Program-made: the position numbers and the translations under genes
Shown: positions 1 through 64,000 of the stretch, piece by piece
Position numbering within the stretch: the stretch's first letter is position 1
How the letters are laid out: each line of letters starts with the position of its first letter
DNA from: Thermoplasmata archaeon
Lineage (GTDB): Archaea > Thermoplasmatota > Thermoplasmata > Lutacidiplasmatales > UBA184
NCBI GenBank assembly: GCA_030037815.1
Contig: JASHPZ010000022.1
Span: 1,782-65,781 of the forward strand
Length of the DNA stretch: 64,000 nucleotides
Reading direction: 5' to 3'
The notes under the pieces: generated by a model
Told to the model about the DNA's origin: nothing
Seen by the model: only the letters and a program-made list of their open reading frames with translations
The model's database searches: none

Positions 1-1239
1 CGTCGCCAGAACCCGGAGTATCTCCAGTGGTTCACGGATGCGATTACGCGGGACGCGGAGTGGAGGGCGGCGCTCCAGGAGGCCGACCGCCTCCGACGGC
101 GCCGCAACGAACTCGGCCGGGCGATCGGCGCTGCCAAGGCCTCGGGCGGGGCGTCGCCCGAGCTCGAGGCCGAGGCGAAACAACTGCCGACCCAGCTGAA
201 GGCGGCGGAAGAGCGCGAGCGGGAACTCGCCGCCCTCCGGGACGCCCTGCTCCGCCGCCTGCCGAATCTGATGGACGAGTCGGTGCCGTTCGGGAAGGAC
301 GACTCGGAGAACCAGGTCGTCGCGACCTGGGGAACGCCGCAGCCCGGGGCGGAGGGTCTCCGCGCGCACGGGGAGGCGCTCGAAGCTCTCGGGATGGCGG
401 AGTTCGAGCGGGCCCAGCGCGCGAGCGGGGCGGGGTTCTACTACCTGCGCGGCGGCATCGTGCTGCTCGACCTGGCGCTCCAGCGGTTCGCCCTCGACCT
501 CCTGGTCGAGCGGGGGTTCACCCCGGTCGAGCCGCCGTACCTGCTGCGGCGGGCTCCGTACGAGGGGGTGACCGACCTCGCGGACTTTGAGAAGGTGATG
601 TACAAGATCGAAGGGGAGGACCTCTACCTGATCGCGACCAGCGAGCACCCGCTCGCGGCGCTCCATCTGGGGGAGATCCTCGACGAGGACCACCTCCCGA
701 TCCGCCTCGCCGGCATCAGTCCGTGCTTCCGGAAGGAGATCGGGGGCCACGGGGTCGACCAGAAGGGGATCTTCCGTGTCCACCAGTTCCAGAAGGTCGA
801 GCAGTTCGTCTTCGCCCGCGCCGAGGACTCGCCCGCGATCCACGAGGAGATCCGGGCGAACGCGGAGGAGGTGTTCCGCCGGCTCGAGATCCCGTACCGC
901 GTCGTCAACGTCTGCACGGGCGACCTCGGCACCGTCGCCGCGAAGAAGTACGACATCGAGGCCTGGTTCCCGCGGCAGGGAGCGTTCCGGGAGGTCGTCA
1001 GCTGCTCCAACTGCACCGACTACCAGGCCCGTCGCCTGGGGATACGGGTTGGGAAGGCCGGCCGACCGGGGAAGCTGGTACCGCATACGCTGAACTCGAC
1101 GGCCGTCGCCACGTCCCGCGCGCTGGTGGCGATCCTCGAGCAGTACCAGCAGCCGGACGGGACGATCGCCATCCCGTCGGTGCTCCGTCCGTATCTCGGC
1201 GGGCGCGCCGAGCTGACCGCGGAAACGGCGAATCGGTAA
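1..1239 (+). CDS. serS: Seryl-tRNA synthetase, 5'-truncated by the window edge. Frame 1 translates from position 1 (RRQNPEYLQWF...) into the listed ORF 271..1239.
   Basis: Frame 1 gives an N-terminal coiled-coil arm. The class II aaRS core follows (motifs around FRKEIG...GIFRVHQFQKVEQF and AVATSRALVAILEQYQ). The C-terminal tail is typical of SerRS. Confidence 0.88.
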   Translation, partial: RRQNPEYLQWFTDAITRDAEWRAALQEADRLRRRRNELGRAIGAAKASGGASPELEAEAKQLPTQLKAAEERERELAALRDALLRRLPNLMDESVPFGKDDSENQVVATWGTPQPGAEGLRAHGEALEALGMAEFERAQRASGAGFYYLRGGIVLLDLALQRFALDLLVERGFTPVEPPYLLRRAPYEGVTDLADFEKVMYKIEGEDLYLIATSEHPLAALHLGEILDEDHLPIRLAGISPCFRKEIGGHGVDQKGIFRVHQFQKVEQFVFARAEDSPAIHEEIRANAEEVFRRLEIPYRVVNVCTGDLGTVAAKKYDIEAWFPRQGAFREVVSCSNCTDYQARRLGIRVGKAGRPGKLVPHTLNSTAVATSRALVAILEQYQQPDGTIAIPSVLRPYLGGRAELTAETANR

Positions 1240-1288
1240 CGGCGTTCCGAGCCCGGAGCCCCTAAGCGCCGGGCGTCCTGACCGGGGC

Positions 1289-3004
1289 GTGCCGGGGGCC
1301 GCCCAGCGTCGCCTCGAGGAGTTCGTGGGGCCCGGCGCGGAGCCGTACGTCCCCCCCGTGCCGGCGGGACGCCCCCACCCTCCCGCCCTCGCGGGGGTCT
1401 GGGAGGTCGTCGACGGAGATGTCGTCCACCCCCTCCTCCGGCCGGGCGCGGTCCGTGCCCGTCCGTTCCAGATCGACCTCGCGCGGATCGGCCTCACCGA
1501 GGACCTGCTCGTCGTGCTGCCGACGGGGCTCGGCAAGACTGTGATCGCGGGGCTCCTCGCAGCGGAGGTCCTGCGGCGGTCGGACGGGAAGGTGCTGGTC
1601 CTCGCGCCGACTCGGCCGCTCGTCCAGCAGCACGCCGAGTCGTTCGCCCGCTGGCTGACCCCGGTCCGCACCGCACGATTCACCGGGACCGTGAAGCGGC
1701 CGGTCCGGGAGGGGACTTGGGAGACCGCCGACCTCGTGTTCGCGACTCCCGAGATCGTCGCCAACGACCTCGGGGCCGAGCGATACCGGCTGGACGACGT
1801 CGCCCTGATCGTGTTCGACGAGGCGCACCACGCGGTCGGGAAGTACGCCTACGTCCCGGTGGCGGCACGCTACCGGTCCGAGCGGCCGAGTGACGGCCGC
1901 GTGCTCGGCCTGACCGCGTCCCCCGGCGGCCAGGACGAGCGCATCGCGGAGGTGGTCGGCGCGCTCGGGGTCGCGCGGATCGAGGCGCGGACCCGCGAGG
2001 ACGAGGGGGTCCAAGAGTTCGTGCGACCGGTCGAGGTCGAAACGCGTTGGGTCGACCTCTCCCCGACCGCGGAACGGATCCGGGAGCTCCTCCAGACCGC
2101 GGCCCACGCGACCGCGCGCAAGCTCCAGAAGATGGGGTACCTTCGGAAGAAACCCATCGCCTCGCTGTCCGTGAAAGACTTGATCGCCCTGCGGTCGGAG
2201 ATCTTCGCCCGTCCGGGGCCGATGGCCCGTCGGTTCGGCCCGCTGTTTCACCAGTTGGTGCTGTTGCACCTCCATCATGCCGAGGAGCGACTCGAGACGC
2301 AGGGCCTGACGCCGTTCGTGCAGTACCTGGACCGGGTCGCCGCCAAACCGAAGCCGTCGCGCGGGGACGCCTTCTTCCTGAAACTCCCCGAGGTCGCGGA
2401 GGCCCGACGGACCGCGGAGGAGTTCCTCGAGCGCACGCACGAGCCCTCCCATCCGAAGCTCGAGGCGCTGGTCGAGTTGGTGCGCGAAACGCTCGCCGCG
2501 CCGCGCGACCACCCCCCGCGGATCCTCGTGTTCGCCCAGTATCGCGACACGATCCGTACGATCCAGTCGATGTTGGAGGCCCAGGGGTGGACCGTCGGCC
2601 GGTTCGTCGGGCAGGCGACCCGCGACGCGGACGACCAGGGGATGAGCCAGAAGGAGCAGGGCCGCGTGCTCGGGGCGTTCCGCGACGGCCGATTCCCGGT
2701 CTTGGTCGCCAGCAGCGTGGCGGAGGAGGGGTTGGACGTCCCCGACGTCGACCGGGTCGTCTTCTTCGAGTCGGTCCCGAGCGAGATCCGGGCGATCCAG
2801 CGGCGCGGCCGGACGGGCCGGACCTCGCTCGGCCAGGTGACGCTCCTCCTCACCCGCGGCACGCGGGACGTGCGCTACCAGACGGCGGAGGTGCGGCGCG
2901 AGAAGTCGATGAAGCGGATCGTGCGGCGGCTCTCTGCGGAGGCCCGACGGCGGGCGGCCGCCGAGCGCCCGGGCCCCTCCGGCCCCGCCGAAACTGGCGG
3001 ATAA
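1289..3004 (+). CDS. hef: Hef/FANCM-like SF2 helicase, helicase domains only. There is no ERCC4 nuclease domain.
   Basis: Motif I is LVVLPTGLGKT. Motif II is FDEAHHAV (DEAH). Motif VI is IQRRGRTGR. The 571-aa protein ends in a basic tail with no nuclease fold. Confidence 0.75.
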   Translation: MPGAAQRRLEEFVGPGAEPYVPPVPAGRPHPPALAGVWEVVDGDVVHPLLRPGAVRARPFQIDLARIGLTEDLLVVLPTGLGKTVIAGLLAAEVLRRSDGKVLVLAPTRPLVQQHAESFARWLTPVRTARFTGTVKRPVREGTWETADLVFATPEIVANDLGAERYRLDDVALIVFDEAHHAVGKYAYVPVAARYRSERPSDGRVLGLTASPGGQDERIAEVVGALGVARIEARTREDEGVQEFVRPVEVETRWVDLSPTAERIRELLQTAAHATARKLQKMGYLRKKPIASLSVKDLIALRSEIFARPGPMARRFGPLFHQLVLLHLHHAEERLETQGLTPFVQYLDRVAAKPKPSRGDAFFLKLPEVAEARRTAEEFLERTHEPSHPKLEALVELVRETLAAPRDHPPRILVFAQYRDTIRTIQSMLEAQGWTVGRFVGQATRDADDQGMSQKEQGRVLGAFRDGRFPVLVASSVAEEGLDVPDVDRVVFFESVPSEIRAIQRRGRTGRTSLGQVTLLLTRGTRDVRYQTAEVRREKSMKRIVRRLSAEARRRAAAERPGPSGPAETGG

Positions 3005-3086
3005 ACCTTCGTTTGGCGTGCGACGACCTGCCATTCAGGTGGCGAGGCTAAATAGCGAGGTCCGGGTCGAACGCCCCGGCGGGACG

Positions 3087-3200
3087 ATGGGGGCCCTCGA
3101 TTGGGTGACGGCCCACCTGGGGCTGGCGGTGCTGACGGTCCTCGCGTGCGGGCTGGCCGTCTACCTCGTCTACGTGATGGTGCACCCCGAGAGGTTCTGA
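3087..3200 (+). CDS. kdpF: Potassium-transporting ATPase subunit KdpF, a small single-TM peptide.
   Basis: The internal ATG of ORF 3018..3200 gives MGALDWVTAHLGLAVLTVLACGLAVYLVYVMVHPERF. It has a KdpF-like hydrophobic helix ending ...YLVY...ERF (E. coli KdpF ends ...YLVYALINAEAF). It lies directly upstream of kdpA. Confidence 0.6.
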   Translation: MGALDWVTAHLGLAVLTVLACGLAVYLVYVMVHPERF

Positions 3201-3206
3201 GGGCCC

Positions 3207-4919
3207 GTGTCCTTCGCGATCCAGTCGCTCTGGGACGTCATCGTCCTGATCGCGGTCGTCCTCGCGATCGCCCCCTGGTTCGGGAGCTACCTCGGCCGCG
3301 TGTTCATGAACCGTCCCGTCGCGGGGGACGTCGTCCTGAACCCGATCGAGAACGCCGTCTACCGGCTCCTCGGCACGTCCCCGCGGCGGTCGATGACCGC
3401 GCGCGAGTACATGGTCGCGCTCCTCTGCCTGAACGGCGCGGTCTTCGGCTTTCTGTTGGCGTTCTTCCTCCTTCAGGGGGTGCTGCCCGGGAACCCGACG
3501 GGCGTCCCCGGCATGAGCTGGGACCTCGCGTTCCACTCGGCCGCGAGCTTCACGACCAACACCGACTTCACCCACTTCACCAACGAGACCCAGGTCAGCT
3601 TCGCCTCGCTCGTGGTCGCCTGGCAGCTCGCGCTGTTCCTCTCCGCCGCGACCGGGCTCGCGGTCGCCGCCGCGATGATCCGCGGCTTCGTCCGCAAGGA
3701 CGGGACCGTCGGCAACTTCTACGTGGACGTGACGCGGGCGGTCACCCGCGTCCTGCTGCCGCTCTCCGTCGTCGGGGCGCTCGTGCTCGTCCTGATGGGC
3801 GTGCCCGAGACGTACAGCTACGTCGTCGTCGCGCACCCGCTCACCGGCGGGACCCAGACGATCCTGCTGGGACCGGTCGCGTCGTTCCAGTCGATCTCGC
3901 TCCTCGGGACGAACGGCGGCGGCTGGTACTCGGCGAACATGGCGAGCCCGCTCGCCAACCCGTCCGCGCTGTCGAACCTGTTCGGGACGTTCGTGATGAT
4001 GCTCATCCCGTTCTCGACCCCGTTCGCCTTCGGCCAGATGGTCCGGCGCCGCGGCGAGGCGTGGCCGTTCGTCGGGACGATCCTGATCGTCTTCGTGGTC
4101 GCGCTTGGGCTGTTCATCGCCTACCAGGCGGCGACCAACCCGTTCCTCGGGGGGATCTCGGGGCTGACGGTCGGGTCGAACGGCTACCCGGTCGGGCAGG
4201 AGACGCGGTGGAGCCTCTCCGAGGGCTCGCTGTTCCAGGTCGTCAGCGTCTACGCGAACGTCGGGGCGAACAACATGCAGATCGGGGCGATCTCGCCCGG
4301 GGGCCAGATGGTCCTCCTGTTCGGGATGTTCACCCAGTCGACGCCCGGTGGCGAGGGGACCGGGTTCACGACCCTCCTCCTGTTCGCGGTCCTCGCGATC
4401 TTCGTCGGCGGGCTGATGGTCGGGCGGACGCCCGAGTACCTCGGGAAGAAGATCACGACCAGCCACGTCAAGTGGTCCGCGCTCGCGGTCCTGGTCCACC
4501 CGGCGTCGATCCTGATCCCGTTCTCGGTCGCGGTCTTAGGGGGTTACGTCGACCTCTCCGGGCCGACGATCGGCGCGACCGCCCACAATTTTTCGTCCGT
4601 CCTCTACGAGTTCACGAGCGAGTCGGCGAACAACGGGAGCGCGCTCTCGGCGGCGAGCGTGAACGACACGACCGTGTTCTTCAACGTCGCCGGCGGGCTG
4701 ATCATGCTCCTCGGCCGCTTCGTCCCGATCTACGCGATGCTCCGCATCGGGGGCCTGTTCTCGAAGCAGGACGTCATCCCCCCGGGCCCGGGGACGCTCC
4801 GCACGTCGAGCGCGACGTTCACGGTCTTCCTGACGCTGTTCCTGATCATCACGACGGCGCTCCTCTTCCTGCCCGTCCTCGCCCTCGGCCCGCTCGGCCA
4901 GATCGTCGGAGGTCCGTAG
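3207..4919 (+). CDS. kdpA: Potassium-transporting ATPase subunit A (K+ channel-like subunit).
   Basis: The protein is 570 aa and polytopic. Its N-terminus MSFAIQSLWDVIVLIAVVL...WFGSYLGRVF is characteristic of KdpA. It sits in the kdpFABC order. Confidence 0.9.
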   Translation: MSFAIQSLWDVIVLIAVVLAIAPWFGSYLGRVFMNRPVAGDVVLNPIENAVYRLLGTSPRRSMTAREYMVALLCLNGAVFGFLLAFFLLQGVLPGNPTGVPGMSWDLAFHSAASFTTNTDFTHFTNETQVSFASLVVAWQLALFLSAATGLAVAAAMIRGFVRKDGTVGNFYVDVTRAVTRVLLPLSVVGALVLVLMGVPETYSYVVVAHPLTGGTQTILLGPVASFQSISLLGTNGGGWYSANMASPLANPSALSNLFGTFVMMLIPFSTPFAFGQMVRRRGEAWPFVGTILIVFVVALGLFIAYQAATNPFLGGISGLTVGSNGYPVGQETRWSLSEGSLFQVVSVYANVGANNMQIGAISPGGQMVLLFGMFTQSTPGGEGTGFTTLLLFAVLAIFVGGLMVGRTPEYLGKKITTSHVKWSALAVLVHPASILIPFSVAVLGGYVDLSGPTIGATAHNFSSVLYEFTSESANNGSALSAASVNDTTVFFNVAGGLIMLLGRFVPIYAMLRIGGLFSKQDVIPPGPGTLRTSSATFTVFLTLFLIITTALLFLPVLALGPLGQIVGGP

Positions 4920-4920
4920 C

Positions 4921-7062
4921 GTGAACGCCGAGGCGCCGTTCCTGGTCGAGCCCGGCGCGCGGGTCTCCGTCCGCCGCACGCCCCACACGTCGTGGCGGCG
5001 CGTCCTCCACGACTCGTTCGCGCACTTCAGCCCGCGCCGCCAGGTCCGCCACCCGTTGATGTTCTGCGTCTACGTGCTGTTCCTCTTCCTCGTCGTCCTG
5101 ACGCTCTACCCGCGCGCCTTTCCCGACATCGCGCGGACGTACAACGCCGGGTTCTACCTCGCCGTCACGGTCATCTTGTTCCTGACGCTCTGGTTCGCGA
5201 ACCTGTCGGACGCCATCGCGGAGGCGCAGGGCCGCGCGCAGGCGGACAGCCTCCGCACGATCCGCAGCGGGATCCGCGCCCGCCAGATCCTGCCGGACGG
5301 CTCGAGCCGCTGGGTCGCCTCCGACGTGCTCCACGTCGGCGACACGGTCGAGATCCACGCGGGAGAACCGGTCGCGTTGGACGGGGACGTCGTCCAGGGC
5401 GCGGCGCTGATCGACGAGTCGATGATGACCGGCGAGTCGGAAGCCGTCACCCGCGAGTCGGGCGGCGACAAGACGAGCGTGCTCGGGGGGACGCGGGTCC
5501 TCCAGGGGACCGTCCGCGTGCGGGTCTCGGCCGCCCGCGGCGAGTCGTTCCTCGACCGCCTGATCCAGCTCGTGGAGGGCGTCGGGCGGGAGCCGACGCC
5601 GAACGAGATCGCGCTCAGCGTGCTGCTCGCCGCGTTCACGATCACGCTGTTCATCGTCTGCGTGACGTTCCTCTACCTCGCGAACTTCTCCGGGATCGTC
5701 GAGGTCGACCTCGCGACCATCGTCGCGCTGTTCGTCTGCCTGATGCCGACCACCATCGGGGCGCTACTCCCGGCGATCGGCATCTCGGGGGTCAACCGGG
5801 TCGCCCGCGCGAACGTCATCGCGAAGTCCGGGAAGGCGGTCGAGGCGTCCGGGGATCTCGACATCCTGATCCTCGACAAGACCGGGACGATCACGGTCGG
5901 GAGCCGGCTCGCGGTCCAACTGATCGCCGCGCCGGACGTCCCGCTCCCCGAAGTGGTCGAGGCGGCGATGCTGTCGTCCACGCTGGACGACACGCCCGAG
6001 GGGCGCTCGATCGTCCGCCTCGCCGCGCGGCGGAACGTCCCGACCCGGCGGCTCGAACCGGGGAGCTTCAAGGTGATGCCGTTCACCGCCGAGCGCCGGA
6101 TGAGCGGCCTCGTGCTCAAGGACGGGACCGAGATCTTCAAGGGGTCGATCTCGGCGATGGAGGGGTACGGCGCCTACCTCGCGCCGCCGACCCGGAAGTC
6201 GGCCGCCGACGCGGCGCGGCAGGGGATGACGCCGCTCGTCATCGCGGTGAACAAGCGCGTTCTCGGCCTCGTGATCCTGAAGGACGTCGTGAAGCCCGGG
6301 ATCCGCGACCGGCTCCGCGAGCTGAAGACGATGGGGATCCGCACCGTGATGTGCACGGGCGACAACCGCCTCACCGCCGCCGCGATCGCGGAGGAGAGCG
6401 GGGTCGACGAGTTCATCGCCGAGGCGAAGCCCGAGTCGAAGCTCCAACTGATCCAGCGGGAGAAGGCGGAGGGCCGGCTGGTCGCGATGACCGGGGACGG
6501 GACGAACGACGCGCCGGCGCTCGCCCGCGCCGATGTCGGGCTCGCGATGAACTCCGGGACGAGCGCCGCCAAGGAGGCCGGCAACATGGTCGACCTGGAC
6601 AACGACCCGACGAAGCTGATCCAGGTCGTCTCGATCGGAAAGCAGCTCCTGATCACCCGCGGGGCGCTCACGACGTTCTCGATCACGAACGACGTCGCGA
6701 AGTACTTCGCCATCATCCCGGCGATCTTCCTCACCGCCGGGGCGATCGCGCTCCCCGGCATCGCGGCGCTCAACATCCTCGGGTTCACGAACCCGTACCT
6801 GGCCGTCCTCGCCGCGCTGTTGTTCAACGCGCTGATCATCCCGCTCCTGATCCCGCTCGCGATCGCGGGCGTGCCGTTCCGCCCCCGCTCGGCAATCGAC
6901 CTGTTGCGCCGCAACATGCTCGCGTGGGGCGTCGGCGGCCTCGTCAGCGCGTTCGTCGGGATCTGGGCCTGCTACCAGCTGCTCGCCTGGATGATCCCGC
7001 AGCCGTTCTTCCACGCGGTCGCGCTGGACCTCACCCGGTACCTGCCGCTCGGAGGCCTGTGA
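4921..7062 (+). CDS. kdpB: Potassium-transporting P-type ATPase subunit B.
   Basis: P-type ATPase motifs are present: DKTGTIT (phosphorylation site), MCTGDN and MTGDGTNDAPALA. The protein is 713 aa. Confidence 0.95.
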   Translation: MNAEAPFLVEPGARVSVRRTPHTSWRRVLHDSFAHFSPRRQVRHPLMFCVYVLFLFLVVLTLYPRAFPDIARTYNAGFYLAVTVILFLTLWFANLSDAIAEAQGRAQADSLRTIRSGIRARQILPDGSSRWVASDVLHVGDTVEIHAGEPVALDGDVVQGAALIDESMMTGESEAVTRESGGDKTSVLGGTRVLQGTVRVRVSAARGESFLDRLIQLVEGVGREPTPNEIALSVLLAAFTITLFIVCVTFLYLANFSGIVEVDLATIVALFVCLMPTTIGALLPAIGISGVNRVARANVIAKSGKAVEASGDLDILILDKTGTITVGSRLAVQLIAAPDVPLPEVVEAAMLSSTLDDTPEGRSIVRLAARRNVPTRRLEPGSFKVMPFTAERRMSGLVLKDGTEIFKGSISAMEGYGAYLAPPTRKSAADAARQGMTPLVIAVNKRVLGLVILKDVVKPGIRDRLRELKTMGIRTVMCTGDNRLTAAAIAEESGVDEFIAEAKPESKLQLIQREKAEGRLVAMTGDGTNDAPALARADVGLAMNSGTSAAKEAGNMVDLDNDPTKLIQVVSIGKQLLITRGALTTFSITNDVAKYFAIIPAIFLTAGAIALPGIAALNILGFTNPYLAVLAALLFNALIIPLLIPLAIAGVPFRPRSAIDLLRRNMLAWGVGGLVSAFVGIWACYQLLAWMIPQPFFHAVALDLTRYLPLGGL

Positions 7063-7709
7063 GCGCCCGCCCGCCGTTTCCGCAACTTCCCCCCGGACCG
7101 AGCGAGCCGCGAGTCCTCCCGGCCCATACCCCGGGCGGGCACGTCCGCGCGAGCGCGGTGCTGCTCGTGCTGACGCTGCTCGTCTCCGGCTTCGCCTACC
7201 CGCTCTTCGTCACCGGGGTCGCGCAGCTGATCGACCCCTCGGCCGCGAACGGCTCGCTCCTCTACTACCAGAACGGGACGGTGGCGGGTTCGAGCCTCGT
7301 CGCCGAGAACCTGAGCGCGCCGTTCCTGTTCTGGGAGCGCCCGAGCCTGACCGATTACAACCTGCTGAACGGAACGGGCACGGCGCCCGGCCCGTCGGAC
7401 CCGGCGCTCCAAGCGCTCCTCAATGAAACTCTCAACTATACCCGGGAGTATGGGGAGTTCACCGTCAATGCCTCGATCCCGTTCTGGTTCGTCGCTCCGT
7501 CCGCGTCGGGCGTCGACCCGGACCTCGTGCCGGAAGCGGTCTTGATCCAGATCCCGCGGGTCGCGAACGCGACGAACCTCTCGGTCGCCAACCTGACCGC
7601 GCTCGTGAACGCGCACATCACCCAGCCGCTCATCCCCGACCTCGGCGTCCCGTACGTGGACGTCCTCCGCCTCGACCTCGCGCTCGTCGGGATCACGGGG
7701 GAGACGTAG
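7059..7709 (+). CDS. kdpC: Potassium-transporting ATPase subunit C.
   Basis: The GTG start overlaps the kdpB stop as GTGA. There is an N-terminal TM helix (AVLLVLTLLVSGFAYPLFVTGVAQ). A KdpC-like segment follows (GSSLVAENLSAPFLFWERPS). The frame is that of the tail of listed ORF 4992..7709. The start codon is uncertain; an alternative GTG lies about 100 nt downstream. Confidence 0.72.
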   Translation: MSARPPFPQLPPGPSEPRVLPAHTPGGHVRASAVLLVLTLLVSGFAYPLFVTGVAQLIDPSAANGSLLYYQNGTVAGSSLVAENLSAPFLFWERPSLTDYNLLNGTGTAPGPSDPALQALLNETLNYTREYGEFTVNASIPFWFVAPSASGVDPDLVPEAVLIQIPRVANATNLSVANLTALVNAHITQPLIPDLGVPYVDVLRLDLALVGITGET

Positions 7710-7712
7710 GCC

Positions 7713-8522
7713 GTGTACCGCGAGATCCTCGTCCCGGTCCAGGAGCCGTCGGAGGTCGAGCCGCTCGTCCGGTTCGCCGCGCAGTTCCTGGACGCCGACG
7801 GGACGATCCGGGTGCTGCACGTCATCCCCTCGACGACCCTTCCCGAGGTGACGCGGGAGTGGCGGAACTCGGTCCACCTGGTCGTCCCGGCCCACGAGGC
7901 CGGGGCGGCGCTGGACGTGCGGGTCGACCCGGAGGTGCGGGCCGCCTCGGACGTGCCGGGCGAGATCCTCGAGAGCGCGGAGTCCCACAACGTCGACGCG
8001 ATCCTCCTGACCCTGCGTGGGTCGAAGCGCGGGCGGAACCCGCTGGTGGGGCACACCGCGAGCGGGATCCTGCAGCACGCTCCGCGGGACGTCCTGGTCG
8101 CGAACCGCCTCGCGCTCACGGCCGACCGGATCCCGCGCGTCCTGGTCGCGACGTTCCAGCCGATGCCGCCGCCGCGGGCGATGCAGGTGGCGGAGCTCGT
8201 GTCGGTGCGGAACGACAGCGCCCCGGTGGTCGCCCTGACGCTCGGGTCGCCCGGACCGGGCGACGACGGCTCTCCCGTTCATGAGGGTCGGAGCGCTCGC
8301 GGCATCCCGTTCACGCGGAAGCGTTCGTTCATCTCGGGCGCCCTCCTCGGCCGACGCGGCCGGGCCCCCGAACTGATCCTCCAAGCCGCGGCGCGCGAGC
8401 GGTTCGGACTCCTGATCGTCGGCGAGGAGGAGGACCGGGCGGGCGGCCGGCTGCTCACCCGCCGATTCCTCGAGGAGCTGTTCCGGGCCGCGCCGTGCCC
8501 GGTCGTCGCGCTCCGCATCTAG
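7713..8522 (+). CDS. Universal stress protein family protein with tandem Usp domains, a KdpQ-like partner of archaeal kdp operons.
   Basis: The Usp fold signature is present (MYREILVPVQ...VLHVIP..., ...DAILLTLRGSKRGRNPLVGHTASGILQHAPRDVLV), and a second, weaker Usp half follows. It lies immediately downstream of kdpC, as in haloarchaeal kdpFABCQ. Confidence 0.65.
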   Translation: MYREILVPVQEPSEVEPLVRFAAQFLDADGTIRVLHVIPSTTLPEVTREWRNSVHLVVPAHEAGAALDVRVDPEVRAASDVPGEILESAESHNVDAILLTLRGSKRGRNPLVGHTASGILQHAPRDVLVANRLALTADRIPRVLVATFQPMPPPRAMQVAELVSVRNDSAPVVALTLGSPGPGDDGSPVHEGRSARGIPFTRKRSFISGALLGRRGRAPELILQAAARERFGLLIVGEEEDRAGGRLLTRRFLEELFRAAPCPVVALRI

Positions 8523-8529
8523 GGGCGCC

Positions 8530-9300
8530 ATGGGCGAGCTCGCGTTCGTCGGGCTCGGACTCGGCGACGAACGGGACTTGGGGGCCCGGGCCCTGGACGC
8601 CTTGCGCGCCTCGGGAGCGGTCTTCGCCGAAGAGTACACCGCGGTGGCCGCGCCCGGGGCGATCGACCGTCTCGCCCACGCGCTCGGCCATCCGATCCGC
8701 CGGCTCTCGCGGGCGGAGCTCGAGAGCGAGACCCCGATCCTAGACGCCCTTCGCGGACACGACCGGGTCGCACTCGTGGTCGTCGGGGACCCGTTCGCCG
8801 CGACCACTCACGTCAGCCTGCGCCTCGCCGCCGAACGGACCGGCCACACGTGGCGGTACTACCCGAACGCGAGCGTCCTCACCGCCGCCGCCGGGTTCCT
8901 CGGCCTAACGCCCTATCGGTTCGGCCGCACCGTCTCGCTGCCGTTCCCGGCGCCGGGGTTCCGACCTCGGTCGCCGTTCGACCGGATCGTCGAGAACCGC
9001 GAGCGCGGGCTCCACACGCTGGTCCTGCTCGACCTCGCGCCCGACGGGGGCCGATTCCTCACCGCGCACGACGGGCTCGCCGACCTGAGGGAGATGGACC
9101 CCGAGGCGGAGCGACTCCCCGAGCACGCGTTGGTCGCGGTCGTGGCCCGCCTGGGACGCGACGACGTCGCGGGGTACGTCGGGAGCTTCGGGGCGATGCG
9201 CGCGGCCGACTTCGGGCCGCCGCTCCACGCGATTGTCGTCCCGGCGCCCGACCTCCATTTCGAGGAAGAGGCCGCGCTGGCGCGCTTTCGGATCCCTTAG
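8530..9300 (+). CDS. dphB: Diphthine synthase (diphthamide biosynthesis methyltransferase, tetrapyrrole-methylase family).
   Basis: The N-terminus is MGELAFVGLGLGDERDL. The protein is 256 aa. This length and motif pattern are typical of archaeal Dph5. Confidence 0.85.
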   Translation: MGELAFVGLGLGDERDLGARALDALRASGAVFAEEYTAVAAPGAIDRLAHALGHPIRRLSRAELESETPILDALRGHDRVALVVVGDPFAATTHVSLRLAAERTGHTWRYYPNASVLTAAAGFLGLTPYRFGRTVSLPFPAPGFRPRSPFDRIVENRERGLHTLVLLDLAPDGGRFLTAHDGLADLREMDPEAERLPEHALVAVVARLGRDDVAGYVGSFGAMRAADFGPPLHAIVVPAPDLHFEEEAALARFRIP

Positions 9301-9719
9301 GGCGTCGGGCTGGGTCCGGTGCCCTCGAGCGGCGGGGGGGCGAGCGGCTTCAGCGTAAGCGCCTCCGCGAACTGGCGGATCCGGAACGGTCGCAGGAGCA
9401 GGACGTCCGGGGCCGCCTTCGCGTCGCCCGTGTGGGGCGGGGGCCGGGCCGCCGGCGCGACCAGGATGACCTTAAGTTGTGGGTCGACCGCGCGGGCCGC
9501 CGCGACCAGCGCGGCGCTGGTCCCTTCCGCCAGGTTGACGTCCGCGACCATCAATTTCGGGCGGTGCTCCCGCAAGAGCTGGAGGGCCTGGGTGGCCCCC
9601 TCGGCCTCCCCGTCGACCCGGAAGTGATGCAGCCGGAGCAGCCCGCGCAGAAGGACCCGCGTCTCCTCGTCTCCGGCGACGACAATGGCAGTGGCGGACG
9701 AACCGCTGGCGGCGCTCAG
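9297..9719 (-). CDS. Stand-alone CheY-like receiver-domain protein, possibly degenerate. The start codon is unresolved.
   Basis: The frame is open upstream to the stop shared with ORF 9840..11561. It encodes ...AIVVAGDEETRVLLRGLLRLHHFRVDGEAEGATQALQLLREHRPKLMVADVNL...QLKVILVAPA...LLLRPF. The receiver acidic pair and the phospho-acceptor Asp are present (LMVAD). The conserved Thr and Lys positions read Ala and Arg. No ATG/GTG/TTG precedes the receiver N-terminus; the nearest in-frame candidate is a CTG. Confidence 0.4.
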   Translation of the reverse strand: MSAASGSSATAIVVAGDEETRVLLRGLLRLHHFRVDGEAEGATQALQLLREHRPKLMVADVNLAEGTSAALVAAARAVDPQLKVILVAPAARPPPHTGDAKAAPDVLLLRPFRIRQFAEALTLKPLAPPPLEGTGPSPTP

Positions 9720-9802
9720 TGTGCCCTCTCCCCCCCGTAGGGAGTCGACCCGCGGTGGGTCGATGCCGAACGTAGCGTCGGGGCAGTATTTCGTTCTACG
9801 CC

Positions 9803-11371
9803 CTAGCCCGAAGCCGGGGCGGGGGCGTCCGGAGCCCGGTCACCCCACGCGACGACCCCCGCGGCCGAGAGGAGGTGGTCGAGCGCAGCGTGGTAGCCTT
9901 CCGGTGGGGCGGTGAGGAGGTCCCGGGCCCGGGCGGAGAGCGCCTGGCCGAACTCCTGCTCGGTCGGCGTGAACTGCCAGGCGTGGGCGGCCCCCCGTCC
10001 GAGCGCCACCAGGAAGCCGAACGCGAGCCCGCGCTCCTTTCCCTCGCGCGGCAGGGCCTGGAGGATCGTCCGCTCCGCCCCCGCCTCCTTCTGGACCCGG
10101 TACGTCCGCGCGATCCGGTCGGCCCACGCCGCCTCCGGGGCGAGGCGGGCGTACCGGGGCAGGGTGTCCAGGAGCTCCTGCTCGTCGCTCCGTTTCTGGA
10201 CCCGCTTGAGGATCTCCGCGACCCGCCCGGGGGCCCCGCGCGCCTCGTCGACCAGGCGCCGGACCTCCTCCGGGTCCCGCACGATCGCAGAGAGGATCTC
10301 CTCGGCGTGCTGGCCCCACAGCCGTTCGAGAGCCCGGCTCGCCGACGGCTCGTCGACCTCGAAGTACCCCGTCCAGTGACGGAAGACGCGGTCGAGCGCC
10401 CGCCGCTCCACCGGTGACGGCTGGAGCGCCGCGACGAACGCCTCCCGCCGGTCGCCGTAGCAGGTGCCGCCCGCCACGAACGTCGGGCGGTCCGGGCGTT
10501 CGATCCGGGGCTTCAGCTCGTTCAGGTAGGCGTCGAGCAGCTCCTCGTCGGACCGTCGTCCCGCCTCGTACGCCCGCACGAGCGCGCGGGGCAGCTCCGG
10601 GAGACGTCCGTGGACGCACTCGTCGCCGTCGGAGCACTTCACGTTGAGCGCGGCCGACACGGGGAACTCGGCCGCCGGGTCGGGCACGGCCACCCCGTCG
10701 GAGAGGTGGGAGAGGAGATGGCGGTCCCCCTTCGCGCACTTGCGGCAGACGCGATACACCTGGCCCGCGCCCGGCCAGCCGACCTCGAGGTACGGCCGGG
10801 GCTCGCCCGCCTGGAGGTGCGGGCAGAGGACCTGGCCGCGGGCGTCCGGGGGGCCCATCCGGTACGGCAGCTCGGCGAGCTTCTCCTGCACGAACTCGGA
10901 CGGCGGGCGGTCGGAGCGCCCGGTGCACCAGAGGGCGCGCCGGGTCGCGAAGAAGTGGAAGCCGCGGCGGCTCCAGTCGACGTAGCCGAGCAGGAGGCGG
11001 CTCGGGTCGTCCGACTGCTGGACGGCGACCTCCGCCTCGCGTTCCGTGCGGGCGAGGGCGGCGTACGACACGTCGCCCCCGGGGAGCGGGAAGCTCACGA
11101 TCGCGGGGGTGGTCGGGTCGAGCTGGAAGTGGAGGAGGCCCGCGTATGCGCGGGCGATCGCCTCGCCCCGTTTCGCGAGCCGCTCGAGCCGACTTTCGTC
11201 GTCCCGGTTCTCCCGCACCTCCTCGAGCTCGGCGCGCAGCCGGTCGAACCGGTCCCGCGGGCAGTCCGGGGTCAGCTTCGGGAGGAGCGGGTCGACCGAC
11301 TCCCGGAGCGCTTTCGCCCGCGAGATCAGGTCCTGGGACCGGATCCCGGAGCCCCGATGGACGCGCGGCAC
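9803..11371 (-). CDS. Hypothetical protein with a central Cys cluster (CPHL...RVCRKCAKGD...VKCSDGDECVHG), a putative zinc-ribbon.
   Basis: The ORF is 522 aa with protein-like composition. It runs co-directionally from guaAA after a 63-nt gap. I recognise no family. Confidence 0.5.
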   Translation of the reverse strand: MPRVHRGSGIRSQDLISRAKALRESVDPLLPKLTPDCPRDRFDRLRAELEEVRENRDDESRLERLAKRGEAIARAYAGLLHFQLDPTTPAIVSFPLPGGDVSYAALARTEREAEVAVQQSDDPSRLLLGYVDWSRRGFHFFATRRALWCTGRSDRPPSEFVQEKLAELPYRMGPPDARGQVLCPHLQAGEPRPYLEVGWPGAGQVYRVCRKCAKGDRHLLSHLSDGVAVPDPAAEFPVSAALNVKCSDGDECVHGRLPELPRALVRAYEAGRRSDEELLDAYLNELKPRIERPDRPTFVAGGTCYGDRREAFVAALQPSPVERRALDRVFRHWTGYFEVDEPSASRALERLWGQHAEEILSAIVRDPEEVRRLVDEARGAPGRVAEILKRVQKRSDEQELLDTLPRYARLAPEAAWADRIARTYRVQKEAGAERTILQALPREGKERGLAFGFLVALGRGAAHAWQFTPTEQEFGQALSARARDLLTAPPEGYHAALDHLLSAAGVVAWGDRAPDAPAPASG

Positions 11372-11434
11372 TTCCGGAACCTCGGGCCGCCGAACGGGCG
11401 GCCCTACATATTTCGGACTCCCGTCCGGGGCCGT

Positions 11435-11998
11435 CTAGCGGTGGCAGGCGTCCAGGAACCGGCGGAAGAACTCCCGGCCTCCCTCGGTGTGCTCGACCTC
11501 GGGGTGGAACTGGACGCCCCAGATCGGGCGGTCCGGGTGCGCCATCGCCTCGACCGGGCACGACGGCGAATGGGCGAGGACCGACCAGCCCGGGGGGGCG
11601 GTCGCGACCTGGTCGTTGTGGTTCCCCCAGACGCGGAAGGCGGGCGGGGTCCCGGCGAACAGCGGGTGGTCCCGACGGTCAACGGTCAACTCGACCGAGC
11701 CGAACTCGGCCCCGCCGTGGACGACCTTCCCTCCGAAGTGCCGGCCGAGGAACTGGTGCCCGACGCAGATGGCGAAGACGGGGAACGGCGCGCGGTCGAT
11801 CCACTCCCCGACCTGCCCCAAGGGGGTGTCGGTCCCTTCGAGGCTCAGCGCGCCGCCGGAGAGGACGACCCCGTCCGCGTCCAGCTGTTCGAACGGGGTG
11901 GTGTTCGGCACGATCCGGGTCTCCGCGCCCAGGTCCCGGAGCACCCGCCACTCGCGGTGGGTCCACTGGCCGCCGTTGTCGATGACGGGGACCTTCAC
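11435..11998 (-). CDS. guaAA: GMP synthase, glutamine amidotransferase subunit A (archaeal split GuaA).
   Basis: The N-terminus is MKVPVIDNGGQWTHREWRVLRDLGAE. Class I GATase motifs are present (ICVGHQF, HPE). The protein is 187 aa. The GTG start overlaps the upstream stop as GTGA. Confidence 0.85.
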   Translation of the reverse strand: MKVPVIDNGGQWTHREWRVLRDLGAETRIVPNTTPFEQLDADGVVLSGGALSLEGTDTPLGQVGEWIDRAPFPVFAICVGHQFLGRHFGGKVVHGGAEFGSVELTVDRRDHPLFAGTPPAFRVWGNHNDQVATAPPGWSVLAHSPSCPVEAMAHPDRPIWGVQFHPEVEHTEGGREFFRRFLDACHR

Positions 11999-12345
11999 GG
12001 CGCGCCCCCCTTCGGCCGGTTCGGCGGGTCGCGGCCGCCCGCGTCCAGCGCCTCGAGCCGCCGCCGCATCTCGGTGACGTCCGACCGCATCCGGAGCATC
12101 TCCTCCTCGAACGGGGAGAACCCGGACGGGGTCAGGAGCCGGTGGGAGAGGTAGATCCCGACGAAGATCGCCCCGACCAGGGCGAGGATCGTCGTGAAGA
12201 CGAGCGCGAAGACGAACGCGAGCGGGTCGGCGAGCGCCGTCGAGATCGGGAGGGTGAACAGGTGCGTGATCTCGGCGACCTCGATCACGATCAGGATCGC
12301 GATGACGAGGACCCAGACGAGGAACCCGAGCCGGTTCGCCTTCAC
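11995..12345 (-). CDS. Small membrane protein: two TM helices with a C-terminal cytoplasmic coiled-coil tail.
   Basis: A GTG start inside ORF 11995..12627 gives VKANRLGFLVWVLVIAILIVIEV...LVGAIFVGIYLSHRLL...EEEMLRMRSDVTEMRRRLEALD. The first 90 aa of the listed ORF are Arg-rich junk. The start overlaps the upstream stop as GTGA. Confidence 0.5.
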   Translation of the reverse strand: MKANRLGFLVWVLVIAILIVIEVAEITHLFTLPISTALADPLAFVFALVFTTILALVGAIFVGIYLSHRLLTPSGFSPFEEEMLRMRSDVTEMRRRLEALDAGGRDPPNRPKGGAP

Positions 12346-12896
12346 GGCAGCGGTCCTCCCGCGTTCGGCTCGAGCAGGATCGCGAGCGGTAGGCTCGAGA
12401 CCGCCACGGAGGAGGCGGCCGAGATGCCGGACGTCGCGGGGCTGACCGCGATGTTGAGCGTCTCGCCCGCCTGGCCGATCGCGCTCACGTAGAAGGCGAA
12501 CACGCCCGAGTACGTCGTGGTCGCCCCGTTGTCGGTGTACGTCGCGGAGGCGTAGACGGCGACCGGGTTGTAGAGCGAGAAGAGCACGCTCGCCAGCACG
12601 TTGGACGAGTTCTGCCAGTCGGTCCACGCGAGGTGGTCGGTCGGAAAGCCGCCCGACCAGACGAACCCGTAGGCGACGGCCGTCGAGATCGCGTCGAAGC
12701 GGACGGTCGCCCCCACGGCGTGCACGTAGAAGTTGGTCGTGTTGCCGCCCGCGACGCGGTCGACCACGAGCTCGGCCTGCGCCAAGTACGGGCTCGGGCC
12801 GTTCGAGATCAGGACGGGGGTGAGGACGATCAGCCCGACCAGGAGGAGCGCGACGCCGACCAGCGGCCAGGGAAACAGCGCACCGAGCCGATTCAC
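12342..12896 (-). CDS. Hypothetical secreted or membrane-anchored protein (N-terminal TM or signal anchor, Thr/Ser/Ala-rich ectodomain).
   Basis: The GTG start overlaps the UbiX stop. The N-terminus is VNRLGALFPWPLVGVALLLVGLIVLTPVL. It is followed by ...NTTNFYVHAVGATVRFDAIS...YTDNGATTTYSG.... Confidence 0.45.
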   Translation of the reverse strand: MNRLGALFPWPLVGVALLLVGLIVLTPVLISNGPSPYLAQAELVVDRVAGGNTTNFYVHAVGATVRFDAISTAVAYGFVWSGGFPTDHLAWTDWQNSSNVLASVLFSLYNPVAVYASATYTDNGATTTYSGVFAFYVSAIGQAGETLNIAVSPATSGISAASSVAVSSLPLAILLEPNAGGPLP

Positions 12897-13543
12897 GTCG
12901 CCTCCGACCCCCAGCCCCGGTAGAGGGTGTGGGGGACGCCGAGGTGGTCGAGGACCTTCCCCGCGAGGTAGTTCGTCACGTCGTCGATCGTCTTCGGGTG
13001 CAGGTAGTACGCGGGCGACGCCACGAGCACCACGGTCCCGAGGTCGCTCAGCGTCGCGAGGTGCCGCAAGAGCACGGCGGAGAGCGGCGTTTCGCGGGGA
13101 ACGACGACAAGGGGACGGCGTTCCTTCAGGTGGACCTGGGCGGCCCGCGTGAGCAGCGAGTCGCCGAGGCCGAGCGCCACCTTCGCCGCGGTGTTCGCGC
13201 TGCACGGCACGACCACCATCGCGCGGGTGGGGAACGATCCGCTCGCGATCGGGGCCGCGAGGTCGGCGTCGGAGTAGGCGCGGTCGGCGTACTGCGCGAG
13301 GGTGTCGGGGGCGAGTCCCGCCTCTTCCTGCAGCACCGCGCGCGCGCCGTTCGACACGACCAGCGCGACCGGTACGCGCGCGGCGCGCAGCGACTCGAGG
13401 ACCCGCACCGCGATGGGCGCCCCGCTCGCGCCCGACACGCCGACCACGACGGGAGGTTCGTTCGGCACGAGGGGAACCCCGGAGTTAAGTGCCCCAACGA
13501 CTCGTTCGATAAGACGGTTGGCGGAGCGCGGACGGTGGGGCAT
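12893..13543 (-). CDS. ubiX: Flavin prenyltransferase UbiX/PAD1 family.
   Basis: The C-terminal 216 aa of ORF 12893..14389 carry VVVGVSGASGAPIAVRVLESL and ...MVVVPCSANTAAKVALGLGDSLLTRAA. An alternative GTG start near 13468 would remove the overlap with the divergent thiolase start. Confidence 0.8.
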   Translation of the reverse strand: MPHRPRSANRLIERVVGALNSGVPLVPNEPPVVVGVSGASGAPIAVRVLESLRAARVPVALVVSNGARAVLQEEAGLAPDTLAQYADRAYSDADLAAPIASGSFPTRAMVVVPCSANTAAKVALGLGDSLLTRAAQVHLKERRPLVVVPRETPLSAVLLRHLATLSDLGTVVLVASPAYYLHPKTIDDVTNYLAGKVLDHLGVPHTLYRGWGSEAT

Positions 13544-14698
13544 CGGGCGGCGATCATCGGCGCGGGTCACACCCGATTCGGGGCCATGCCCGACGGGCCC
13601 CGGAGCCTCCTGCGCAGCGCCGTCGACCAGGCGTTCCAGAGCGTTGACCGCGGGCTCGACCGCGCGTCGGTCACGGACGCGTACCTCGCGAGCCTCGGGT
13701 TTGGCGGCTGGCAGATCGGGAACGCGTCGACCGTGATGGCCGAGGAGGCCGGGCTGACCGGCGTGCCGACGGTCCGGGTCGAGAACGCCTGCGCCTCGGG
13801 CGGGTTCGCGCTCCGCGCCGCGGTGAACGCGGTGCGCTCGGGCGCGACCGCGCTCGCGCTGGTCGTCGGGCTCGAGAAGATGACCGACCAGCCGGCGGCC
13901 CGCCGTCGGTACTGGCTCGGCGTCTCGGGCGACACCGAGTGGGAGCGGCTCGCGGGACTCACGTTCGCCGGCGTCTACGGGCTGATCGCCGCGCGGTACC
14001 TGGCCGAGCACCACGTCGGCCGCGAGGCGCTCAGCGAAGTCGCGCGGAAGAATCACGAGAACGGCGCCCTCAACCCCAACGCCCACTTCCAGAAGCGGGT
14101 CACCCGCGAAGACGTCGAGCGGGCGGCGAAGGTCGCGTCCCCCCTCGGCCTCTACGACTGTTGCCCGGTGAGCGACGGCGCGGCGGCGCTCTTGGTGGCC
14201 CCCGCCGAGGCGGCGCGGCAGTACACCGACACTCCCGTGTACGTCGACGGGATGGGCGCGGGCTCCGACTACCTCGCCGTGCAGGAGCGGGCCGACCTCA
14301 CGCGGTTCGCCGCGACGCGCTGGGCGATGGACGGGGCCCTCCACGAAGCGGGGGTCTCCCGCGGCGCGATCTCCTTCCTCGAGGTCCACGACTGCTTCAC
14401 GATCGCCGAGCTCCTCGCGCTCGAGGACTTGGGGTTCGCGGAACCGGGCGCGGCCGGGCCGCTCACGCTCTCCGGAGCCACGGCCCGGACCGGGCGGCTA
14501 CCGGTCAACCCCGACGGCGGGCTGAAGGCGAAAGGCCACCCGATCGGCGCGACGGGTGTCTCCCAGGCGTACGAAGTGTTCCAGCAGCTCCGACGCGCCG
14601 CCGGCGCGCGCCAGGTGCCGGGCGCCGAGCGGGCCCTCACCCACAACGTGGGCGGCGCCGGTGCGACCGCCTCGGTCGCCGTCTACTCGGTGGGGTGA
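13535..14698 (+). CDS. Thiolase-family protein (acetyl-CoA C-acetyltransferase-like; archaeal thiolase that pairs with a DUF35 protein).
   Basis: The N-terminus is GHRAAIIGAGHTRFG. The active-site region is VENACASGGFALRAA, and the C-terminal thiolase region includes ...GHPIGATGVSQ. The GTG start is inferred from the conserved N-terminus. Confidence 0.8.
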   Translation: MGHRAAIIGAGHTRFGAMPDGPRSLLRSAVDQAFQSVDRGLDRASVTDAYLASLGFGGWQIGNASTVMAEEAGLTGVPTVRVENACASGGFALRAAVNAVRSGATALALVVGLEKMTDQPAARRRYWLGVSGDTEWERLAGLTFAGVYGLIAARYLAEHHVGREALSEVARKNHENGALNPNAHFQKRVTREDVERAAKVASPLGLYDCCPVSDGAAALLVAPAEAARQYTDTPVYVDGMGAGSDYLAVQERADLTRFAATRWAMDGALHEAGVSRGAISFLEVHDCFTIAELLALEDLGFAEPGAAGPLTLSGATARTGRLPVNPDGGLKAKGHPIGATGVSQAYEVFQQLRRAAGARQVPGAERALTHNVGGAGATASVAVYSVG

Positions 14699-15711
14699 CG
14701 GGCGTGGGCTGGGTCGAGGCCACGGCGTACCTGCCGCGCGGCCGAGTCGGCGGCCGCCGCCGCGCCGGCCCCGACGAGGACCCGTTCACGCTCGCCGCCA
14801 CCGTCCTCGAACGGCTTGCGGAGACGGTCCCCGAAGGAACCGAGGCGGCCACGGTATGGCTGCTCGGCGCCGCTGCGAGCGGACGCGACGAGCTCCTCGC
14901 GGCGCTGTTCGACCGCGTCCCGCGATTCGAGCGCCCGGCGCACGACGACCTGGCCGCGACCCTTCGCGCGGCGGCGTCCCGGCCCGCCGAGATACACCTG
15001 GTCGTGACGGCGACCGTGGACCCGGACTCACCCGCCGCAACCCCCGGCGACGCGGCCGCGGGGTTCCTCTACCGGCCGGGATCCGACGGGGGTCCCCTCG
15101 ACCCCGGGACCGCGCCGTCGGGCTCCAGTGTGGGCGACGCGTGGGCCCTGTACGCTCAGAGCGCAGCGGCTCCACCCGCCGGCGTGCGCTGGACGGGAGA
15201 CTGGGACGCGGGCCCCGGGTCCGCGCTCGCGGTCGACCGCTCCGGTCTCCGACGTCCCGCGGACTCGCTGACGTTCGCCGTCTCCGAGGGCGCCTACGTC
15301 CCCCGCGCCCGGTACCTCGAGGGCCTCCCCAGCCGCTGGCGGCTCCGCGCGGTCTCGTGCGGCGCGTGCGGCACGACCACGTTTCCAGCGCGCGAGGTCT
15401 GTCGGGGGTGCGGGGCCCGCACCGGCCTCTCTCCCGTGTCGCTCCCGCGGGACGGAGGCGTCGTGCTCGCCGTGACCGAGATCGGCAAGGGCGGGCAGCC
15501 CACGGAGTTCGACTACTGGGTCGACCGGGTGGGGCCGTACGGGGTCGCGCTGGTCGAACTCGTTCCGGGAGTCCGCGCCACCCTCCAGATCGCGGACGCC
15601 CCCGCGGGGTCGGTCCGCATCGGCGACCGCGTCGGCACCCGCCTCCGTCGCCTGTACCCGATGGAGGGCGAGTGGCGGTATGGCCGGAAGGCCGTGCCGC
15701 TCCCCGCCTAG
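14695..15711 (+). CDS. DUF35 OB-fold/zinc-ribbon protein fused to a degenerate, Cys-less HMG-CoA-synthase-like N-terminal region.
   Basis: The GTG start overlaps the thiolase stop (GTGA). The N-terminus GVGWVEATAYLPRGRV...EDPFTLAATVLERLAE...VWLLGAAASGRD resembles the HMGCS N-terminus (VGI.gyGAYIPryRI...ED..tMA..AA..lle...lxVGTES..D). It lacks the ACYGGT catalytic Cys. The C-terminus carries CGACGTTTFPAREVCRGCG plus a DUF35 OB-fold. Confidence 0.65.
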   Translation: MTGVGWVEATAYLPRGRVGGRRRAGPDEDPFTLAATVLERLAETVPEGTEAATVWLLGAAASGRDELLAALFDRVPRFERPAHDDLAATLRAAASRPAEIHLVVTATVDPDSPAATPGDAAAGFLYRPGSDGGPLDPGTAPSGSSVGDAWALYAQSAAAPPAGVRWTGDWDAGPGSALAVDRSGLRRPADSLTFAVSEGAYVPRARYLEGLPSRWRLRAVSCGACGTTTFPAREVCRGCGARTGLSPVSLPRDGGVVLAVTEIGKGGQPTEFDYWVDRVGPYGVALVELVPGVRATLQIADAPAGSVRIGDRVGTRLRRLYPMEGEWRYGRKAVPLPA

Positions 15712-17477
15712 CCCGGTCCTTTCTTCGCCGGTTCCCACGGCGCGCCGAGCCAGCTCGCGTAGACCTTCTTCGCAAGTTCGTCCGGGGCGTCCACCGGCGT
15801 GAACCGGTACTTCTCGGCGGGCGGCTTCCCCGTCGTCAGCGAGACGGTGCGGAGGAACCCCCGACGGAACAGCGTCAGGTCGATGGCGGTGCCCGGCGGG
15901 GTCGCCTGCATCATCTTGTCGAGGCCCGAATACGTCACCTTCGAGCCGTTCAGCGCCACGAGCTCGTCGCCGGGCGAGATCCCGGCCCGGCGACCGGGGG
16001 TGTCCGCGAGGACGACGCGGACCCGGGCGAGTCCGCCCGCGTCCTCGCACCGGATCCCGAGGTACCCGGGTTCGTCGGACGGGTCGTCGGGGTCGCGGGG
16101 CTTCGCCCCGACGTGGAGCCCCGCGTACTGGGCGAACCCGTCGAGGTCGAGCTCCTCCGTCCCCCGCACGAATCGGTCGAAGAACGGGCCCAGGTCGAGC
16201 CCGGTCGCGGCCTCGATCGCCGGCTGGAGTTCCTCCTCGCCGACCCCCTGGTCGAGCTTCCCGAAGTTCTGCCAGAGGTACCGCATCGCCGTCTCGAGCG
16301 ACTTCGCCGTCTCGGTGCGGTGCCGGACCTCGAGGTCGAGCGCCATCGAGACGAGCGCCCCCTTGAGGTAGTAGCTGATCGACTGGTTCGGGGTCTCCTC
16401 GTACGGCTGGTAGTAGTCGACCCAGGAGAGGAACGACGACTCCTCGAGGCTCTGGCGCCGGCGTCCGGGCGTCGCCTCGAACTCCTTCACCTCCTCGGCC
16501 ATGCGGTCGAGGAATTGGGGGACGGTGAGGAGGCCCGCCCGCCGCAGGACGAGGTCGGAGAAGTAGTCGGTCGTCCCCTCCATCCACCACAGGAGCCGCG
16601 TGTACATCTCGCGGGTGTAGTCGAACGGCACGATCGCCTTCGGCCGGACCCGCTTCACGTTGTAGAGGTGGAAGTACTCGTGGCTCTCGAGCCCGAGGAA
16701 CCGCCGGTACATCTCGCCCGGTTGGAAGGCGAGCCGCCGGACGACGGCGGAGTGCGAGGTGGCGTGCTCGAGGCCGCCGTCGGGCACGTCCGTCAGGTGG
16801 AGGAAGAAGGTGTACCCGGCGAGCGGCGAGTCGCCCAGCATCTGGACGGTGGCGGTGACCAGCTTCCCGAGGTCCTCCTCGAGCCGATGGGTCTCGTAGT
16901 TCCCGCCCTGTCCGCAGAGCACGATCCGGTGGGGGATCCCGAGCGGACGGATCGTCAGCACCGTGGGATGGCCCGCGTCGATCGGGCTGTCGACCAGCTC
17001 GTCGTAGTTGCGCGCCCGGTACGTCGGCGGATGCCCGGTGACCTCCTCGAGCTCGCTGACGCTCTTCCAGGAGGGGGGCAGGTGGAGCGTGACCTCCGCC
17101 GGCTCGGAGGTCCGTCCCTCCACGTACGGGAGGCAGAGCGCGGCGTTGAGGAACAGGTGCTCGGAGGTGAAGTCGAACGCCTCGGTCACGAGGTCGTGGC
17201 CGTAGACGCTGTACTCGATGTGGACCGCGGGCGCCCCGTCCGTGTGGACCCGCCACCGCGCCTTGTCGACCCGCTCGACGTTCAACGGTCGGTTCGTCGC
17301 CGGGTCCCGCGCGCGCATGTCGCGGAACCCCCGCACGTAGTTCACGATGTGATACGACCCCGGGACCCACGACGGGAGGACGAGGTCGACGGTCGGGGCG
17401 ACGCCTTCGAGGTCGAGGGTGAAGCGGGCCCGGTGCTCTTCCGGGTCGACCGCGCGGACCGAGTAGCGGACCGTCAT
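15708..17477 (-). CDS. M61 family glycyl aminopeptidase with a C-terminal PDZ domain.
   Basis: The HEYFHLYNVKRVRP HExxH zinc motif sits in an M61-like context. The protein is 589 aa with a C-terminal PDZ-like segment. It converges on the DUF35 gene with a CTAG stop overlap. Confidence 0.8.
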   Translation of the reverse strand: MTVRYSVRAVDPEEHRARFTLDLEGVAPTVDLVLPSWVPGSYHIVNYVRGFRDMRARDPATNRPLNVERVDKARWRVHTDGAPAVHIEYSVYGHDLVTEAFDFTSEHLFLNAALCLPYVEGRTSEPAEVTLHLPPSWKSVSELEEVTGHPPTYRARNYDELVDSPIDAGHPTVLTIRPLGIPHRIVLCGQGGNYETHRLEEDLGKLVTATVQMLGDSPLAGYTFFLHLTDVPDGGLEHATSHSAVVRRLAFQPGEMYRRFLGLESHEYFHLYNVKRVRPKAIVPFDYTREMYTRLLWWMEGTTDYFSDLVLRRAGLLTVPQFLDRMAEEVKEFEATPGRRRQSLEESSFLSWVDYYQPYEETPNQSISYYLKGALVSMALDLEVRHRTETAKSLETAMRYLWQNFGKLDQGVGEEELQPAIEAATGLDLGPFFDRFVRGTEELDLDGFAQYAGLHVGAKPRDPDDPSDEPGYLGIRCEDAGGLARVRVVLADTPGRRAGISPGDELVALNGSKVTYSGLDKMMQATPPGTAIDLTLFRRGFLRTVSLTTGKPPAEKYRFTPVDAPDELAKKVYASWLGAPWEPAKKGPG

Positions 17478-17482
17478 CGGGC

Positions 17483-17704
17483 CTACGCGAACCCGGGCGG
17501 GTCGGAGGCGCGGCCGCTGGACCCCTTCCGCTGGTACGGCTCCGCGGCGATCCCGAGGTGGGTCGCGAGCGAGCGGAAGGTGGTGACCAACTGATTGATC
17601 GCCTGCGCCATCTCCCGCTGCTCGGTCCGTAGCTCCTGGAGCTCCTCGCGCAACGCGCGGAGCTCGGCCTCCCAGTGGGCCTCTCGGGAATCGTCGGTCC
17701 CCAT
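17483..17704 (-). CDS. Small coiled-coil hypothetical protein.
   Basis: The ORF is 73 aa and lies 5 nt upstream of the M61 peptidase gene. It has heptad-like content (ELRALREELQELRTEQREMAQ). Confidence 0.3.
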   Translation of the reverse strand: MGTDDSREAHWEAELRALREELQELRTEQREMAQAINQLVTTFRSLATHLGIAAEPYQRKGSSGRASDPPGFA

Positions 17705-17803
17705 CCTCGCCTCGGCTGCCCAGAAGCGATGCGGCGGATTAGGTGTGCGCGGAACCGGGGCGGCTCACCGCGCGTGCGCGAACTTCAAGTAGGTGTATCG
17801 GTT

Positions 17804-17817
17804 TTCCGATATCGGAA
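17804..17817. promoter_or_regulatory. Perfect 14-bp palindrome TTCCGATATCGGAA with flanking ATCGG/CCGAT half-sites, a candidate PadR operator.
   Basis: Read directly from the sequence at about 17795-17830. It overlaps the first ATG of listed ORF 17793, which argues for the downstream ATG (17823) as the true start. Confidence 0.45.
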
Positions 17818-17822
17818 TACCG

Positions 17823-18245
17823 ATGTCGGCGTGGGGTGCTCCGTGGGTGTCGCGCAAGAAGCGAGGGTTGCGATCGTGGGTGCTCGTCATCCTCTCCCGT
17901 TCTCCCCGGACGGGGGCGGAGGTGATGGACGAGATGGAGCGGATGTCGTCCGGCTGGTGGCGGCCGTCTCCCGGCTCGGTGTATCCGCTGCTCGATGAGC
18001 TCACGCGGGAAGGGGTCACGCGGCGACGGGAGGACGGGCGCTTCGAGCTCATCGACTCCGGCATGAGCGGGGGCTCCTGGCACTTCGGGGCGCCGGGACC
18101 GCGGAGCGCGGCGGACGCGGTCCGCGAGCTCGGCGCGTTGACCGCCTATCTCGAGGACCTCGGGCGGGCCGACCCGAAGGCGCTCGGCGACACGCTCCCC
18201 GCGCTCCGCGCGACGGTCGAACGCCTTACAAGGCTGGCCCAGTGA
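17823..18245 (+). CDS. PadR-family transcriptional regulator.
   Basis: A winged-helix PadR signature is present (...GAEVMDEMERMSSGWWRPSPGSVYPLLDELTREGV...). It lies upstream of the ABC transporter, in the classic PadR-ABC arrangement. The second ATG was chosen because of the operator palindrome. Confidence 0.72.
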   Translation: MSAWGAPWVSRKKRGLRSWVLVILSRSPRTGAEVMDEMERMSSGWWRPSPGSVYPLLDELTREGVTRRREDGRFELIDSGMSGGSWHFGAPGPRSAADAVRELGALTAYLEDLGRADPKALGDTLPALRATVERLTRLAQ

Positions 18246-19276
18246 GGGGGTCGATGACGAGCACGGAAGCGATCCAGGTCACCGGCCTCTCCAAGACGTA
18301 CAACCAGACGGTGAAGGCCGTCGACCAGATCGCGTTCTCCGTCCACCCCGGCGAGGCGTTCGGGTTCCTCGGGCCGAACGGGGCGGGGAAGACCACGACC
18401 GTCGCGATGCTGACCGGACTTCTGCGGCCGACCGCGGGGACCGCGATCGTCGACGGGGTCGACGTCTTCGCGAACCCGACGCTCGTCAAGAAGAAGATCG
18501 GGCTCGTCTTCCAGGAGTCGACCGCCGACTCCGACCTCTCCGGACGCGAGAACCTCGAGCTCGCCGCGGCGCTGTTCGATGTCCCCCGAAGCGAGACCCG
18601 CGCGCGGGTCGACGGGCTTCTCGAGCGGATGCAGATCGGCGACGCCGCCGACCGCCTCACGAAGACGTACTCGGGCGGGATGCGCCGACGCCTCGAGCTC
18701 GCCGTCGGGATCATCCACTCGCCGGCCGTCCTGTTCCTCGACGAGCCGACGCTCGGCCTCGACCCGCAGGGCCGCGCCGGGTTCTGGCGGTACGTCCAGG
18801 AGCTCCGGAAGGAGCACGGGATGACCGTCTTCCTGACGACCCACTACCTCGACGAGGCGGACGGGATCTGCGACCGCCTCGCGATCATCGACCACGGCCA
18901 CATCGTCGCCACCGGTACCCCCTCCGAGCTGAAGGACCGCGTCGGCGGCGACGTCGTCACGATCCGACCGGCCCAGCCCGACCCGAAGGTCGAGACGGTC
19001 CTGGCCGCCGTCCCCGGTGTCCTGTCGGTCACCCCGCAGGACGGCGCCTACCGCGTGAAGTGTCCGAAGGGCGACGCCCTGATCCCCGTCCTGGTCGAGG
19101 CGTGCTACAAGGCCGGCTTCGGCCTCTCGGGCGTGTCGCTGAAGCGCCCGAGCCTGGACGAGGTGTTCCTCGAGTTCACCGGCCGCGAGTTCCGCGAGGA
19201 CGAGGGGGCGAGCGCGACCGACCGGGCGGTGCGGATCGGTCAGGTCGCCCAGGCGTTCGGGAGGGGCCGGCGATGA
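18242..19276 (+). CDS. ABC transporter ATP-binding protein (ABC-2/DrrA-like exporter ATPase).
   Basis: Walker A is GPNGAGKTT. The signature is YSGGMRRRL. Walker B is LFLDEPTLGLD. The H-loop is TTHYL. The start overlaps the PadR stop as GTGA. Confidence 0.9.
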   Translation: MRGSMTSTEAIQVTGLSKTYNQTVKAVDQIAFSVHPGEAFGFLGPNGAGKTTTVAMLTGLLRPTAGTAIVDGVDVFANPTLVKKKIGLVFQESTADSDLSGRENLELAAALFDVPRSETRARVDGLLERMQIGDAADRLTKTYSGGMRRRLELAVGIIHSPAVLFLDEPTLGLDPQGRAGFWRYVQELRKEHGMTVFLTTHYLDEADGICDRLAIIDHGHIVATGTPSELKDRVGGDVVTIRPAQPDPKVETVLAAVPGVLSVTPQDGAYRVKCPKGDALIPVLVEACYKAGFGLSGVSLKRPSLDEVFLEFTGREFREDEGASATDRAVRIGQVAQAFGRGRR

Positions 19277-20079
19277 TGCGCCAGCTGGTCGCCCTCACCC
19301 GTCGCGAGCTCCTGCGAATCGCCCGGAACCCCCAGGCGATCATCACGTCCTTGATGCTGCCGATCCTGTACCTCTTGCTGTTCGGCCAGGGGTTCAACTT
19401 CCCCTACCCGTCGTCCGACATCTCGGGCGCGCCGAACTACTTCAGCTACTTCGCGGCGGGAATGGCCGGGTTCGTGGCGGTCACCGCGACCCTCTTCCTT
19501 GGGGCGAACGTGATCTTCGACCGGCTGTTCGGTGTCCTGAAGCGGAACTCCGCGACCCCCGCCAGCGCGACTTCGATCTTCTCCTCCCGGCTCCTCGCCG
19601 GGTCGGTCCAGCCGATCGGGCTCGCGTTCCTGGTCCTCGGCCTCGCGGCGCTGCTCGGCCACCTCGGCCTCGCCGGCCTGACCGTGACCGCCTCGCTCGG
19701 CGTGGTCGGCGCGATCGAGATCGTCGCCGCGATCATCATCCTCTCCCTGATGTTCGCGTCCCTGTTCCTCGCGATCGGCTTCTCGCTGCAGCAGCCGCAG
19801 ACGTACTTCGCGGTCGTGAACGCGATCAACCTGCCGGTGCTCCTCACGTCGGCCGCGCTCTACCCGTTCGGGCGGCTGCCGTGGTGGCTCAAGAACATCG
19901 CGTCGTACAACCCGGTCACGCTCGCGGTGGAGGTGATCCGGCTCAACCTGTTCGCCGGGTCCGGCAGCTACTACACGTACACCGCGGGCGTCTACCTCGC
20001 CGGGCTCGGCGCGTGGGCCGTCGCGATGTTCGTGCTGGCCGTCCTGCTCGCGCGGCGCGCGCTCGCCCCGGCCAAGTAG
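19273..20079 (+). CDS. ABC-2 type transporter permease.
   Basis: ATGA overlap with the ATPase stop. The protein begins MMRQLVALTRRELLRIARNPQAII and has six predicted TM segments. Confidence 0.8.
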   Translation: MMRQLVALTRRELLRIARNPQAIITSLMLPILYLLLFGQGFNFPYPSSDISGAPNYFSYFAAGMAGFVAVTATLFLGANVIFDRLFGVLKRNSATPASATSIFSSRLLAGSVQPIGLAFLVLGLAALLGHLGLAGLTVTASLGVVGAIEIVAAIIILSLMFASLFLAIGFSLQQPQTYFAVVNAINLPVLLTSAALYPFGRLPWWLKNIASYNPVTLAVEVIRLNLFAGSGSYYTYTAGVYLAGLGAWAVAMFVLAVLLARRALAPAK

Positions 20080-20101
20080 GGGGCGCCGCGCGGACCTGGG
20101 C

Positions 20102-20611
20102 CTACGGGCGGCCGCCGTCGACCGCGCCCTTCTCGACGAACGGGCGCCACGCCTTCGCGTCGGCCGCGTAGTCGACCCGCTGGAGCTCGACCACGAACTC
20201 CTTCAAGAGCTCCGCCGGGCCCGGACGGACCGAGATCGTGTAGACGTAGATGCCGAACCCCATGAACTCTGTCACGCGGGCCAGGAGCGCTGGGAGGTCC
20301 GCGCGGGGGACCGTGACCCGGATCGACGTCTGGCCGAGCAGCGACGAGAACTCGTCCAGGTCGAACGGTCGTTCGAACGTGATCAGGGACGGCGGAGCGC
20401 CCGCCGGGCCCGCGGTTGGGAGCGGGGTCGCCGTCGGCGCGGGGGCGGAGGTCACGACGACCCGTCGGGGGGTCCCGAAGCCGGGGTCCTTCGGCGGGTA
20501 CTTCTCGAGCACCGGTGAGCCGTCGCGTCCGACAAACCCCTTCGTAGCCCGGGCGCGCGCGCGCGGCGCGGGTCGCTTCGGCGCGGAACGCTTCGACGGT
20601 CGCTTCGCCAT
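20102..20611 (-). CDS. Hypothetical protein with a basic N-terminus (MAKRPSKRSAPKRP...) and a conserved-looking C-terminal domain.
   Basis: Only the C-terminal 169 aa of ORF 20102..22318 have protein-like composition. That region includes ...LITFERPFDLDEFSSLLGQTSIRVTVP...FGIYVYTISVRPGPAELLKEF.... The rest is antisense to the radical-SAM gene. Confidence 0.45.
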   Translation of the reverse strand: MAKRPSKRSAPKRPAPRARARATKGFVGRDGSPVLEKYPPKDPGFGTPRRVVVTSAPAPTATPLPTAGPAGAPPSLITFERPFDLDEFSSLLGQTSIRVTVPRADLPALLARVTEFMGFGIYVYTISVRPGPAELLKEFVVELQRVDYAADAKAWRPFVEKGAVDGGRP

Positions 20612-20845
20612 GCGGGCGCCGGAAGGCGCTCGGTCCATAAGGGTTCGGCGCGCTCCCGCCGCAATCTCGGGCGCGGAAATTCGGCGATATACGGCGCTTG
20701 TAGCGAAGCGGACCGTGCGACTCCACGTCACGGTCCCGTCGGTTTGTCGCGTCCCCGACGACAGATGGATTATGTAGGTAGGGGTGGGTGGGCCGTGTAA
20801 GGCTCCGACCGGAACGGGACGGAGTCCAAGGAATGAGGTAAGAAC

Positions 20846-22555
20846 ATGCCGGCCCGTGTCATGAAGGACTTTCAGGCGCCCCGGGGACTGCCGCGCAAGA
20901 CCGCCTCGGTCTGCCCCGAGTGCATCAAGGTGATCCCGGCGGTCGTCCGCGAGAAGGACGGCCGGGTCATCATGGAGAAGACGTGCCGCTCGCACGGCTA
21001 CTTCTGGGACATCATCTCGAACGACGTCGACTTCTACCTCCGCATGGAGGTCTACGCGCACGACGGCGTCGGCTACGAGAACCCGTACTACGACAAGTTC
21101 ATCGGCTGCCCGACGACGTGCGGGATGTGCAGCCACCACAAGTCGCACACCGGCCTCGCGCTGGTCGACCTGACCAACCGCTGCAACCTGAAGTGCCCGG
21201 TCTGTTTCGCGAACGCCAACGCGGCCGGCTACGTCTTCGAGCCGACCCGCGAGCAGATCCACTTCATGCTGAAGACCCTCCGGGAGCAGAAGCCGGTGGG
21301 GACGGTCGCGGTCCAGTTCTCGGGCGGCGAGCCGACCCTCTCTCCGCTCTTCCTGGACGCGGTCTCGATGGCCCGTGACCTGGGCTTCAAGCAGGTCCAG
21401 GTCGCGACCAACGGGATCCGGGTCGCGAACGAGCCCGGCTTCGCCCAGCAGTGCCGGGACTCGGGGCTCCACACGCTCTACCTCCAGTTCGATGGCCTGG
21501 ACGAGGAGATCTACCGGAAGGTCCGTGGCGTGCCGCTCCTCAAGGTGAAGCAGAAGGCGATCCAGGCGGCGCGCGAGACCCACTCGCCGGCGACCGAGCT
21601 CGCCGCGGGGAAGCCCGACAAGCCGCTCTCGGTCGTGCTCGTCCCGACGCTGGTCGGCGGGTTCAACGAGAAGGAGATCTGGCCGACGGTGAAGTTCGCG
21701 ATCGACAACATCGACGTCGTCCGCGGCGTCAACTTCCAGCCGGTCGCCCTGACCGCGCGGATCCCCGACAAGGACCGGTTCCAGATGCGGTTCACCCAGT
21801 CGGACCTCGTCCGGATCCTCTGCACGGAGGGCCCGTTCGACAAGTCGGACTTCTTCCCGGTGCCGTCGGTCGCTCCGATCTCGGAGCTCGTGTCGATCAT
21901 CCACGGCGAGGAGAAGATGACCCTCACGACCCACCCCGGCTGCGGGTGCGCGACGTTCGCCTTCATCTCGAAGGACGGGCAGAAGATCACCCCGCTGCCG
22001 CGGTTCATGGACGTCGACGGGTTCTTCGAGAACGTCGAGTCGATGATCGAGAAGTACCGGGACGCGCGGTTCGCGCGGGTCCGGACGGCCGTCGCGGGCG
22101 CCCGCCTGCTCCACGACGTCGCGAAGTATTTCGACTTCTCGAAGGCGCCGGAAGGCCTGAACGAGAAGAACTGCGTCAAGGTGATTGCGGGGATCTTCAC
22201 CGAGGGCAACAAGGAGGCGCTCGCGAAGTTCACGTGGCGCACGCTCTACATCGGGAACATGCACTTCCAGGACGCGTACGACTACGACATCCAGCGCCTG
22301 ATGCGCTGCGATATCCACTACGCGGTTCCGGACGGGCGCGTCATCCCGTTCTGCTCGTACAACTCGGGCCCGATCTACCGGACGGAGGTCGAGCAGAAGT
22401 TCTCGATCCCGATCCCGGACTGGCAGGCCGCGAAGCGCTCCGGCGGCACCCCGCTCAAGACCATCGAGACGATGGGCGTGAACGGCGAGGTCGTCGTGGA
22501 CGCCGAGTACTACAAGATCCGGGCGCTCAAGGGCGCGCCGGGCATGTCGACCTAA
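20846..22555 (+). CDS. Large radical SAM enzyme with an N-terminal Cys4/rubredoxin-like ribbon and extra C-terminal Cys motifs. It may be a tetraether lipid synthase (Tes/GDGT-MAS)-like enzyme.
   Basis: CNLKCPVCF is the CxxxCxxC radical-SAM cluster motif. The N-terminus has CPECIKV...KTCRSHG. The C-terminus has HPGCGCATF and RCDIHY...FCSYNSG. The protein is 569 aa. A GAGGT ribosome-binding site lies 7 nt upstream of the ATG. Confidence 0.8.
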   Translation: MPARVMKDFQAPRGLPRKTASVCPECIKVIPAVVREKDGRVIMEKTCRSHGYFWDIISNDVDFYLRMEVYAHDGVGYENPYYDKFIGCPTTCGMCSHHKSHTGLALVDLTNRCNLKCPVCFANANAAGYVFEPTREQIHFMLKTLREQKPVGTVAVQFSGGEPTLSPLFLDAVSMARDLGFKQVQVATNGIRVANEPGFAQQCRDSGLHTLYLQFDGLDEEIYRKVRGVPLLKVKQKAIQAARETHSPATELAAGKPDKPLSVVLVPTLVGGFNEKEIWPTVKFAIDNIDVVRGVNFQPVALTARIPDKDRFQMRFTQSDLVRILCTEGPFDKSDFFPVPSVAPISELVSIIHGEEKMTLTTHPGCGCATFAFISKDGQKITPLPRFMDVDGFFENVESMIEKYRDARFARVRTAVAGARLLHDVAKYFDFSKAPEGLNEKNCVKVIAGIFTEGNKEALAKFTWRTLYIGNMHFQDAYDYDIQRLMRCDIHYAVPDGRVIPFCSYNSGPIYRTEVEQKFSIPIPDWQAAKRSGGTPLKTIETMGVNGEVVVDAEYYKIRALKGAPGMST

Positions 22556-22610
22556 GCGGCTCGGGTTCCCCCGGACCGAACCTCTTCCTTCCGACCTTTT
22601 TCGAGCCCGC

Positions 22611-23033
22611 TCAGGCGCGCACCAGCACCTGACCGGCCGCGCGGATCGCGCGGGCGGTCGACCGGGCGGTCAGCGCACCGACTTGGCGGTCGACCTCCGC
22701 CCACACCGCGGGAAAGTCCACCGCCTCGACGCGCCCCCCGAGCGGTCGGGCGTCGGGGTGGGCCGGGAGCCAGCGGGTCGCCGCTTCGACGTGCTTGCAC
22801 GTCCCGAGGTCCCGCCGCGCGAAGTCGGTGCACGTGCAGAGGGCGACCCCGGCCCGGGGGTACCCCGGCATCAGGACGAGGTAGGCGGTCCCGTGGAGCG
22901 GGTTGCGGACCTCGAGGCGGAGGAACGGCTCGCGCGCGACCAGGCGGACGTCCAGCGGCTCCTCGAGCGCGCGGGTCCGCCGCTCCCGGACGGCGTCCCG
23001 GTCGTCCGCGTTCCGTCGGGGGACGGTCGGCAT
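22611..23033 (-). CDS. Small SWIM zinc-finger domain protein.
   Basis: The C-terminal 140 aa of ORF 22611..23669 carry CTCTDFARRDLGTCKH, a CxCx(n)CxH SWIM signature. Confidence 0.5.
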   Translation of the reverse strand: MPTVPRRNADDRDAVRERRTRALEEPLDVRLVAREPFLRLEVRNPLHGTAYLVLMPGYPRAGVALCTCTDFARRDLGTCKHVEAATRWLPAHPDARPLGGRVEAVDFPAVWAEVDRQVGALTARSTARAIRAAGQVLVRA

Positions 23034-23193
23034 CGCCCCGGCGCGAGCCGTCGGGCGCACTTGAGCGCGTCCGCATTGGAGAAACGTAGTTAATGCGGGG
23101 CCGCGTCCCCGGGTCCGATGCCCTTTGGAACGGGGCCGGCCCCGCGCCGCGCGCCCGTCCGGTGAGGGCCGGGAGCACCGACCGGGAACGCCT

Positions 23194-24507
23194 GTGGACG
23201 CGACGACCCTCTTCCTCGTGGGCCTCTTCCTCCTGGTCGCCCTCGCGGTCCTCGCCGGCGAGATCGCGAGCCGGCTCGGCCAGGCCGCGCTGGTCGGGCA
23301 GCTCCTGGTCGGCGTGATCCTCGGCCCGAGCCTCCTCGGCGGACCGCTCGGTCTGAACACGCTCACCGCCCAGTTCGCGCCGATCAACGTCCTCGCGACG
23401 TTCCTGATCCTGATGCTGGCCGGGCTCAGCGTCACGCCCGACCAGATCCGGGCGACCGGACTCTCGGCGGGACTCCTCGGCGCAGCGATCTTCCTCGTGC
23501 CGTTCTTCGCCGGCGCGGCGCTCGTCCACGTCCTGTTCCCGACGATCCCGTGGCTGACGGGGCTGTTCATCGCGCTGACGATGTCGATCACCGCGCTCCC
23601 CGTGCTCGCGATCATGCTGCGCGAGTTCGGCCTCCTCGAGAGCCGGTTCGGGTCGTTCCTCCTGAACACCTCGGTCGTGAACGAGCTCGCCGCCGTCTCG
23701 GCGTTCGCGGTCCTCCTCCGTATCCGCGCCGGCTCCGACGCGCCCGGGGTCGACGCGGCGATCGCGATCCTGACGGTCGCCGTCTTCCTCGGGACGGTGC
23801 TGTCGATCCACTACATCCTCCGCGTCCTCCGCCACGTCCAGGTGTGGGACCGGCTGGTCGCGCGATTCCGCGCCAACTGGCGTTCGCGGGAGGCGTGGTT
23901 CGCGATCCTGATGGTGGTCGGCCTCGGCGCGGCGCTCTATTCGCAGTTCCTGGGCCTCACGTTCCTGGTCGGCGCCTTCTACGCGGGGCTCTTGATCACG
24001 CCCGAGAGCGCGGGGAAGCGCCAGCACCGCCAGATCACGCAGACGTTCAACATCCTCACCTGGGGGTTCTTCATCCCGTTCTTTTTCGCCTACGTCGGCT
24101 TCGAGATGAACCTCGAGACGCTCGGGTCGAACTGGGAGTTCCTCGCCGGGTTCATCGCGCTCGCGATCTTCGCGTTCTTCTCGAAGCTGTTCGTCGGGAC
24201 CGCGGTCACCCGCGTCCTCGGGTGGTCGCCGACCGAGTCGCTTTGCGCGGGATTCCTCGTCTCGAGCCGCGGCGCGGTCGAGCTCGCGATGGCCGTCATC
24301 CTCCTCTCGGACGGCGTGTTCACGACCCAGATCTTCACGATGGTCGCCGCGGTCGGCCTGATCACGACCCTCCTCGCCCCGATCGGCGCCCGCCCGTTCG
24401 TCCGGACGATCACGGACGAGCGGCGCCAGCAGGAGGAGGAGGCCCGGCGGTCGGCGATCGAGGTCCCGCCCGGGTTCCACCGGCTCCCGGACGACCCCGT
24501 GCCGTAG
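23194..24507 (+). CDS. Cation:proton antiporter (CPA1/CPA2 Na+/H+ exchanger family).
   Basis: GTG start. The protein has 12-13 TM segments. Family-typical GxxxG-rich helices are present (LVGQLLVGVILGPSLLG...). Confidence 0.8.
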   Translation: MDATTLFLVGLFLLVALAVLAGEIASRLGQAALVGQLLVGVILGPSLLGGPLGLNTLTAQFAPINVLATFLILMLAGLSVTPDQIRATGLSAGLLGAAIFLVPFFAGAALVHVLFPTIPWLTGLFIALTMSITALPVLAIMLREFGLLESRFGSFLLNTSVVNELAAVSAFAVLLRIRAGSDAPGVDAAIAILTVAVFLGTVLSIHYILRVLRHVQVWDRLVARFRANWRSREAWFAILMVVGLGAALYSQFLGLTFLVGAFYAGLLITPESAGKRQHRQITQTFNILTWGFFIPFFFAYVGFEMNLETLGSNWEFLAGFIALAIFAFFSKLFVGTAVTRVLGWSPTESLCAGFLVSSRGAVELAMAVILLSDGVFTTQIFTMVAAVGLITTLLAPIGARPFVRTITDERRQQEEEARRSAIEVPPGFHRLPDDPVP

Positions 24508-24552
24508 CCGGCGCCCGGCACGGTTATCTCCCCGGCCCCCGGTCGGCCGAAG

Positions 24553-24783
24553 GTGTCCGGCGACCCGGCGACCCCGCGGCGTCGGCGCGGGGGCGGTCCG
24601 CGACTGACCCGCATCCAGAAGATCGGCGTCGGACTCCTCCTGACCCTCGTGGGGCTGTTCCTCCTCGCGGTGCTCCTGCCGACCGCCCCCGGCGCCCAGG
24701 CGCGGGTGCTCCCCGCGGCGGCGCTCGGCATCCTCGCGCTCTGGGTCGGCGGCGTCCTGATGGGCGTCGGCAGCCGCTCGTAG
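24553..24783 (+). CDS. Small two-TM membrane protein, hypothetical.
   Basis: The ORF is 76 aa with a basic N-terminus and two hydrophobic helices. Confidence 0.3.
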   Translation: MSGDPATPRRRRGGGPRLTRIQKIGVGLLLTLVGLFLLAVLLPTAPGAQARVLPAAALGILALWVGGVLMGVGSRS

Positions 24784-24790
24784 TCCGTCG

Positions 24791-25441
24791 ATGCCGTCGC
24801 TGCCCTGGGGCCTCGTCACGTTCGACCTCGACGGGACGCTGACGCTCGGCCACGGCTGGCGCCCGATCGCCGCGGCGTTCGACCGCATGGAGGAGTTCGA
24901 CGCGACCCAGCGCAAGTTCGTCGCCCGGACGATCGGGGAGGACGAGCACCTCGCGGAACTCCTCGACCTCGCCCGGGGCCGCACGGTCGCGGAGGTCCTC
25001 CACGTCGTCGCGGCGACCCCGCGGCTGGCCGGCCTGGGCGAGGGGCTGGCCGAGCTCCGACGGGCGGGGGTCCGGTCGGCCGTCCTCTCGCACAACCCCG
25101 ACTACGTGGTCGACTGGTACCGCGCCACGTTCGGGTTCGACGACGCCGAGGGGGTGGCGGTCCCGCGGGAGCCCGACGGCCGGATCGGCCGGGCGGGCCG
25201 GATCCGGGCCGACAAGCCGGCCGGCCTTGCCCGGCTCGCCGGCCGGGCCGGCGTCGGCCTCGGTTCGGTCGTGCACGTCGGGGACGGCTGGGCGGACGCC
25301 GCGCTCTTCCCGCTGGTCGGCGGAGCGGTCGCGGTCAACTCGCGCCTTCCCGAGGTCGAGCGGGCCGCCGACCGCGCGGTCCACACGCGCGACTTCTCGG
25401 ACGTGGTGGCGGCGGTCCTCTCCCTCCCGCCCCGGCCGTGA
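24791..25441 (+). CDS. HAD-superfamily hydrolase (subfamily IB / phosphoserine-phosphatase-like).
   Basis: Motif I is FDLDGTLT. The C-terminus carries ...VHVGDGWADAALF. Confidence 0.8.
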   Translation: MPSLPWGLVTFDLDGTLTLGHGWRPIAAAFDRMEEFDATQRKFVARTIGEDEHLAELLDLARGRTVAEVLHVVAATPRLAGLGEGLAELRRAGVRSAVLSHNPDYVVDWYRATFGFDDAEGVAVPREPDGRIGRAGRIRADKPAGLARLAGRAGVGLGSVVHVGDGWADAALFPLVGGAVAVNSRLPEVERAADRAVHTRDFSDVVAAVLSLPPRP

Positions 25442-25444
25442 ACG

Positions 25445-26074
25445 GTGCCCCGTTCCGAACAGGAATCTTATACCGAGCTCCGCGTTCGCCGCGCGATGGA
25501 GTATGTCATCGTCCGGGCCACGCACCCGACGTGGCTGACGATGCAGCTCCCGGCCGAGGTCGCCGACCTGATCCGGTACCATCCGGAAGACGGCCCACAG
25601 CGGGAGGCGAGCCGGTCGGTGTCGTTCCTCGCGCGCGGGGCGGGGGTCGCGCGGGTCATCGCGACCTACCCGGCCCGCGAGGCGCTGGCGGTCGAGACGG
25701 TGCGGAACCGGCTGATCGCCACGGCCCGGCCGGGCGACCGGCTCCTGTTCACGCTGCCGGCCCCGGTCGTCCAGCACCTGGCGCTGCAAGTGTACTCCCG
25801 GGGGCCGCACCTGCGCGGGACGGACGATTCCCTCGTCTGGTTCGTGCCGGCGCCCGAGTACTACGAGTACCGCTCGGTCGTCGCCGCCGGCAAGCGGTGG
25901 GCGGCCCCCGCGAGCGGCCCGTTCGCGCACGTCTACGTCACGAAATCGCTCGTCCCGTTCCCGCGGGAGATGGCGAACTTGGCCGAGCACGACTTCCGCA
26001 TCGAGGAGGAGGAGTGGACCCCCGCGGTCGAGGCCCTCCAGCGCGTCGGCGCACGGCGGCGGGTCGTGCTCTAA
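25445..26074 (+). CDS. Hypothetical protein.
   Basis: The ORF is 209 aa with protein-like composition. The start may be the internal ATG (MEYVIVRATHP...). I recognise no family. Confidence 0.4.
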   Translation: MPRSEQESYTELRVRRAMEYVIVRATHPTWLTMQLPAEVADLIRYHPEDGPQREASRSVSFLARGAGVARVIATYPAREALAVETVRNRLIATARPGDRLLFTLPAPVVQHLALQVYSRGPHLRGTDDSLVWFVPAPEYYEYRSVVAAGKRWAAPASGPFAHVYVTKSLVPFPREMANLAEHDFRIEEEEWTPAVEALQRVGARRRVVL

Positions 26075-26142
26075 CCCCCCCGAAATTGCCGCCGCAAGTT
26101 CGTTAAGCGGAGGCCCGGTAGGTCGGGGCGAGGGGACGGAGG

Positions 26143-26934
26143 GTGAGCGGGGAACACCGGACCGGCCGGAAGCCGAAACGGCTCTACGCGCGGGTGATGC
26201 GGGTCGACCCGTCCGGAACCCCCGACCTGCCCGGTTCGAGCGCGATCCGCGGGTTCGTCGCCGGCTTCGACCGCTCCGGGCGCCTGGTCGCCCACGGCGA
26301 CCTGACGCACCCGGACGGCGACCTCCTCATCTTCCGGGCCGACGACCGCGACCAGGCCGACCGGCTCCTCCGCACCGACCCCCTGCGGGACGTGGTCGGG
26401 ACCTCCTACACGGTCCTCGAGTGGAAGGCGGGCGAGCTCGGGGCGGGCGTCAACCTGGACCCTCCGCCGGCGCTCGGTTCCGGACGCCTCACCCTCCTGA
26501 AGCGGGTCACCGTGGTGGTGCGCGACCAGGAGCGGGCGGTCGAGTGGTACCGGGAGGTGCTCGGCCTCTCGGTGATCGGGCAGGACCCCGAGACCCACTT
26601 CGTCGAGCTGGCCCTCGGCAAGGGGACGGCGGCGATCTCCCTGGTCGCGCCCGACCGGGCCTGGGGCGAACCCCACTACACCGAGGCCCTCTCCCGCATC
26701 GGCACCCCGACGGGCATCTGCTTCGAGACCGACAGCGTGACCGCGTTCGAGCTGCGGCTCCGCCACGCGGGGGCGCGGATCACCGCCCCCCCGGAGCGCC
26801 AGCCGTGGGGGGAGCGCTCCCTCCGGTTCACCGACCCCGACGGCAACGAGTTCCTGGCCTGCGAGCGGGAGGGGTGGAAGCCCCCCCGGCCGCCCGGACG
26901 CCCCCGCCTCCACCCCGTCGAGGCGGACGAATAA
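26143..26934 (+). CDS. Fusion protein: an N-terminal YciI-like domain plus a C-terminal VOC (glyoxalase/bleomycin-resistance/dioxygenase) domain.
   Basis: The N-terminal part is YciI-like (...VAHGDLTHPDGDLLIFRADDRDQADRLL...). The C-terminal part is VOC-like (HFVELALG...ISLVAP...ICFETDS...FTDPDGNEF). Confidence 0.6.
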   Translation: MSGEHRTGRKPKRLYARVMRVDPSGTPDLPGSSAIRGFVAGFDRSGRLVAHGDLTHPDGDLLIFRADDRDQADRLLRTDPLRDVVGTSYTVLEWKAGELGAGVNLDPPPALGSGRLTLLKRVTVVVRDQERAVEWYREVLGLSVIGQDPETHFVELALGKGTAAISLVAPDRAWGEPHYTEALSRIGTPTGICFETDSVTAFELRLRHAGARITAPPERQPWGERSLRFTDPDGNEFLACEREGWKPPRPPGRPRLHPVEADE

Positions 26935-27046
26935 CCTCCCGTCGGGAGGGGTCGAACGGGGCGGCCGGTCCCTGACGGAGAACCGGCCCCGTCTCCCCGA
27001 AGGATTACGGGGGTCCCGGAGGGCACCGGAACTCCCGATTTTTTAC

Positions 27047-27079
27047 GAATCTATTTATAGGGACCCCTCCGATAGATTC
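27047..27079. promoter_or_regulatory. Archaeal promoter for a leaderless transcript. A TTTATAG TATA box lies about 27 nt upstream of the ATG at 27084, bracketed by an 8-bp inverted repeat (GAATCTAT ... ATAGATTC).
   Basis: Read from the sequence (...ttttacGAATCTATTTATAGggacccctccgATAGATTCgggcATG). Confidence 0.4.
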
Positions 27080-27083
27080 GGGC

Positions 27084-27749
27084 ATGCGCGAGGGGGGGGC
27101 ACCCACGTCCAGGGCCACCGAGGCGAAGCGGTACACCCTCCGCAATCCGGTCCCCCTTCGGACGGCCGAGGACATCCGGTCGACCCGGGTCGGGATCCCG
27201 ACCGACCAGGTCATCGACTCGGCGGCCGGTCCGGTCGACTTCGACTCCCTGGCGAAGGCGATCCGCCGCTCCGTCGGCCACGACGGGATGCGCCCGGAGG
27301 ACGCCCGGTCGATCGCGGCCCACGTGCTGAACTTCTTCGGGTTCAACGAGCGGATCATCGACAACGTCCTCGAGCCCGACGACCGCGACACGTTCTACAT
27401 GCTCGAGGACACAGGGATCCTCGAGACCGAGCGGGACGAGACGACCCTCTACGACGGCCGCGAGTGGCGCATCCACTACTGGATGTTCCGCAAGGACCGC
27501 ATCTTCGAGCTCGCCCACGAGGAGACCGCCGCGATGGCCGCCGCCGGCGAGGCGGAGGTCGTCTACTCCTCGAACGCGCACCGGTCGGGGGCGTTCATCC
27601 TCCCGCACGGGGAGCTCGGGACGGGCCTCGCCGCCCACGCCGTCTACCACGAGCTCGGGGACGAGATCTGGCTGGAGCGCAAGCAGAGCCCCGCCGCGCC
27701 CGAGCCGCCGACCCCCGCCCGCGGCCGCCGCTCGCCCCTCGACGAGTAA
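27084..27749 (+). CDS. Conserved hypothetical protein.
   Basis: The ORF is 221 aa and acidic. It has a leaderless promoter. Confidence 0.5.
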   Translation: MREGGAPTSRATEAKRYTLRNPVPLRTAEDIRSTRVGIPTDQVIDSAAGPVDFDSLAKAIRRSVGHDGMRPEDARSIAAHVLNFFGFNERIIDNVLEPDDRDTFYMLEDTGILETERDETTLYDGREWRIHYWMFRKDRIFELAHEETAAMAAAGEAEVVYSSNAHRSGAFILPHGELGTGLAAHAVYHELGDEIWLERKQSPAAPEPPTPARGRRSPLDE

Positions 27750-27786
27750 GCGGAACCGTATTCTCCGCCGCCCGGTCCCCCGGGCG

Positions 27787-28404
27787 ATGCGCCGGTTCCT
27801 CCTCCTCGCGCACCGGGTCCCGGTCCGCGGCGGGTTCACGCTCAACGACCTCGCGGGCGGCGGCGGTCGGATGGACGAGGTCGCCCGGGCCGTCTCGACG
27901 GCGTTCACCCTCTCGAACGACCTCCGCCGCGACACCGAGATGACGGTCCTGTTCTCGGCCGAGCCCCCGCCGGCGGCCCGCAAGGTCCACCTGGTCGGGG
28001 CGCGGCTCCGCTACCTGAACCCGGACGAGCGGTCGACCGCCGCCCTGCTCAAGAACGCCCTCGTCCGGGCGGCCGACTTCCCGCGCGAGTTCGAGTCGTC
28101 CCCCGGGCTCCGCGTCGGTCCGGCCGACCCGCTCGACGAGCTGCGGGCGTTCCTGCGGGGACCCGGGACGGTCTGGCTGACCGAGTCGGGCCGCCCGGTC
28201 GCGGAGTGGGCGCCCCCCGGGTCGGACGTCGCCGCCGTGCTCTCGGACCCCGACGACCCGACCCCCGCGGAGGCCGAACTCCTCGGCGCGAGCGGGGTGC
28301 CGCGGTACTCGGTCGGCCCGCGATCGCTGCGCACGAGCCAGGTGGTCGACCTGTTCCACGCCGAGGTCGACCGCCGCGAGGCGGCCCGTCCCGTCACGCC
28401 GTGA
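27787..28404 (+). CDS. trmY: tRNA (pseudouridine54-N1)-methyltransferase TrmY (SPOUT, COG1901/DUF358).
   Basis: The N-terminus MRRFLLLAHRVPVRGGFTLNDLAGGGGRMDEVARAVSTAFTLSNDLRRD matches the TrmY consensus (M..F...a....t..f.L.DLpG..GRlDllcR....aFflS...RrD). Confidence 0.7.
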   Translation: MRRFLLLAHRVPVRGGFTLNDLAGGGGRMDEVARAVSTAFTLSNDLRRDTEMTVLFSAEPPPAARKVHLVGARLRYLNPDERSTAALLKNALVRAADFPREFESSPGLRVGPADPLDELRAFLRGPGTVWLTESGRPVAEWAPPGSDVAAVLSDPDDPTPAEAELLGASGVPRYSVGPRSLRTSQVVDLFHAEVDRREAARPVTP

Positions 28405-29392
28405 CGGCGTCCCGCACGGTCCGCGTGCGGAGCCCCCCGACCACGGCGGTCAGGTGGACGACCTCCCGCGGCTCGGGGCGGACCCGGGTCCCAAAGACGA
28501 GCCGCTCGGGCTCCCCGAGGCGCGTGCGCATCGCCCGCAGCACGCGGTCGAGGCAGCGGAGCGTGAAGTTCGACCCTCCCTCCAGGTGGACGAGGGCGCT
28601 CGTGCGGCCCGAGAAGTGGAAGTCGAGGAGCGAGCCCGACAGCGCCTCCTGGACGAGCCGCTCGGGCTCGGAGACGTGGTACTCCCCCGAGAGGAGGGTC
28701 GAGAGCCCCGAATCCCGGAGGTGGTTTTTGAGGGTCGCGAGGTCGACGTTCAACTGGGACGGGTGGTCGACCATGTCGACCAGGCTCGCGACCAGCGAGT
28801 GGAGGTAGGCGTTCCGCACCTGGAAGACGCGGTGGATCGGGAGCGACTCGAACCGGCGGAGCTTCTCGTTCGAAAGGGCGAGGAGGAGCCCCCCCATCTC
28901 CTCGAGCTCGTCCACGGTCGCGACCACGTTCTCCCGCCGGCTCGCGTTGGTCTCGAGCTCGACCTGGAACGGGAGGAAGACGACCGGGACGGGCAGCGTC
29001 TCGGTGCGGCGGAGCTGCCCCGCGAGGTACGGGAGCAGCGCGCTCCCGGTCCCGCCCCCGAGGCCAGCGAGCAGGAAGACGATCTCGAACGGCCGCAGCC
29101 GGCGGAGCAGCTCCTCGCGGCTCTCCTCGGCCGCCCGAAGGACCGCGTCGCGGTCGCCGCCGCTTCCGCGTCCGCGCAGTTCGCGGTGGGCGAGGAGGAT
29201 CCGCTCGTCCACGCCGACCCGCGCCAGGTGCTTCGCGTCCGTGTTGACGGCGATCGCGTGCGCGCCGGGGATCCCGAGCGCGAGGAGGTCCTGGACCGCC
29301 TCGCTGCCGGCACCGCCCAGGCCGACCACGGCGACCGACGGCGTGATCGCGAGCGAGGCCCACGCCTCGGGAGAATCGGGCTCGCCGGTCAT
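28394..29392 (-). CDS. FtsZ/tubulin-family GTPase. It is short (332 aa), divergent, has no C-terminal tail and has an altered T7 loop.
   Basis: The G-box is VAVVGLGGAGSEAV. A second motif is AVNTDAKHL. The tubulin signature is AGLGGGTGSA. The PVVFLPFQVE segment is present. The T7 loop reads QLNVDLATL where FtsZ has N.DFAD, so the second acidic residue is missing. Confidence 0.75.
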   Translation of the reverse strand: MTGEPDSPEAWASLAITPSVAVVGLGGAGSEAVQDLLALGIPGAHAIAVNTDAKHLARVGVDERILLAHRELRGRGSGGDRDAVLRAAEESREELLRRLRPFEIVFLLAGLGGGTGSALLPYLAGQLRRTETLPVPVVFLPFQVELETNASRRENVVATVDELEEMGGLLLALSNEKLRRFESLPIHRVFQVRNAYLHSLVASLVDMVDHPSQLNVDLATLKNHLRDSGLSTLLSGEYHVSEPERLVQEALSGSLLDFHFSGRTSALVHLEGGSNFTLRCLDRVLRAMRTRLGEPERLVFGTRVRPEPREVVHLTAVVGGLRTRTVRDAVTA

Positions 29393-29408
29393 CCGTCCCC
29401 CGTCCGCC

Positions 29409-29774
29409 CTACGGCGGGGGAGACCCTTCCGCGGCGACCGGCTCCCCTTCCCGGCGGTGCGTCCGGCCGGTCGGAGCGAGCTGCTCGATCCGGCTGCGGA
29501 TGTACTCGCGGACCGCGGAACGGACGGCGTCGTCCAGGCTGACGGACGCCCCCTCGCGGACGAACTCCTCGAGCCGGCTGTTGTCCTGCCGGGAGAGCTC
29601 GACCACGACCTTGCGGATGTTCTGCGGCGGCAGGTGGAGCTCGATGTACTGCTCGAGTCCCTCCCGGATCGTGTCGGAGATCGTCGGCGTGCCCTTCGCC
29701 TGCTGGATCTGCTTCAGCTTCTCGAGGAGATCCTGCGGGATCCGGACCGTCACCCGCTCCGACGTGTCGACCAT
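29409..29774 (-). CDS. Ribbon-helix-helix (CopG/Arc-like) DNA-binding protein, apparently with two RHH-like halves.
   Basis: The first half is VTVRIPQDLLEKLKQIQQAKG...REGLEQYIE. The second half is VVVELSRQDNSRLEEFVREG...VREYIRSR. It lies 16 nt upstream of the FtsZ-like gene. Confidence 0.7.
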   Translation of the reverse strand: MVDTSERVTVRIPQDLLEKLKQIQQAKGTPTISDTIREGLEQYIELHLPPQNIRKVVVELSRQDNSRLEEFVREGASVSLDDAVRSAVREYIRSRIEQLAPTGRTHRREGEPVAAEGSPPP

Positions 29775-29776
29775 GC

Positions 29777-29809
29777 TCGTCAGACAACACCCCTACCTTT
29801 GTCTGACGA
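29777..29809. promoter_or_regulatory. Perfect 11-bp inverted repeat TCGTCAGACAA-N11-TTGTCTGACGA. It sits immediately upstream of the RHH gene start and is a candidate auto-operator.
   Basis: Read from the sequence (ccATGctcgTCAGACAAcacccctacctTTGTCTGACGAac). RHH proteins typically bind such inverted repeats at their own promoters. Confidence 0.5.
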
Positions 29810-29952
29810 ACGACATATCGGGTTCCGACTATATCAAATCAGGGGAGCCGCGGGGCTTCGGGATTTAATCGGGCCCATCAGCCCTCGTGTGATTCTATTC
29901 GGGAGACTGTGATTTATTTGGCTACACCCGGCAACCGACAGTAGGGAGGCCG

Positions 29953-31029
29953 CTAGAGGGGTCTCCCCCCCTCAGTTGAGGGGGGTCTGGATGCCCTCAA
30001 TCTGAGTCCTACGTATCTGCGCAGGGCCAGTGCGATCGATAGTGCCATTTCTGCATCTGGTCGCTCTACGAGTTCATCCGGCCGCTCTGGGTGGGCACCA
30101 GCAGCGAGTAAGGACTTGACCGAACCTTGGTAAGCGAGCATGGCTTGAACTAAGTCCCCGAACGCATCAGTCATCTTCCGAGCTTTCTTCTCTGCTGATC
30201 CGAATCGATCCCCGAACGCGGAGTTCGAATTTGCCCCCAACTCGCGTTCCAAGGTCTCGACGACATCTCGGGACGCCGCTATCGAGAGCTTGTACTCCCC
30301 CGAAAGGAATTGCTTGACGGCATTTCTCAAGTAGACGTCCACTTGAGCAGAATTCTCAAAATTCTCTACGGGGACCTCATAGATCAACCAGTTACCATAC
30401 CCTAGGCCAGGGAGAAGTTTCTCAACCCATTTGCTCCTCTCGATTGTCAGAGTATGCATCCTTTCGTCGTGGCTCACGACTTCCAGGTCTTCCGTGTTGA
30501 ATGGGACCAGGTACGGCATCTTCCCCACGGGAAGGGCTCCCTCGTCGAACTCGTACCGGGCGATCCCCCCAAACCTGACTTGAATCCCAAAAGAGGGTTC
30601 GTTACCGGCTCGAGCGTCCTCGAGACCCTCGAGAACCGTTGGTTGGAGCGGAAACTGGAACTCGAACTCTACTTCGTAGCCCGCGTTGAGCACAAGGTTG
30701 GAAGTCCGAAGGGTGCGGGCGTACCCCTTCGCCACTAACGGCATGTTAACGAGGGACCCCTGAGGGCCAGCGGTCCACCTCAACCAGGCATCGGCCTGAA
30801 GGACCACAAACTGGACAGACTTGGCGTCGGTTCGCTCGATCTGAACGTTCGTACCTCCACCACTCGATGAAACTTGTACCAGGACTACCGCAGAGAGTAC
30901 TGGCATGAATCCGCTGTTGCCAGTGTCGAAGGACTTGAGCTCGAGATGGAAGAAACACTGCGGATTGAGTACCATCTTCCCACCCGCCGCTCGACCTGTA
31001 ACCTCTGCAGGCTTTGAGCCCCATCCCAT
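29953..31029 (-). CDS. Island hypothetical protein A.
   Basis: The ORF is 358 aa with protein-like composition. It lies downstream of the operon after a 455-nt gap. I recognise no family. Confidence 0.45.
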   Translation of the reverse strand: MGWGSKPAEVTGRAAGGKMVLNPQCFFHLELKSFDTGNSGFMPVLSAVVLVQVSSSGGGTNVQIERTDAKSVQFVVLQADAWLRWTAGPQGSLVNMPLVAKGYARTLRTSNLVLNAGYEVEFEFQFPLQPTVLEGLEDARAGNEPSFGIQVRFGGIARYEFDEGALPVGKMPYLVPFNTEDLEVVSHDERMHTLTIERSKWVEKLLPGLGYGNWLIYEVPVENFENSAQVDVYLRNAVKQFLSGEYKLSIAASRDVVETLERELGANSNSAFGDRFGSAEKKARKMTDAFGDLVQAMLAYQGSVKSLLAAGAHPERPDELVERPDAEMALSIALALRRYVGLRLRASRPPSTEGGRPL

Positions 31030-31484
31030 ACCGAGTTCCGCTAGTTTGTGCCCAGCCTATCGGAGCTATGGAAGCGCGAGCCGACCCCAGTCCGTTGGTA
31101 AAGTTAGACCATTTGCGTCCTCCTTACGGTTGAACTGCAGAAGTTTGCCTAACGTCATGGCCGAATGGACCGCCAGATGCCGATGCTCAGAGACCTCCCG
31201 ATGCTCGGGCCACGGGTGTGACAGGCATACAATTCAGAGGATCGACCTTAGCGGCAGGTTGTCCGTTCGACCCTCCCAATGCATCTCAGGTGGCCCTCGG
31301 CTGCTACTTCGGAATCCTGCACCGCAGGGCATGAGTTCCCCGCGCGTGCGCCTGCGAGAAGACAGCGGTCGGAATCGAGTCGGCATATTCCTTAGCGAGC
31401 CCCGGGTAGTTGCGGGAGCACCGGGCCGCAAGGCCTCCTTGAGCTCAGTGTCCGTTCATGAACCGGAACGTGGTGGAACCCACC

Positions 31485-32264
31485 CTACGGCCGCCCAGGC
31501 CTCGCCGTGGGATACCAGAGCGGTGCCTGGATGGGTCGGCTTGTGCCCAGCCGTTTCCCGATTGGATAGCAAGGCATCACGGGCATCTTTTCTACGATTG
31601 CAACCATTTCGGGCGGCCAACCTCCTTCGACAATGGTCGGGAAGTGATCGCTAAGTATCCCGTATACGACCGCCGGCAGATCGAGCGGGGGCGTTGGAAC
31701 CCGCGGGACTCCAGATTTTATTTGCGACTGCCGCTGAACGCATCTAGTACCGATCGCCTGCTCGGAAATACCGCCGAAGTCTATCTGTGCATGGAAGAGC
31801 GGATGATCTCTTTGGAAGTGCTTGTCGGGGTCGAATGCCATGTCGTAGTGGAGCCCCGCAAGGACTTGGGATGGTGCCCAGCGGGCCGGTGGTAGGTCAG
31901 GGCGGTCCGTGTCCGTTCGACGATAGTGGACCCGAACGACGGACGCTATGACCTCATAATTTCCGCCAGTCGCACCCCGTGTGGACTGTCTTATCTCCTG
32001 CTCAAATTGGATCGAAATCTCGCATGTTGACTTGCCGAGGCTCTGCGGCTTGATGGGGACCTGCAAGAAATGCAACGCGCAATCTCCTCCGCACGTAGCG
32101 GTTAGACAACCGACTCTTCCCTCCGGGTCGAAGTCTACTTGAATTTCGCCTGGTGTCGAGGGTCGAGCGTTCGGCAGCAATCCGCTGAGTCGTGTCCAAA
32201 ACTCTGAGTAACGTGAGAGGAGGACTGGCTTGTCCCTGAGACTCAGCCCGCCCGTCCTAAACAT
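31485..32264 (-). CDS. Island hypothetical protein B, His-rich (HYDMAFDPDKHFQRDHPLFH). It may be a metal-dependent enzyme.
   Basis: The ORF is 259 aa and lies 16 nt downstream of the receiver-like gene, so it is probably co-transcribed. Confidence 0.45.
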   Translation of the reverse strand: MFRTGGLSLRDKPVLLSRYSEFWTRLSGLLPNARPSTPGEIQVDFDPEGRVGCLTATCGGDCALHFLQVPIKPQSLGKSTCEISIQFEQEIRQSTRGATGGNYEVIASVVRVHYRRTDTDRPDLPPARWAPSQVLAGLHYDMAFDPDKHFQRDHPLFHAQIDFGGISEQAIGTRCVQRQSQIKSGVPRVPTPPLDLPAVVYGILSDHFPTIVEGGWPPEMVAIVEKMPVMPCYPIGKRLGTSRPIQAPLWYPTARPGRP

Positions 32265-32280
32265 GAACTCAATGACCTTT

Positions 32281-33357
32281 TCACAACGTGAGCCACGGGG
32301 GGAGCCGGGCGAACTCTCGTTTTCTAATTCGCGAGCGGTCCGCGCCCAACGGTATCAGCGCCATCGGACGTACCGAGTGTCTCTCGCAAACTGGTCGCTC
32401 GGACACGATACAAAAGTACCCCGCCCCTTCATGACCCTCCGCGCAACGACAGTGCGAGATTCCCCCTAACTTGCTCTGCGCGAGGTCGTATCCGGTGCCG
32501 TGGGTCGACGACGCCGGACTCCCGGTGGCGATGATCCGATCTAACTCGCAGGTCCACCAGTAGGGCCCTGTTTCTGAGAAGGGTCCCCGATAGACCGCGT
32601 CATCGAACAATCCCCGAACTTCAGCTCGTTCATTGAACTGTTGGTCGTCGATGTCAAGGTAGGATGCGGCCGCGGTCGCATTTAGAAGAACTCCCGCGAA
32701 ATGTAGCAGCTCGTTTACAACCCAGTATCCAAGTGTCGAAGCGACGATTCGAGTCTTCCGAGCCGAATCTAGCTTCCTGCTCGCCCTCACCACGGCGACG
32801 GGAGTCTTTGGGCCCCAGCGATACCGTTGCAGTGCGAGCGCTGCTTCGGCAGGGGCCTTCAACACGCTCTTGGCAAACTGATCCATCCTCTGAGTGGACG
32901 AGAGGTTCGAATTAGCGACCAGTTGGTCGAATCCCGAGGCATACGAAATCAAGAGTTGGGGTACACGTGACGACTGCTCAGCGACGTCAATCGATATCTC
33001 CCGATCTCGACTCCTTAGAAGATATTCAGTCCTCGTCGCCGCCCCAGGTTGAAAAGTATAGACGCAGACCGGGACGCCGATTTGCTGGCAGACCGTCTGC
33101 ACGCCGTCCCGGTCAACCAGCGGGTCGTACATTGTGAGGTCATAGTCCAACACGGCGAGACTCGCCACTCTGGGGGAGCTTAGAAAACGTCGAATCTGAC
33201 TGCGAAGTCGCATATCATAGGACTGCGCCGGTTCGTTTGGCCGTCTGGGCGGGGGGACGAAGCGAGCGGCGTTGGGCGTCGTCGCAACTTGAGATTCCAG
33301 CTGCTCGTGTAGCTCTTCATAGGGCTGCGGATCATCTTCAAAGAAAACTATGCGCAT
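32281..33357 (-). CDS. Receiver-like (REC) domain protein with a C-terminal Cys/His-rich effector domain of unknown function.
   Basis: The start is taken at the internal ATG (MRIVFFEDDP...). REC-like landmarks are the acidic pair (EDD), a candidate phospho-acceptor Asp (LAVLDYDL) and a Thr (VCVYT), with a loop insertion. The C-terminal cluster is HCRCAEGHEGAGYFCIVSERPVCERH. It lies 10 nt downstream of the GHKL/HK gene. Confidence 0.5.
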   Translation of the reverse strand: MRIVFFEDDPQPYEELHEQLESQVATTPNAARFVPPPRRPNEPAQSYDMRLRSQIRRFLSSPRVASLAVLDYDLTMYDPLVDRDGVQTVCQQIGVPVCVYTFQPGAATRTEYLLRSRDREISIDVAEQSSRVPQLLISYASGFDQLVANSNLSSTQRMDQFAKSVLKAPAEAALALQRYRWGPKTPVAVVRASRKLDSARKTRIVASTLGYWVVNELLHFAGVLLNATAAASYLDIDDQQFNERAEVRGLFDDAVYRGPFSETGPYWWTCELDRIIATGSPASSTHGTGYDLAQSKLGGISHCRCAEGHEGAGYFCIVSERPVCERHSVRPMALIPLGADRSRIRKREFARLPPWLTL

Positions 33358-33367
33358 ATCCTCTGAC

Positions 33368-35623
33368 CTAAAGTGGGAAGGCAACCTCAAATGCCGTGAC
33401 AAAGCCCTCAGGAGGTGCAGCGACCCTAATCTTCCCACCGACGGCCGTAACAGCACGCTTTACGATGAACAGCCCGAGCCCCAACCCGCCGGCTAGTGGT
33501 CCTGCAAGCTCTCGGGTTGTGGATACAAATGGGTCGAAAATGTAGTCCTTGATTTCCGGCGGTATTCCTGGTCCGGTGTCAGCGACACGAAGGATGTGCT
33601 CACCCTCAGTGTTCCGGGCCTCAATTCGGATCACGCGCGTGCCATCCTCTTTTGAGTGCATTAGTGCCTTGAGGGCATTCGTATAGAGGTTCAGAACGAC
33701 TGCCGAGTAGAGACCCCCCCAGACCTTCGGCGGGCGCATCCCTTCCTCCACCTTGTTCTCGGACTGAATCCTGCGCTTCGTAGCGATGTCCGAGAAGAGT
33801 CCCACTACGTGTTCAACAAGATCATACGGGCTGAACGGCTCTGGACCGACATCTGGTAGCCTGTGGAGGAATGTCTGCGAGTAGTCCATAAATGATCTGA
33901 GGCGATAAATCGAATCCTCCACCGACGTTCGGGCTTTCTCCATAGCAGCAGCGCGTCCGTCTGACTCGGCTCGTTTAAGCGCACTGACGGAATCCCTCAA
34001 AGAAGTCATCAAGGTCTTGGTCTCATGGGTCATGAAACTCGCGAGAACTCCGAGAAGTGAAGCAGACTCGACGGCAGCCAGCGCCTTTGACCTGGCCTCG
34101 TCGGTCCGGGTGTAACGTTCGGCAAGTTCCCTGAATGCGGCAAGAACCACGGTTTTTTCCGACGGGACAATGTCTCTACTCCGCTGAACTCGGAGGGCGG
34201 CGGCCGCGAGCGATTCACGGAAATCCTTGGCCTCAGTTTCGGCCTCTTCTCGGTCAATCTCTTGAACCCCACGGGCGTCGACAACTGCAAGGAGTTCGAC
34301 GGCGGTGATTACGAGTTGACGGAGTAGTCTGAACCCCTCGTTTTGGACAAGCCCCTGCCGGTCCATGGAGGGTTGAATTCTATCGATCTGGACGGCTCCC
34401 ACGGTCGACCGCTCACGAAAAGTTTCGATCGAGACCCAGCCGAGGACTTGGTGGTTCGCCGGGACGCGAAGATACGGGCTGTAACGGCCATCCGTCTCAA
34501 AAGTCGAGTCGGCGAGTAACTCGTCAGTTACAGGCGAGACCCATCGACGGAGGTTTCTTGCCATTCGGCCGGAAAGGTAGAGCCAGTCATCCTCGGGTTC
34601 CCCGTAGGGCTTAACCCGGATGCCCCGATCAACCAATCTAACGCCGCCCTGCTCCTGGAGGTAGGCGTGCGCCCGCCTCCCATCTGCGGTCGTGAGTCCA
34701 GAGAACACACCCGAGCGGTGCGGATAGAAACCTATCTCGCCTTGGAGGGGCCCAATCAACGCCTCCAATTTCGGAATTGTAGCAGTCCACTTGGAACTGA
34801 ACCGAGTCTCTTGGGTTTCCGGATTGCGGTAAGTAACCCGGTAGGTCAGCTTGCCGCCCTTGCTTGAGAACCGAACTCTGGCCAGCCATCGGTCCACTAT
34901 CTCACTGGTGGCGGTCTGAAGTTCAGTGCCGGATCCTGGCTCTCCGAAATACACTCGTAGGCCTGGGTCCTCTTCGGTCGACGAGGACGCTCGAGCTAGC
35001 CATTCTGGAATCGCTGGAGTGACTACGTCCAAAACCTGATTTGTGACTCTAGCCAACCTGGCCGAGTCCCAGTCGTCGGCGAGTTTTCCAATGCTCAGGT
35101 GGGTGTAACTCGCGTTGTCGGGCCGTGGCGAAAGAATACGGTAGTGTACCTTGATGTCCTTCAGCTCACGTCCCGGTTTGAATTTGGCCCAATCGAAATC
35201 CGAAGACAACCGAAGACGCTTCCCCGCCTCCCCAGAATCCGCTGTTGTGTCCAAGTTGAGAGTCAGGCCGAGACGCCGGACAGCAAAGCGTCCGACTCCC
35301 TTCGACCCGGTGAGTGGGCGTTTGAAGATTCGAGACGCGTCCGAGCCAAGTTTTGACGTGGTTCCGATGCGCATCCATCCAGAGAGAAATTCCCGTTCAT
35401 TCATCCCGGTCCCGTTGTCTTGTATGTGCAACTTTGGCGACGCACCCCCCTCGAGCCACAGATAGACTTCCGTCGCATCGGCATCAAACGAATTCTTAAT
35501 CAGCTCAGAAAGCGCGGTGTTTGGATCGACAATCAGTCGCTCTCCGAGCTCAGACAGAATTTGCGCGTCACCTGAGAACGTCGCGTCAGCTTCCCGTAGA
35601 GGGGGGCCCTCCGACTGAGCCAT
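33368..35623 (-). CDS. Dual-GHKL protein: an N-terminal MORC/MutL-like GHKL ATPase plus a C-terminal histidine kinase (HisKA + HATPase_c).
   Basis: N-terminal GHKL motifs are ELIKNSFDADATEV (motif I), IQDNGTGMNEREF (motif II) and GSKGVGRFAVRRLG (motif III). The C-terminal kinase has an H-box (SFMTHETKTLMTSL), an N-box (VVLNLYTNALKA), G1 (VADTGPGIPPE), an F-box (IFDPF) and G2 (GGLGLGLFIV). The protein is 751 aa. Confidence 0.8.
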   Translation of the reverse strand: MAQSEGPPLREADATFSGDAQILSELGERLIVDPNTALSELIKNSFDADATEVYLWLEGGASPKLHIQDNGTGMNEREFLSGWMRIGTTSKLGSDASRIFKRPLTGSKGVGRFAVRRLGLTLNLDTTADSGEAGKRLRLSSDFDWAKFKPGRELKDIKVHYRILSPRPDNASYTHLSIGKLADDWDSARLARVTNQVLDVVTPAIPEWLARASSSTEEDPGLRVYFGEPGSGTELQTATSEIVDRWLARVRFSSKGGKLTYRVTYRNPETQETRFSSKWTATIPKLEALIGPLQGEIGFYPHRSGVFSGLTTADGRRAHAYLQEQGGVRLVDRGIRVKPYGEPEDDWLYLSGRMARNLRRWVSPVTDELLADSTFETDGRYSPYLRVPANHQVLGWVSIETFRERSTVGAVQIDRIQPSMDRQGLVQNEGFRLLRQLVITAVELLAVVDARGVQEIDREEAETEAKDFRESLAAAALRVQRSRDIVPSEKTVVLAAFRELAERYTRTDEARSKALAAVESASLLGVLASFMTHETKTLMTSLRDSVSALKRAESDGRAAAMEKARTSVEDSIYRLRSFMDYSQTFLHRLPDVGPEPFSPYDLVEHVVGLFSDIATKRRIQSENKVEEGMRPPKVWGGLYSAVVLNLYTNALKALMHSKEDGTRVIRIEARNTEGEHILRVADTGPGIPPEIKDYIFDPFVSTTRELAGPLAGGLGLGLFIVKRAVTAVGGKIRVAAPPEGFVTAFEVAFPL

Positions 35624-37018
35624 CTATCGGCCCGCGGATCGTGGCGACTCGGTATAGGCCGATAGAATTGAGTTCATTTGGCCCACTTCGATGCGTCTCA
35701 TGCCCCCGACCCAGGGGACGCTACCGCGAGCGAAGTTCCAAGACTTAAGGTAGTTCACCAGGCGGCTAGGGGACTGCCTCGGAGTCCCAATGTGTATCGC
35801 GTGGACGGTACCGAGGTGGACAACCCCGCTCGGATTGCTCACAACTTTGAGGCCGCGAGAACTCGAGTACGCGCTGGAATAGAGGACTTTCCCGGGGATC
35901 GGCACGGTGTAGTCGTACCAAACCGCTCGAGCCCCGCAAGTACTGTTCTCTTGAATCGATTTGGGCACCGAATCCAACCATGCCCGTACGGCAGAATCGA
36001 GCCCTGGCGAGTCCGTCCTCAAGAGCCAACACCGAAGTCCGGCACGGACGTACCTAGCCGTGAATGCAGCTCGAGTGAGAGTGGTGAAGGTGTTTGGGAG
36101 TGGCCGAAGGGTGCCCACCGCTGGCCAAACCGCGTCAAGCGGAATTCGCGCCTCAATACGTTCCGCCTCTGTCAAGACGAACCAGTTTCGTGAGCCTGGG
36201 CTCAGCCCTCTGAAGGCATACAGGTGATCCGATCGTGGCGAGTGCCCTCTCGTGGAAATCAATCGCCTCGAGCCGCCACCCTTTCTTGGGCGAAGGTCGG
36301 CGCGCAGTTTCACCAAGCTGACAGTGGAGCATGACTCGTTTTTTTCGATCAGAGTGATCCCTGCGTTCGCCCTCTTTCCGATGTCAAAATCCACCGTGGA
36401 AGGGAGCTCGAATAGTGTAACCTTCCACTTGTGTTTCAGAATGTAACTCCTTAGTGCTCGGGTAGCAGCTTTCTGGATCCAGTCAGACGGTAAGACCATG
36501 CAGACTCTCCCATCTGCCGACGTCCTCAGAGTTGCGAACCAAAGAAAGTAGCAGGCGAGGTTTCCCAGCGGGCCAGGGTCAACCCCAGCTTCCTGTTTTA
36601 TCAATCGACGTGCGCGATCACGCCACAGCGAGTCCAAGTCTTGCACTCGCATGAAGGGCGGATTTCCTATTGCTAATTCGAACTCGCCCTTCGCTTCCAG
36701 GGCGTCCCGACACCGAATCTTTGCATTCCGAGGAAGAGTGAGGGTTCGTACTTTGGGGTCCAGCTCATACCCTAGGTACGACCCATACTTTCCGTAGAGC
36801 GCGAATCGGCCGTCCCCCGCACCCAGATCGAGGACAGTGTGCGGCTTGAACCGACCTTTCGTACACAGCCGCCAAGCCGCCGAGACTACGGGATATGGAG
36901 TCACAACCTGGCACCGTCGAAGGCTCGGCAAGTTACCCCGCGTCCCGGGTCGGCTGGAAACCTGTCCGGGAATAGTCTTCACCGGAAATGGTCGGGGGTT
37001 AGACTTTGAACTGATCAT
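35624..37018 (-). CDS. N6-adenine-type DNA methyltransferase (gamma-like order: motif I precedes NPPF) with a large C-terminal presumptive target-recognition region.
   Basis: Motif I is VLDLGAGDGRF. Motif IV is IGNPPF. The protein is 464 aa. Its stop abuts the GHKL/HK start. Confidence 0.78.
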   Translation of the reverse strand: MISSKSNPRPFPVKTIPGQVSSRPGTRGNLPSLRRCQVVTPYPVVSAAWRLCTKGRFKPHTVLDLGAGDGRFALYGKYGSYLGYELDPKVRTLTLPRNAKIRCRDALEAKGEFELAIGNPPFMRVQDLDSLWRDRARRLIKQEAGVDPGPLGNLACYFLWFATLRTSADGRVCMVLPSDWIQKAATRALRSYILKHKWKVTLFELPSTVDFDIGKRANAGITLIEKNESCSTVSLVKLRADLRPRKGGGSRRLISTRGHSPRSDHLYAFRGLSPGSRNWFVLTEAERIEARIPLDAVWPAVGTLRPLPNTFTTLTRAAFTARYVRAGLRCWLLRTDSPGLDSAVRAWLDSVPKSIQENSTCGARAVWYDYTVPIPGKVLYSSAYSSSRGLKVVSNPSGVVHLGTVHAIHIGTPRQSPSRLVNYLKSWNFARGSVPWVGGMRRIEVGQMNSILSAYTESPRSAGR

Positions 37019-37168
37019 GAGCCCCGAAACCCCAAGACGCGCATCTACGTAGACTTACCGACGTCGACGTCGGGTCTCCCCTGTGAACTACATGAGCTGC
37101 CCCTCGGAACCGGAGGGTGGGCGCCCCGCAATGGGGGCCGCGGGTAGACGCGCCGCTCTGCCTGTTTG

Positions 37169-37513
37169 CTATTTACGGTGTGGGAAGTCGATTGCCTTCA
37201 GCGCCTGATTTCTGACCGATTCGGGAACGGAGCCGTCGCCCCCGATTTCTGCGAGTAGTTGGAGTCCTGCTGCTCCAGTCTTCGCCAGGGCTGTGACCGC
37301 GTGTTCTTTGACGCTGGACGGAGATTGAGGATCCCTGATGGTCTTCGATAGCGACTTTGCCAACTTGGCGGCCTCGTCAGTCTGCACCCAAGCCTCGATT
37401 GCCTCGACCAAGCCCTTGCTGAGGTCTCCCTTCCGGCCGCCGAACCGCTGGGCCACGGTAATCCGCAGCCGTTTGGCCAGTGCGTCTGGGATAACCGCGT
37501 CAATTCGAGCCAT
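37169..37513 (-). CDS. RHH (CopG/MetJ/Arc-like) transcriptional regulator with a C-terminal HEAT-like helical repeat. It is the first gene of the island operon.
   Basis: The start is taken at the internal ATG (MARIDAVIPDALAKRLRITVAQRFGGRKGDLSKGLVEAIEAW is an RHH). The longer listed start (37579) would overlap the divergent transposase start. Confidence 0.55.
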   Translation of the reverse strand: MARIDAVIPDALAKRLRITVAQRFGGRKGDLSKGLVEAIEAWVQTDEAAKLAKSLSKTIRDPQSPSSVKEHAVTALAKTGAAGLQLLAEIGGDGSVPESVRNQALKAIDFPHRK

Positions 37514-37550
37514 TGGTAATCTCTCAGAGTCACCCCATAGATGAACATTT

Positions 37551-38957
37551 GTGTCTACCCACTTATCCGAGTTGCTCATATACTTCCGTGATATGTGTGT
37601 AAGTGGTTACACACGCAATATGACGAAACTCGGCGAGGGCGATATGGTTGCACGCCTGCGGGCGTTCGAGCTCATCGCTGCTAACGAAGAGCCGATCATT
37701 CCTGTCAGCCGGTCGACCTACAGGGTGCACTCCCAATCGCGGGACAGCTACTACACGATTTCTCGTAAGCAGGGTCACTGGTGGTGTACCTGCGACGGGT
37801 TTGACGCTGCCCGGGGGCGGTGCAAACACATCTGGGCGGTCGAGATTTGGCGGGAGCCGGCGAAACACTATGTTCAGAACTCGTCCGAATCGTCTTCCCA
37901 CAAGAGTTACGGTCAGGATTGGCCCGCATACGACGCCGGCCAGCAGGATGAACACCGACTCTTCGATCGCCTACTTTGGGGACTCCTCGAAGACGTAGTC
38001 GAGCCCGTCCGCCCAGTAGGCAAGCGCGGGCGGCCTCCAATCCCGCTCCGTGTTCAGCTGCTTCACTCGATCCGGAAAGTTCACCTGAACAAGGCAGCGC
38101 GGGAGGTCAAGGGACTGCTCGACACGATCTATGCGGGCGGGCTTGGAATCGTGGAAGGGATACCAAACTACGCGACCCCATCCCGCCTTTTCAACCAGCC
38201 CTTCGTCTCAGAGATTCTTGTTGGCTTGATAGAGCGCTCTAGCCTTCCCCTGAAGGACATCGAGGAGACTCGAACTGTCGCGATCGACTCATCAGGTTTC
38301 TGCCTCACCTGCATGAGTGCCTATTGCACCGAGAAGCACGATCCGACTCGGAAGCACAAGTGGATCAAGGCTCACGTCATCATCGGGGTGAAAACTCACA
38401 TCATACTGGACGTCCGGATCACAGATGAACACGGTGCGGACTGCCCGCAGCTTATCCCGATGCTGGAGGACCTGGTTCGCCGAGGATTCCGACCCAGGAA
38501 AGTGCTCGGCGACAAGGCCTACCTGTCACGGGAGAACTACCGGGTCGCCCGGACCATCGGAGCCGACGCTTACTTTCCGTTCAAGCCGAACAGTGTCGGA
38601 ACCTCGAAAGGGAGCTGCGAGTGGGCCCGAAAGTACCACCAATTCCAACTAAAACGCGAGGAGTTCGACCACGAGTATCGCCAACGGAGCAACGTCGAGG
38701 CGGTCTTCTCCGCCATAAAGAGAAAGCTTGGTGAGCCCCTCTTCTCGAAGAACGTCCTTTCACAATTCAACGAGCTCCTCGCCAAGCTGCTCGCCTACAA
38801 CATCGGTATCGTAATCCACGAGATGCACGAGCATGGGATTGATCCCGAGGTCAACTGCCCACCGGATCCCCCCTATGTCCCACCTGTCCCGGTCTTCGAG
38901 CCCGCTCCCTGTGATTCAAATGGGGAGGTTGTGATTGAATTCGAGGTAGTATCCTAG
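37551..38957 (+). CDS. Transposase: an N-terminal SWIM zinc finger plus a DDE domain of the IS4/IS5 superfamily.
   Basis: The SWIM motif is WWCTCDGFDAARGRCKH. The DDE residues lie in AIDSSGF and LGDKAY. HEYRQRSNVEAVFSAIK matches the Y-(2)-R-(3)-E-(6)-K signature. The start is GTG. Confidence 0.8.
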   Translation: MSTHLSELLIYFRDMCVSGYTRNMTKLGEGDMVARLRAFELIAANEEPIIPVSRSTYRVHSQSRDSYYTISRKQGHWWCTCDGFDAARGRCKHIWAVEIWREPAKHYVQNSSESSSHKSYGQDWPAYDAGQQDEHRLFDRLLWGLLEDVVEPVRPVGKRGRPPIPLRVQLLHSIRKVHLNKAAREVKGLLDTIYAGGLGIVEGIPNYATPSRLFNQPFVSEILVGLIERSSLPLKDIEETRTVAIDSSGFCLTCMSAYCTEKHDPTRKHKWIKAHVIIGVKTHIILDVRITDEHGADCPQLIPMLEDLVRRGFRPRKVLGDKAYLSRENYRVARTIGADAYFPFKPNSVGTSKGSCEWARKYHQFQLKREEFDHEYRQRSNVEAVFSAIKRKLGEPLFSKNVLSQFNELLAKLLAYNIGIVIHEMHEHGIDPEVNCPPDPPYVPPVPVFEPAPCDSNGEVVIEFEVVS

Positions 38958-39067
38958 TAAAATCCCAAAGCCGGAGCCGCGGATGCGGGGGCGTCGCGCG
39001 CTCGTCGCCATCCGTACGGATCGACCCGAGCGGGGCCGCGTCCGCCGGGCCGTCCGTCTCTCGGGCG

Positions 39068-40108
39068 GTGGGCAACGCCTTACCTGCGAGCGGCACGGCC
39101 TCCCGATCGCGAGTGAACGCCCTCGACCCGGCGCAGTACCGCCTGCGCGCGCTTCGCCTCGACGACCTGCCGGCCGTCGCGGCGATCGGCAATCGGATCC
39201 ACCCGGTCCACCGGACGACCGAGGAGGTCGCGGAGTGGCGGACCGCGTTCGACTCCCCGACCCACTTCCGGCAGGAGCTCGTCGCGGTCCACGTGCCCAC
39301 CGACGCGGTGGTCGCGTTCGCCTCCATCGAGCACCACCCGCACATGCAGCACCCCCAGAAGTTCTGGGTCGGGGTCGAGGTCGACCCGGACCACCGCGGG
39401 CACGGCGTCGGCTCCGCCCTCTACGAGGAGCTCGACCGGACCGCCCGCTCCCTCCACGCCGTCCGGCTCTGGTGCTCGACGCAGGAGGCCGACCGGGGCG
39501 CGGTCGCGTTCGGCGACCGCCGCGGATTCCGCACCGTACGGAGGGTCTGGACCTCCCGGCTCGACGTCGCGTCGGCCCACCTCGAGCGGTTTCCCGACCG
39601 CACGGCGTCGCTCGAACGCGACGGGGTCCGGTTCACGACGCTCGAAGCGGAAGGGTTCGACCGGCCGGAAGTGCGCCGGGAGATGTACGAGCTCTACCGG
39701 GCGACGCACCGCGACATCCCGTCGATCGGGACGCGGTCGGACGTGACCTACGAGGAGTTCGAGCGTTCGGAGGTCGACCGGCCGGGGGTGCGGGCGGGGA
39801 CCGTCCTGCTCGCCGCCCGGGGCGACCGGTACGTCGGCGTCTCGAGCATCGAGCCGCTCGCCGCGGACGCGTCCACGCTCGTGGTCGGGTTCACGGGCAC
39901 GTTGAAGGAGCTCCGGGGACGGGGCGTGGCGACCGAACTGAAGCGACGCGCGGTCGAGTTCGCGCGGGCGCGGGGGTTCCGTTCGATCCTGACGAACAAC
40001 GACTCCCTGAACGCCCCGATCTGGTCGATCAACGAGCGCCTCGGCTTCCGTCCCGAGGCGACGTACCTCCAGCGCGAGCGGCGGTTGGACGCGGAGACGA
40101 CCGCCTAA
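39068..40108 (+). CDS. GNAT-family N-acetyltransferase with tandem GNAT domains.
   Basis: The acetyl-CoA-binding motifs are HRGHGVGSALY and LRGRGVATELKRRAVEFARARG. The start may be a downstream GTG (VNALDP...). Confidence 0.72.
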   Translation: MGNALPASGTASRSRVNALDPAQYRLRALRLDDLPAVAAIGNRIHPVHRTTEEVAEWRTAFDSPTHFRQELVAVHVPTDAVVAFASIEHHPHMQHPQKFWVGVEVDPDHRGHGVGSALYEELDRTARSLHAVRLWCSTQEADRGAVAFGDRRGFRTVRRVWTSRLDVASAHLERFPDRTASLERDGVRFTTLEAEGFDRPEVRREMYELYRATHRDIPSIGTRSDVTYEEFERSEVDRPGVRAGTVLLAARGDRYVGVSSIEPLAADASTLVVGFTGTLKELRGRGVATELKRRAVEFARARGFRSILTNNDSLNAPIWSINERLGFRPEATYLQRERRLDAETTA

Positions 40109-41742
40109 TGGACCCCGACGACCCGTCCGTCCGGAGTGACGTCGATCCCCTCGGACGCGGGGTGGGTCGGTAGGCCGGGCATCAACTCGACCGTCCCGAG
40201 CTGGGCGACCGTGAACCCCGCGCCGGCCGAGCGCAAGAACCGGTCGACGTGGACCCGGTACCCGGGCGGGGGCCGGTTGCGCAGCTTCGGGTCGTCCGAG
40301 AGTGAGAGTGGGGTCTTCGCGACGCACACCGGGCCCGACCGTTCCCCGATGCGCGCCCACGTCGCGAGGTCGGCAGCGGCCTCCTCGAGTGTTTCGACTC
40401 CGGACGCCGCGTAGAGCATCCGGGCGATGATCTCGAGCTGACGCTCCGGCGCCGTGTCGGGGGGGTAGAGCGGGCGACTCCTCCGGCCGAGTCCGGCCGC
40501 CGCTTCGACCGCGCGGGCCAGCTCGACCGTCCCGGCGCCTCCCTCCTCGAATCCCCGGGAGACCGCGAGTTCCACCCCGTGCGCCCGACAGCCGGTGCGG
40601 ATGGCCTCCGCTTCGGCGTCCGAGTCTCCGGGAAACCGGTTGAGCGCGACCACCCCGGCGAGCCCCAGCGCCTCCAGGTTGGCGAGGTGCTGTTCCAGGC
40701 TCTCGAGCCCGCGCGCGAGGGCGGCGGGAGCCGGCTGCTCCGCTTCGGCCTCGGTCGCGCCTCCCTGCACCCGGAGGCTCCGCTGGGTGACGACCAGCAC
40801 CGCCGCGTCCACCGGCACCCCGAGGACCGGGGTGACGATGTCGACGAACTTCTCCGCCCCCAGGTCGGTCGCGAACCCGGCCTCCACGACGCAGTACTCC
40901 GACGTCGCCAGTCCGAGCTCGATGGCGAGCCGGCTGCACGTGCCGTGGGCGATGTTCCCGAACGGACCCGCGTGCACGAGGGCGGGGACGCCCTCGGACG
41001 TCTGGACGAGGTTCGGCTCGAGCGCGTCCCGGAGTACCGCCGCCATCGCGCCCTCCGCCTTCAGGTCGGTCGCGCGGACGGCCGCGCCGGCCCGGTCGAA
41101 CGCGACGAGCATCCGGCCGAGCCGCTGCTTCAGGTCGGCGTAGTCCCGCGCAAGCGCGAGGATCGCCATCACCTCCGAGGCCGCCGTGATCACGAACGGG
41201 TTGTCGTGGACGACCGACCGCGGGTCCGGGAGCTTCCCGACGGTGACGTGGCGGAGCGCCCGGTCCTCGGTGTCCGTCGTGCGCGGCCAGAGGATCCGAG
41301 CGGGGTCGATCCCGAGCGCGTTCCCGTGGAACAGGTGGTTGTCGACGAGCGCGGAGAGGAGGTTGTGCGCCGCCGCGACCGCGTGGATGTCGCCGGTGAA
41401 GCCGAGGTTGATCTCCGCGGCCGGCTCGACGGTCGCGCGTCCCCCGCCCGTCGCCCCGCCCTTGACGCCGAACGTCGGGCCGAGCGACGGCTGACGGAGG
41501 CAGGCGACCGCGCGGCGTCCGGCGCGGGCGAGCCCGTCGGCGAGCCCGATGACGGTGACGGTCTTTCCCTCGCCGTGCCGCGTCGGGGTGACGCCGGTGA
41601 CGAGGACCAGCTTCCCGCGGGGACCCCGTTCCGCCCAGGCGCGGACGACGGAGACCGGGACCTTGCCGACGGTGCCGAGGGCGGGGCGGAGTTCCTCGGG
41701 CCCGAGGCCGAGCGCGCGGCCGAGTTCCGGGAGCGACCGCAT
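40105..41742 (-). CDS. fhs: Formate--tetrahydrofolate ligase.
   Basis: The P-loop is TPTRHGEGKTVTVIGL (consensus PTPaGEGKtTttIGL). The protein is 545 aa with FTHFS-typical regions throughout. Confidence 0.9.
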   Translation of the reverse strand: MRSLPELGRALGLGPEELRPALGTVGKVPVSVVRAWAERGPRGKLVLVTGVTPTRHGEGKTVTVIGLADGLARAGRRAVACLRQPSLGPTFGVKGGATGGGRATVEPAAEINLGFTGDIHAVAAAHNLLSALVDNHLFHGNALGIDPARILWPRTTDTEDRALRHVTVGKLPDPRSVVHDNPFVITAASEVMAILALARDYADLKQRLGRMLVAFDRAGAAVRATDLKAEGAMAAVLRDALEPNLVQTSEGVPALVHAGPFGNIAHGTCSRLAIELGLATSEYCVVEAGFATDLGAEKFVDIVTPVLGVPVDAAVLVVTQRSLRVQGGATEAEAEQPAPAALARGLESLEQHLANLEALGLAGVVALNRFPGDSDAEAEAIRTGCRAHGVELAVSRGFEEGGAGTVELARAVEAAAGLGRRSRPLYPPDTAPERQLEIIARMLYAASGVETLEEAAADLATWARIGERSGPVCVAKTPLSLSDDPKLRNRPPPGYRVHVDRFLRSAGAGFTVAQLGTVELMPGLPTHPASEGIDVTPDGRVVGVH

Positions 41743-41844
41743 GCGATGAGCGCACTCCCGCGCGCGGCTTCAAGATGCCGGCAGTTCCGGGCGCGCGCCG
41801 GGTCCGGGCGGCGGACCTAAGACCGCGCGCGGGCTTCCGGCGCC

Positions 41845-42837
41845 GTGGGAGAGCTGGTCGCGTTCCCCGACGACCGGGGGCGCGCGGTCGAACTGGTGCG
41901 CGCGGCCGTCGCCGCGCGGGGGATCCCCGGCGAGGACCCGGCGGAAGTACGGGCGTTCGTGGAGGAGGTCGTGCGTACTCCGGCCGCCCCCGGACGGCTC
42001 TACCGCGTCGACGGGACCGACCTCGGGATCGTGCTCTGGCACCCGGCGACGCCCCTGGGCGTGGGAATCGCGCTCGCCCATCTCGAGCGCCCGGCCGCGG
42101 ACGCGGAGGGATACCGGGACCTCCTCGAGCGGTGCCGCGCCCTGCTCGGCCCGGTGCCGTTCCTTCCCGGCGGACTCGCCGGCCTCACTCCACGGGAGGA
42201 GGACGCGCTGCTCGCGTCGTTCGGGTACGCGCCGTTCGGACGGCTCGAGATGCGCCGAGCGCTCGACGGCGAGGTCGACGCCGTCCCGGCTCCCGCCGGC
42301 GCGGTCGTGCGTACCCCCCGTCCGAACGACGAGCCCGCCCTTGCGCGGCTCCACGCGGCGGCGTACTTCGGGCAGTTCGACCGGTATCTCTTCTACGCCG
42401 ACCCGGATCCGGCCCGCGACGCCGAGATCCAGCTCCGCGAGGTGTTCAGCGGAGTGCACGGCGACTTCCTGCCCGAGGCGTCCGCGGTGGTCGACCGGGA
42501 CGGCCGGCTGGACGGCGCCTGCCTGGTCGTCCGCCGGCCGTACGGCCCGCTAATCGTGGACGTGATGGTCGACCCGGCTGCGCGGGGACACGGGGTGGGA
42601 CGCGCCGTGGTCCTCGGCGCGCTCGACCGGCTCGGCCGACTCGGCGAGCGCGTCGCCGTCCTGAACGTCACCGTCGGCAACGACCCGGCGCTCGGCCTCT
42701 ACCGGTCGCTCGGGTTCCGCGCGACCATCGGACCGAGCCGCGAGTGGTTCGACCGTTCGCTCATCCCGACGCGGCCGGGCGCCGGCTACGAGCCCTCGGC
42801 GGCCTCGCGCGATTCCGCGCCGCGGTCGGTCGAGTAG
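41845..42837 (+). CDS. GNAT-family acetyltransferase.
   Basis: The C-terminal GNAT motif is AARGHGVGRAVVLGALDRL...YRSLGF. Confidence 0.65.
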   Translation: MGELVAFPDDRGRAVELVRAAVAARGIPGEDPAEVRAFVEEVVRTPAAPGRLYRVDGTDLGIVLWHPATPLGVGIALAHLERPAADAEGYRDLLERCRALLGPVPFLPGGLAGLTPREEDALLASFGYAPFGRLEMRRALDGEVDAVPAPAGAVVRTPRPNDEPALARLHAAAYFGQFDRYLFYADPDPARDAEIQLREVFSGVHGDFLPEASAVVDRDGRLDGACLVVRRPYGPLIVDVMVDPAARGHGVGRAVVLGALDRLGRLGERVAVLNVTVGNDPALGLYRSLGFRATIGPSREWFDRSLIPTRPGAGYEPSAASRDSAPRSVE

Positions 42838-43925
42838 CCGAGCTGGCGGAGCGCGCCGAACCCGACCGCCATCACGACCCCGAGGACGAGGATCGACCCG
42901 CCGGCCGTCAGGAAGACGCCCTGGACGCCGAGGATCAGCGTCAGCAGCCCGCCCGTGTACTGGCCGACCGGCACGAGCGCGTAGCTCCCGACCTCGTCCG
43001 CGGCGAAGACGCGGCCCATCATCTCGTCCGGGACGGTCGCCTGGACGGTCGACAGGAACACGGTCGTGACCATGCCGGGCATCATCCCGTAGACGAACAC
43101 GATCGGCAGCGCGAGCCAGACCGAGCGGACGAGTCCGAGCGCGAGCAGCGAGAGCCCCATCACGACGATCAGGAGGATGATCACCCGGCCCGCCCGGTGC
43201 TCGAACTTCCACCGGGCGATCGAGAGGAACCCGACGGCCCCGCCGACCGTCGACGTCGCGATCACCGCCCCGTACCAGAACCCCTGAGCGAGGTTGAGCC
43301 AGGTCGCGACGTAGAGGGCGAGCTCGACCAGCGCGACCGCGGAGAGGAAGTTGATGACGAGCGCCCCGACGGTGATCTCGAGCAGCGCCTTCCGCCGGAC
43401 GAGGAACCGGAACCCCTCCCGCGCCTCCGCCCCGAGGGCGCGGGGCGGCCCCGAGCGGCGGACGGCGAGGTCGGCGTCCATCCGGACGAGCGCGACCTGG
43501 GTCGCGAAGAACAGGACGAACGGGATCGCGAGCGCCTCGACCAGCGGCCGGTACGTCAGCACGACGCCGACCGCGACCGTGCCGGCCGCGCTCGCGAGCG
43601 CGGCGGCCGCGTAGATCAGCCCGTTCGCCCGCCCGAGGAGCGCGCGGTCGACCAGCCGCGGCACCGAGGTGTTGAACGCCGGGCGGAAGAGGGTGGACGT
43701 CACCGTGACGAGCGCCCACATCGGATAGAGGAGGAGCACCCACATCGGGAGGTAGAACCCCGCGACGCCGGGCACCGGGACGTGGGTGGACGGCACGTAG
43801 TAGACGTCGACCGCGAGCAGGGCGACCGCGACCAGCGCGACCAGGTTGACGACCCGCATCAGCGCGGCGCGGTCGTGGCGGTCCGCGATCGCGCCCGCGA
43901 AGAACGCGCAGGCGAGGGTTGGCAC
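42786..43925 (-). CDS. MFS transporter. The N-terminus probably extends upstream, but there is no canonical in-frame start.
   Basis: Eleven TM segments are predicted from the listed GTG start. The same frame stays open upstream for 64 codons of TM-like sequence (TLSRYGELFAARSFPALLTAGALQFAAP...) back to a TGA, with no ATG/GTG/TTG in that stretch. Confidence 0.7.
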   Translation of the reverse strand: MPTLACAFFAGAIADRHDRAALMRVVNLVALVAVALLAVDVYYVPSTHVPVPGVAGFYLPMWVLLLYPMWALVTVTSTLFRPAFNTSVPRLVDRALLGRANGLIYAAAALASAAGTVAVGVVLTYRPLVEALAIPFVLFFATQVALVRMDADLAVRRSGPPRALGAEAREGFRFLVRRKALLEITVGALVINFLSAVALVELALYVATWLNLAQGFWYGAVIATSTVGGAVGFLSIARWKFEHRAGRVIILLIVVMGLSLLALGLVRSVWLALPIVFVYGMMPGMVTTVFLSTVQATVPDEMMGRVFAADEVGSYALVPVGQYTGGLLTLILGVQGVFLTAGGSILVLGVVMAVGFGALRQLGYSTDRGAESREAAEGS

Positions 43926-44236
43926 CGCGGAGGAGAGTCCGAGGAACGTGAGCGAGAGCGCGCCGTACGTCGACTGGTCGGCGTGCGGGTAGGCGAAGAC
44001 GACCGAGAAGAGGAGGACGGCCAGGACCGTCGAGGGGGCGGCGAACTGGAGGGCGCCGGCCGTCAGGAGGGCGGGAAACGACCGGGCGGCGAACAGTTCG
44101 CCATACCGACTCAGGGTTCAACACCCCCGAACGCCGCGGGAGCGCCGGGAGGGGGATTAAGCCTCGCGTGGCCCGGGGCGCCGGACGGGCGATGCGGCCC
44201 CCGGATTATTAACCGGGCCCGACCTCACCGCGTTCC

Positions 44237-45355
44237 GTGCGCGTGATCCACCGGGACGACGCGACGGGGCTCCTCAAGCTCCGCCTCGAGACCCCGAGCG
44301 ACCTCTGGCGGATCGCGCGGTTCGTCCGGCCGGGCGACCGCGCCGGCGCGTCCACCACGCGGCGCGACCCCGAGGCCCCCGAGGACGTCGCCGGCGCCGA
44401 GCGCAGCCGCCGGCGGGTGTTCCTCACCGTCCGGGTCGAGCAGGTCGAGTTCCACGGCTTCTCGAAGCACGTCCGCCTCACGGGACCGATCGTCGAAGGA
44501 CCGTTCGACATCGGTCGCCACCACACGCTCGACCTGACGGAGGGCGACGACGTGGCGGTCACGAAGGCGCGGCTCACCGCCGCGGACCGGACAATCCTCG
44601 AGGAGGGGCTCCGCCGCGAGGGGGAGCCGACGGTCCTCCTGGCCGCCGTCGACTGGGGGGACTCGTCCGTCGTCCGCCTGCGCGGCCGGTCGGTCGAGCC
44701 GGTGGTCGACCTCCGCCGCACGATCGCCGGGAAGCAGTACGCGGTCGCCCAGGCGGAGAAGGACCGACGCACCTACCTCGAGGAGCTCGTCACCGTCCTT
44801 CGGCGCGAGGGCGCGGGCGCCGCGGCGGTCGTCCTCGCCGGACCGGGGTTCCTCAAGGAGCAGCTCCTCCGCCAGCTCGCCGAGGTCGACCCGCCGCTCG
44901 CCGGGAAGACCCGCGTCTACCCCGCGTCGGAATCCGGCCGCGTCGGCGTGAACGAGATCCTGAAGAGCGGCCGCGCGACCGAGGCGCTCCGGGGGAACGT
45001 CGCGGCCGAGGAGGCCGCGGTCGTCGAGCGGCTCGTCCGCGCGCTCGCGGGCGGCGTGCGGGCCGCGGTCGGCCCGGCCGAGGCGGCGGAAGCGGTCGAG
45101 GCCGGCGCGGTCGAGACGCTGCTCGTCTCGGAAAGTCGCTTGGTCGACCCGGCCGTCGAACCGACCCTCGAAGCCGCGCGCGCCGCGCGGCTCGCCGTGT
45201 TCGTGGTGCGCGACGAAGGAGAGGCGGGGGCCCGGCTGGCCGCGCTGGGGGGCGTCGGCGCGATCCTGCGGTACGACTGGGTCAGTCCGACCCGCGCTAC
45301 GCGATCGCCTGGATCGCCTCGCGCAGTTCCTCGTACCGACGCTTCAGGTCCTTGA
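44237..45355 (+). CDS. pelA: Pelota/Dom34 homologue (aPelota, mRNA surveillance / ribosome rescue).
   Basis: The N-terminus is MRVIHRDDATGLLKLRLETPSDLWRIARFV. The central and eRF1-like C-terminal domains are present (...GGVGAILRY). The 3' end overlaps convergent rpoD by about 58 nt. Confidence 0.85.
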   Translation: MRVIHRDDATGLLKLRLETPSDLWRIARFVRPGDRAGASTTRRDPEAPEDVAGAERSRRRVFLTVRVEQVEFHGFSKHVRLTGPIVEGPFDIGRHHTLDLTEGDDVAVTKARLTAADRTILEEGLRREGEPTVLLAAVDWGDSSVVRLRGRSVEPVVDLRRTIAGKQYAVAQAEKDRRTYLEELVTVLRREGAGAAAVVLAGPGFLKEQLLRQLAEVDPPLAGKTRVYPASESGRVGVNEILKSGRATEALRGNVAAEEAAVVERLVRALAGGVRAAVGPAEAAEAVEAGAVETLLVSESRLVDPAVEPTLEAARAARLAVFVVRDEGEAGARLAALGGVGAILRYDWVSPTRATRSPGSPRAVPRTDASGP

Positions 45356-46142
45356 GGGCGAACCGGAGCGCCTCGCGCGCGGAGAGCGAGCCGTCGGTCT
45401 CGAATCGGAGGAAGAAGTGGTCGGGGTCCTCCTCGACCTTGACCGACCCGTGCGGGCAGCTCGTCTCGCACGCGCCGCAGTAGATGCACTTCACCTCGTC
45501 CGTGACGGTGAGCTTCCCCCCGCCGAACTCGAGGATGTTGACCGGACAGACGCCGGCGGTGCGCTTCAGGCAGGCGTCCGAGCACCCTTCCTTCTTCGCG
45601 ATCCGCACGTGGGGGCGCGGGAACATCCCGACCCCGTGCGCGACCTGCCACTTCGCGTGCTCGCGGGCGGAGCCGACGACCGCGGTCGCGTAGGTGAGGA
45701 GCGCCTGGCGGGCGCCGAGACGCACGATCGGCACGTCCGGTTCGAGGGTCGCCAGCCCCGCGTCCCCGAGGGGAACGACGTCCTTCGCGTAGACCGTGCA
45801 GGGGCCCTTCTTGTCGATCGAGTACATCACCTGGCAGTGCGGGCACCCCGCGCCGCCGCACTCGCATTCCGCCTTCCGACGGAACTGCGAGAGGTCCGTC
45901 GGGATCGGGAGGAGCCCGAGCCGCAGCGCGATCGCCTCGTCGAACATGCTGGTGGAGGAGTCGTAGTCCTTCCCGGTCGCCTCGTCCCGGATCGGACCCA
46001 GGTGGAACTCGACGTCCTCGATCGCGAGCTTCGGGACGTCCGAGAGCAGCACGCGGCGGATCGCGTTCACCTGAGAGGCGGTCGCCCCGTCCACCTCGAG
46101 GAGGACCGAGCGCGGCTTCAGTTCGGCGAGCGAGACGCCCAC
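45297..46142 (-). CDS. rpoD: DNA-directed RNA polymerase subunit D (Rpo3) with a ferredoxin-like 4Fe-4S insertion.
   Basis: Conserved regions are ...VLLSDVPKLAIEDVEF... and ...CPVNILEFGGGKLTVTDEVKCIYCGACETSCPHG. It lies directly downstream of the uS11 gene. Confidence 0.9.
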   Translation of the reverse strand: MGVSLAELKPRSVLLEVDGATASQVNAIRRVLLSDVPKLAIEDVEFHLGPIRDEATGKDYDSSTSMFDEAIALRLGLLPIPTDLSQFRRKAECECGGAGCPHCQVMYSIDKKGPCTVYAKDVVPLGDAGLATLEPDVPIVRLGARQALLTYATAVVGSAREHAKWQVAHGVGMFPRPHVRIAKKEGCSDACLKRTAGVCPVNILEFGGGKLTVTDEVKCIYCGACETSCPHGSVKVEEDPDHFFLRFETDGSLSAREALRFALKDLKRRYEELREAIQAIA

Positions 46143-46143
46143 G

Positions 46144-46527
46144 CTACACCCTCCGCCCGCGCCGCCCGCCCTTCGGCTTCGTGCCGTCGTGCGGGATCGG
46201 GGTGACGTCCTCGATGCGCTGGATCTTGACGCCGGCCCGCGCGAGCGCGCGGATCGCGGCCTGCGCGCCCGGCCCGGGGGAGCGCGAGCGGTTCCCGCCC
46301 GGGGCGCGGACCCGGACGTGGAGCGTCGCGTACCCCTTCTCCTTCAGGGTCGCGGCGATCTGGTCGGCGGCCTTCATCGCGGCGTACGGGCTCGACTCGT
46401 CCCGCGCCGCCTTGACGACCATGCCGCCGGTCGCCTTCGCGAGCGTCTCCGCGCCGGTGATGTCGGTGACGGTGATGTGGATGTTGTTGTAGCTCGCGAA
46501 GATGTGCGCGATGCCGATCTTCGTCAT
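46144..46527 (-). CDS. rps11: 30S ribosomal protein S11 (uS11).
   Basis: The N-terminus is [22 protein letters not shown] and the C-terminus is ...[24 protein letters not shown]. Confidence 0.95.
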
Positions 46528-46534
46528 CTCGGCC

Positions 46535-47125
46535 TCACGCCCCCTCGTCCGCCGCCGGGGCGGCCTCGACCGGGGCCGGCTTCGCCTCGAGCCGCTCGCG
46601 GAGCGCGACGCGCATCGAGTGGGCGTCGTCCGAGAGCGGGCTCGTGGGCGAGTAGGCGATGCGCACCTCGTCCGCGGACGGGACGAGGTACCCCGGCCGC
46701 GTCACGCGGTGGTCTCCGATCGCGAAGTGGCCGTGGACGATCCACTGGCGGGCGCCGAACGCCGTCGGCGCGAGTCCCTTCGTGAAGACGATCCATTCGA
46801 ACCGCCGGCGGAGGATCTCCTCCGTCGTCAGCGCGAGGACGTCGTCCAGCGTGGGCGTGCCCGTCGGTAGGACCCCGAGCCGCGTCAGCCGCCCGAGGAG
46901 CTGGTCGGTCTCGCGGCGCGCCTGCGGCTCGCCGGCCCGCAGCCGGGCCTGGAGCTCGCGCGCCTGGCCGCGGAACCCGCGGAGGATCGACTGCGCCTTC
47001 CACAGCTCCCGCTTGTTCTTCAGGCCGTACTTGTCGAGGAGCTTGCGCTCCTCCTCCATCCGGCTCGCCTCCCACGGGTGCTTCGGCGTGTCGTAGGTGC
47101 GGCGGAGGAACTTCGGATCGCCCAT
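46535..47125 (-). CDS. rps4: 30S ribosomal protein S4 (uS4).
   Basis: The internal ATG gives [45 protein letters not shown]. The Arg-rich upstream extension in the listed ORF is out of context. Confidence 0.9.
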
Positions 47126-47138
47126 CGTTCGACCGCTC

Positions 47139-47882
47139 CTACTTCGCCGCCGGCTTCGCGGGGGCCGCCGGCGCCGCCGGGGCGGCCGCGGGCGCCGGGG
47201 CACTCTCTTCCTTGCCGGCCGCCGCGGCCGCTTCCTTGGCGGTCTTCTTCAGCACGCCCGCGGCCATGCCCGTCCGGCCGTTCGAGCGCGTGCGCTGCCC
47301 GCGGACCTTCTGTCCGCGTTCGTGGCGGACGCCGCGGTAGCTCCGGATCATCTTCATCTGGTTCACGTCGTCGCGCCGGCGCGTCTCCAGGTCCGGCCCG
47401 AAGTAGTGCGGCGACTCGCCGAGCATCGGCTCGCGCACGTGGTTGACCATCCACCCCGGCAGCTTGGTCGGGAGCGAGGCGAGCGTCGTCTCGATCCCCT
47501 CGACCGAGGCCTCGGGGAGCTCGCCGATCCGTTCGGACGGGTCGACGTTCGCGAGGCGGAGCGTCGCCTCGGCGATGCGGAGCCCGACGCCCCGCACGCC
47601 CGTCAGCGCGAGCGCGGCCGGTCGGGTCCCGTCGAGGTCCGTGTTGGCGAGACGGACGATGTAGCGGAAGTTGGGGTTCTTCGAGACGTACTTCGCGGCC
47701 TTCGCCGGGGCACCGGCCTTCGCCTTGCCCTTCGTCTCCTTCGGTTCCTTCGCGTCCTTGGAGCCCTTCGCGCCCTTCTCCTTCTTGGCCCCCTTCTCGG
47801 TCGAGGCCTCCGGCTCGGCGGCGGCCGCCGGCGCGGCTTCGGGCGTCTTCGGCTCCTTCGCTTCCTTGGGCGCGGGACTCAC
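47139..47882 (-). CDS. rps13: 30S ribosomal protein S13 (uS13) with Lys/Ala/Pro/Glu-rich low-complexity N- and C-terminal extensions.
   Basis: The core is NFRYIVRLANTDLDGTRPAALALTGVRGVGLRIAEA. A GTG start is proposed, preceded by GAGGG. The N-terminal tail is PKEAKEPKTPEAAPAAAAEPEASTEKGAKKEKGAKGSKDAKEPKETKGKAKAGAPAKAAK. The C-terminal tail is ...KKTAKEAAAAAGKEESAPAPAAAPAAPAAPAKPAAK. Confidence 0.75.
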   Translation of the reverse strand: MSPAPKEAKEPKTPEAAPAAAAEPEASTEKGAKKEKGAKGSKDAKEPKETKGKAKAGAPAKAAKYVSKNPNFRYIVRLANTDLDGTRPAALALTGVRGVGLRIAEATLRLANVDPSERIGELPEASVEGIETTLASLPTKLPGWMVNHVREPMLGESPHYFGPDLETRRRDDVNQMKMIRSYRGVRHERGQKVRGQRTRSNGRTGMAAGVLKKTAKEAAAAAGKEESAPAPAAAPAAPAAPAKPAAK

Positions 47883-47981
47883 TCCCCTCTGAGGTGGTAC
47901 CCTCGCGGCGGTCGACGGCGAGCGGACGCCCGCGCAACGACCCCCGCACCGAGGGTGCGGGCGCCGAGCCACCCCCACTTT

Positions 47982-48623
47982 TTAAGCGCTTCGGACCGCG
48001 GTCCCGCCGCGGCGCGCCTCGACGACCCGGTACCCCGACGCGCGGCCGAGGACCGACACCGGGCCGTCCCAGTGCTCCTCGAGCCACGTCTGGTAGTACC
48101 GGATCCCCTGGCTCCCCTTCCCGACGAGGACGAGGCGGCCGGCCGGTGCGAGGTGGGGACTGGCGCCGCCCAGGATCTCGAGGACGGTCGCACGGCCCGC
48201 GCGGAACGGCGGGTTGGTCGCGATCACGTCGAACGTCTCCCGGGCGACGGGCTCGAACAGCTTCCCGACGCGGACCTCCGCGTTCGTGATCCCGTTCCGA
48301 CCGAGGTTCTCGCGGGCGAGGCGCGCCGCGCGCCGGTTGACCTCGGTGAGCACGACGTGGCCGCGGTCGGCCGCCTTCGCCGCGGCGGCGCCGACCGGCC
48401 CCCACCCGCACCCCAGGTCGAGGACGCGGTCGCTCCGTCCCAGCGCGAGATTCTCGATCAGGAGCGCCGTTCCCGGGTCGAGGCCGTGGGCCGCGAAGAC
48501 GCCCGCGTCGACCTTGAACGTGAGGAGCTCGCCCCGGTAGAGAAAACGGAGCGACCGCGGAGCCGAGCGCGCGCGGGGACGCTCCGCGAAGTACTGGTCG
48601 GGAGCGAGCGACTCCTCGTCCAT
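47982..48623 (-). CDS. Class I SAM-dependent methyltransferase, MTS/RsmC-like small-domain family (NPPF type).
   Basis: The C-terminal 213 aa of ORF 47982..49310 carry motif I VLDLGCGWGPVG and motif IV DVIATNPPF. Confidence 0.7.
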   Translation of the reverse strand: MDEESLAPDQYFAERPRARSAPRSLRFLYRGELLTFKVDAGVFAAHGLDPGTALLIENLALGRSDRVLDLGCGWGPVGAAAAKAADRGHVVLTEVNRRAARLARENLGRNGITNAEVRVGKLFEPVARETFDVIATNPPFRAGRATVLEILGGASPHLAPAGRLVLVGKGSQGIRYYQTWLEEHWDGPVSVLGRASGYRVVEARRGGTAVRSA

Positions 48624-48631
48624 CGCCGGCG

Positions 48632-49771
48632 CTACCCTCGCCGGCGGAACAGGGACTCGCGGCGGGTCGCCGCGCCCTTGGCCCCCGTGCCGAGCGCCTC
48701 GCGGACGAGGTCCTTCTCGTGCCCCGAGAGCGCGCGGGGGATCTCGACGTGCACGGTGACTAGGAGGTCCCCCCGGCCGGACCGTCCGAGCCGCGGGAAG
48801 CCGTTCCCCTTGAGGCGGAACTGCGTCTCGGGTTGAGTGCCCGCCGGGACCTTCAGGCTGGCGTGGCCGTCCAGGGTCGGGATCGTGACCTCGCCGCCGA
48901 GGAGCGCGATCGGCAGCGCGATCGTCGCCTCGGAGAAGACGTCGGTCCCGTCGCGGCGGAACTCGGGCGGCATCTCGAGGAGGACCTGGACGAACAGGTC
49001 GCCGGGCCGACCGCCCGCGCGCTCGAGCGCCCCGTGGCCGGGGACGCGGAACACCGCCCCGTCCTCCACGCCCGGCGGCACGGTGATCTCGATCCGCTCG
49101 ACCGTCCGCCGGAGCCCGGACCCGGCGCAGGTCGGGCACCGGTCGAGGATGCGGCGGCCGGTGCCGTTGCAGCGCGGGCAGGCGCCGACCGTGATGAACT
49201 GGCTGTAGCCGCGGTTCTGGACGCGCCGGACGCGGCCCGAGCCGTTGCAGTCGGGGCACGTCTCGAACGCGGTCCCGCCCCGGGCCCCGGTGCCGCGGCA
49301 GTCCGGGCACGGCGTGGTCTGCGGCACCTCGACCGTCGGGCGCGCCCCGTGGAGCGCCGCCGCGATCGGGAGCCGCACGCCGACCTCGACGTCCCGCCCC
49401 CGGCCGGCGCTGCGGCCGCCCGCGAACGGCATGCCGAAGTTCGCGAACAGCTGCTCGAAGAGCGGCGACTGGCCGATCAGGTCCTCGAGGTCGCCCGCGT
49501 GCGTGAAGTTCTGCCAGCTGAATCCGCCGGGGCCGAAGTCGGTCTCGACCCCCTGGAACCCCATCTGGTCGTACCGGCGGCGCTTCTCGGGGTCCGCGAG
49601 GACCTCGTACGCCTCGCTGACCTCCTTGAACTTCTCCTCGGCCGCCTTCGGGTTCTCCTTCGCGACGTCGGGGTGGTACTGGCGCACCAGGCGTCGGTAC
49701 GCCGACTTGATGTCGTCGGCCGACGCGGTCTTGGGGAGGCCCAAGACGTCGTAGTAGTCCCGCTTCGCCAT
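48632..49771 (-). CDS. dnaJ: Molecular chaperone DnaJ (Hsp40).
   Basis: The J-domain is MAKRDYYDVLGLPKTASADDIKSAYRRLVRQYHPD. The G/F region is present. The zinc-finger repeats are CPDCRGTG...CPDCNGSG...CPRCNGTG...CPTCAGSG. Confidence 0.92.
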   Translation of the reverse strand: MAKRDYYDVLGLPKTASADDIKSAYRRLVRQYHPDVAKENPKAAEEKFKEVSEAYEVLADPEKRRRYDQMGFQGVETDFGPGGFSWQNFTHAGDLEDLIGQSPLFEQLFANFGMPFAGGRSAGRGRDVEVGVRLPIAAALHGARPTVEVPQTTPCPDCRGTGARGGTAFETCPDCNGSGRVRRVQNRGYSQFITVGACPRCNGTGRRILDRCPTCAGSGLRRTVERIEITVPPGVEDGAVFRVPGHGALERAGGRPGDLFVQVLLEMPPEFRRDGTDVFSEATIALPIALLGGEVTIPTLDGHASLKVPAGTQPETQFRLKGNGFPRLGRSGRGDLLVTVHVEIPRALSGHEKDLVREALGTGAKGAATRRESLFRRRG

Positions 49772-49795
49772 CGATGGAGCACCGGGCCCGAGGAA

Positions 49796-50644
49796 CTAGC
49801 GCCGCCTAGGTCGGTCGCTATTTACCGTCCTAGTGGCGCGGACGCGACCGGGTCGCCAACGGAGCGCGACCGGGTCTCCGACCGCCCACTCCAGGCGGCG
49901 TTCGGCCGAACCCTCGCGGACGGCCAACTCGACCGTGCCGAAGCTCGAGCCGAGCGCTCCGAGTCGAGCGAGACCGAGGGCGGCATAATGGTCCACCCAC
50001 GGGACCGCGCCCCGTCGTCCGGCCACCCGGACGTGCCGGGCCGTCCCCGGGACCCACTCCGAGGGGATGTTGGAGATCAGGTTCCCGAACCGGTCGACGT
50101 GGACGACCGCCCCGTCCGCTCCGGCGGCCCGTCGTCGGGGCTCGGGAAGGACGAGGTCAACCGGACGGATCGTCGGTCCGAGCTGGGAGACCGGGCGGCC
50201 GGCCGCCACCTCGGCGGCGGCCGGTGCGAACAAGTCCCGCCCGTCGAACGTGCGACCGACGCGGGGACGGGAGCGCAGCCGTCCCGGGTCGATGCGGTGG
50301 GCCGACCCGAACCCGAGCTCGCGGGCAAGCGGGAGCAGGACGCCGTTGTCCGGGCCGACCAGGACCGAGCCGTCGCGGCAGCCCACCGCGATCGGGGCAC
50401 GGGCGCTCCCGACCCCGGGGTCGACGATCACGACGTGAACGGTCCCCGCCGGGAACGCCGCCGCCATCGTCCGGACGACGAACGCCGCCTCCGAGACGGC
50501 GTGAGGAGGCAAATCGTGCGTGAGATCGACCACGTGGCCCGGCGGCAGCGTGCGGAGGAGCACCCCCTTCATCTGGGCGGCGTACGCGCTCCCGACGTCG
50601 CTCGTCAGGGTGACGAGACGCGGCCGCCGCGCCCGCGGCGCCAC
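49796..50644 (-). CDS. SAM hydroxide adenosyltransferase family protein (DUF62; fluorinase/chlorinase-like fold).
   Basis: The N-terminus is VTLTSDVGSAYAAQMKGVLL (family consensus LTSDFG..d.Y...mKGv.l). A second motif is ...VDRFGNLISNI. Confidence 0.72.
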   Translation of the reverse strand: MAPRARRPRLVTLTSDVGSAYAAQMKGVLLRTLPPGHVVDLTHDLPPHAVSEAAFVVRTMAAAFPAGTVHVVIVDPGVGSARAPIAVGCRDGSVLVGPDNGVLLPLARELGFGSAHRIDPGRLRSRPRVGRTFDGRDLFAPAAAEVAAGRPVSQLGPTIRPVDLVLPEPRRRAAGADGAVVHVDRFGNLISNIPSEWVPGTARHVRVAGRRGAVPWVDHYAALGLARLGALGSSFGTVELAVREGSAERRLEWAVGDPVALRWRPGRVRATRTVNSDRPRRR

Positions 50645-50666
50645 GGACCTTCCGCGGACGGGCCGC

Positions 50667-51002
50667 CTACGACTTCATGATCGCGACCAGGAAGATCCCG
50701 ACCGCGACCAGGGCGCCGATGACCGCCGCGACGATGACGAGGAACGTCTGCCAGATGAGGCCGCCGAGCTCGTTCGACTTCGCCCCGAAGTGGCCGTCGT
50801 GGTAGAGGAACCCGATCAGGATCCCGACGACGAGGCCGACCACGAGGAGCACGACGCCGATCGTGCGGCTCTTGCCGCTGCCGAAGTACGCCGTGAAGAT
50901 GCCCGCGAGGATCAGGAACAGCGAGAACACCAAGAGCAGGACCGTGACGAAGTTGTACCACTGCGCGTAGTCCACCGACGCCATCTCCGCGATGCCTAGC
51001 AT
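50667..51002 (-). CDS. Small three-TM membrane protein, hypothetical.
   Basis: The ORF is 111 aa and strongly hydrophobic. Confidence 0.4.
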   Translation of the reverse strand: MLGIAEMASVDYAQWYNFVTVLLLVFSLFLILAGIFTAYFGSGKSRTIGVVLLVVGLVVGILIGFLYHDGHFGAKSNELGGLIWQTFLVIVAAVIGALVAVGIFLVAIMKS

Positions 51003-51020
51003 GTTTGTGTGCTCCGTGAT

Positions 51021-51263
51021 TCAGAACTTGATGCCCGTCAGCGTCTTCGTGTCGATGACGCCCGCGACGGACCGGATCTTGTCGACGACCAGCTGGCCCA
51101 GGGCGTTGAAGTCCTCGGCCTCGACCTTCGCGATCAGGTCGTACTCTCCGAACAGGGGGTGCAGCTCGACGATTCCCTTCACGCGCAGGAGTTCGGTGTA
51201 GACTTCGTGCTCCTTCGCGGGGGCTGTACTGATGAGGACGAACCCAATGGCCACGCCGAGCAC
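51021..51263 (-). CDS. Stand-alone Lrp/AsnC C-terminal (RAM) ligand-binding domain protein.
   Basis: The RAM-domain signature is ...EVYTELLRVKGIVELHPLFGEYDLIAKVEAEDFNALGQLVVDKIRSVAGVIDTKTL. The protein is 80 aa. Confidence 0.6.
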   Translation of the reverse strand: MLGVAIGFVLISTAPAKEHEVYTELLRVKGIVELHPLFGEYDLIAKVEAEDFNALGQLVVDKIRSVAGVIDTKTLTGIKF

Positions 51264-51409
51264 TCCCTCGAAGGGCGGCCAGAAGTGGCCCCCTTAATAA
51301 GCGTGTCGAGGACGCGGGCGCGCCACCGGCGAGCGAACGCCGTCCCGGCGGTCCGGTTGCCAGTCGAATCGATGCGACTTAAGTAACGCGCCCGTAGCGC
51401 CCGATTCGC

Positions 51410-52819
51410 ATGGCGTTCGCGGTCCGGACCTGGCCCCGTCGCCTCGTCGCCCGCCCGTGGCTGCTCGGGTTCGTGCCGATCAACGCCGCGACGGCGGGGT
51501 TCGGCGTCGTCCTGCCGCTGCTGATCCTGATCACGCTCAGGGGGTCGTGGGCCGAGGTCGCGGTCGCCGCGACGATCTACAACTCGGCCGTCATCCTGAT
51601 GTCGGTCGTCTGGGGGCACCTCTCCGACCGGTACCGCCACCGCCGCACGTTCCTCGTCGTGAACTTCGGCGGCTACGGCATGCTCTACGCGCTGCTCACC
51701 CAGATCCACACGGTCGCCGAGCTGTACGCGATCTACCTCGTCATCGGGGTGCTGGCGCCCGCCGGCGCGAGCGCGTCGAACCTCCTCATCCTCGAGAAGT
51801 TCACCGAGGAGGAGCGCCCGAACGCGTTCGCGTCGTTCCAGGAGATGAGCATGGTCGGCTCCCTCGTCGGCCTGCTGATCGGCTACTTCTGGACGCTCCG
51901 GGACGACGCGCTGCTCACCCTGCTATACCTGCTGGGAGCCCTCGCGCTCGCGAGCGCGGTCGCGCTCTGGTTCGGGATTCGCGAGGCGCCCCGGCAGCTC
52001 ACGACCGCGAGCGTCGCCCGGCACCCCGAGAGCCTCTTCTCGCGGATCCGCACGTTCACGGAGACGCGGATCGCGGTGCCGTTCTTCCCGCACCGCCCGC
52101 CGGTCACGCGCGACTCCCTCCGGCGGCTCCGCACCTGGGCCCGCGAGGAGATGCGGCACGAACTGCCGCTCGTGTTCGTCGCCGGGTTCCTGTTCAACCT
52201 CGCGTCCAACCTCTACAACATCTCGTACACGCCCTACCTGTACTCGGCGGGCCTCGCCACGGCCTCGATCTTCCTCGTCAACCTGTCGAACAACTTCGTC
52301 CAGACTCTCGTCTTCCCGCTAACCGGAGGGCTCTCCCGCCGGTTCGGCCCGGACCGCTTGGTCCAGCACGCCACCTACCTGCGCGCGGTCGGCTACCTCG
52401 CGACGGCCGGGCTGACGTTCGCGGTCCTCGCGCGGAACGGCGTCTACTCGTCCAACCTCGCGATCTACGCGGTGCTCGGCGGCGCGATCGCCGTCTACAC
52501 GACCGCCAGCTCGCTGATGCTGTTCCGCGGCCTCGAGGGGCGCGACGCGGGGAGCCTCCTCGGCGTCAACAGCGCGCTCGGCGGCGGAGCGGCGGTCGCG
52601 GGCGCGGGGCTCGCGGGGATCCTCGCGGTGTTCGGGAGCTTCCGGCTCGTCTTCCTCGTGTCGGGCGGGGCGCTCCTCGTCTCGCTCCCGATCTGGACCG
52701 CGGCGTCGGTCGCCTACCACCGCCGCCGTCACGGTCGGCCGCAGCCGACCCCGCCCGCCGCACCGTCCTCGGCCCCGAGCGCGCTCGGAGAGGCGTCAGC
52801 GGCCGCGAAAACCCCATAA
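51410..52819 (+). CDS. MFS transporter.
   Basis: The protein is 469 aa with 12-14 predicted TM segments. An MFS motif (GHLSDRYRHRRTF) follows TM2. Confidence 0.8.
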   Translation: MAFAVRTWPRRLVARPWLLGFVPINAATAGFGVVLPLLILITLRGSWAEVAVAATIYNSAVILMSVVWGHLSDRYRHRRTFLVVNFGGYGMLYALLTQIHTVAELYAIYLVIGVLAPAGASASNLLILEKFTEEERPNAFASFQEMSMVGSLVGLLIGYFWTLRDDALLTLLYLLGALALASAVALWFGIREAPRQLTTASVARHPESLFSRIRTFTETRIAVPFFPHRPPVTRDSLRRLRTWAREEMRHELPLVFVAGFLFNLASNLYNISYTPYLYSAGLATASIFLVNLSNNFVQTLVFPLTGGLSRRFGPDRLVQHATYLRAVGYLATAGLTFAVLARNGVYSSNLAIYAVLGGAIAVYTTASSLMLFRGLEGRDAGSLLGVNSALGGGAAVAGAGLAGILAVFGSFRLVFLVSGGALLVSLPIWTAASVAYHRRRHGRPQPTPPAAPSSAPSALGEASAAAKTP

Positions 52820-52850
52820 CCTCGGGCCCGTCCTCGGGCGCGAAGGGACC

Positions 52851-53981
52851 ATGCCCGAGGCGTCCGATGTGCAGCGGGGCCTCGAAGACGTGGTCGCGCT
52901 CGAGTCGCGCATCTGCTTCATCGACGGCCGCCAGGGACGGTTGATCTACCAGGGGTACGACATCCGGGACCTCGCCGCGCGCTCGACGTTCGAGGAGGTC
53001 GCCTACCTGCTCTGGTACGGCCGGCTTCCGAGCGCGCAGCAGCTCGCCGACTTGAAGAGCCGCCTGAGCGAGCTGCGCGCCCTCCCCGACCCGCTCGCGC
53101 GCCAGATCGACGCGCTGCCGGCGGACGCGACCCCGATGGACATCCTCCGGACCGCCGTCAGCGCCCTCGCGCTCCTCGAGCCGGAGGAGACGAAGCCGGG
53201 CGCGAGCTCGATCGGTGGCGCTCAGCGGCTGACCGCCGTGCTCCCCACGATCCTGGGCCATTTCCACCGGCGTCGCGCGGGGAAGCCCGCCCTGCGCCCG
53301 CGGCCCGAGCTCTCCGCGGCGGCGTACCTGGTCTACGCGCTCCTCGACCGCGAGCCGACCGAGCTCGAGGCGAAGGTCGTGGACGTCTGCCTGATCCTCC
53401 ACGCCGACCACGAGTTGAACGCCTCGACGTTCGCGGCCCGGGTCACCGCGTCGACCCTGAGCGACCTCTACAGCGCCGTGACGAGCGCGATCGGGACGCT
53501 CAAGGGCCCGCTCCACGGCGGTGCGAACGAGCGGGTGATGGAGCTGCTCGCCGAGATCCAGTCGGTCGACCGGGTCGAGGAGGTCGTGAAGGGGAAGCTC
53601 GCCCGCCACGAGCGGATCATGGGGTTCGGCCACCGCGTCTACAAGGTCGAGGACCCGCGCGCCACCATCCTTCGCGAGTGGTCGCGCCGGATGGGCGAGG
53701 AGGAGGGGAACCTCCACTACTACGAACTGCTCCGCAAGGTGGAGGAGGTCGTCCACCGCGAGAAGGGCCTCTACCCGAACGTCGACCTCTACTCGGGTTC
53801 GGTCTACTCCCTGCTCGGGATCCCGCCCGACCTGTTCACCCCGATCTTCGCCGCCAGCCGGGTCGCCGGCTGGACGGCGCACGTGCTCGAGGAGTACCAG
53901 GACCTTCGCCTGATCCGTCCGACCGCGAAGTACGTCGGGGCGATCGACCTCACGTACGTGCCGGTCGGGCAGCGCAGCTAG
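52851..53981 (+). CDS. gltA: Citrate synthase.
   Basis: The catalytic region is GFGHRVYKVEDPRA. A second conserved segment is ...DHELNASTF.... The protein is 376 aa. Confidence 0.9.
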   Translation: MPEASDVQRGLEDVVALESRICFIDGRQGRLIYQGYDIRDLAARSTFEEVAYLLWYGRLPSAQQLADLKSRLSELRALPDPLARQIDALPADATPMDILRTAVSALALLEPEETKPGASSIGGAQRLTAVLPTILGHFHRRRAGKPALRPRPELSAAAYLVYALLDREPTELEAKVVDVCLILHADHELNASTFAARVTASTLSDLYSAVTSAIGTLKGPLHGGANERVMELLAEIQSVDRVEEVVKGKLARHERIMGFGHRVYKVEDPRATILREWSRRMGEEEGNLHYYELLRKVEEVVHREKGLYPNVDLYSGSVYSLLGIPPDLFTPIFAASRVAGWTAHVLEEYQDLRLIRPTAKYVGAIDLTYVPVGQRS

Positions 53982-54373
53982 ATCCGGCCCCGACCGCGCG
54001 GGGACGAGACCCGCTCGACGTGCATCAGCACGTAACGGAGGTCGGGCCGGTGGGCGAGCCGCGCGACCACCTCCGTGCCGCGGTCGGCGAGGCGGACCGT
54101 CACGTCCAGCATCTCGGCGGTCAAGTACCGGTAGGCGAACTCCCCGCGCCCGGCGGGCGCCCCCCTCCCGAGGTCGATCCGGACCCGCACCGCGCGGACG
54201 AACGGCTGGAGCGCGACCGCGGCCTCGATCGCGCGGGCGAGCGCCGGCGCGGTCCGGGCCGCGACGGGCGTCCCGACGTACTGGTGGAACACCCCGCCGA
54301 GCTTGATGCCCGCCTCGAACAGGAGCGCCTCGCGGGTCGTGAGGCGCGCGCGGTGGACGGGACGGGTCGTCAC
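53978..54373 (-). CDS. Hypothetical small protein; possibly a pterin-related enzyme, but I cannot confirm the family.
   Basis: The C-terminal 131 aa of ORF 53978..55027 begin at a GTG that overlaps the pssA stop (VTTRPVHRARLTTREALLFEAGIKLGGVF...). Confidence 0.35.
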   Translation of the reverse strand: MTTRPVHRARLTTREALLFEAGIKLGGVFHQYVGTPVAARTAPALARAIEAAVALQPFVRAVRVRIDLGRGAPAGRGEFAYRYLTAEMLDVTVRLADRGTEVVARLAHRPDLRYVLMHVERVSSPRGRGRI

Positions 54374-55125
54374 GGGGCCCTCGACGCGGCCGGGCGTCGG
54401 TCGACGGTGAACGGCCCGACCAAGTAGTAGGCCGCGACCCCGACCAGCATCCCCAGCGCGGCGACGTCCGCGACGAGGTAGAGCGCGGAGCCGGTCGGCG
54501 GTCGGAACTGGAGCGGCACGAGCGCGACGGCGGCGAAGACGGCGGTCGCGGCCATCGCCCACCGGAGCTTCGACCCGCGACGGACCTTCGGGTACGGCAC
54601 CGGGACGACCATCATCCCGGCGAGGACGACCACGCCGACCCCGAGGCCGATCGGCTGCACGGTCTGGAACGCGGGCGTGTCGTGGAAGAGCAGCGCGACC
54701 ACGAGCGCGAGAGCGCTCTCGGGCGTCGGCACGCCGAGGAAGTAGGGCAAGGCGTGGGCGCGGGCGGTGAAGTAGACGAGCCGGGCGAGCGCGGCCGCGA
54801 GGTAGGCGGCCCCCAGGAGGAGGAACACGGTGGCGTACGGCTGCCAGGCGGCGACGTTCGTCGTGTGGACCGCGATCATCACCGCCGGCGCGACCCCGAA
54901 CGTCGTCGCGTCCGCGACCGAGTCGGCGACCCGCCCGAAGGCGCTCGGCGGCAGCGGGCTCTTGCGGGAGAGGAGCCCGTCCAGCCCGTCGAACCCGATG
55001 GCGATCACCACGAGCAACATCGCCCACACCTTGTTGCCGGCGAGCGTGTAGAGGACGGCGCCGACGCCGAGGAGCCCGTTCGCGAGCGTGGCGAGGTTGG
55101 CCGCGACGCGGAACCGGTCCGTCAC
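54370..55125 (-). CDS. pssA: CDP-alcohol phosphatidyltransferase, probably archaetidylserine synthase.
   Basis: The motif is GFDGLDGLLSR...RVADSVAD (D-G-x2-A-R...G-x3-D-x3-D). The protein has multiple TM segments. It lies directly upstream of the psd-like gene. Confidence 0.78.
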   Translation of the reverse strand: MTDRFRVAANLATLANGLLGVGAVLYTLAGNKVWAMLLVVIAIGFDGLDGLLSRKSPLPPSAFGRVADSVADATTFGVAPAVMIAVHTTNVAAWQPYATVFLLLGAAYLAAALARLVYFTARAHALPYFLGVPTPESALALVVALLFHDTPAFQTVQPIGLGVGVVVLAGMMVVPVPYPKVRRGSKLRWAMAATAVFAAVALVPLQFRPPTGSALYLVADVAALGMLVGVAAYYLVGPFTVDRRPAASRAP

Positions 55126-55745
55126 GATCGCTCCACGGCGATCGAGGTCGCCCCGGCCCGGACGCGGTCCCCGACGTTCACGACGGGCCGGAAGCGGTCC
55201 GCCGGCAGGTGGACGTCCACCCGCGAGCCGAGGATGATCATGCCGAACCGCTCCCCCTTCCGGAGGATCCGACCCGGGCCGACGAACGGGACGAGCCTCC
55301 GCGCGAGGACTCCCGTGATCTGGACGACCTCGACCGGCCCGTACTCGGTCGCGAGCGCGTAGTGGCGGCGGACGTTCTCGCCCGCGTCCGGTCGGTACGC
55401 GGCCCGGTGGCCGGCCCCCGCGACCCGGGTCGCGTCGACCCGCGCGTCCACCGGGGTCCGGTTCACGTGGACGTTGGTGACGTTCATGAACACCGAGACG
55501 ACCAGGCGGCCGTCGACCTGCTCGACGGAACGGACCCGCCCGTCCGCGGCGGAGACGACCCCGGGACCGACCGGTCGCTCCGGGTCCCGGAAGAACACCG
55601 CGAGGAACGCGAACAGCGCGAGGAGGAGCGCGACCACGACGAGGCCGGGGACGCGCTCGACCCAGCCGCCGGCGACGAGCGCCGCGAACAGGACGAGCAC
55701 CGCGGCGACCGGGCCCAAGAAACGGCCCGCCCCGGGGGCGAACAC
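55122..55745 (-). CDS. psd: Archaetidylserine (phosphatidylserine) decarboxylase-related protein.
   Basis: It has an N-terminal TM segment and a C-terminal Psd-like region with the LGSRVD processing-site-like motif. It is operonic with pssA. Confidence 0.7.
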   Translation of the reverse strand: MFAPGAGRFLGPVAAVLVLFAALVAGGWVERVPGLVVVALLLALFAFLAVFFRDPERPVGPGVVSAADGRVRSVEQVDGRLVVSVFMNVTNVHVNRTPVDARVDATRVAGAGHRAAYRPDAGENVRRHYALATEYGPVEVVQITGVLARRLVPFVGPGRILRKGERFGMIILGSRVDVHLPADRFRPVVNVGDRVRAGATSIAVERS

Positions 55746-55749
55746 GCGC

Positions 55750-56061
55750 CTAACCGGTCAGGACGATCTCGATGTTGACGCCGTCGGGCACCTGGATGCG
55801 CATCACCTGGCGCAGCGCCCGCTCGTCGGCGTCGATGTCGATGAGGCGCTTGTGGATCCGCATCTCCCAGTGGTCGATCGTGCTCGTCCCGCCGCCGTCC
55901 GGCCCCTTGCGGACCGGCACCTTGAGCTTCTTCGTCGGGAGCGGGATCGGGCCGGCGATCGCGACGCCCGTCTTGGAGGAGATGTCGCGGATCTGCTTGC
56001 AGATCGTGTCGACCTTGCGGGAGTCGGTGCCCGACAGCGAGATCCGCGCCTTCTGCACCAT
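55750..56061 (-). CDS. rps10: 30S ribosomal protein S10 (uS10).
   Basis: The sequence is ...[48 protein letters not shown].... It lies downstream of tuf, the archaeal tuf-rps10 arrangement. Confidence 0.9.
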
Positions 56062-56106
56062 CGATAGCCCCTCCCCTCGGTCGACCGCGGATCCCGTTCG
56101 GCGCGA

Positions 56107-57384
56107 TTACTCGCGCTTCTTGACCTCGACGACGACGCCCGCCGCGACCGTCTGTCCCATGTCGCGGACGGCGAACCGCCCGAGCTGCGGGAACTCTTTG
56201 TACTTCTCGATGACGAGCGGCCGCTTCGGCGTGATCTTCACGACCGCCGCGTCCCCGGTCTTGAGCGTCTGCGGGTTCTCCTCGGCGACCTGCCCGGTCT
56301 TCGGGTCGAGGCGCTTCTGGAGCTCCGTGAACTCGCAGGCGACCTGGGCGGTGTGGCAGTGGAACACCGGCGTGTACCCGACCGTGATGACGCTCGGGTG
56401 GTTCAAGACCTGGATGTTCGCGATGAAGCTCTCGACCACCGTCGGCGGCGCGGACGTGGGGCCCGCGACGTCGCCGCGGCGGATGTCGTTCTTGTCGATG
56501 CCGCGGACGTTGAACCCGACGTTGTCGCCGGGGATCGCCTCGGTCACTGACTCGTGGTGCATCTCGATCGACTTCACTTCGCCCGACTTCCCGCTCGGGA
56601 GGAAGGTGATCTTGTCGCCGATCTTGAGCGTCCCGGTCTCGACCCGGCCGACCGGCACGGTGCCGATCCCGGTGATTGTGTAGACGTCCTGGATCGGGAG
56701 CCGGAGCGGCTTTCCCGTCGGCTTCTCGGGGACCTTCAGGTTGTCGAGCGCCTGGAGGAGCGTCGGGCCCTTGAACCACGGCATGTTCGGGCTCGCCTTG
56801 TTGATGTTGTCGTCCTTGAACGCCGAGATGGGGACGAAGACGACCTGCTCCGCGACCTTGAAGCCGACGTTCTTGAGGAGCTTCGTCAGCTCCTCCTTCA
56901 GGTCGTTGAACTTCGCCTCGGAGTACGCGACCTCCTGCCGGTCCATCTTGTTGACCGCGCAGATCAGCTGCGTCACGCCGAGCGTCCGCGAGAGGAAGAT
57001 GTGCTCGCGGGTCTGCTCCTGGATCCCCTCCGCGGCCGAACAGACGAGCACGGCCGCGTCGGCCTGGCTCGTCCCCGTGATCATGTTCTTGACGAAGTCG
57101 CGGTGGCCGGGCGCGTCGATGATGGTGAAGTAGTACTTCTGCGTGTCAAAGCGGCGGTGCGCGATGTCGATCGTGACGCCGCGCTCGCGCTCCTCCTTCA
57201 AGTCGTCCATCACCCAGGCGAACTCGAACGTCGCCTTTCCCTTCGACTCCGCCTCGGCGCGGAACTTGTCGATCTCTTCCTGGCGGATGTAGCCGGTATC
57301 GAGCAGGAGGCGGCCGACGGTCGTCGACTTTCCGTGGTCCACGTGTCCGATGAACACGATGTTGAGGTGGGGCTTCTGCGCCAT
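56107..57384 (-). CDS. tuf: Translation elongation factor 1-alpha (aEF-1A).
   Basis: The N-terminus is [28 protein letters not shown] second motif is DAPGHRDF. The third is NKMD. Confidence 0.95.
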
Positions 57385-57511
57385 AGCGGAGTCTTTCTCC
57401 GGGCGCGGCCAAAAGGTGCCCCTATTTAGGCGTTCGTGCGCCGGGCCGCCGAGAGCGGCCGCGCCCGTCGGGCGGAAGGGGTTCGGGTCGACGCCGGGGG
57501 CACCGGACCGT

Positions 57512-57922
57512 TCAGCTCGCGGGCCCGACCGTGAACTCGTTCCCGTCCGGGTCGCGGATCGACGCCCACCAGCCCCAGTCGGCCTTCTCGGGCTCGGTGA
57601 CGAACTCGACGCCCTGCGCCTTCAACGCGTCGCACGCGGCGACGAAGTCCTTGCCGGGCAGGAGGAGCGCGATCCCGGTGTTGCCGGGCTCGAGCTTCCC
57701 GTTCGGGTCGAACTCGGTCGTCTGGCAGAGGTGGAGGACCCCGGGACGGCCCTTCCGCCCGACCGTCACCCAGTGCTCCATCCGGTCGATGACGTCGAGC
57801 CCGAGCTTCTCCGTGTACCACTTCGTGGCGTTCTCGCGGTCGGCGACGACGACGGCGACGCTCGACACGATCGGCTTCGCGGCCGCGGCGCGCGCCGCGG
57901 CCGGCTTCTTCTTGGCGGGCAT
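57512..57922 (-). CDS. VOC/glyoxalase-family protein.
   Basis: The internal ATG gives [11 protein letters not shown]... followed by a VOC fold (...[19 protein letters not shown]...IRDPDGNEF). The upstream part of the listed ORF is out of context. Confidence 0.65.
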
Positions 57923-58040
57923 GGATTCCTCGGCCGGGAACCGTCCCGGGGTCCCTTCAACCCTCCCGGTAGGGTGCTGAAACGCCCCGCGTCGGAGCAA
58001 GCGCTTTTAGGCCGCCCACGGTCCCGACTCCGTCCTCCTT

Positions 58041-58535
58041 TTGCGCGCTGTGCCGGCCTCCACCTCGCCCCCGTCGACCGTGTCGCAGAGCCGCGCGTCG
58101 GTCGTCCGCCTGATGGTCCCGACGGACGCGAACTTCACCGGGAACGTGTTCGGCGGCGAGATCCTCGCCGAGGTGGACCGGGTCGCGTACATCACCGCCA
58201 CGCGCCACGCCCGCTTGCAAGTCGTCACCGCGTCGTTCGACCGGGTCGACTTCCTCGCGCCGGTGCACGTCGGCGAGGTGGTCGGGTTCGATGCCCAGGT
58301 GACGTGGGTCGGGCGCACCTCGATGGAGGTCTGGGTCCAGGTCCACGCCGAGCCCGCGACGGGAGGGACCTCCCGCCGCGTCGCCGAGGCGTTCATCACG
58401 ATGGTCGCGCTGGACGCCGACGGACGGCCGGCACCGGTCCCCCCGCTCGCGCTCGAGTCCGACGAGGAGCGGACCCGGTTCGCCGAGGGGGAGCGGCGCG
58501 CGGAGGGCCGGCGACGGTCCCGCCGACCGAACTAG
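58041..58535 (+). CDS. Acyl-CoA thioesterase (hotdog fold, YciA/4HBT-like).
   Basis: The hotdog-fold region is VRLMVPTDANFTGNVFGGEILAEVDRVAYITA...DFLAPVHVGEVV. Confidence 0.75.
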   Translation: MRAVPASTSPPSTVSQSRASVVRLMVPTDANFTGNVFGGEILAEVDRVAYITATRHARLQVVTASFDRVDFLAPVHVGEVVGFDAQVTWVGRTSMEVWVQVHAEPATGGTSRRVAEAFITMVALDADGRPAPVPPLALESDEERTRFAEGERRAEGRRRSRRPN

Positions 58536-58545
58536 GAGACGAACG

Positions 58546-58995
58546 ATGCTGTGCGAGATGTGCGGGAAGGACGTCGACGTGGTGAGCCGGGTGCGGGTCG
58601 AGGCCTCGGTGCTGTCGCTCTGCTCCGACTGCGCGCGGTTCGGGACCCTCCTCGACCCGCCGAAACCGGCCGGCGCGGGGGGCGGCGGCGCGATGCGCCC
58701 CGGGGGGACCGCCACGCGGCCGGGCGGACCGGGACGCCGACTCGAGGAGCGCGACCTCTACACGGACATCGGCGAGCTCGAGCTCGCGCCGGACTGGCCG
58801 AAGCGCGTCCGCACGGCGCGGGACGCGCTCGGGTGGACGCCGGACCAGCTCGGCCAGAAGCTGAACGAGAAGAAGTCGGTCGTGCTCAAGATCGAGAGCG
58901 GCAACTTTCACCCGCCGGACGCGCTCGTGCGGAAGCTCGAGCGCCTGCTGAAGGTCCGGCTCCGGGCCGACCCGGAGTCGATGCCGTCCGGCTGA
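58546..58995 (+). CDS. Archaeal multiprotein-bridging factor 1 (aMBF1): an N-terminal zinc ribbon plus a C-terminal XRE-type HTH.
   Basis: The N-terminus is MLCEMCGKDVD...LCSDCARFG. The HTH region is ...ARDALGWTPDQLGQKLNEKKSVVLKIESGNFHP. Confidence 0.7.
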   Translation: MLCEMCGKDVDVVSRVRVEASVLSLCSDCARFGTLLDPPKPAGAGGGGAMRPGGTATRPGGPGRRLEERDLYTDIGELELAPDWPKRVRTARDALGWTPDQLGQKLNEKKSVVLKIESGNFHPPDALVRKLERLLKVRLRADPESMPSG

Positions 58996-59002
58996 TCCCG
59001 CT

Positions 59003-59374
59003 TCACCGGTCCGGGCGCCGGGAGTCCGGGCGTCGGCCGACCCGCCGGTGGTGCGGGGACGGCGGGGCGCGGTGGGGCGTCGTCAGGCCGACCGAACTGC
59101 CGACCTCCGCGCGCGCGAACGCGGCAGGCCCCTCCGGGTCCGCGGCGACGCGAAGGTCGTCCCGGTAGAGGGCGAGGAGGGAGTTCCCCCACAGCGCGTA
59201 CGCCCCGCCGAGGGCCGCGAGGGCGGCGATCGCCGCGAGCGAGAGGTCGGCGTCCCCCGCGACGAGCGCGAGCGCGCTCAGGCCGACGACCGCGACCAGC
59301 ATCCCGACGGCCGCCCGGTCGATGTCGCGGTGCGCGCGGCGGTCCCGGTGCGAGTACGTCTCGACCCGGGGCAT
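59003..59374 (-). CDS. Small two-TM membrane protein, hypothetical.
   Basis: The ORF is 123 aa with hydrophobic segments (VGMLVAVVGLSALALVAG, AAIAALAALGGAYAL). Confidence 0.3.
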   Translation of the reverse strand: MPRVETYSHRDRRAHRDIDRAAVGMLVAVVGLSALALVAGDADLSLAAIAALAALGGAYALWGNSLLALYRDDLRVAADPEGPAAFARAEVGSSVGLTTPHRAPPSPHHRRVGRRPDSRRPDR

Positions 59375-59389
59375 CGACGGACCCCGCGG

Positions 59390-60382
59390 TCAGCGCCGCC
59401 CGCGCCGTCCCCGAGGGCGGCCGCCGAGCAGGAGTTCGAGGATCGCCTTCTGGGCGTGGAGCCGGTTCTCCGCCTGGTCCCAGACGACGGAGTGCGGCCC
59501 GTCCATCACCGAGTCGGTGATCTCCTGGCCGCGGTGCGCCGGGAGGTCGTGCAGGACGACCGCGGTCGGTTTCGCCCGCGCGACCAGCGCGTCGTCGAGG
59601 CAGAAGCCGCGGAACGCGGCCTCGCGCGCGGCCGCCTCCGCCTCGTCCCCCATCGACACCCAGACGTCGGTGTAGAGGGCGTCCGCGCCTCGCGCAGCGT
59701 CGGCCGGTCGGTCGGTGAACGCGAGATTCGCGCCCGTCCGCCGTGCGAGCGCCTGCGCCGCCTCGACCACCTCCGGCCGGGGCCGGTACGCGGCCGGGGT
59801 CGCCGCGACGAGGTCGAGGCCGACGGCGGCCGCCCCGAGGAGCAGCGAGTGGAGGACGTTGTTCCCGTCCCCGACCCAGGCGAGCCGGCGGCCGGAGAAG
59901 TCGCCGTCCCACTGTTCGTGGAGCGTCAGGAGGTCGGCGGCGATCTGGCACGGGTGCTCGAGGTCGTCGAGCGCGTTGACGACGGGCACGCTCGCGTGGC
60001 GCGCGAGTTCCACCACGTCCGCGTGCCGGAACGCGCGGTAGACGATCCCGTCGACGTACCGGGAGAGCACCCGCGCCGTGTCGGCGATCGTCTCCCCGCG
60101 GCCGAGCTGGAGGTCCTTCGGCGACAGGTAGAGCGCGTGGCCCCCGAGGTCGTTCACCCCGACCTCGAACGACGTGCGCGTGCGCGTGGACGGCTTCTCG
60201 AAGATCATCGCCACGTTCGCACCGGCGAGCAGCGGCTCGCGCCGGCCGCGGCGGCGGGCCGCCTTCAACTCCCGCGCACGCGCGAGGAGGTGGGGGAGGT
60301 CGTCCGCGAGGTCGGTCACCGAGAGCACGTCGCGCTTCGCCGGGGTCGGGCCCATGGGCGACGTCATCGGTCCGTCGGCCAA
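59390..60382 (-). CDS. argF: Ornithine carbamoyltransferase family. The conserved HCLP motif reads HDLP.
   Basis: The carbamoyl-phosphate site is STRTRTSFEVG. Other conserved motifs are HPCQIAADLLT and DVWVSMG. The C-terminal segment is ...VVLHDLPAHRGQEITDSVMDGPHSVVWDQAENRLHAQKAILELL. Confidence 0.82.
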   Translation of the reverse strand: MADGPMTSPMGPTPAKRDVLSVTDLADDLPHLLARARELKAARRRGRREPLLAGANVAMIFEKPSTRTRTSFEVGVNDLGGHALYLSPKDLQLGRGETIADTARVLSRYVDGIVYRAFRHADVVELARHASVPVVNALDDLEHPCQIAADLLTLHEQWDGDFSGRRLAWVGDGNNVLHSLLLGAAAVGLDLVAATPAAYRPRPEVVEAAQALARRTGANLAFTDRPADAARGADALYTDVWVSMGDEAEAAAREAAFRGFCLDDALVARAKPTAVVLHDLPAHRGQEITDSVMDGPHSVVWDQAENRLHAQKAILELLLGGRPRGRRGRR

Positions 60383-60458
60383 AACAACTGCGCGCGCCCG
60401 CGTCCGCCTGAGCGCACGTTATCAACGCGACCGCGCTGGCCGCGCCCGAGGAAGCTGG

Positions 60459-61880
60459 ATGCCGGCACGAACGAAGTCGACGGCGAAGACCCCCTCCGAC
60501 GATGCGGCGCCCCGACCGAAGGCGCGCACGGGGGGACGGAAGGTCTACATGGTGGCGGGCGGCGTGACAAAGTTCGCGAAGGCCCACCCGTCGATGGACT
60601 TCCGCCTGATGGTGAAGCGCGCGTACGACGCGGCGATGCAGGAGGTCCCGAACCTGACGCCGGACCGGATCGACGGGACGCGCATCTCCTACTTCTCCGA
60701 CCACTTCTCGCGCCAGTTGAAGGCCGCGAGCATGGTCCAGGACTACCTCGGGATGAACCCGAAGGGCTCGGTCCGGATCGAGTGGGGCGGCGCGACCGGC
60801 GGCGAGTGCTTCCAGGCCGGCTACGAGGCCGTCGCGAGCGGACGGATGGACGTCTGCCTCGCCGCCGGCTACGAGACGATGAGCCGGGTCGCGACGTGGA
60901 AGGGGAACGAGTTCATCGCCCTCGCGTCCGACACGAACTTCGACTTCCCGCTCGGCGGGTTCTACACGGGCTACTACGCCCTGATGGTCGTCCGCCACAT
61001 CTACGAGTACCTGCGGCTCGGCAAGTTCGCGCACGTCAAGGACGAGCGCGAGGCGCAGCGGCTCGCGATCGCGGAGGGGAGCCGGATCATGAGCATGGTT
61101 TCGGTGAAGAACCACCTGAACGCGCTCCACAATCCGTACGCGCAGTACCCGAAGCGGCTCACCGTCGACCAGGTGCTCCGGTCGGAGATGATCAGCTACC
61201 CGGTGACGCGCGAGCAGATCTGCACGATGTCGGACGGCGCCGCGGCGGTCATCCTGTGCGACGAGTCGACCGCGCGCGAGCTCACCGACAATCCGGTCCG
61301 CGTGATCGGGGTCGGCTGCGGGACCGACACGATGCGGCTGGCCGACCGCCCGTTCGGGAAGGTGCCGTTGATGGCGCACGAGAAGGCGGCCGACTACGAG
61401 CACCTCCGCTACCCGGGCGTCCACTCGTTCCGCGCCGGTCGCGCCGCCGGGCTCGAGGCGTACCGGATGGCCGGCATCGAGAACCCGAACCGCGACCTCG
61501 ACTTCATCGAGCTTCATGACGCGTACGCCTCGAGCGAGATCCAGACGTACGAGGACCTCGGCCTCTGCCGGTACGGCGAGGGGTACTCGTTCGTCGAGCG
61601 GGGCGACCCGTTCCTGAAGGGCGTCGACTACGGGTTCCCGACGCCCCAGGCGGGCGCGATCCCGGTCAACCCGTCGGGCGGCCTGATCGCGTGCGGCCAC
61701 CCCGTCGGCGCGACCGGGCTGATGCAGGGCGTCTTCGCTTTCTGGCAGCTGCAGGGCACGATCCCCACGCACTTCCGCGACCCCGCGCTCCAGCTCGACC
61801 ACCCGAAGCGCGGCGCGATCCACAGCCACGCCGGGACGGGATCGTCCGTGACCGTCTCGATCCTCGAGCGGGGGTTCTGA
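60459..61880 (+). CDS. Thiolase-family protein (archaeal acetoacetyl-CoA thiolase / SCP-x-type).
   Basis: The internal ATG gives MPARTKST...KVYMVAGGVTKFAKAHPS. The active-site region is ...GGECFQAGYEA... and the C-terminal thiolase region includes ...CGHPVGATG. The sequence upstream of that ATG in the listed ORF is Arg-rich junk. Confidence 0.85.
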   Translation: MPARTKSTAKTPSDDAAPRPKARTGGRKVYMVAGGVTKFAKAHPSMDFRLMVKRAYDAAMQEVPNLTPDRIDGTRISYFSDHFSRQLKAASMVQDYLGMNPKGSVRIEWGGATGGECFQAGYEAVASGRMDVCLAAGYETMSRVATWKGNEFIALASDTNFDFPLGGFYTGYYALMVVRHIYEYLRLGKFAHVKDEREAQRLAIAEGSRIMSMVSVKNHLNALHNPYAQYPKRLTVDQVLRSEMISYPVTREQICTMSDGAAAVILCDESTARELTDNPVRVIGVGCGTDTMRLADRPFGKVPLMAHEKAADYEHLRYPGVHSFRAGRAAGLEAYRMAGIENPNRDLDFIELHDAYASSEIQTYEDLGLCRYGEGYSFVERGDPFLKGVDYGFPTPQAGAIPVNPSGGLIACGHPVGATGLMQGVFAFWQLQGTIPTHFRDPALQLDHPKRGAIHSHAGTGSSVTVSILERGF

Positions 61881-62407
61881 TGCGCGCGCGCCCCCCGACG
61901 TACTCGAAGTTCCGGGACGCTCAGGCGGAGCTCGAGAAGAACGGCGCGGCGATCTTCCGCGACGCCGAGGGCGTCGAGAGCCTGATCATCCGGTACCCGT
62001 ACTCGATCAATTACATCCACAGCTACGCGGAGGATTCGCCGTTCTTCCTCGCCCTCGCCGAGGGGAAGCTCAAGGGCTCGCGTTGCACGAAGAAGGGGTG
62101 CGCGTTCGTCTTCGCGACGCCGCGCTCGCACTGCATGGTCTGCGGCTCGCCGACCGAGTGGGTCGACCTCCCCAACGAGGGGCGCGTCCACTCCTGGACG
62201 ACCTGCCACTTCGGCAGCGAGGCGTTCCTGAAGGAGACGCCGTACAACCTGGCGATGGTCGAGTTCGACGGCGTCGGGAGCCTGCTCCTCGTCCGCCTGA
62301 AGGACGCCGTCGAGAAGGACCTCTTTGTCGGGATGCCGGTGGTCGCGCGGTACGACCCGAAGCCGAAGTACTCGATCACGGACGTCTGGTTCGTCCCGAA
62401 GAAGTAG
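61880..62407 (+). CDS. DUF35 OB-fold/zinc-ribbon protein (thiolase partner / scaffold).
   Basis: The ATG overlaps the thiolase stop by 1 nt (TGATG). The zinc ribbon is CTKKGCAFVFATPRSHCMVCGS. The C-terminal OB fold includes ...VGMPVVARY. Confidence 0.8.
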   Translation: MRARPPTYSKFRDAQAELEKNGAAIFRDAEGVESLIIRYPYSINYIHSYAEDSPFFLALAEGKLKGSRCTKKGCAFVFATPRSHCMVCGSPTEWVDLPNEGRVHSWTTCHFGSEAFLKETPYNLAMVEFDGVGSLLLVRLKDAVEKDLFVGMPVVARYDPKPKYSITDVWFVPKK

Positions 62408-62419
62408 CGGGCGCGGGGC

Positions 62420-62977
62420 CTACGGCGCCGGACTGAGTCCGACGAGCTCGAGCACGTCCGCCTGGGCCCGCGCGATCTGCGCGCGCGCCGTGCGGGCGAC
62501 GTCGACGAAGGCGAGCTCGACGAACGCGCGCGACGGGGGAAACCTCTCCTCCGGCCACCGGCCCTCGAACACGAAGTGGAGGTCCCAGTGCGGGTCCGTC
62601 TTCCCGGACTCCGGTCGGGCGTACGGGTCGCTGAACACCGCCGGCCCGCGCAGGTCGGAGACGGACGTGCCGAGCTGCTCGCGGACGATTCGCCGCGCCG
62701 CGTCGGCCGGCGACTCGAACAGGAGGAGCTGACTCGACGGCAACATCCAGCGCTCGCCGATCCGTCCGACCCGCTCCGCGTCCAGCCCGCCGATCTCCTC
62801 CCACGGCGCCTTCGGGTCGATCCGGCCCATCAGCACCCGGCCGGCGTGGCCGGCGGGGCGCAGGACGAGGAACGCGTTGAGGCACATCCCGTCGTCCGGG
62901 AGCGGCGAGCGGCCGCCGCCCGGCTCGAGCGCGAGGCGCGCGAACCGCCGGGGCCGGGAGGGCGGAGGGGCGCTCAT
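62420..62977 (-). CDS. NUDIX-family hydrolase (probable).
   Basis: A Nudix-box-like segment is present (...LLLFESPADAARRIVREQLG). The protein is 185 aa. The call is tentative. Confidence 0.5.
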   Translation of the reverse strand: MSAPPPSRPRRFARLALEPGGGRSPLPDDGMCLNAFLVLRPAGHAGRVLMGRIDPKAPWEEIGGLDAERVGRIGERWMLPSSQLLLFESPADAARRIVREQLGTSVSDLRGPAVFSDPYARPESGKTDPHWDLHFVFEGRWPEERFPPSRAFVELAFVDVARTARAQIARAQADVLELVGLSPAP

Positions 62978-63005
62978 CGGCCGGTACGCGCGTTCATGCG
63001 GGGGA

Positions 63006-63079
63006 TGCCGCGGGCCGGGCTTGAACCGGCGGCTTCAAGATCTTCAGTCTTGCACTCTCCCAAACTGAGTTACCGCGGC
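63006..63079 (-). tRNA. tRNA-Phe (anticodon GAA); no CCA is encoded.
   Basis: The minus-strand read is GCCGCGGTAACTCAGTTTGGGAGAGTGCAAGACTGAAGATCTTGAAGCCGCCGGTTCAAGCCCGGCCCGCGGCA. The acceptor stem is GCCGCGG/CCGCGGC. The anticodon loop is CTGAAGA. The T-loop is GGTTCAAGCC. Coordinates are approximate by 1-2 nt. Confidence 0.8.
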
Positions 63080-63221
63080 GTCGCCCGCCCGACCGTCGGG
63101 CCCGTATAAAGTGTGGAGGGCCGACGCGCCCGGCCGAACGCGCGCGCCCACGTTCTCGGCGGTCCGAACGCCCGCGCCGCCCGGGAGTTTTATCTAGGGC
63201 CCGCCGCCTCGGAGGGGTCCC

Positions 63222-64000
63222 GTGACCCGCACGCTCGTCGTGGCCGAGAAGTTCAACACGGCGCTCCGCATCGCGGTCGTCCTCTCCGACGGCCGGATGA
63301 AGCGGAGCCGCATCGCCGGGACGAACGTCTTCGAGTTCGAGCGGCCCGAGGGGCCGTATGCGGTCGCCGGGCTCCGCGGCCATATCGTCGAGCTCGACTA
63401 CCCGAACGAGCTCCGCGAGTGGAGCCTCGAGGGGCTGCCGCGGCTCCTCGAGACGGTCCCCGAGAAGCGGGTGACCGAGGGCGGGATCGTCGGGGCGCTC
63501 CAGTCCATCGTCCGGCAGTACGACCGCGTCATCATCGCCACCGACTTCGACCGCGAAGGGGAACTGATCGGGCTCGAGTGCCTCGAGCTCCTCCTGAAGG
63601 TCCACCCGACGATCGAGGTGAAGCGCGCGCGGTACAGCGCGCTCACCCGCGAGGCGATCTCCGACAGCTTCGCGAACCTGCAGGAACTCGACCACGCGCT
63701 CGCGGAGGCGGCCGAGGCGCGCCAGGAGATCGACCTCGTCTGGGGCGCCCTCCTCACGCGGTACCTCTCGCTGACGGCCGGCCAGCGCGGCCGCGGGTTC
63801 CTCTCGGTCGGGCGCGTGCAGACCCCGACGCTCGCCCTCCTGGTCGAACGGGACCAGGCGATCAAGGAGTTCGTCCCGTCCCCGTACTGGGAGCTGTTCG
63901 CCACCGGCGCGAAGGGCGGGGAGGAGTTCCGGCTCCACCACGCGCACGGGATCTTCGAGTCGAAGGCGGACGCCGAACGGGTCCACGCGCGCGTGCAGGG
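63222..64000 (+). CDS. topA: Type IA DNA topoisomerase (Topo I / Topo III), 3'-truncated by the window edge.
   Basis: The GTG start has GGAGG 7 nt upstream. The Toprim domain is LVVAEKFNTALRIA...IIATDFDREGELIG. The DNA-gate region is FLSVGRVQTPTLALLVERDQAIKEFVPSPYWEL. There is no N-terminal helicase domain, so it is not reverse gyrase. Confidence 0.85.
   Translation, partial: MTRTLVVAEKFNTALRIAVVLSDGRMKRSRIAGTNVFEFERPEGPYAVAGLRGHIVELDYPNELREWSLEGLPRLLETVPEKRVTEGGIVGALQSIVRQYDRVIIATDFDREGELIGLECLELLLKVHPTIEVKRARYSALTREAISDSFANLQELDHALAEAAEARQEIDLVWGALLTRYLSLTAGQRGRGFLSVGRVQTPTLALLVERDQAIKEFVPSPYWELFATGAKGGEEFRLHHAHGIFESKADAERVHARVQ

Follow-up and report, generated by a model that had tools for sequence, protein, structure and literature searches.

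A low-GC island of a GC-rich archaeon as a 9,119-bp DDE transposon carrying methylase and kinase genes

The island, its flanks and its ends

The window analysed here, a stretch of 64,000 nucleotides from a contig of a GC-rich archaeon of the Thermoplasmata, contains a block of foreign base composition. In 500-nt windows GC falls from 0.72-0.77 outside to 0.53-0.62 within about 29.75-38.95 kb, with sharp edges, the mean being 0.576 in the island and 0.718 in the flanks, a gap of 14 points, and GC3 is 0.63-0.70 in all island open reading frames (ORFs) as against 0.93-0.98 in host ORFs. To the left lie the genes of an RHH (CdrS-like) protein, FtsZ and a TrmY-type methyltransferase, and to the right those of a GNAT protein and FTHFS. 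The initial annotation of this DNA had named these flanking genes, placed the GC drop at about 29,775-38,985 and noted a SWIM-DDE transposase at the right end of a block devoid of housekeeping genes, all of which is borne out.

It had also pointed to identical 10-mers at both edges, and two copies of GGAGCCGCGG are indeed found at 29844-29853 and 38973-38982. They directly abut a pair of terminal inverted repeats, GGCTTCGGGATTTAA on the plus strand (29854-29868) and GGCTTTGGGATTTTA on the minus strand (38958-38972), which are 15 bp long, match at 13 of 15 positions and have no further match in the window; the whole structure sits exactly at both GC boundaries. The left motif is the left end of elements in four relatives (L002, L004, L016, L019), and the right 15-mer is identical at the right ends of those in L002 and L004. 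The presence of 15-bp inverted repeats just inside both 10-mer copies had gone unrecorded in the initial annotation. Further inward, the heptamer TGTGATT occurs on the plus strand as a pair at each end: on the left at 29888-29894 and 29908-29914 (span 29888-29914), 20 bp apart and part of the direct repeat D4, and on the right at 38910-38916 and 38930-38936 (span 38910-38936), within the 3' end of the transposase gene, where the second copy of D4 is 78% identical over 32 nt. Both pairs have the same absolute orientation, and the subterminal repeats are asymmetric. The left repeats keep their position in L002 and L004, with TGGGAA instead in L016 and L019, the right ones keep theirs in L002, L004 and L090, with TCCCA-type motifs in L016 and L019, and the subterminal motifs of both ends co-vary within each lineage.

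The 10-mer alone is no proof of a target-site duplication. A third copy lies at 63438 on the minus strand, 1.8 being expected per window, and by the standard of the initial annotation, for which a common genomic word would refute the island, the repeat by itself would have failed; moreover, some 10-mer is common to about 10% of random pairs of 150-nt segments 9.1 kb apart in this window, where a chance of a few percent had been proposed, which makes the repeat alone weaker evidence than first estimated. What is decisive for the duplication reading is that the 10-mer directly abuts the 15-bp terminal inverted repeats. Among the 19,575 pairs of direct 9-mers in the window, only 3 are joined by an inverted repeat that matches at no fewer than 12 of 14 positions, which puts the joint chance at around 1e-5; at the looser threshold of 11/14, nine chance configurations of repeat plus inverted repeat are found in this GC-rich window. 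Thanks to the inverted repeats that adjoin it and to the relatives described below, the earlier proposal of a horizontally acquired island with a target-site duplication, mobilised by a SWIM-DDE enzyme, is supported. The duplication measures 10 bp in the island, whereas relatives have 9 bp; the island can be read in a 9-bp register only by allowing an extra base at one terminus.

Mobility genes and related elements

The transposase gene occupies 37644-38957 on the plus strand and encodes 437 aa according to the public record, with an open frame reaching back to 37551. Its domains are DDE_Tnp_1 (E=2.7e-20) and SWIM (E=6e-5), and the residues invariant in the family, which counts 1,546 homologues, namely D215, D290 and E352, the Y345-R348-E352-K359 signature and C48, C50, C60 and H62, include catalytic and SWIM residues that are intact in the island enzyme. 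It is a SWIM-DDE transposase distantly related to that of IS903 (IS5 family). Divergent from it runs a gene on the minus strand (37169-37579) for a protein of 136 aa that weakly matches RHH (RHH_6, E=3.7e-4, under the cutoff). In six relatives (L002, L004, L010, L012, L013, L017) a homologue adjoins the transposase at 51-90% identity, and therefore this accessory gene is better conserved than the transposase; L095 and L096 also possess one. From anatomy and conservation, the terminal inverted repeats, subterminal repeats, transposase and accessory gene would make up the mobility module, in which the accessory protein probably has a part. In the proposed mechanism the transposase would bind the element ends, make staggered target cuts 9-10 bp apart and join the ends to the target, after which gap repair would produce the flanking duplication, while the subterminal repeats, being asymmetric, are predicted to bind protein and so to tell the left end from the right.

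The initial annotation had advised a search for terminal inverted repeats around the transposase, at about 37,520-37,560 and 38,950-38,990. The right one is there, at 38958-38972; the left one is missing at about 37.5 kb and is found instead at a distance of 9.1 kb, where the island begins, and it follows that the whole island is the transposon. In relatives, GGCTTTGGGATTT ends bound entire gene blocks that range from 0.9 to 10.3 kb and are each flanked by a separate 9-bp duplication: 9,295 bp with a perfect CCGCTGGGA in L002, 3,649 bp with a perfect GCGTAACAC in L004, and 10,309 bp and 8,959 bp, again with perfect duplications, in L016 and L019. A motif-free scan gave 14 elements with exact 9-bp duplications. 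Such elements are stacked end to end, recur upstream of the thermosome gene and have a GC of about 58% in four hosts of 70-72% GC. Their cargo includes genes of defence type, namely Kiwa KwaA (E=7e-21) and KwaB (E=4e-8), together with DndC-like (E=2e-51), type IV restriction-like (E=2e-14) and type II methylase (E=5e-149) genes. An empty site, as the initial annotation had advised looking for, is provided by the distant relative L009, whose gene order is that of the window with the island taken out: about 150 bp separate GNAT-FTHFS-GNAT-MFS from the RHH gene, which is identical at 35 of 38 residues. Because the same ends bound gene blocks in relatives and a distant relative is without the island, positions 29854-38972 are one single cut-and-paste-type transposon of 9,119 bp, belonging to a family of cargo carriers apparently undescribed so far. 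Neither a second copy of the exact element nor an empty site from the same species was found; identity is 60% for the closest transposase and 51% for the closest GNAT protein. We therefore infer, rather than observe, the mobility of the island copy, its present-day activity included.

IS903, an enterobacterial insertion sequence of the IS5 family (IS903 group), is about 1 kb long and has one gene, whereas the element of the island measures 9.1 kb, is archaeal and holds six passenger or accessory genes, among them the conserved 136-aa accessory gene, in addition to its asymmetric subterminal repeats. Both transposases have a DDE_Tnp_1 domain and the IS5-family NF033579 as best NCBIfam model, where the IS903 type scores 268.8 bits and the island enzyme 124.9, below the cutoff of 140; they are 22% identical over 231 residues (E=1e-6), and the 437-aa island enzyme differs in its N-terminal SWIM zinc finger. 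Termini begin with GGCTTTG in IS903 as in the island and its relatives, and the 9-bp target duplication of IS903 (PMC2577343 Table 1) is that of the relatives, the island itself having 10 bp. A TATA box was seen adjacent to the insertion. IS903 prefers AT-rich duplication flanks, WTTYA-N9-TRAAW (PMC2577343), a preference to which this adjacency may be analogous.

The machinery of the island is a single IS5-type DDE enzyme with a small RHH-like protein, entirely unlike that of Tn7, and no homologues of TnsA, TnsB, TnsC or a target selector were seen in the island ORFs with Pfam and NCBIfam. The target duplication of Tn7 is 5 bp, that of the island family 9-10 bp. Tn7-like transposons with defence cargo have been described (PMC8649781), also in archaea (bioRxiv 10.1101/2025.07.27.667033), and they are like the island family in that the cargo consists mostly of defence systems, the ends are asymmetric with multiple subterminal repeats, and insertion recurs at a conserved 'safe' chromosomal site.

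Alternative readings of the island

The low-GC island is very probably a 9,119-bp DDE transposon with a mobility module and cargo, recently inserted into the roughly 160-bp spacer between the cdrS-like RHH gene and the GNAT gene of its GC-rich archaeal host. That the insertion sequence comprises no more than the 1.8 kb on the right (accessory gene and transposase) and landed beside an unrelated, separately acquired low-GC island, with a coincidental left end and repeat, might be suggested by the compactness of this module at one edge, the abundance of the 10-mer and the nine chance configurations at 11/14. However, the sole left end is the one at 29854, on the GC boundary and bearing the subterminal TGTGATT pair of the family; the interior of the island holds no other left end, with no motif near 37.0-37.2 kb even at 5 mismatches, and relatives have the same whole-block architecture with duplications of their own, so that this reading is already largely refuted and very improbable. 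Att sites typically leave direct repeats at the edges of an island, and the initial annotation had allowed for an att-core remnant, which would mean integration by a site-specific recombinase; yet no island ORF has an integrase or recombinase domain, no tRNA or tmRNA gene lies near the island (the sole tRNA of the window is at 63006), and the repeats abut the inverted repeats of a DDE transposase family, by which integration of this kind is excluded for practical purposes. A 14-point GC gap is extreme, the source is a metagenome-assembled genome, and in the separate, independent assembly L001 the block is a contig of its own (9,189 bp), as might be expected if an assembly or binning chimera had joined the DNA of a foreign organism into the contig. 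This contig, however, enters the GC-rich flanks by 33 and 37 bp at 100% identity, and therefore both junctions are read through; they show the exact duplication-plus-inverted-repeat structure of transposition, and relatives from other studies have the same GC contrast within contigs as long as about 1 Mb, which leaves a chimera extremely improbable. A slight probability is given to a fixed relic, in which the transposase, once domesticated, would serve the linked GHKL defence genes as component or regulator and the block would be immobile: GHKL genes recur beside this transposase clade (L002, L012, L019, L020), and in four genomes the transposase sits at one common chromosomal locus with a divergence (52-66%) similar to that of host AspRS and ABC proteins (58-63%). 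Against it stand duplications that are perfect and differ in sequence between genomes at that shared locus, the wholly different cargo of relatives (Kiwa, DndC-like, type IV-like), the conservation of ends and catalytic residues, an element GC foreign in every host and the occurrence of the cassette described below in L091 without the transposase.

The cargo and its possible role

The cargo of the transposon is everything from the left end to the accessory gene, namely an orphan gene and a conserved four-gene cassette, all on the minus strand. The orphan (29953-31029, 358 aa, GC3 0.64) lies outside the cassette, its protein having no match in Pfam, NCBIfam, PADLOC, PHROGs or PDB sequences and no homologue in L002 or L091. 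Cassette gene 1 (35624-37018, 464 aa) encodes an Eco57I-type N6-adenine DNA methyltransferase (PF07669, E=3.9e-10; PADLOC MTase_II, E=4e-14) with motif I LDLGAGDG and motif IV GNPPF in its translation. Gene 2 (33368-35623, 751 aa), for a paraMORC-histidine-kinase fusion, joins an N-terminal MutL/MORC-like GHKL ATPase (HATPase_c_3, residues 34-133) to a C-terminal histidine-kinase core of DHp and CA domains (HATPase_c, residues 642-750); MutL aligns to residues 30-133 and PDB histidine kinases to residues 506-750, the H-box reads MTHETKTL, and full-length homologues are 26% (L002) and 41% (L091) identical. Gene 3 (32281-33357, 358 aa), the true start of which was taken from P0181 and the L001 gene call, encodes a protein whose C-terminal domain is conserved and rich in Cys and His and whose N-terminal domain has a (beta-alpha)5 fold in the AlphaFold model (pLDDT 79.8, pTM 0.84); the weak fold matches are mostly to response-regulator receiver domains, none reaching E<=1e-3 in the PDB, so that the predicted fold may be called receiver-like. 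Across 42 diverse members of this family, which has 557 cluster representatives, D8 and D71 do not vary. Gene 4 (31485-32264) encodes a 259-aa protein of unassigned function, a candidate effector partner, with no family match in profile searches; it has a 29% identical homologue at the same position in L091-L093, and motifs common with a 251-aa protein of L002 are visible by eye. L091 contains the cassette in the same order without any transposon, its methylase, 39% identical, lying upstream of the kinase.

Family searches identified no nuclease or other effector domain in the cargo, and PADLOC gave no system model beyond the methylase and the GHKL N-domain. The set of methylase and kinase-signalling genes probably guards against foreign DNA, and its best reading would be that of a sensing and response system: the methylase would mark the DNA of the host, the kinase would use its MORC-like N-domain to sense foreign or unmodified DNA and would then phosphorylate Asp71 of the receiver-like protein, and the output domain of the latter, perhaps with the 259-aa protein, would elicit a restriction-like or abortive response. 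It is possible, though rather doubtful, that the kinase and receiver-like pair is instead a regulatory two-component system tuning restriction-modification rather than a sensor and effector of immunity; the cassette is without a nuclease domain, and the same speculation has been made for similar bacterial HEF_HK/Response_reg_2 pairs, which are linked to R-M systems and paraMORC ATPases by computational prediction only (Bellieny-Rabelo et al., 2021; PMC8011034). However, no restriction enzyme that such a pair might regulate is recognisable in the cassette, neither Pfam nor fold searches give the receiver-like protein a known output domain for DNA binding, and the four genes move together as a unit complete in itself.

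The island cassette resembles this predicted bacterial restriction-modification-linked two-component system and is not a member of it. Like HEF_HK proteins, the island kinase is soluble, with an N-terminal HATPase_c_3, a DHp domain whose H-box is of the His-Glu type and a HATPase_c at the C-terminus, and in both a DNA methyltransferase gene precedes the kinase and a divergent receiver-like protein directly follows it. PF19191 gave no match; of nine relatives only one matched PF19192, with E=0.29, and in a set of 42 none did so at E<=0.01. The island cassette also differs in being archaeal and transposon-borne and in having a conserved fourth gene, and its methylase is an Eco57I-type N6-adenine enzyme, whereas those of the HEF_HK systems are reported to be mostly C5 (PMC8011034). 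No PADLOC match to Detocs-type models was found in the cassette, the sensor and effector domains of which differ from theirs and to which a methyltransferase is added. In defensive two-component systems of the Detocs type, a cytoplasmic sensor kinase phosphorylates, upon infection, a receiver fused to an effector, and the proposed working of the cassette would follow the same logic from kinase to receiver and effector.

Boundaries and origin of the island

The low-GC island is confirmed as a cargo-carrying DDE transposon of IS903 ancestry that bears a defence-like methylase/kinase/receiver cassette. Neither unit transposons with passengers nor mobile elements with defence genes are new in kind, and the element in the window is a variant of both. 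The compositional drop described in the initial annotation is real and sharp, GC in 500-nt windows falling from 0.72-0.77 to 0.53-0.62 between ~29.75 and ~38.95 kb, and third codon positions separate the two classes of genes completely (GC3 of 0.93-0.98 in host ORFs vs 0.63-0.70 in all seven island ORFs). Milder dips (0.64-0.69) are seen at 20750-22500 and 23500-24250, where ORF GC3 is host-like (0.96-0.97), and they are therefore attributed to amino-acid composition and not to foreign DNA.

The direct repeat proposed to flank the island, the 10-mer GGAGCCGCGG, does lie at 29844 and 38973, but on its own it is weak evidence for a boundary, as a third copy occurs in the window against 1.8 expected and ~10% of random pairs of 150-nt segments 9.1 kb apart in this GC-rich window have some 10-mer in common. 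Directly inside the left copy stands the terminal inverted repeat GGCTTCGGGATTTAA (29854-29868, + strand) and directly inside the right one its counterpart GGCTTTGGGATTTTA (38958-38972, - strand), the two matching at 13 of 15 positions with no further matches in the window. An abutting inverted repeat of at least 12/14 accompanies 3 of the 19,575 direct 9-mer pairs in the window, and the coincidence of direct and inverted repeats at both GC edges therefore has a chance probability of order 1e-5.

The transposase might be thought to belong to a small insertion sequence lying beside an unrelated island, but this explanation fails because the inner end that it calls for is absent: no second left end was found inside the island with up to five mismatches allowed, so the transposon takes in the whole island, 29854-38972 (9,119 bp, seven genes), instead of being confined to one edge of it. 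The transposase and the passenger genes all lie between the same two terminal inverted repeats, with a single target duplication around the whole, which is the architecture of a unit transposon, and the same holds in four relatives with mapped ends (L002, L004, L016 and L019). A genomic island mobilized by an integrase acting on att sites likewise fails as an explanation, the island containing no tyrosine or serine recombinase domain and no tRNA being present within 24 kb. An assembly chimera is unlikely in view of the structure of the junctions and of L001, a separate public assembly contig of the same island (run SRR21679853), which crosses both junctions at 100% identity and thus argues against a chimera. 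It is also unlikely that the element is a domesticated, immobile relic, since the duplications of the family are perfect and different in sequence, and the cargo is variable while the ends are conserved.

A same-species empty site was absent from the collections searched, and as the closest GNAT homologue there is only 51% identical, the empty site can be demonstrated only at the level of gene order. It is provided by L009, a distant relative lacking the island, where ~150 bp separate the RHH gene (its product identical at 35 of 38 N-terminal residues) from the GNAT gene, and the genes beyond GNAT (FTHFS, another GNAT, an MFS transporter) follow the order of the right flank of the window. It is concluded that RHH and GNAT were neighbours ancestrally and that the island was inserted between them. 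On the RHH side, the spacer with its GTCAGACAA...TTGTCTGAC palindrome has been conserved between the window and L009 to shortly before the insertion point, and the empty site of the window is reconstructed as ...TATATCAAATCAGGGGAGCCGCGGATGCGGGGGCGTC.... Another GNAT homologue, P0135, lies in a different neighbourhood and is uninformative, and exact matches were found neither for the RHH flank protein nor for the long transposase ORF, because start codons are called differently.

The palindrome, GTCAGACAA(N12-13)TTGTCTGAC, occupies 29781-29813 in the window and ~122-154 in L009, where it immediately precedes the start codon of the cdrS-like RHH gene; it is probably an autoregulatory operator of this RHH protein, whose gene adjoins that of FtsZ. 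The contig L001 corresponds to window 29821-39009: in that assembly the element stands alone on 9,189 bp, with 33 and 37 bp of flanking sequence, so that either the assembly graph or the coverage is interrupted at each junction. The interruptions could stem from polymorphism for presence or absence of the element, or from deeper coverage of its lower-GC sequence; on the reading of a filled/empty polymorphism, the contig ends 3 and 7 nt past the positions expected from a k=31 bubble.

The mobility module and its IS903 ancestry

The transposase (37644-38957, 437 aa as in the public record) combines an N-terminal SWIM zinc finger with a DDE_Tnp_1 domain (PF01609, E=2.7e-20), and among 12 family members, the window protein included, C48, C50, C60 and H62 of the former and D215, D290, E352, Y345, R348 and K359 of the latter are invariant. 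Beside the DDE triad, it carries the Y-2-R-3-E-6-K signature, the two traits together being those of the IS5/IS903 enzymes. Its best NCBIfam model is that of the IS5 family (NF033579), at 124.9 bits under a cutoff of 140, compared with 268.8 bits for an IS903-type enterobacterial enzyme (from locus L094), and the window protein aligns with the IS903-type transposase over 231 residues at 22% identity (E=1e-6). The termini are GGCTTCG and GGCTTTG in the window, GGCTTTG in the relatives and GGCTTTGTTGAATAAATC in the IS903-type element, and the IS903 duplication is 9 bp long (PMC2577343 Table 1). The element is therefore placed as a distant relative of the IS903 group, with which it has the terminus in common; its score stays below the cutoff, and a duplication of 9 bp is found in its relatives, against 10 bp in the window. 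Unlike the compact, transposase-only insertion sequences of ~1 kb typical of IS5/IS903, it is 9,119 bp long (0.9-10.3 kb in verified relatives), and it differs from the IS903 group in being nine times larger and in its SWIM extension, accessory gene and archaeal host. The transposase family may already be catalogued in ISfinder.

Divergent from the transposase gene lies a gene for a 136-aa protein with a weak RHH match, whose homologues in the six relatives having one are 51-90% identical, a conservation above that of the transposase, and it is therefore treated as a core accessory gene and not as cargo. Besides its terminal inverted repeat, each end has a pair of subterminal repeats spaced 20 bp apart (~35-41 and 55-61 nt inwards of the terminus; 29888-29914 and 38910-38936 in the window), and the ends are asymmetric because the repeats do not change absolute orientation from one end to the other. 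The motif co-varies between left and right ends by lineage: TGTGAT at the left end is paired with ATCACA, read inwards, at the right end in the window, L002, L004 and L090 (another family locus), and TGGGAA with TTCCCA in L016 and L019. These last two lack a homologue of the 136-aa protein and have a 58-62-aa ORF in its place along with the TGGGAA-type repeats, the TGTGAT type going with the 136-aa gene. Co-variation of this kind is the behaviour expected of a putative protein-binding site, and these sequence patterns hint that the accessory protein, or the N-terminus of the transposase, may read the subterminal sites.

A methylase/kinase/receiver-like cargo cassette

Leftwards from the accessory gene, the cargo consists of genes for a methyltransferase, a 751-aa kinase fusion, a 358-aa and a 259-aa protein and an orphan 358-aa ORF. 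The methyltransferase (35624-37018) is an Eco57I-type N6-adenine enzyme with the motifs LDLGAGDG and GNPPF, and its gene abuts the start of the kinase gene. The fusion protein joins a MutL/MORC-like GHKL domain (residues 30-133) to a genuine histidine-kinase core (~506-750), in whose translation the H-box MTHETKTL can be read. The 358-aa protein downstream of the kinase is modelled by AlphaFold (pLDDT 79.8, pTM 0.84) with a (beta-alpha)5 N-domain, and response-regulator receiver domains dominate the weak PDB matches of the model; the protein family comprises 557 cluster representatives, and in 42 diverse members neither Asp8 nor Asp71, which end strands 1 and 3, varies. The single-sequence AlphaFold model of the 259-aa protein is unusable (pLDDT 37.7). 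PDB sequence searches with the three cargo proteins without a family returned nothing meaningful, Rfam had no match in the island and PHROGs added nothing further for it. Of the pair of enzymes that makes up a classical type II restriction-modification system, the methylase is present, and restriction-enzyme models match the cargo only through the GHKL N-domain of BbrUII/HgiDII-like enzymes.

L091, a cassette homologue with neither transposase nor ends, has counterparts of the first four genes, arranged alike, at 39, 41, 36 and 29% identity, and in L002 they appear in rearranged order; they are therefore regarded as a self-contained cassette. In its transposon-free form, the cassette adjoins a SIR2_2-domain gene (L091 7715-8563, and 3049-4056 in the second homologue, L092), which suggests a defence-island context independent of the transposon. 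A comparable arrangement has been published for bacteria, where HEF_HK/Response_reg_2 pairs are linked to DNA methylases, the C5 type being emphasised, and to paraMORC ATPases (PMC8011034). The window kinase resembles HEF_HK systems in its N-terminal HATPase_c_3 domain, C-terminal HATPase_c domain and DHp with conserved His, and in the DNA methyltransferase gene directly upstream, as also in L091; the window methylase differs in being Eco57I-type and not of the C5 type. The kinases of the window, L002 and L091 have no match to Pfam HEF_HK (PF19191) at E<=10, and Response_reg_2 (PF19192) matches one of nine relatives at E=0.29 and none of 42 at E<=0.01. The cassette has the HEF_HK/Response_reg_2 architecture but stands outside those Pfam families, even though a receiver-like fold and the invariant Asp8 and Asp71 can be recognised. 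Membership in MADS, the methylation-associated defence system with its multi-gene mad locus, was rejected: the methylase matches mad2, the methylase gene of that locus, weakly (E=2.7e-8, vs 4.3e-14 for the generic MTase_II model), and no other mad model was matched.

In a possible mode of action, the methylase would mark self DNA, the MORC-kinase would do the sensing and the kinase would phosphorylate the receiver-like effector. As no nuclease domain was found in any cargo protein and the 259-aa protein has no usable model, this sequence of methylation, sensing and phosphorylation is one that we infer, and a purely regulatory role of the cassette is a serious alternative to it.

Relatives, apparent target choice and stacking

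The 1,546 homologues of the transposase include nearest relatives of 54-60% identity, and the named ones come from Thermoplasmata metagenome-assembled genomes. In L002 (transposase 56% identical), the same 15-mer ends bound a block of 9,295 bp, on either side of which stands CCGCTGGGA, a perfect duplication of 9 bp, and in L004 they bound 3,649 bp with the flanking duplication GCGTAACAC. A motif-free scan of 78 genome loci for exact duplications abutting inverted repeats around the transposase gene recovered 14 elements of 0.9-10.3 kb, each duplication being 9 bp long and the termini of GGCTTTG type or one base away from it; matches in L070, L037 and L061 with non-family termini were disregarded as likely due to chance. 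The window duplication is 10 bp vs 9 bp in the 14 relatives, and a 9-bp register would need one terminus with an extra base. The elements have ~58% GC in four hosts of 70-72% GC, and the retention of a foreign GC content across hosts indicates continuing horizontal circulation and not old, ameliorating insertions. The exact 30-nt left end of the element was absent from JGI metagenomes, a metagenome scan for the accessory gene gave two short contigs only, and no transposase relatives were found on viral contigs.

The cargo of relatives is of defence type, with Kiwa KwaA and KwaB in locus L089, a DndC-like and a GHKL protein in L088, a type IV restriction-like protein and an 885-aa GHKL protein in L090, and a type II methylase in L002. 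A single IS5-type transposase, aided by one small gene, appears to move interchangeable defence cargo of 2-9 kb between GC-rich Thermoplasmata. Descriptions of mobile elements that carry defence genes from one archaeon to another are few, and among cargo transposons the best studied, which are Tn7-like, depend on a machine of several proteins. The clear boundaries make the cargo easy to delimit and offer a handle for the discovery of archaeal defence systems, namely whatever sits between GGCTTTGGGATTT ends; the element is also a compact candidate tool for archaeal gene delivery, and a concrete case of a methylase-linked kinase/receiver cassette whose function is now testable.

In four Thermoplasmata genomes (L012, L016, L019 and L061), the end of the element that bears the transposase sits immediately upstream of the thermosome (Cpn60_TCP1) gene (L088 9810-9864, L089 ~11965-12021, L090 11457-11514 and L061 ~11057-11113). 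The genes downstream are conserved and the cargo differs, and where both ends have been mapped at this site (L016/L089 and L019/L088), the duplications are perfect and their sequences differ. The pattern suggests a hot spot of repeated insertion ahead of the thermosome gene. In most archaeal elements, that of the window included, one flank has a TATA-like box whose start is 4-9 nt outside the duplication; in the window it is TTTGATATAG (29829-29838, - strand), and equivalent flanks are found in L016, L019, L090, L061, L033, L032, L029, L064, L024 and L069. Against random host positions, a null that includes coding DNA, this proximity has P 0.006 for the window and a combined sum of log10 P of -15.4, and it may reflect an IS903-like preference for AT-rich flanks.

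Back-to-back ends exactly one duplication length apart (CAAAGCC-N9-GGCTTTG) occur nine times in eight loci vs ~0.015 expected (L004 4301-4323 and 11326-11348; L014 11331; L016 1200; L019 837; L023 1185; L043 3365; L062 1909; L080 902). The count is of exact matches, a one-mismatch search having been dropped as being as noisy as its control (17 vs 13). From this excess, members appear to stack beside resident ends, inserting there precisely and so building arrays, as in L004, where three different elements are chained by one 9-mer, GCGTAACAC. IS903 may itself target sequences near its own ends, which forms no part of the evidence here.

The thermosome site, TATA proximity and end stacking may carry more weight than the island itself. 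We consider it possible, though we would not yet favour it, that the element represents an undescribed archaeal cargo-transposon family, mainly of Thermoplasmata, defined by a SWIM-DDE transposase of IS903 ancestry, a small RHH-like accessory protein and asymmetric ends, which targets 'safe' sites at a fixed short distance upstream of TATA boxes, repeatedly the thermosome promoter, and sites directly beside resident ends. If so, interchangeable defence cargo (Kiwa, DndC-like and restriction-like genes, as well as a new paraMORC-kinase/receiver/methylase system of archaea) would be gathered into stacked arrays, in effect a transposon-driven mechanism building archaeal defence islands, and the apparent TATA-upstream and end-adjacent preferences, if confirmed, would explain both the avoidance of harm to the host and the growth of defence islands.

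L004 contains, at 4317-11332, a second and more distant family member with a transposase 41% identical and ends GGCTTTGGGAC, whose cargo comprises ParB_N-, HNH- and MUG113-domain genes. Two of its cargo genes lie downstream of the transposase, which is therefore not always the terminal gene.

What the first reader, a model, noticed from the sequence alone, without database searches (positions are those of the whole stretch)
32281..37579. Island operon: RHH, N6-adenine methyltransferase, dual-GHKL (MORC-like + histidine kinase) protein and receiver-like effector. Candidate undescribed methyltransferase-linked, phosphorelay-coupled restriction/defence module.
Four co-directional, tightly packed genes lie on the minus strand. 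The methyltransferase stop abuts the GHKL/HK start. There is a 10-nt gap to the receiver-like gene and a 16-nt gap to hypothetical B. The operon sits inside a lower-GC island next to a transposase.

The methyltransferase has classical N6-adenine motifs (VLDLGAGDGRF, IGNPPF) and a large C-terminal region of the kind used for target recognition. No recognisable restriction endonuclease is encoded.

In place of one, the operon encodes a protein that fuses a MutL/MORC-type GHKL ATPase to a complete histidine-kinase core. Iyer, Abhiman and Aravind (2008) linked MutL/MORC-type GHKL ATPases to restriction-modification systems.

The next gene has a CheY-like N-terminal region carrying the acidic pair, a candidate phospho-acceptor Asp and a Thr. 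It is followed by an uncharacterised domain with a C-x-C-x4-H...C...C-x2-H metal-binding cluster (HCRCAEGHEGAGYFCIVSERPVCERH). This cluster could be an HNH/treble-clef-like nuclease or a DNA-binding module.

The architecture suggests a modification enzyme plus a sensing and phosphotransfer-gated effector. I do not recognise this combination from described defence systems (BREX, DISARM, Dnd, Zorya, Wadjet and others). It would couple two-component signalling to a restriction-modification-like logic.
Basis: partly seen in the sequence, partly recalled or inferred. Interest (0 to 1): 0.9.

Follow-up and report, generated by a model that had tools for sequence, protein, structure and literature searches.

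The report
Ambrosia-like methylase/kinase phage-defence cassette variant
A 9-kb transposon in an archaeal genome carries a four-gene cassette (DNA methylase, MutL-like/histidine-kinase fusion, receiver protein, unknown enzyme-like protein) that is an uncharacterised, widespread relative of the recently validated 'Ambrosia' anti-phage system.

Summary

Three corrections:
- The next gene (31485-32264, "hypothetical B", here P5) is a conserved core member. The RHH and hypothetical A are not.
- The Cys/His cluster is not conserved, so it is not an HNH-like module.
- The combination is not undescribed. Bellieny-Rabelo et al. (2021) reported HK-like/RR-like pairs beside R-M genes. The 2025 "Ambrosia" preprint validated XRE + N6-MTase + HATPase/HK + REC + HNH as anti-phage. 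The window's kinase is homologous to AbrB (E=4e-28) and its receiver to AbrC (E=9e-10, D71=D60).

Verdict: new variant of a known kind.

The parts
35624..37018 (-). N6-adenine DNA methyltransferase (gamma-class, Eco57I/TaqI-like, 464 aa). Motif I is VLDLGAGDGRF and motif IV is GNPPF. The C-terminal region is of the M_Eco57I_C/TaqI target-recognition type.
   Evidence: Pfam Eco57I at 3.9e-10. PADLOC MTase_II at 4.3e-14 and a weak mad2 hit. The precomputed annotation gives a faint M_Eco57I_C hit. 31-34% identical over the full length to the MTases of the Pseudomonas and Acinetobacter cassettes. The only PDB sequence hits are very weak matches to M.TaqI (E=0.4).
33368..35623 (-). paraMORC-histidine-kinase fusion (751 aa), the AbrB homologue. 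It has an N-terminal MutL/MORC-type GHKL ATPase (motifs ELIKNSFDADA, DNGTGM, GSKGVGRFAV), a ~350-aa middle region, a DHp helix with the H-box FMTHETK (H533), and a C-terminal HK catalytic domain (N box NLYTNALKA, G1 DTGPG, G2 GGLGLGL).
   Evidence: Pfam HATPase_c_3 and HATPase_c. NCBIfam HK models over 492-750 and BbrUII/HgiDII REase N-terminus over 19-137. PDB sequence hits to MutL and HK. Invariant catalytic residues in a 12-sequence alignment. 27% identical, E=4e-28, to the first ~370 residues of Ambrosia AbrB. 466 homologues with the same two-domain architecture.
32281..33357 (-). P4 (358 aa): a receiver (REC) domain (~1-125; acidic pair D8/D9, phospho-acceptor candidate D71), a long helix, and an unassigned ~200-aa C-terminal domain. 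The C-terminal domain has the motif LLNxxAAASYLxI...F..A.YRGPF...WW..LD, then C316...PV...S328...P336.GA..R343.
31485..32264 (-). P5 (259 aa): the conserved fourth component and probable effector. It has a conserved polar motif H139-x-D141 ... (H154)-P155-x-x-H158-x-Q ... P-R188-x-P ... P193-x-D195. The fold is alpha+beta with no close solved relative.
37169..37579 (-). Small RHH-like protein (136 aa) upstream of the MTase. It may act as a local controller protein, but it is not a conserved component.
   Evidence: RHH_6 at 3.7e-4, below the gathering score. No homologue in the other loci. Other cassettes have different small regulators at this position: PadR-like in Halopenitus, HTH in Paraburkholderia, XRE AbrR in Ambrosia.
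29854..38972 (.). 9,119-bp transposon that carries the cassette. It has 13-bp terminal inverted repeats (29854-29866 and 38960-38972), flanked by a 10-bp direct repeat GGAGCCGCGG (29844-29853 and 38973-38982). GC is ~57%.
   Evidence: The inverted repeat is found only at these two places in the window (expected 0.08). The 10-mer abuts both repeats on the outside. An independent Logan contig equals window 29821-39009.
37551..38957 (+). IS5-family DDE transposase with an N-terminal SWIM zinc finger. The gene caller starts it about 31 codons later.
   Evidence: Pfam DDE_Tnp_1 at 2.7e-20 and SWIM at 6.3e-5. NCBIfam transpos_IS5_2 at 4e-36. A 437-aa gene call in L087.
29953..31029 (-). Hypothetical A (358 aa): transposon cargo, not part of the conserved cassette.
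   Evidence: No family hits. No homologue in the other loci. Separated from P5 by 455 nt.

Best explanation
The window carries a transposon-borne anti-virus/anti-plasmid cassette of the Ambrosia / "paraMORC-HK + receiver beside R-M" family. This copy belongs to a previously uncharacterised subtype whose core is MTase - paraMORC-HK - P4 - P5.

Proposed mechanism:
1. The Eco57I/TaqI-like enzyme N6-methylates adenines at its own recognition motif in host DNA. Intact motifs are shown; activity and motif are inferred.
2. The 751-aa protein is the sensor. Its MutL/MORC-type GHKL ATPase and middle region engage DNA or another infection cue. ATP-driven N-terminal dimerisation is coupled to autophosphorylation of H533 by the C-terminal kinase domain. 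The domains and catalytic residues are shown. The N-terminal ATPase Asn is essential in Ambrosia. The coupling and the cue are inferred.
3. The phosphoryl group passes to D71 of the P4 receiver. The fold and homology are shown, and the equivalent D60 is essential in Ambrosia. Transfer here is inferred.
4. Phospho-P4 acts through its C-terminal domain to switch on the effector P5. It could do this by activating transcription, as Ambrosia reporters suggest, or by direct binding. P5 uses its conserved His/Asp/Arg site, probably as a metal-dependent hydrolase acting on nucleic acid. This step is inferred from position and conservation only.
5. Self versus non-self is set by the neighbouring DNA-modification enzyme. 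This is inferred because the HK-P4-P5 triad is found next to interchangeable modification modules.
For: **Architecture and catalytic residues:**

**Conservation of the four-gene cassette**
- It recurs across archaea and bacteria with overlapping or abutting genes.
- In 79 species-level loci, 45 have HK-P4-P5 contiguous on one strand. In 38 of those 45 an N6 MTase is directly adjacent: 14 upstream, 24 downstream.
- Of the remaining triads, one has an N6_N4_Mtase-Mrr fusion and two have a PAPS-reductase (DndC-like) gene in the MTase position. The modification module therefore swaps while the triad stays.

**Mobile and defence contexts**
- A prophage immunity region in A. baumannii.
- An integrase island on a plasmid.
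- 11 IMG/VR contigs with the full cassette.
- A transposon in this window.

**Homology to validated Ambrosia components**
- AbrB at E=4e-28.
- AbrC REC at E=8.9e-10, with the phospho-Asp aligned.
- In Ambrosia, point mutations in every predicted domain (MTase T72A, HATPase N40A, REC D60A, HNH H60A) abolish defence, and expression is induced on infection.

**P5 as the effector**
- It occupies the slot held by HNH in Ambrosia, by a metallo-beta-lactamase-fold protein in Anabaena, and by Vsr/HNH_2 in the 2021 survey.
- P5's invariant residues are polar (His, Asp, Arg), whereas those of the P4 C-terminal domain are mainly aromatic.
Against: - No experiment exists for this subtype.
- The fold of the P4 C-terminal domain could not be assigned. 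Both the transcription and the direct-activation routes remain open.
- The window's P4 has no Lys in the beta5 segment (REISIDVAEQ), a residue that typical receivers need.
- In Ambrosia, phage grown on cells expressing the MTase alone stayed sensitive. This argues against simple protection by methylation, at least in that relative.
- The MTases of the two systems are not orthologous.
- The loci sampled were the 80 closest to the query, so the frequencies are biased toward this subtype.
Confidence: 0.6

Rival explanations
1. This is the Ambrosia authors' model applied here. The kinase and receiver are purely a transcriptional switch, and the operon is silent until infection. Phospho-P4 then induces the MTase and P5. 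P5 attacks DNA carrying the modification made by the MTase (type IV logic), so methylation marks the target rather than protecting self.
For: - Ambrosia reporters placed at the abrA and abrD positions are induced on infection.
- AbrA-methylated phage stay sensitive.
- The authors annotate AbrC as carrying a wHTH.
- The P4 C-terminal motif (strand, then AAASYLxI helix, then a second helix, then YWW strand) resembles an excisionase/MerR-type winged helix. That resemblance is my reading and is untested.
- Small regulators often precede the MTase.
Against: - The MTase and kinase genes abut or overlap and share one operon with the receiver. The sensor would therefore have to be made from the same silent transcript.
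- The triad pairs with very different modification chemistries: N6A, N6/N4, C5 in the 2021 survey, and a DndC-like PAPS reductase. A single effector family is unlikely to recognise all of these as targets. That pattern is typical of restriction modules that read the absence of a mark.
- No DNA-binding domain was detected in P4 by any search.
Confidence: 0.22
2. The cassette is a maintenance or addiction module, or an epigenetic regulatory module, of mobile elements rather than an antiviral system. Loss of the MTase would let the kinase-receiver-P5 arm kill the cell (post-segregational killing), or the module would regulate element genes.
For: - The cassette always sits on mobile DNA: transposon, prophage, plasmid island.
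- R-M systems are known to behave as addiction modules (established knowledge).
- In MADS, a related methylation-linked system, one gene cannot be deleted unless the MTase is also removed.
Against: - The homologous Ambrosia system gives strong phage protection without host toxicity.
- Addiction and defence are not exclusive.
- The position in the prophage next to the repressor is typical of superinfection-exclusion or defence cargo.
Confidence: 0.08
3. The receiver protein's C-terminal Cys/His cluster is an HNH/treble-clef nuclease, and that protein is the phospho-gated effector. The downstream gene is irrelevant.
For: - The cluster HCRCAEGHEGAGYFCIVSERPVCERH is present in the window's protein.
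- Some homologues have four Cys.
Against: - Only C316 is invariant. Bacterial members have SFER/SFEE in place of CERH.
- There are no HNH or other nuclease hits.
- The downstream gene P5 is conserved with the cassette.
Confidence: 0.04
4. An ordinary environmental two-component system happens to sit next to an orphan methyltransferase.
For: RefSeq annotates the kinase as 'sensor histidine kinase' and the MTase as 'class I SAM-dependent methyltransferase'.
Against: - Gene order is conserved across domains of life in mobile contexts.
- The kinase has no transmembrane or classical sensor domain. It has a MutL/MORC ATPase of the kind found in BbrUII/HgiDII restriction enzymes.
- The receiver protein has no known output domain.
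Confidence: 0.02

Closest known systems
Ambrosia defence system (AbrR-AbrA-AbrB-AbrC-AbrD; van den Berg et al., bioRxiv 10.1101/2025.09.30.679545)
   Same: - Same operon logic and order: small regulator, N6-adenine MTase, ~750-aa HATPase_c_3 + HK protein, REC protein, then a ~210-260-aa fourth protein.
- The kinase is homologous to AbrB (27% identity, E=4e-28).
- The REC domain is homologous to AbrC, with the essential Asp aligned.
- Both occur on mobile DNA.
   Different: - The fourth protein is not an HNH. P5 has an unknown fold and an HxD...PxxH motif.
- The receiver protein is 358 aa with an extra ~200-aa domain, against 209 aa in AbrC.
- The MTase belongs to a different N6A family (Eco57I/TaqI-like against N6_Mtase/MmeI-like), with no significant BLAST match.
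- The regulator is RHH-like, not XRE, and is not conserved.
- Ambrosia was reported only in Gammaproteobacteria. This subtype spans many bacterial phyla and archaea.
HEF_HK / Response_reg_2 two-component-like elements linked to R-M and paraMORC ATPases (Bellieny-Rabelo et al. 2021, PMC8011034)
   Same: - Same kinase architecture: HATPase_c_3 + DHp + HATPase_c, soluble.
- An adjacent receiver-like gene with conserved Asp residues.
- Enrichment beside R-M genes.
- Some homologues of the window's kinase carry PF19191.
   Different: - That study was bioinformatic, covered bacteria only, and emphasised C5 methylases with Vsr/HNH_2 neighbours.
- The window's kinase does not reach PF19191, and none of 25 receiver-position proteins scanned matched PF19192 in the Pfam copy used.
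- P5 was not described there. It may be one of their unnamed orthologous groups; this was not tested.
Detocs (DtcA-DtcB-DtcC; Rousset et al., bioRxiv 10.1101/2023.01.24.525353)
   Same: A phage-defence system built on histidine-kinase to receiver phosphotransfer that gates an effector (for the reference; the system's make-up is from my own knowledge).
   Different: - As I recall it, Detocs has no methyltransferase, and its kinase has a different sensor region with no MutL/MORC GHKL domain.
- Its effector is fused to the receiver (usually a PNP-type ATP nucleosidase), and a buffering receiver protein is present.
- None of these features were tested against sequences here.
GHKL-containing restriction and defence nucleases: BbrUII/HgiDII-family type II REases, and paraMORC3 / VcSduA Shedu (PMC12137116)
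   Same: - An N-terminal MutL/MORC-type GHKL ATPase is used in restriction or defence proteins.
- The window's N-terminus matches NF050001 at 6.8e-15 and PADLOC REase_II models at 4e-7.
- GHKL-controlled output is proposed for VcSduA.
   Different: In those proteins the GHKL domain is fused directly to a nuclease. Here the output domain is a histidine-kinase core, so the signal leaves the protein by phosphotransfer.
MADS (methylation-associated defence system; bioRxiv 10.1101/2023.03.30.534895)
   Same: - A methylation-based multi-gene defence system with an N6 MTase.
- There is weak MTase similarity to mad2 (PADLOC 2.7e-8).
   Different: - No other MADS component is present.
- The NCBIfam MAD2 score is 11.8 against a cut-off of 720.
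- The histidine kinase mentioned in that paper is only an island boundary gene.

Membership tests
Ambrosia defence system | AbrB-type protein: N-terminal HATPase_c_3 GHKL plus C-terminal histidine-kinase HATPase_c, ~750 aa, homologous to AbrB | tested here: met
   Pfam domains. BLASTP against the first 399 residues of AbrB gives 27% identity over 373 aa, E=4e-28. The AbrB C-terminal half was not available as sequence, but its listed Pfam domains are the same.
Ambrosia defence system | AbrC-type receiver protein with the essential phospho-acceptor Asp | tested here: met
Ambrosia defence system | N6-adenine DNA methyltransferase in the operon (AbrA) | tested here: inconclusive
   An N6A MTase is present and adjacent. 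It is not detectably orthologous to AbrA: no significant BLAST match for the window's MTase. AbrA is annotated N6_Mtase/MmeI_Mtase, while this one is Eco57I-type.
Ambrosia defence system | AbrD: HNH endonuclease (PF01844/PF13395) as fourth gene | tested here: not met
   P5 has no HNH hit, no BLAST similarity to AbrD and no His-Me-finger fold match. True AbrD-like genes were found in other loci (L047, L058 and 8 viral loci), so the test had power.
Ambrosia defence system | AbrR: HipB-like XRE regulator upstream | tested here: not met
   The upstream gene is a weak RHH_6 match, not XRE.
Ambrosia defence system | Protection against phage | not testable with these tools
   Requires cloning and plaque assays.
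HEF_HK / Response_reg_2 TCS-like elements (Bellieny-Rabelo 2021) | HATPase_c_3 + HEF_HK (PF19191) + HATPase_c kinase-like protein, soluble | tested here: inconclusive
   Both HATPase domains and an H-box (H533-E534) are present. PF19191 is not reported for the window's protein at E<=0.1, but it is precomputed for homologues P0054, P0060, P0072 and P0113.
HEF_HK / Response_reg_2 TCS-like elements (Bellieny-Rabelo 2021) | Adjacent RR-like protein matching Response_reg_2 (PF19192) | tested here: not met
   No PF19192 hit for the window's P4 or for 24 other receiver-position proteins, even at E<=1-10. I could not verify that PF19192 is in the Pfam copy searched, so the negative is weak. A receiver-fold neighbour is present.
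HEF_HK / Response_reg_2 TCS-like elements (Bellieny-Rabelo 2021) | Genomic association with R-M / DNA-modification genes | tested here: met
   38 of 45 triads have an adjacent N6 MTase, and others have an N6_N4 MTase or a PAPS-reductase gene.
Canonical two-component system (HisKA-type kinase + receiver) | Kinase H-box His, N, G1 and G2 boxes | tested here: met
   H533, E534, N645, N649, K652, D682, G684, G686, G713, G715 and G717 are invariant in 12 diverse homologues. HK models and PDB HK chains match 492-750.
Canonical two-component system (HisKA-type kinase + receiver) | Receiver with acidic pocket, phospho-Asp at the end of beta3, Thr/Ser at beta4 and Lys at beta5 | tested here: inconclusive
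   D8 and D71 are invariant and D73 nearly so. The beta4 position is T/S/A/H. No Lys is present in the window's beta5 segment REISIDVAEQ. The fold is clearly REC.
Canonical two-component system (HisKA-type kinase + receiver) | His-to-Asp phosphotransfer | not testable with these tools
   Needs biochemistry.
Type II restriction-modification system | Cognate restriction endonuclease with a recognisable nuclease fold | tested here: not met
   No nuclease domain was found in any cassette protein by Pfam, PADLOC, NCBIfam or PHROGs. P5 has no nuclease fold match.
BbrUII/HgiDII-family GHKL restriction enzyme | Full-length match to NF050001 (GHKL N-terminus plus C-terminal nuclease) | tested here: not met
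   Only residues 19-137 match, at 54.6 bits against a cut-off of 550. The C-terminus is a kinase core.
MADS | MAD2 methyltransferase at equivalog level plus MAD6-8 | tested here: not met
   NF047738 scores 11.8 bits against a cut-off of 720. No other mad hits were found.

The most novel reading that the evidence does not exclude
HK-P4-P5 is a portable "restriction" half. A MutL/MORC-type DNA clamp reads the modification status of DNA and reports it by His-Asp phosphotransfer to a dedicated receiver protein. That protein then licenses an enzyme of a previously unseen fold (P5). The module would be modification-agnostic, pairing with N6A, N6/N4, C5 or Dnd-like marks. It would be present in both bacteria and archaea and would be far more common than the HNH-bearing Ambrosia form. 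This would be the first case of epigenetic self/non-self discrimination transduced by a two-component phosphorelay, and P5 would be a new effector family.
Probability: 0.3. Interest if true: 0.85.

Novelty: new variant of a known kind. Interest (0 to 1): 0.6.

Why it matters
Two-component signalling coupled to a DNA methylase has only just been shown to defend bacteria (Ambrosia, one preprint, reported as gammaproteobacterial only).

This window shows that a different and apparently commoner form exists. It is spread over many bacterial phyla, archaea, prophages, plasmids and transposons. Two of its four proteins (P4's C-terminal domain and P5) have no known relatives in Pfam, NCBIfam, PADLOC, PHROGs or the PDB.

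The swapping of modification modules around a constant HK-P4-P5 triad gives a testable handle on two open questions. What does the MutL/MORC-like sensor detect? Does methylation protect self or mark the target? If P5 is an enzyme, it is a new effector family.

The archaeal, transposon-borne copy also extends this defence type to archaea.

Tried and rejected
**Searches on P4 and P5 that found nothing**
- Pfam, PADLOC, NCBIfam and PHROGs scans of P4 and P5, from the window and from three other cassettes.
- Profile searches of P5 (34 sequences) and of the P4 C-terminal domain (14 sequences) against all PDB sequences. The only hit was a chance match at E=0.64.
- Per-member Pfam scan of the P4 C-terminal domain.
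- tblastn of P5 against GenBank phages and PLSDB plasmids.

**Structure work**
- I ran P4 against the viral structure library hoping that its few REC proteins would expose the C-terminal fold. Nothing came in below E=0.015.
- The afdb50 library was unavailable.
It was redone with representatives.

**Family assignments considered and rejected**
- MADS: only weak MTase similarity.
- BbrUII/HgiDII REase: N-terminal domain only.
- HNH in the P4 C-terminus: the Cys/His cluster is not conserved.

**Other negatives**
- I looked for a conserved upstream regulator. Small ORFs differ between loci and most have no family.
- hypA and the RHH gene have no homologues in other loci.
- I tried to name the host by cluster and contig look-ups but found no names. 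Marker families only show that it is an archaeon.
- No long terminal repeats turned up in the generic repeat scan. The short inverted repeats and the target-site duplication were found by eye and then tested.

Full report
**What is in the window.** The region 29.9-39.0 kb has 56-60% GC in a window that is otherwise 70-75% GC. On its minus strand lie six ORFs:
- a 136-aa ORF (37169-37579);
- a 464-aa ORF (35624-37018);
- a 751-aa ORF (33368-35623) that starts at the base after the previous stop;
- a 358-aa ORF (32281-33357, taking the MRIVFF start) after a 10-nt gap;
- a 259-aa ORF (31485-32264) after a 16-nt gap;
- a 358-aa ORF (29953-31029) after a 455-nt gap.

A DDE transposase gene (37551-38957) lies on the plus strand.

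**Domain checks.**
- The 464-aa protein matches Pfam Eco57I (3.9e-10) and PADLOC type II MTase models (4e-14). It carries motif I VLDLGAGDGRF and motif IV GNPPF. It is a gamma-class N6-adenine DNA methylase of the TaqI/Eco57I kind.
- The 751-aa protein has HATPase_c_3 at 34-133 and HATPase_c at 642-750.
  - Against PDB sequences, residues 30-133 match MutL N-terminal domains. Residues 506-750 match histidine-kinase DHp+CA modules.
  - NCBIfam gives many sensor-kinase models over 492-750 and the BbrUII/HgiDII restriction-enzyme family over 19-137.
  - In an alignment of 12 diverse homologues, all ATP-binding residues of both GHKL domains and the H-box His-Glu (H533-E534) are invariant.
  - The "dual GHKL, MutL/MORC-like plus histidine kinase" description is confirmed.
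- The RHH call is weak: 21.5 bits against a cut-off of 27.

I looked up where homologues of the 751-aa protein are encoded. In every case the order was MTase (Eco57I) - kinase - a ~355-376-aa protein - a ~211-277-aa protein, with overlapping or abutting genes:
- Halopenitus salinus (an archaeon);
- Pseudomonas sp. B21-051;
- an Acinetobacter baumannii prophage, where the cassette sits between the cI-like repressor and a Sak recombinase;
- the closest metagenomic relative;
- a Paraburkholderia plasmid island next to an integrase.

BLASTP shows that all four proteins are homologous between these cassettes and the window. This includes the 259-aa "hypothetical B", here called P5. The RHH gene and hypothetical A have no homologue in any of the 86 related loci then held. 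Other cassettes carry different small regulators in front of the MTase, or none.

**How widespread it is.** A scan of one genome per species found at least 572 loci encoding a relative of the kinase. I kept the 80 closest. They come from many bacterial phyla and from archaea: Halostagnicola, Halolamina, Methanoperedens, Nitrosopumilus, Nitrososphaerales and uncultured archaea. I used profiles built iteratively from the cassette proteins.
- 45 of 79 loci have kinase-P4-P5 contiguous on one strand.
- In 38 of those 45, an N6 MTase is directly adjacent: 14 upstream as in the window and 24 downstream of P5.
- Of the seven triads without such an MTase, one has an N6_N4_Mtase fused to an Mrr-like domain. 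Two have a PAPS-reductase (DndC-like) gene in the MTase position.
- In loci without P5, the gene after the kinase still matches the receiver part of the P4 profile. The next gene differs: an HNH, a metallo-beta-lactamase-fold protein, or unknowns.

In IMG/VR viral contigs, 76 loci encode a kinase relative. Of these, 11 carry the full MTase-kinase-P4-P5 cassette and 8 carry the HNH form. The picture is a constant kinase+receiver core, a variable fourth "effector" slot and a variable DNA-modification partner, carried on mobile DNA.

**What is already known.**
- Bellieny-Rabelo et al. (2021, PMC8011034) described HATPase_c_3 + HEF_HK + HATPase_c proteins. These were 91.6% linked to an unannotated receiver-like gene and enriched beside R-M genes, and the authors related them to paraMORC ATPases. 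The study was bioinformatic and covered bacteria only.
- Van den Berg et al. (bioRxiv 10.1101/2025.09.30.679545) named a five-gene P. aeruginosa system Ambrosia. It comprises XRE regulator AbrR, N6 MTase AbrA, HATPase/kinase AbrB, receiver AbrC and HNH AbrD.
  - It blocks siphophages and myophages.
  - Point mutations in each domain, including AbrB N40A and AbrC D60A, abolish defence.
  - Reporters in the cluster are induced on infection.
  - Phage grown on AbrA-expressing cells stay sensitive.
  - The system was reported only in Gammaproteobacteria.

I took the Ambrosia sequences from that paper's Table S1.
- The window's kinase aligns to AbrB with 27% identity over 373 residues, E=4e-28.
- AbrC matches my P4 profile over the receiver domain at E=8.9e-10, with D60 on the conserved Asp, which is D71 in the window.
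- AbrA, the C-terminal part of AbrC, and AbrD show no similarity to the window's MTase, P4 C-terminal domain or P5.

The window's cassette therefore belongs to the same broad family as Ambrosia but is a different subtype. P4 and P5 have no model in PADLOC 2.0, NCBIfam of June 2026 or PHROGs. RefSeq calls them hypothetical proteins. I found no paper describing this subtype.

**The two unknown parts.**

*P4 C-terminal domain (about residues 150-358).* It is well predicted but has no Pfam, PDB-sequence or viral-structure match. Its invariant residues are mostly aromatic or structural: Y233, F251, Y256, G258, F260, W268, plus D273, C316, S328 and R343. A treble-clef or HNH nuclease is therefore not supported. 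The segment LLNxxAAASYLxI..F (strand-helix-helix) followed by YWW..LD looks to me like an excisionase/MerR-type winged helix. That would fit the Ambrosia authors' wHTH annotation of AbrC, but I could not test it.

**Most likely mechanism.** I favour a restriction-like logic. The MTase marks host DNA. The MutL/MORC-type ATPase half of the kinase senses foreign DNA or an infection cue and drives autophosphorylation of H533. The phosphoryl group passes to D71 of P4. Phospho-P4 then licenses P5.
- *Shown here:* the domains, the intact catalytic residues, the receiver fold, the homology to mutationally validated Ambrosia residues, the conserved gene order with translational coupling, and the mobile contexts.
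- *Inferred:* the signal, the phosphotransfer, the way P4 acts on P5, and P5's chemistry.

The main comparative argument for "modification protects self" is that the same triad pairs with several unrelated modification chemistries. This is typical of restriction modules that read the absence of a mark and is hard to reconcile with an effector that must recognise each mark.

The main argument against is the Ambrosia result that AbrA-methylated phage remain sensitive. The authors' alternative is infection-induced transcription of an MTase plus a modification-dependent nuclease, and I keep it as a serious rival. One caveat for the window's copy: no Lys is visible in the beta5 segment of its receiver.

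**Context noticed along the way.** The island is a transposon.
- A 13-bp inverted repeat, GGCTTCGGGATTT, occurs only at 29854-29866 and 38960-38972 (one mismatch; 0.08 expected).
- Each copy is abutted on the outside by the same 10-mer, GGAGCCGCGG. This gives a 9,119-bp element with a target-site duplication.
- An independently assembled Logan contig equals window 29821-39009. It ends one k-mer beyond the element on both sides, which suggests that the insertion is polymorphic or multi-copy in that sample.
- The host is an archaeon: EF-1alpha at 734 bits and GDGT synthase Tes at 576 bits.

**Verdict.** It is a new variant of a known, very recently validated kind of defence system. It has two unassigned protein modules and a much wider distribution, including archaea, than has been reported for Ambrosia.

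Noticed in passing
window 29844-29866 and 38960-38982: The low-GC island is a 9,119-bp transposon. It has 13-bp terminal inverted repeats (GGCTTCGGGATTT, 12/13 matching). Each is flanked on the outside by the same 10-mer, GGAGCCGCGG, which I read as a target-site duplication. The cargo is a SWIM-IS5 transposase, the RHH gene, the four-gene cassette and hypothetical A.
   Followed up: partly
L087 (Logan SRR21679853_8810) = window 29821-39009: An independent assembly yields the island as its own 9,189-bp contig, ending about one k-mer beyond the transposon ends. This suggests an assembly-graph branch, meaning the element is polymorphic or multi-copy in that sample.
   Followed up: no
window 20846-22555, 56107-57384, 28394-29774: The host is an archaeon with 72% GC. 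It encodes tetraether lipid synthase Tes (576 bits) and EF-1alpha (734 bits). Immediately left of the transposon is a CopG/RHH gene (29409-29774) followed by an FtsZ-family gene (28394-29392), resembling the archaeal cdrS-ftsZ2 pair.
   Followed up: partly
L044 5827-6948 and L072 5795-6898 (Tannerella, Chitinophagales): In two kinase-P4-P5 loci the MTase position is taken by a PAPS-reductase-domain (DndC-like) gene preceded by a large unannotated protein. This hints that the triad can pair with a non-methyl DNA modification.
   Followed up: no
L060 9049-10726 (Anabaena azotica); L068 9037-10217 (Nitrosopumilus): Other fourth-slot variants exist after the kinase and receiver. Cyanobacteria have a metallo-beta-lactamase-fold protein. 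Nitrosopumilus has a canonical Response_reg protein followed by an unknown 199-aa protein.
   Followed up: no
L047 (Paceibacterota), L058 (Gemmatimonadaceae); viral loci L098, L103, L104, L122, L149, L160, L162, L163: Ambrosia-type cassettes (kinase + AbrC-like + AbrD-like HNH, often with an MTase downstream) occur outside Gammaproteobacteria and on IMG/VR viral contigs. The preprint reported a narrower distribution.
   Followed up: partly
window 37551-38957: The IS5-family DDE transposase carries an N-terminal SWIM zinc finger (Pfam 6.3e-5). Its exact sequence from the GTG start is not in the 15-billion-protein collection. The gene caller uses a start about 31 codons downstream.
   Followed up: no
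window 29953-31029: Hypothetical A (358 aa) is transposon cargo. It has no hit in Pfam, PADLOC, NCBIfam or PHROGs and no homologue in any related locus. Its function is unknown.
   Followed up: partly
L165 3361-3606 (Paraburkholderia plasmid NZ_AP023177): An 81-aa HTH regulator overlaps the start of the MTase gene. This resembles a controller (C) protein and Ambrosia's AbrR. The window's RHH may play the same role, although it is unrelated in sequence.
   Followed up: no

Follow-up and report, generated by a model that had tools for sequence, protein, structure and literature searches.

In Detocs and other two-component defence systems, a cytoplasmic histidine kinase detects infection and hands phosphate on to a receiver protein that controls an effector. 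Kinases with the domain order HATPase_c_3, HEF_HK and HATPase_c, encoded near REC-like and restriction-modification (R-M) genes, were described in 2021 (Bellieny-Rabelo, Pretorius and Moleleki, Genome Biol Evol, PMC8011034), in a purely computational study of bacteria only, in which the kinases were linked mainly to C5-cytosine methylases, Vsr and HNH_2, the genes having first been noticed through their induction in Pectobacterium during plant infection. A kinase of this type, AbrB, is part of the Ambrosia system of Pseudomonas aeruginosa (AbrR-AbrA-AbrB-AbrC-AbrD), which has anti-phage activity that is abolished by each of the substitutions AbrB N40A, AbrC D60A and AbrD H60A (van den Berg et al., 2025 preprint, bioRxiv 10.1101/2025.09.30.679545). 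The Ambrosia cassette is transcriptionally induced upon infection, and phage grown on a host expressing AbrA stay sensitive to it (bioRxiv 10.1101/2025.09.30.679545). ATPases of the paraMORC type typically occur together with R-M nucleases and helicases (Iyer, Abhiman and Aravind, 2008, PMC2292703), and the families paraMORC1-5 have nucleases, TIR domains or helicases as partners or as fused domains (PMC2292703).

The DNA analysed here (the window) is a stretch of 64,000 nucleotides from a Thermoplasmata archaeon (contig JASHPZ010000022.1), and it carries an operon of the paraMORC-kinase (HEF_HK/AbrB) family of R-M-linked two-component modules, of which Ambrosia is the proven anti-phage subtype. 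The operon consists of four genes on the minus strand, which in order of transcription encode an Eco57I-like N6-adenine DNA methyltransferase (gene 1, 464 aa, 35624-37018), the kinase (gene 2, 751 aa, 33368-35623), a response-regulator-like protein (gene 3, 358 aa, 32281-33357) and a small protein with conserved His and Asp residues (gene 4, 259 aa, 31485-32264). It is translationally coupled, the TAG stop codon of the methyltransferase directly abutting the ATG of the kinase and the ATG of the receiver gene lying 10 nt past the kinase stop with GAGGA ahead of it, and it has been horizontally acquired. In composition profiles it lies in an island (29700-39000) with a G+C content of ∼57%, compared with ∼72% in the flanks. 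The island also holds an IS5-family transposase on the plus strand (37551-38957; Pfam DDE_Tnp_1, NCBIfam IS5) and, on the minus strand, an orphan gene of 358 aa (29953-31029) that has no matches in profile searches or in 80 related loci. Repeats considered as possible ends of the island were rejected as they resemble chance matches. Promoter-like sites are no commoner than in shuffled sequence, and terminator-like sites number 9 (5.5 ± 2.5 expected), none of them at an operon boundary.

The kinase reading frame runs through 751 codons from an ATG without an internal stop. The plus-strand frame at the same positions is rich in stop codons, and the original prediction of one open reading frame at 33368-35623 is thereby kept in its coordinates and corrected in its strand. 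All of the motifs that it quoted are located in the translation. In the N-terminal module these are ELIKNSFDADATEV (aa 40-53), which contains motif I (E40-x3-N44-x2-D47), IQDNGTGMNEREF (aa 67-79) with motif II (D69-x-G71-x-x-G73) and GSKGVGRFAVRRLG (aa 106-119) with motif III (G106-x-K108-G109-x-G111), followed by a motif IV region at G173-T174. In the C-terminal module they are MTHETKTLMTSL (aa 531-542), VVLNLYTNALKA (aa 642-653), the G1 motif VADTGPGIP (aa 680-688), the F box IFDPF and the G2 motif GGLGLGLFIV (aa 713-722). An alignment of 21 homologues with 31-50% identity shows E40, N44, D47, D69, G71, G73, G106, K108, G109 and G111 of the first module to be invariant and G173 and T174 nearly so, and in the second module H533-E534, N645, N649, K652, D682, G684, G686, G713, G715 and G717 are likewise invariant. 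Profile searches assign HATPase_c_3 (PF13589) to aa 34-133 (E 3.6e-19, 69.6 bits, cutoff 25) and HATPase_c (PF02518) to aa 642-750 (E 1.4e-24), while NCBIfam histidine-kinase models cover aa ∼492-750 (best E 2.5e-21) and a PDB search returned MutL N-domains for aa 30-133 (E 3e-5). These matches dispose of the concern, raised with the original prediction, that the GHKL motifs might be chance similarity, and together with the invariant residues and the predicted structure they bear out its proposal of an N-terminal MORC/MutL-type GHKL ATPase joined in one polypeptide to a C-terminal DHp and CA kinase core. Of the top 120 database relatives (656-760 aa), 119 have both Pfam domains. The kinase is soluble, with no transmembrane segment (maximum Kyte-Doolittle value of 1.59 over 19 residues).

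The protein can be divided into four parts along the minus strand. The GHKL (Bergerat) ATPase occupies aa 1-215 (34979-35623), and it is followed directly by an alpha/beta domain (aa 216-428, 34340-34978) that is read as an S5-fold transducer, one of the three possibilities (HEPN, wHTH or S5) that had been named for this region. The coiled coil and DHp region (aa 429-590, 33854-34339) is made up of a coiled-coil helix (aa 429-481) and a helical hairpin (aa 487-554 and 559-587) carrying the phospho-acceptor H533-E534, and the CA domain (aa 591-751 plus the stop codon, 33368-33853) contains the N box (N645), G1 (D682-x-G-x-G), F (IFDPF) and G2 (G713-x-G-x-G). The ∼300 residues between the two modules that were at first left unassigned are in fact assignable, as the S5-type transducer domain and the coiled coil. 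Invariant residues of the middle domain are D219-P-G221, P301-x-R303-x-G305, P339-Y-G341, D346-W347, R359, Q392 and R422, and R303 is a candidate for the basic residue that would touch the ATP gamma-phosphate. In the predicted structure, MORC3, MORC2 and MutL are matched across ∼270-290 residues (the best matches to the N-terminal part being MORC3, MORC2, MutL-NTD and SMCHD1) and the C-terminus matches histidine kinases, with the DHp modelled as a helical hairpin.

Gene 1 is identified as a methyltransferase by Pfam Eco57I (E 3.9e-10) and PADLOC MTase_II (E 4e-14), with DLGAGDG as motif I and GNPPF as motif IV. Among the PADLOC mad1-mad8 models only a weak mad2 match of this protein is found (E 2.7e-8), the other three proteins of the operon match none of them, and membership of MADS (methylation-associated defence system) was rejected. 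By its sequence, the gene 3 product belongs to the receiver superfamily without matching Pfam Response_reg_2 (PF19192), which is matched by none of 32 members of its family. Its N-terminal domain is a divergent receiver, with an acidic pair near D8, an invariant D71, P96 followed by Ser/Thr, and FD..K, and the family profile matches receiver domains in the PDB (E 2.3e-6). The C-terminal ∼210 aa, a novel output domain for which there is no Pfam or PDB sequence match, contain PG.L..LAA.LGI, Y256.G258.F, the invariant W268 and a Cys/His cluster. In the gene 4 protein, family alignments show H139, H154-P155, H158, R188, P190 and D195 to be invariant and D141 and Q160 nearly invariant. This protein has no Pfam or PDB match, no nuclease signature was found in it, none of 32 family members matches an HNH Pfam model, and its predicted model is poor (pLDDT 62.7) and has no significant fold match. 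The family is represented by 970 clusters in 1.84 billion proteins, nearly all of them standalone and of ∼240 aa. Domain fusions were rejected as a clue to its function, as the long matches (P0448 and P0369) resemble frameshift read-throughs from the receiver gene.

Relatives of the kinase are found in at least 576 species genomes, spanning bacteria and archaea in a patchy distribution of the kind left by transfer. Searches of phage and plasmid collections gave no phage record and only 8 plasmid records with a relative. In 80 related loci, bacterial and archaeal, an Eco57I-like methyltransferase adjoins the kinase cassette in 59, either before or after it, the receiver family is encoded directly downstream of the kinase in 55-70, and the gene 4 family follows the receiver gene in 44-54; the closest relatives have the same conserved operon. 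In variant loci this position past the receiver gene is taken by a gene for an HNH nuclease or for a protein of the metallo-beta-lactamase fold, which points to a modular effector slot. Because it occupies this slot, the gene 4 product is likely to be a metal-dependent hydrolase or nuclease, and it is the candidate effector of the window operon. One kinase copy, in Acinetobacter baumannii, sits in a prophage, another is adjoined by a type I R-M system, and the flanking genes of the related loci match many PADLOC defence models (an uncontrolled count). Upstream of the operon in the window is an ORF of 136 aa (37169-37579, minus strand) with a weak ribbon-helix-helix match under the curated cutoff (Pfam RHH_6, E 3.7e-4). 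Gene calls on the Logan contig include this ORF. It has no homologue in the 80 loci, nor can a positional counterpart be recognised in the closest relatives, and it may be a local regulator outside the conserved cassette.

The architecture is already known, and its discovery is not new: the opinion that there was no characterised example is overtaken by its publication in 2021 (PMC8011034) and by the requirement for the homologue AbrB in Ambrosia (bioRxiv 10.1101/2025.09.30.679545). With the HEF_HK kinases the window kinase shares solubility, the order of HATPase_c_3, a predicted DHp with His-Glu, and HATPase_c, an adjacent REC-like gene and a linkage to DNA methyltransferase or R-M genes. It differs in that HEF_HK itself (PF19191) has no match in the window kinase at E ≤ 0.1 (6 of the 21 aligned homologues do match), in that the adjacent gene lacks a Response_reg_2 match, and in that its subtype has an Eco57I-like N6 methylase and an additional fourth-gene family, with relatives that are also archaeal. 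AbrB (747 aa, HATPase_c_3 and HATPase_c) is homologous to the window kinase, with 27% identity over 366 aa (BLASTP with the first 399 aa of AbrB, E 2e-29), its N40 aligns with N44, and its N-terminal part matches the kinase in all 80 loci. The genes follow each other as in Ambrosia, from methyltransferase through kinase and receiver protein to a small fourth protein, and R-M-like features are combined in both with a His-Asp relay, which for the window operon is predicted. In contrast, AbrA belongs to another N6-methyltransferase family without significant BLASTP similarity (best E 0.7), AbrC is a receiver protein of 209 aa that resembles the 358-aa window regulator in the receiver region only (hhalign E 7.7e-5, probability 62%, 90 columns) and has a different C-terminal domain, and AbrD is an HNH nuclease to which the gene 4 family profile has no similarity, so that an AbrD-like HNH nuclease was rejected as an identity for gene 4. 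The HipB-like XRE regulator AbrR also has no equivalent, the only small ORF upstream being the non-conserved one with the weak RHH match. Since the methyltransferase, the receiver output domain and the gene 4 protein are not homologous to AbrA, the AbrC C-terminus and AbrD, the function of Ambrosia is not simply transferable to the window operon, which is a common variant of the Ambrosia-type system. The full Ambrosia-like gene set occurs in 2 of the 80 sampled loci and the window type in 44-54, making the latter the most common subtype among them.

Other comparisons are less close. The MORC, MutL and paraMORC proteins share the GHKL fold with all of its ATP-binding motifs, the S5-type transducer that follows it, and the association with R-M-type operons, while the C-terminal fusion in the window kinase, unlike those of paraMORC1-5, is a histidine-kinase core. 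MORC proper is set apart from paraMORC by a GhXhhpXXRhl motif in the S5 domain; the middle domain of the window kinase has the invariant P301-x-R303-x-G305. Compared with Detocs-like systems, the window operon has a MORC-like ATPase as putative sensor, an added methyltransferase and a different putative effector. None of the PADLOC defence models other than R-M matches the kinase, the regulator or the gene 4 protein, and papers on BREX diversity, DefensePredictor and WASA in Vibrio contain no description of the architecture.

The explanation that we favour, and which we hold with some reserve to be probable, is that the operon is a cytoplasmic two-component defence module in which the MORC-like ATPase acts as the sensor and His-Asp phosphotransfer leads to the effector. 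In such a module the N-terminal ATPase would bind ATP and dimerise or clamp upon meeting a cue of infection, for which DNA is the most plausible candidate. The S5 transducer and coiled coil would then pass this change to the DHp bundle, whereupon the CA domain, which has the necessary residues, would autophosphorylate H533, and the phosphoryl group would move to D71 of the adjacent receiver protein, a partnership for which gene adjacency and the conserved residues on both sides are the evidence. The phosphorylated regulator would turn on the output, either by inducing the cassette, as reported for Ambrosia, or by activating the gene 4 protein directly, and the methyltransferase would mark DNA, whether to protect self or to create the target. 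A stronger proposal is that the dominant subtype, to which the window belongs, is a mechanistically distinct immune system whose MORC-type clamp senses foreign DNA directly and whose phosphorelay activates a new-fold class of effector post-translationally; this we put forward as a tentative suggestion, in which we have limited confidence.

The alternative that survives best is a signal-transducing R-M system, in which the MORC-like clamp would read DNA methylation, so that unmethylated DNA would trigger the kinase, the receiver protein and then gene 4 as the nuclease, without a transcriptional step, and the methyltransferase would protect self DNA as in classical R-M. Such a system would account for the abutting stop and start codons of methyltransferase and kinase and their linkage in 59 of 80 loci, and it would agree with the usual partners of paraMORC ATPases (PMC2292703), with the resemblance of the N-terminal module to restriction enzymes of the BbrUII/HgiDII type and with the HNH and metallo-beta-lactamase-fold proteins in the effector slot of other subtypes. 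It is difficult to reconcile, however, with the induction of the Ambrosia cassette and the continued sensitivity of phage from an AbrA host, no DNA-binding or methyl-reading domain was identified in the kinase, and the gene 4 protein is not recognisably a nuclease. We consider this alternative doubtful, while giving it more weight than those that follow.

An ordinary two-component system, regulating the adjacent methyltransferase in an epigenetic or stress response and having no role in defence, is improbable. Databases do label the relatives as ‘sensor histidine kinase’ or ‘ATP-binding protein’, genes of this type are induced in Pectobacterium on plant infection (PMC8011034), and the window cassette contains no recognisable restriction nuclease, but against this stand the patchy, transfer-like distribution across two domains of life, the location of copies on a low-GC island, in a prophage and beside R-M genes, the requirement for the homologous AbrB in phage defence, and a receiver output domain that matches no transcription-factor domain by sequence. 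It is very improbable that the protein is instead a GHKL-type restriction enzyme (BbrUII/HgiDII-like) in which the C-terminal ‘kinase’ has degenerated to a structural remnant and there is no phosphorelay, since the protein has no nuclease domain, its H-box His-Glu does not vary and nor do its N, G1 and G2 boxes, and the receiver encoded downstream carries an invariant Asp. The N-terminal ∼120 residues of the kinase do match PADLOC REase_II (E 4e-7) and NCBIfam restrict_BbrUII (E 6.8e-15), but the latter model (NF050001) reaches 54.6 of the 550 bits set as its cutoff and aligns with the GHKL part only (aa 19-137). An artefact, in which a paraMORC ATPase gene and a separate histidine kinase gene were joined by a sequencing frameshift or a lost stop codon, can be dismissed with near certainty, as the frame is uninterrupted, an independent Logan assembly encodes the identical protein, the two-module layout recurs in hundreds of relatives of 730-760 aa, the coiled-coil linker is continuous in the model, and the apparent fusions that were seen concern other genes only (receiver plus gene 4 protein, P0448 and P0369).

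A two-component defence module with a MORC-like sensor would be of wider interest, as MORC ATPases are important eukaryotic chromatin regulators in which the read-out of ATP-driven clamping is poorly understood. In the kinase a MORC-type module is hard-wired to well-understood bacterial signalling chemistry, and the read-out could therefore be measured directly as phosphorylation. If the dominant subtype is indeed a distinct immune system, it would be the first case of a MORC-family ATPase tied directly to phosphotransfer signalling, and it would operate in bacteria as well as archaea. Ambrosia is a minor subtype of this large kinase family and the sole one to have been tested experimentally. 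Knowledge of what the output domain of the receiver protein and the gene 4 product do in the window subtype would establish a new class of effector and account for the coupling of a methyltransferase to a two-component relay.

Elsewhere in the window, an Rfam search found one tRNA only, and a weak CdrS-like match adjoins an FtsZ-like gene. This match and haloarchaeal relatives of the kinase hinted at a haloarchaeal host, a reading that was rejected on the NCBIfam scores, which lie far under the cutoffs, and on the composition of the flanking proteins. The flanking proteins of the window have pI values of 5.5-6.1 and an Asp plus Glu content of 11-14%.

A MORC/MutL-type ATPase and a histidine-kinase core are, almost beyond doubt, joined in one soluble chain encoded by an ORF of 751 codons (33368-35623, minus strand, ATG start, no internal stops). 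The original prediction, which had given these coordinates in forward order, stands as to the existence and integrity of the ORF, with the correction that it lies on the minus strand, the plus strand being closed by stops. All of the motifs it had quoted are found in the translation, and the two GHKL modules that it placed in one chain are each independently significant by Pfam (HATPase_c_3, residues 34-133, E 3.6e-19; HATPase_c, residues 642-750, E 1.4e-24). Histidine-kinase models of NCBIfam (AtoS, ZraS, and others) align to residues ~492-750, so that the DHp region is covered besides the CA domain, and a sequence search of the PDB matched the C-terminus to histidine kinases and residues 30-133 to the N-domains of MutL, PMS2, and MLH1. 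No hydrophobic segment was found in the protein. In an alignment of 21 homologues (31-50% identity), E40, N44, D47, D69, G71, G73, G106, K108, G109, and G111 are invariant in the N-terminal module, as are H533-E534, N645, N649, K652, D682, G684, G686, G713, G715, and G717 in the kinase module. Since neither module varies at its catalytic residues, both ATP sites are predicted to be active.

The stretch between the modules, previously described as unassigned, can be assigned from an AlphaFold2 model as an S5-type transducer and a coiled-coil. The model was built on the 21-sequence alignment (mean pLDDT 75). It has a GHKL fold up to residue ~215 and an alpha/beta domain at ~220-400, where most blocks score pLDDT 75-93 and some fall to 58-73; these are followed by one long helix (429-481), the hairpin of helices that carries H533 (487-554 and 559-587), and a CA domain at 599-750. 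Structure comparison matched it to histidine-kinase DHp-CA cores (DivL, ThkA, and HK853; scores 19.6-19.8 over 144-197 residues), MORC3 (18.6 over 282), Hsp90/TRAP1 (15.9 over 318), MORC2 (15.8 over 288), the MutL N-terminal domain (15.8 over 269), and SMCHD1 (15.0 over 298). Because the alignments to MORC3, MORC2, MutL, SMCHD1, and Hsp90/TRAP1 exceed the length of a Bergerat fold, the middle region is read as an S5-type transducer, and hence the N-terminal ~430 residues form a complete MORC/MutL-type ATPase module that a coiled-coil links to the kinase core. Within the transducer, P301-x-R303-x-G305 is invariant and is a candidate source of the basic residue contacting the ATP gamma-phosphate.

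The kinase gene sits on a ~9-kb island (roughly 29,700-39,000) of ~57% G+C in surroundings of ~72% G+C, and is the second of four minus-strand genes that, judged by their junctions, form a tight operon. Gene 1 (35624-37018) encodes an Eco57I-like N6-adenine methyltransferase with the motifs DLGAGDG and GNPPF, and its TAG abuts the kinase ATG. Gene 3 (32281-33357), preceded by GAGGA, starts 10 nt past the kinase stop and encodes a 358-aa receiver-type protein, while gene 4 (31485-32264) starts 16 nt past gene 3 and encodes a 259-aa protein. Two further minus-strand genes, a 136-aa ribbon-helix-helix (RHH)-like ORF (37169-37579) and an orphan 358-aa gene that lies 455 nt downstream of the operon, still within the island (29953-31029), are outside the operon core, since conservation elsewhere was not found for either among the 80 related loci and the closest relatives. 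The orphan has no Pfam, NCBIfam, or PADLOC match and no homologue in the 80 loci, and is the sole member of its 90%-identity cluster. At the edge of the island, a 468-aa IS5-family DDE transposase with an N-terminal SWIM zinc-finger match (37551-38957, plus strand) starts with GTG and shares 29 nt with the beginning of the RHH-like ORF, which runs on the other strand. The island is also flanked by a gene pair (28394-29774, minus strand) in which a 121-aa RHH gene lies immediately upstream of a divergent FtsZ-like gene; the 332-aa FtsZ-like protein scores 177.8 bits with TIGR00065 against a cutoff of 295.2, and the RHH protein has weak CdrS/aCcr1-like matches far under the cutoffs. An archaeal-style cell-division pair was considered for these two genes and set aside, the protein composition being unlike that of a haloarchaeon. 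In the high-GC sequence, a 905-aa ORF (4992-7709, plus strand), whose KdpC match is restricted to its last ~190 residues, is probably an over-extended ORF in a kdp potassium-transport operon.

The product of gene 3, which begins MRIVFFEDDP, is not recognised by Pfam, and Response_reg_2 was never reported by Pfam for its family. The family alignment, however, has a pair of acidic residues near D8, an invariant D71, a Pro with Ser/Thr after it, and an FD..K motif, which is the signature of a receiver domain, and the family profile matches ~50 receiver-domain chains of the PDB at E 2.3e-6 or weaker. Its C-terminal ~210 residues have no Pfam or PDB match by sequence and contain a conserved PG.L..LAA.LGI, Y.G.F, and an invariant Trp, as well as a Cys/His cluster in the window subfamily. 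The 259-aa protein likewise has no Pfam or PDB match by sequence. Its family, with 970 cluster representatives in a set of 1.84 billion proteins, consists almost wholly of standalone proteins of ~240 aa. H139, H154-P155, H158, R188, P190, and D195 are invariant in it, and D141 and Q160 nearly so; this His/Asp constellation, together with the position of the gene, suggests a metal-dependent hydrolase. In the proteins P0448 (596 aa) and P0369 (376 aa), a receiver-type protein is apparently fused to the 259-aa family; the junctions are low-complexity and Arg/Ser-rich, and the two look like read-throughs caused by a frameshift between neighbouring genes and were rejected as true fusions.

The original prediction knew of no characterised example of this architecture, a statement that is superseded on two counts. 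The architecture was published in 2021, when HATPase_c_3+HEF_HK+HATPase_c proteins were described computationally, without experiments, as soluble relatives of the paraMORC ATPases of Iyer et al. (2008) that are enriched near restriction-modification (R-M) genes and in 91.6% of cases linked to a REC-like gene (Response_reg_2) (Bellieny-Rabelo et al., 2021, PMC8011034). HEF_HK is matched by 6 of the 21 aligned homologues and not by the window kinase, which is a new member of this described family. In addition, a homologue, AbrB, is part of the Ambrosia system validated in Pseudomonas aeruginosa, which comprises an XRE regulator (AbrR), an N6 methyltransferase (AbrA), a kinase/HSP90-like ATPase (AbrB), a receiver protein (AbrC), and an HNH nuclease (AbrD) (van den Berg et al., 2025, bioRxiv 10.1101/2025.09.30.679545). 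Defence needs every gene and is lost with AbrB N40A, AbrC D60A, or AbrD H60A, each alone, and infection induces the cassette (van den Berg et al., 2025). Using the sequences in Table S1 of that study, the first 399 residues of AbrB match the window kinase (27% identity over 366 aa, E 2e-29), with AbrB N40 aligned to N44, and match the kinase in all 80 related loci. The window kinase is homologous to a kinase on which phage defence depends, down to the required Mg-binding Asn of the N-terminal module. The operon is the same kind of system as the tested Ambrosia but differs in make-up: no similarity was found between AbrA and the window methyltransferase, AbrC resembles the 358-aa family in the receiver region alone, and AbrD is unrelated to the 259-aa family. 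Of the 80 loci, only L050 and L065 carry a full Ambrosia-like gene set.

When one genome per species was scanned, at least 576 genomes proved to carry a relative, and those listed include bacteria (Proteobacteria, Bacteroidota, Cyanobacteria, Chloroflexota, Planctomycetota, candidate phyla radiation, Campylobacter, and Staphylococcus) and archaea (Halostagnicola, Nitrosopumilus, and Methanoperedens). Gene order was read by iterative HMM searches in the 80 best loci, the nearest to the window kinase. The 358-aa family is next after the kinase in 55-70 of them and the 259-aa family next after that in 44 (~54 at relaxed thresholds), an Eco57I-like methyltransferase is directly before or after the cassette in 59, and a ~200-270-aa gene occupies the third position after the kinase in nearly all. 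The kinase and its cognate receiver-type partner, whose Asp is invariant, belong to a conserved operon with a methyltransferase. The exact four-gene cassette is found in the closest relatives (43-51% identity), and also in Pseudomonas sp. B21-051 and, inside a prophage, in Acinetobacter baumannii GCA_016477765.1 (L084, 5671-11231); on a Halomicrobium plasmid, the kinase is accompanied by an N6 methylase and by a gene annotated as a response regulator. The cassette is horizontally mobile. In the A. baumannii prophage, cI-like repressor and cro-like genes immediately precede the cassette and a Sak-type recombinase gene follows it. On one metagenomic contig (L089), positions 1-4593 hold a type I R-M system made up of an HsdS fragment, a 394-aa gene, and a 1019-aa HsdR, directly upstream of the cassette of the relative P0006 (43% identical). 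Matches of 90 flanking ORFs to many PADLOC models (methyltransferases, mad2/mad3, AriA, DruM, PglX, and DrmMII), counted with no control set, are suggestive of defence surroundings. Four ORFs flanking L002-L060 (alignment A7) match mad3 in PADLOC, the best with E 8.3e-56.

A defence role for the cassette is likely, and any specific step of the relay is offered tentatively, with the balance somewhat against it. The N-terminal ATPase would dimerise or clamp on an infection cue, plausibly DNA, and the signal would pass through the S5 transducer and coiled-coil to the DHp bundle, where H533 would be phosphorylated and the phosphate then transferred to D71 of the regulator. The regulator might induce the cassette, as in the Ambrosia model, and/or directly activate the 259-aa protein, the candidate effector. 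[quoted passage not shown] Another, an unlikely one, is a purely regulatory two-component system, against which counts the need for the homologue AbrB in phage defence. That the chain is a GHKL restriction enzyme is very unlikely, the catalytic residues of its kinase module being invariant. An artefact is the weakest reading, a frameshift fusion of two genes being ruled out by the identical protein on an independent assembly and by the best 120 relatives, which are 656-760 aa long with both Pfam domains in all but one.

The third-position gene varies between loci, coding in other variants for a protein of the metallo-beta-lactamase fold (three members) or for HNH, and the family thus has a constant sensor-relay core with a modular effector slot. 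In this sample of the 80 loci nearest to the window kinase, the window subtype is the most frequent. The partners vary as well: those of L014, L034, L043, L063, L071, L072, and L074 are 411-449 aa with a weak match to the 358-aa family, and, in a related subtype, the gene after the kinase in L015, L022, L057, L059, L062, L064, and L066 is 392-458 aa and missed by the HMM of that family, being followed on the same strand in L062 and L066 by a ~206-219-aa gene. In a cyanobacterial subtype (L067, L069, and L079, from Anabaena, Scytonema, and Nostoc; about 10000-13750), a shorter kinase of ~685 aa is accompanied by a short receiver protein of ~230 aa and a third-position gene of ~338 aa, to which the three metallo-beta-lactamase Pfam matches presumably belong.
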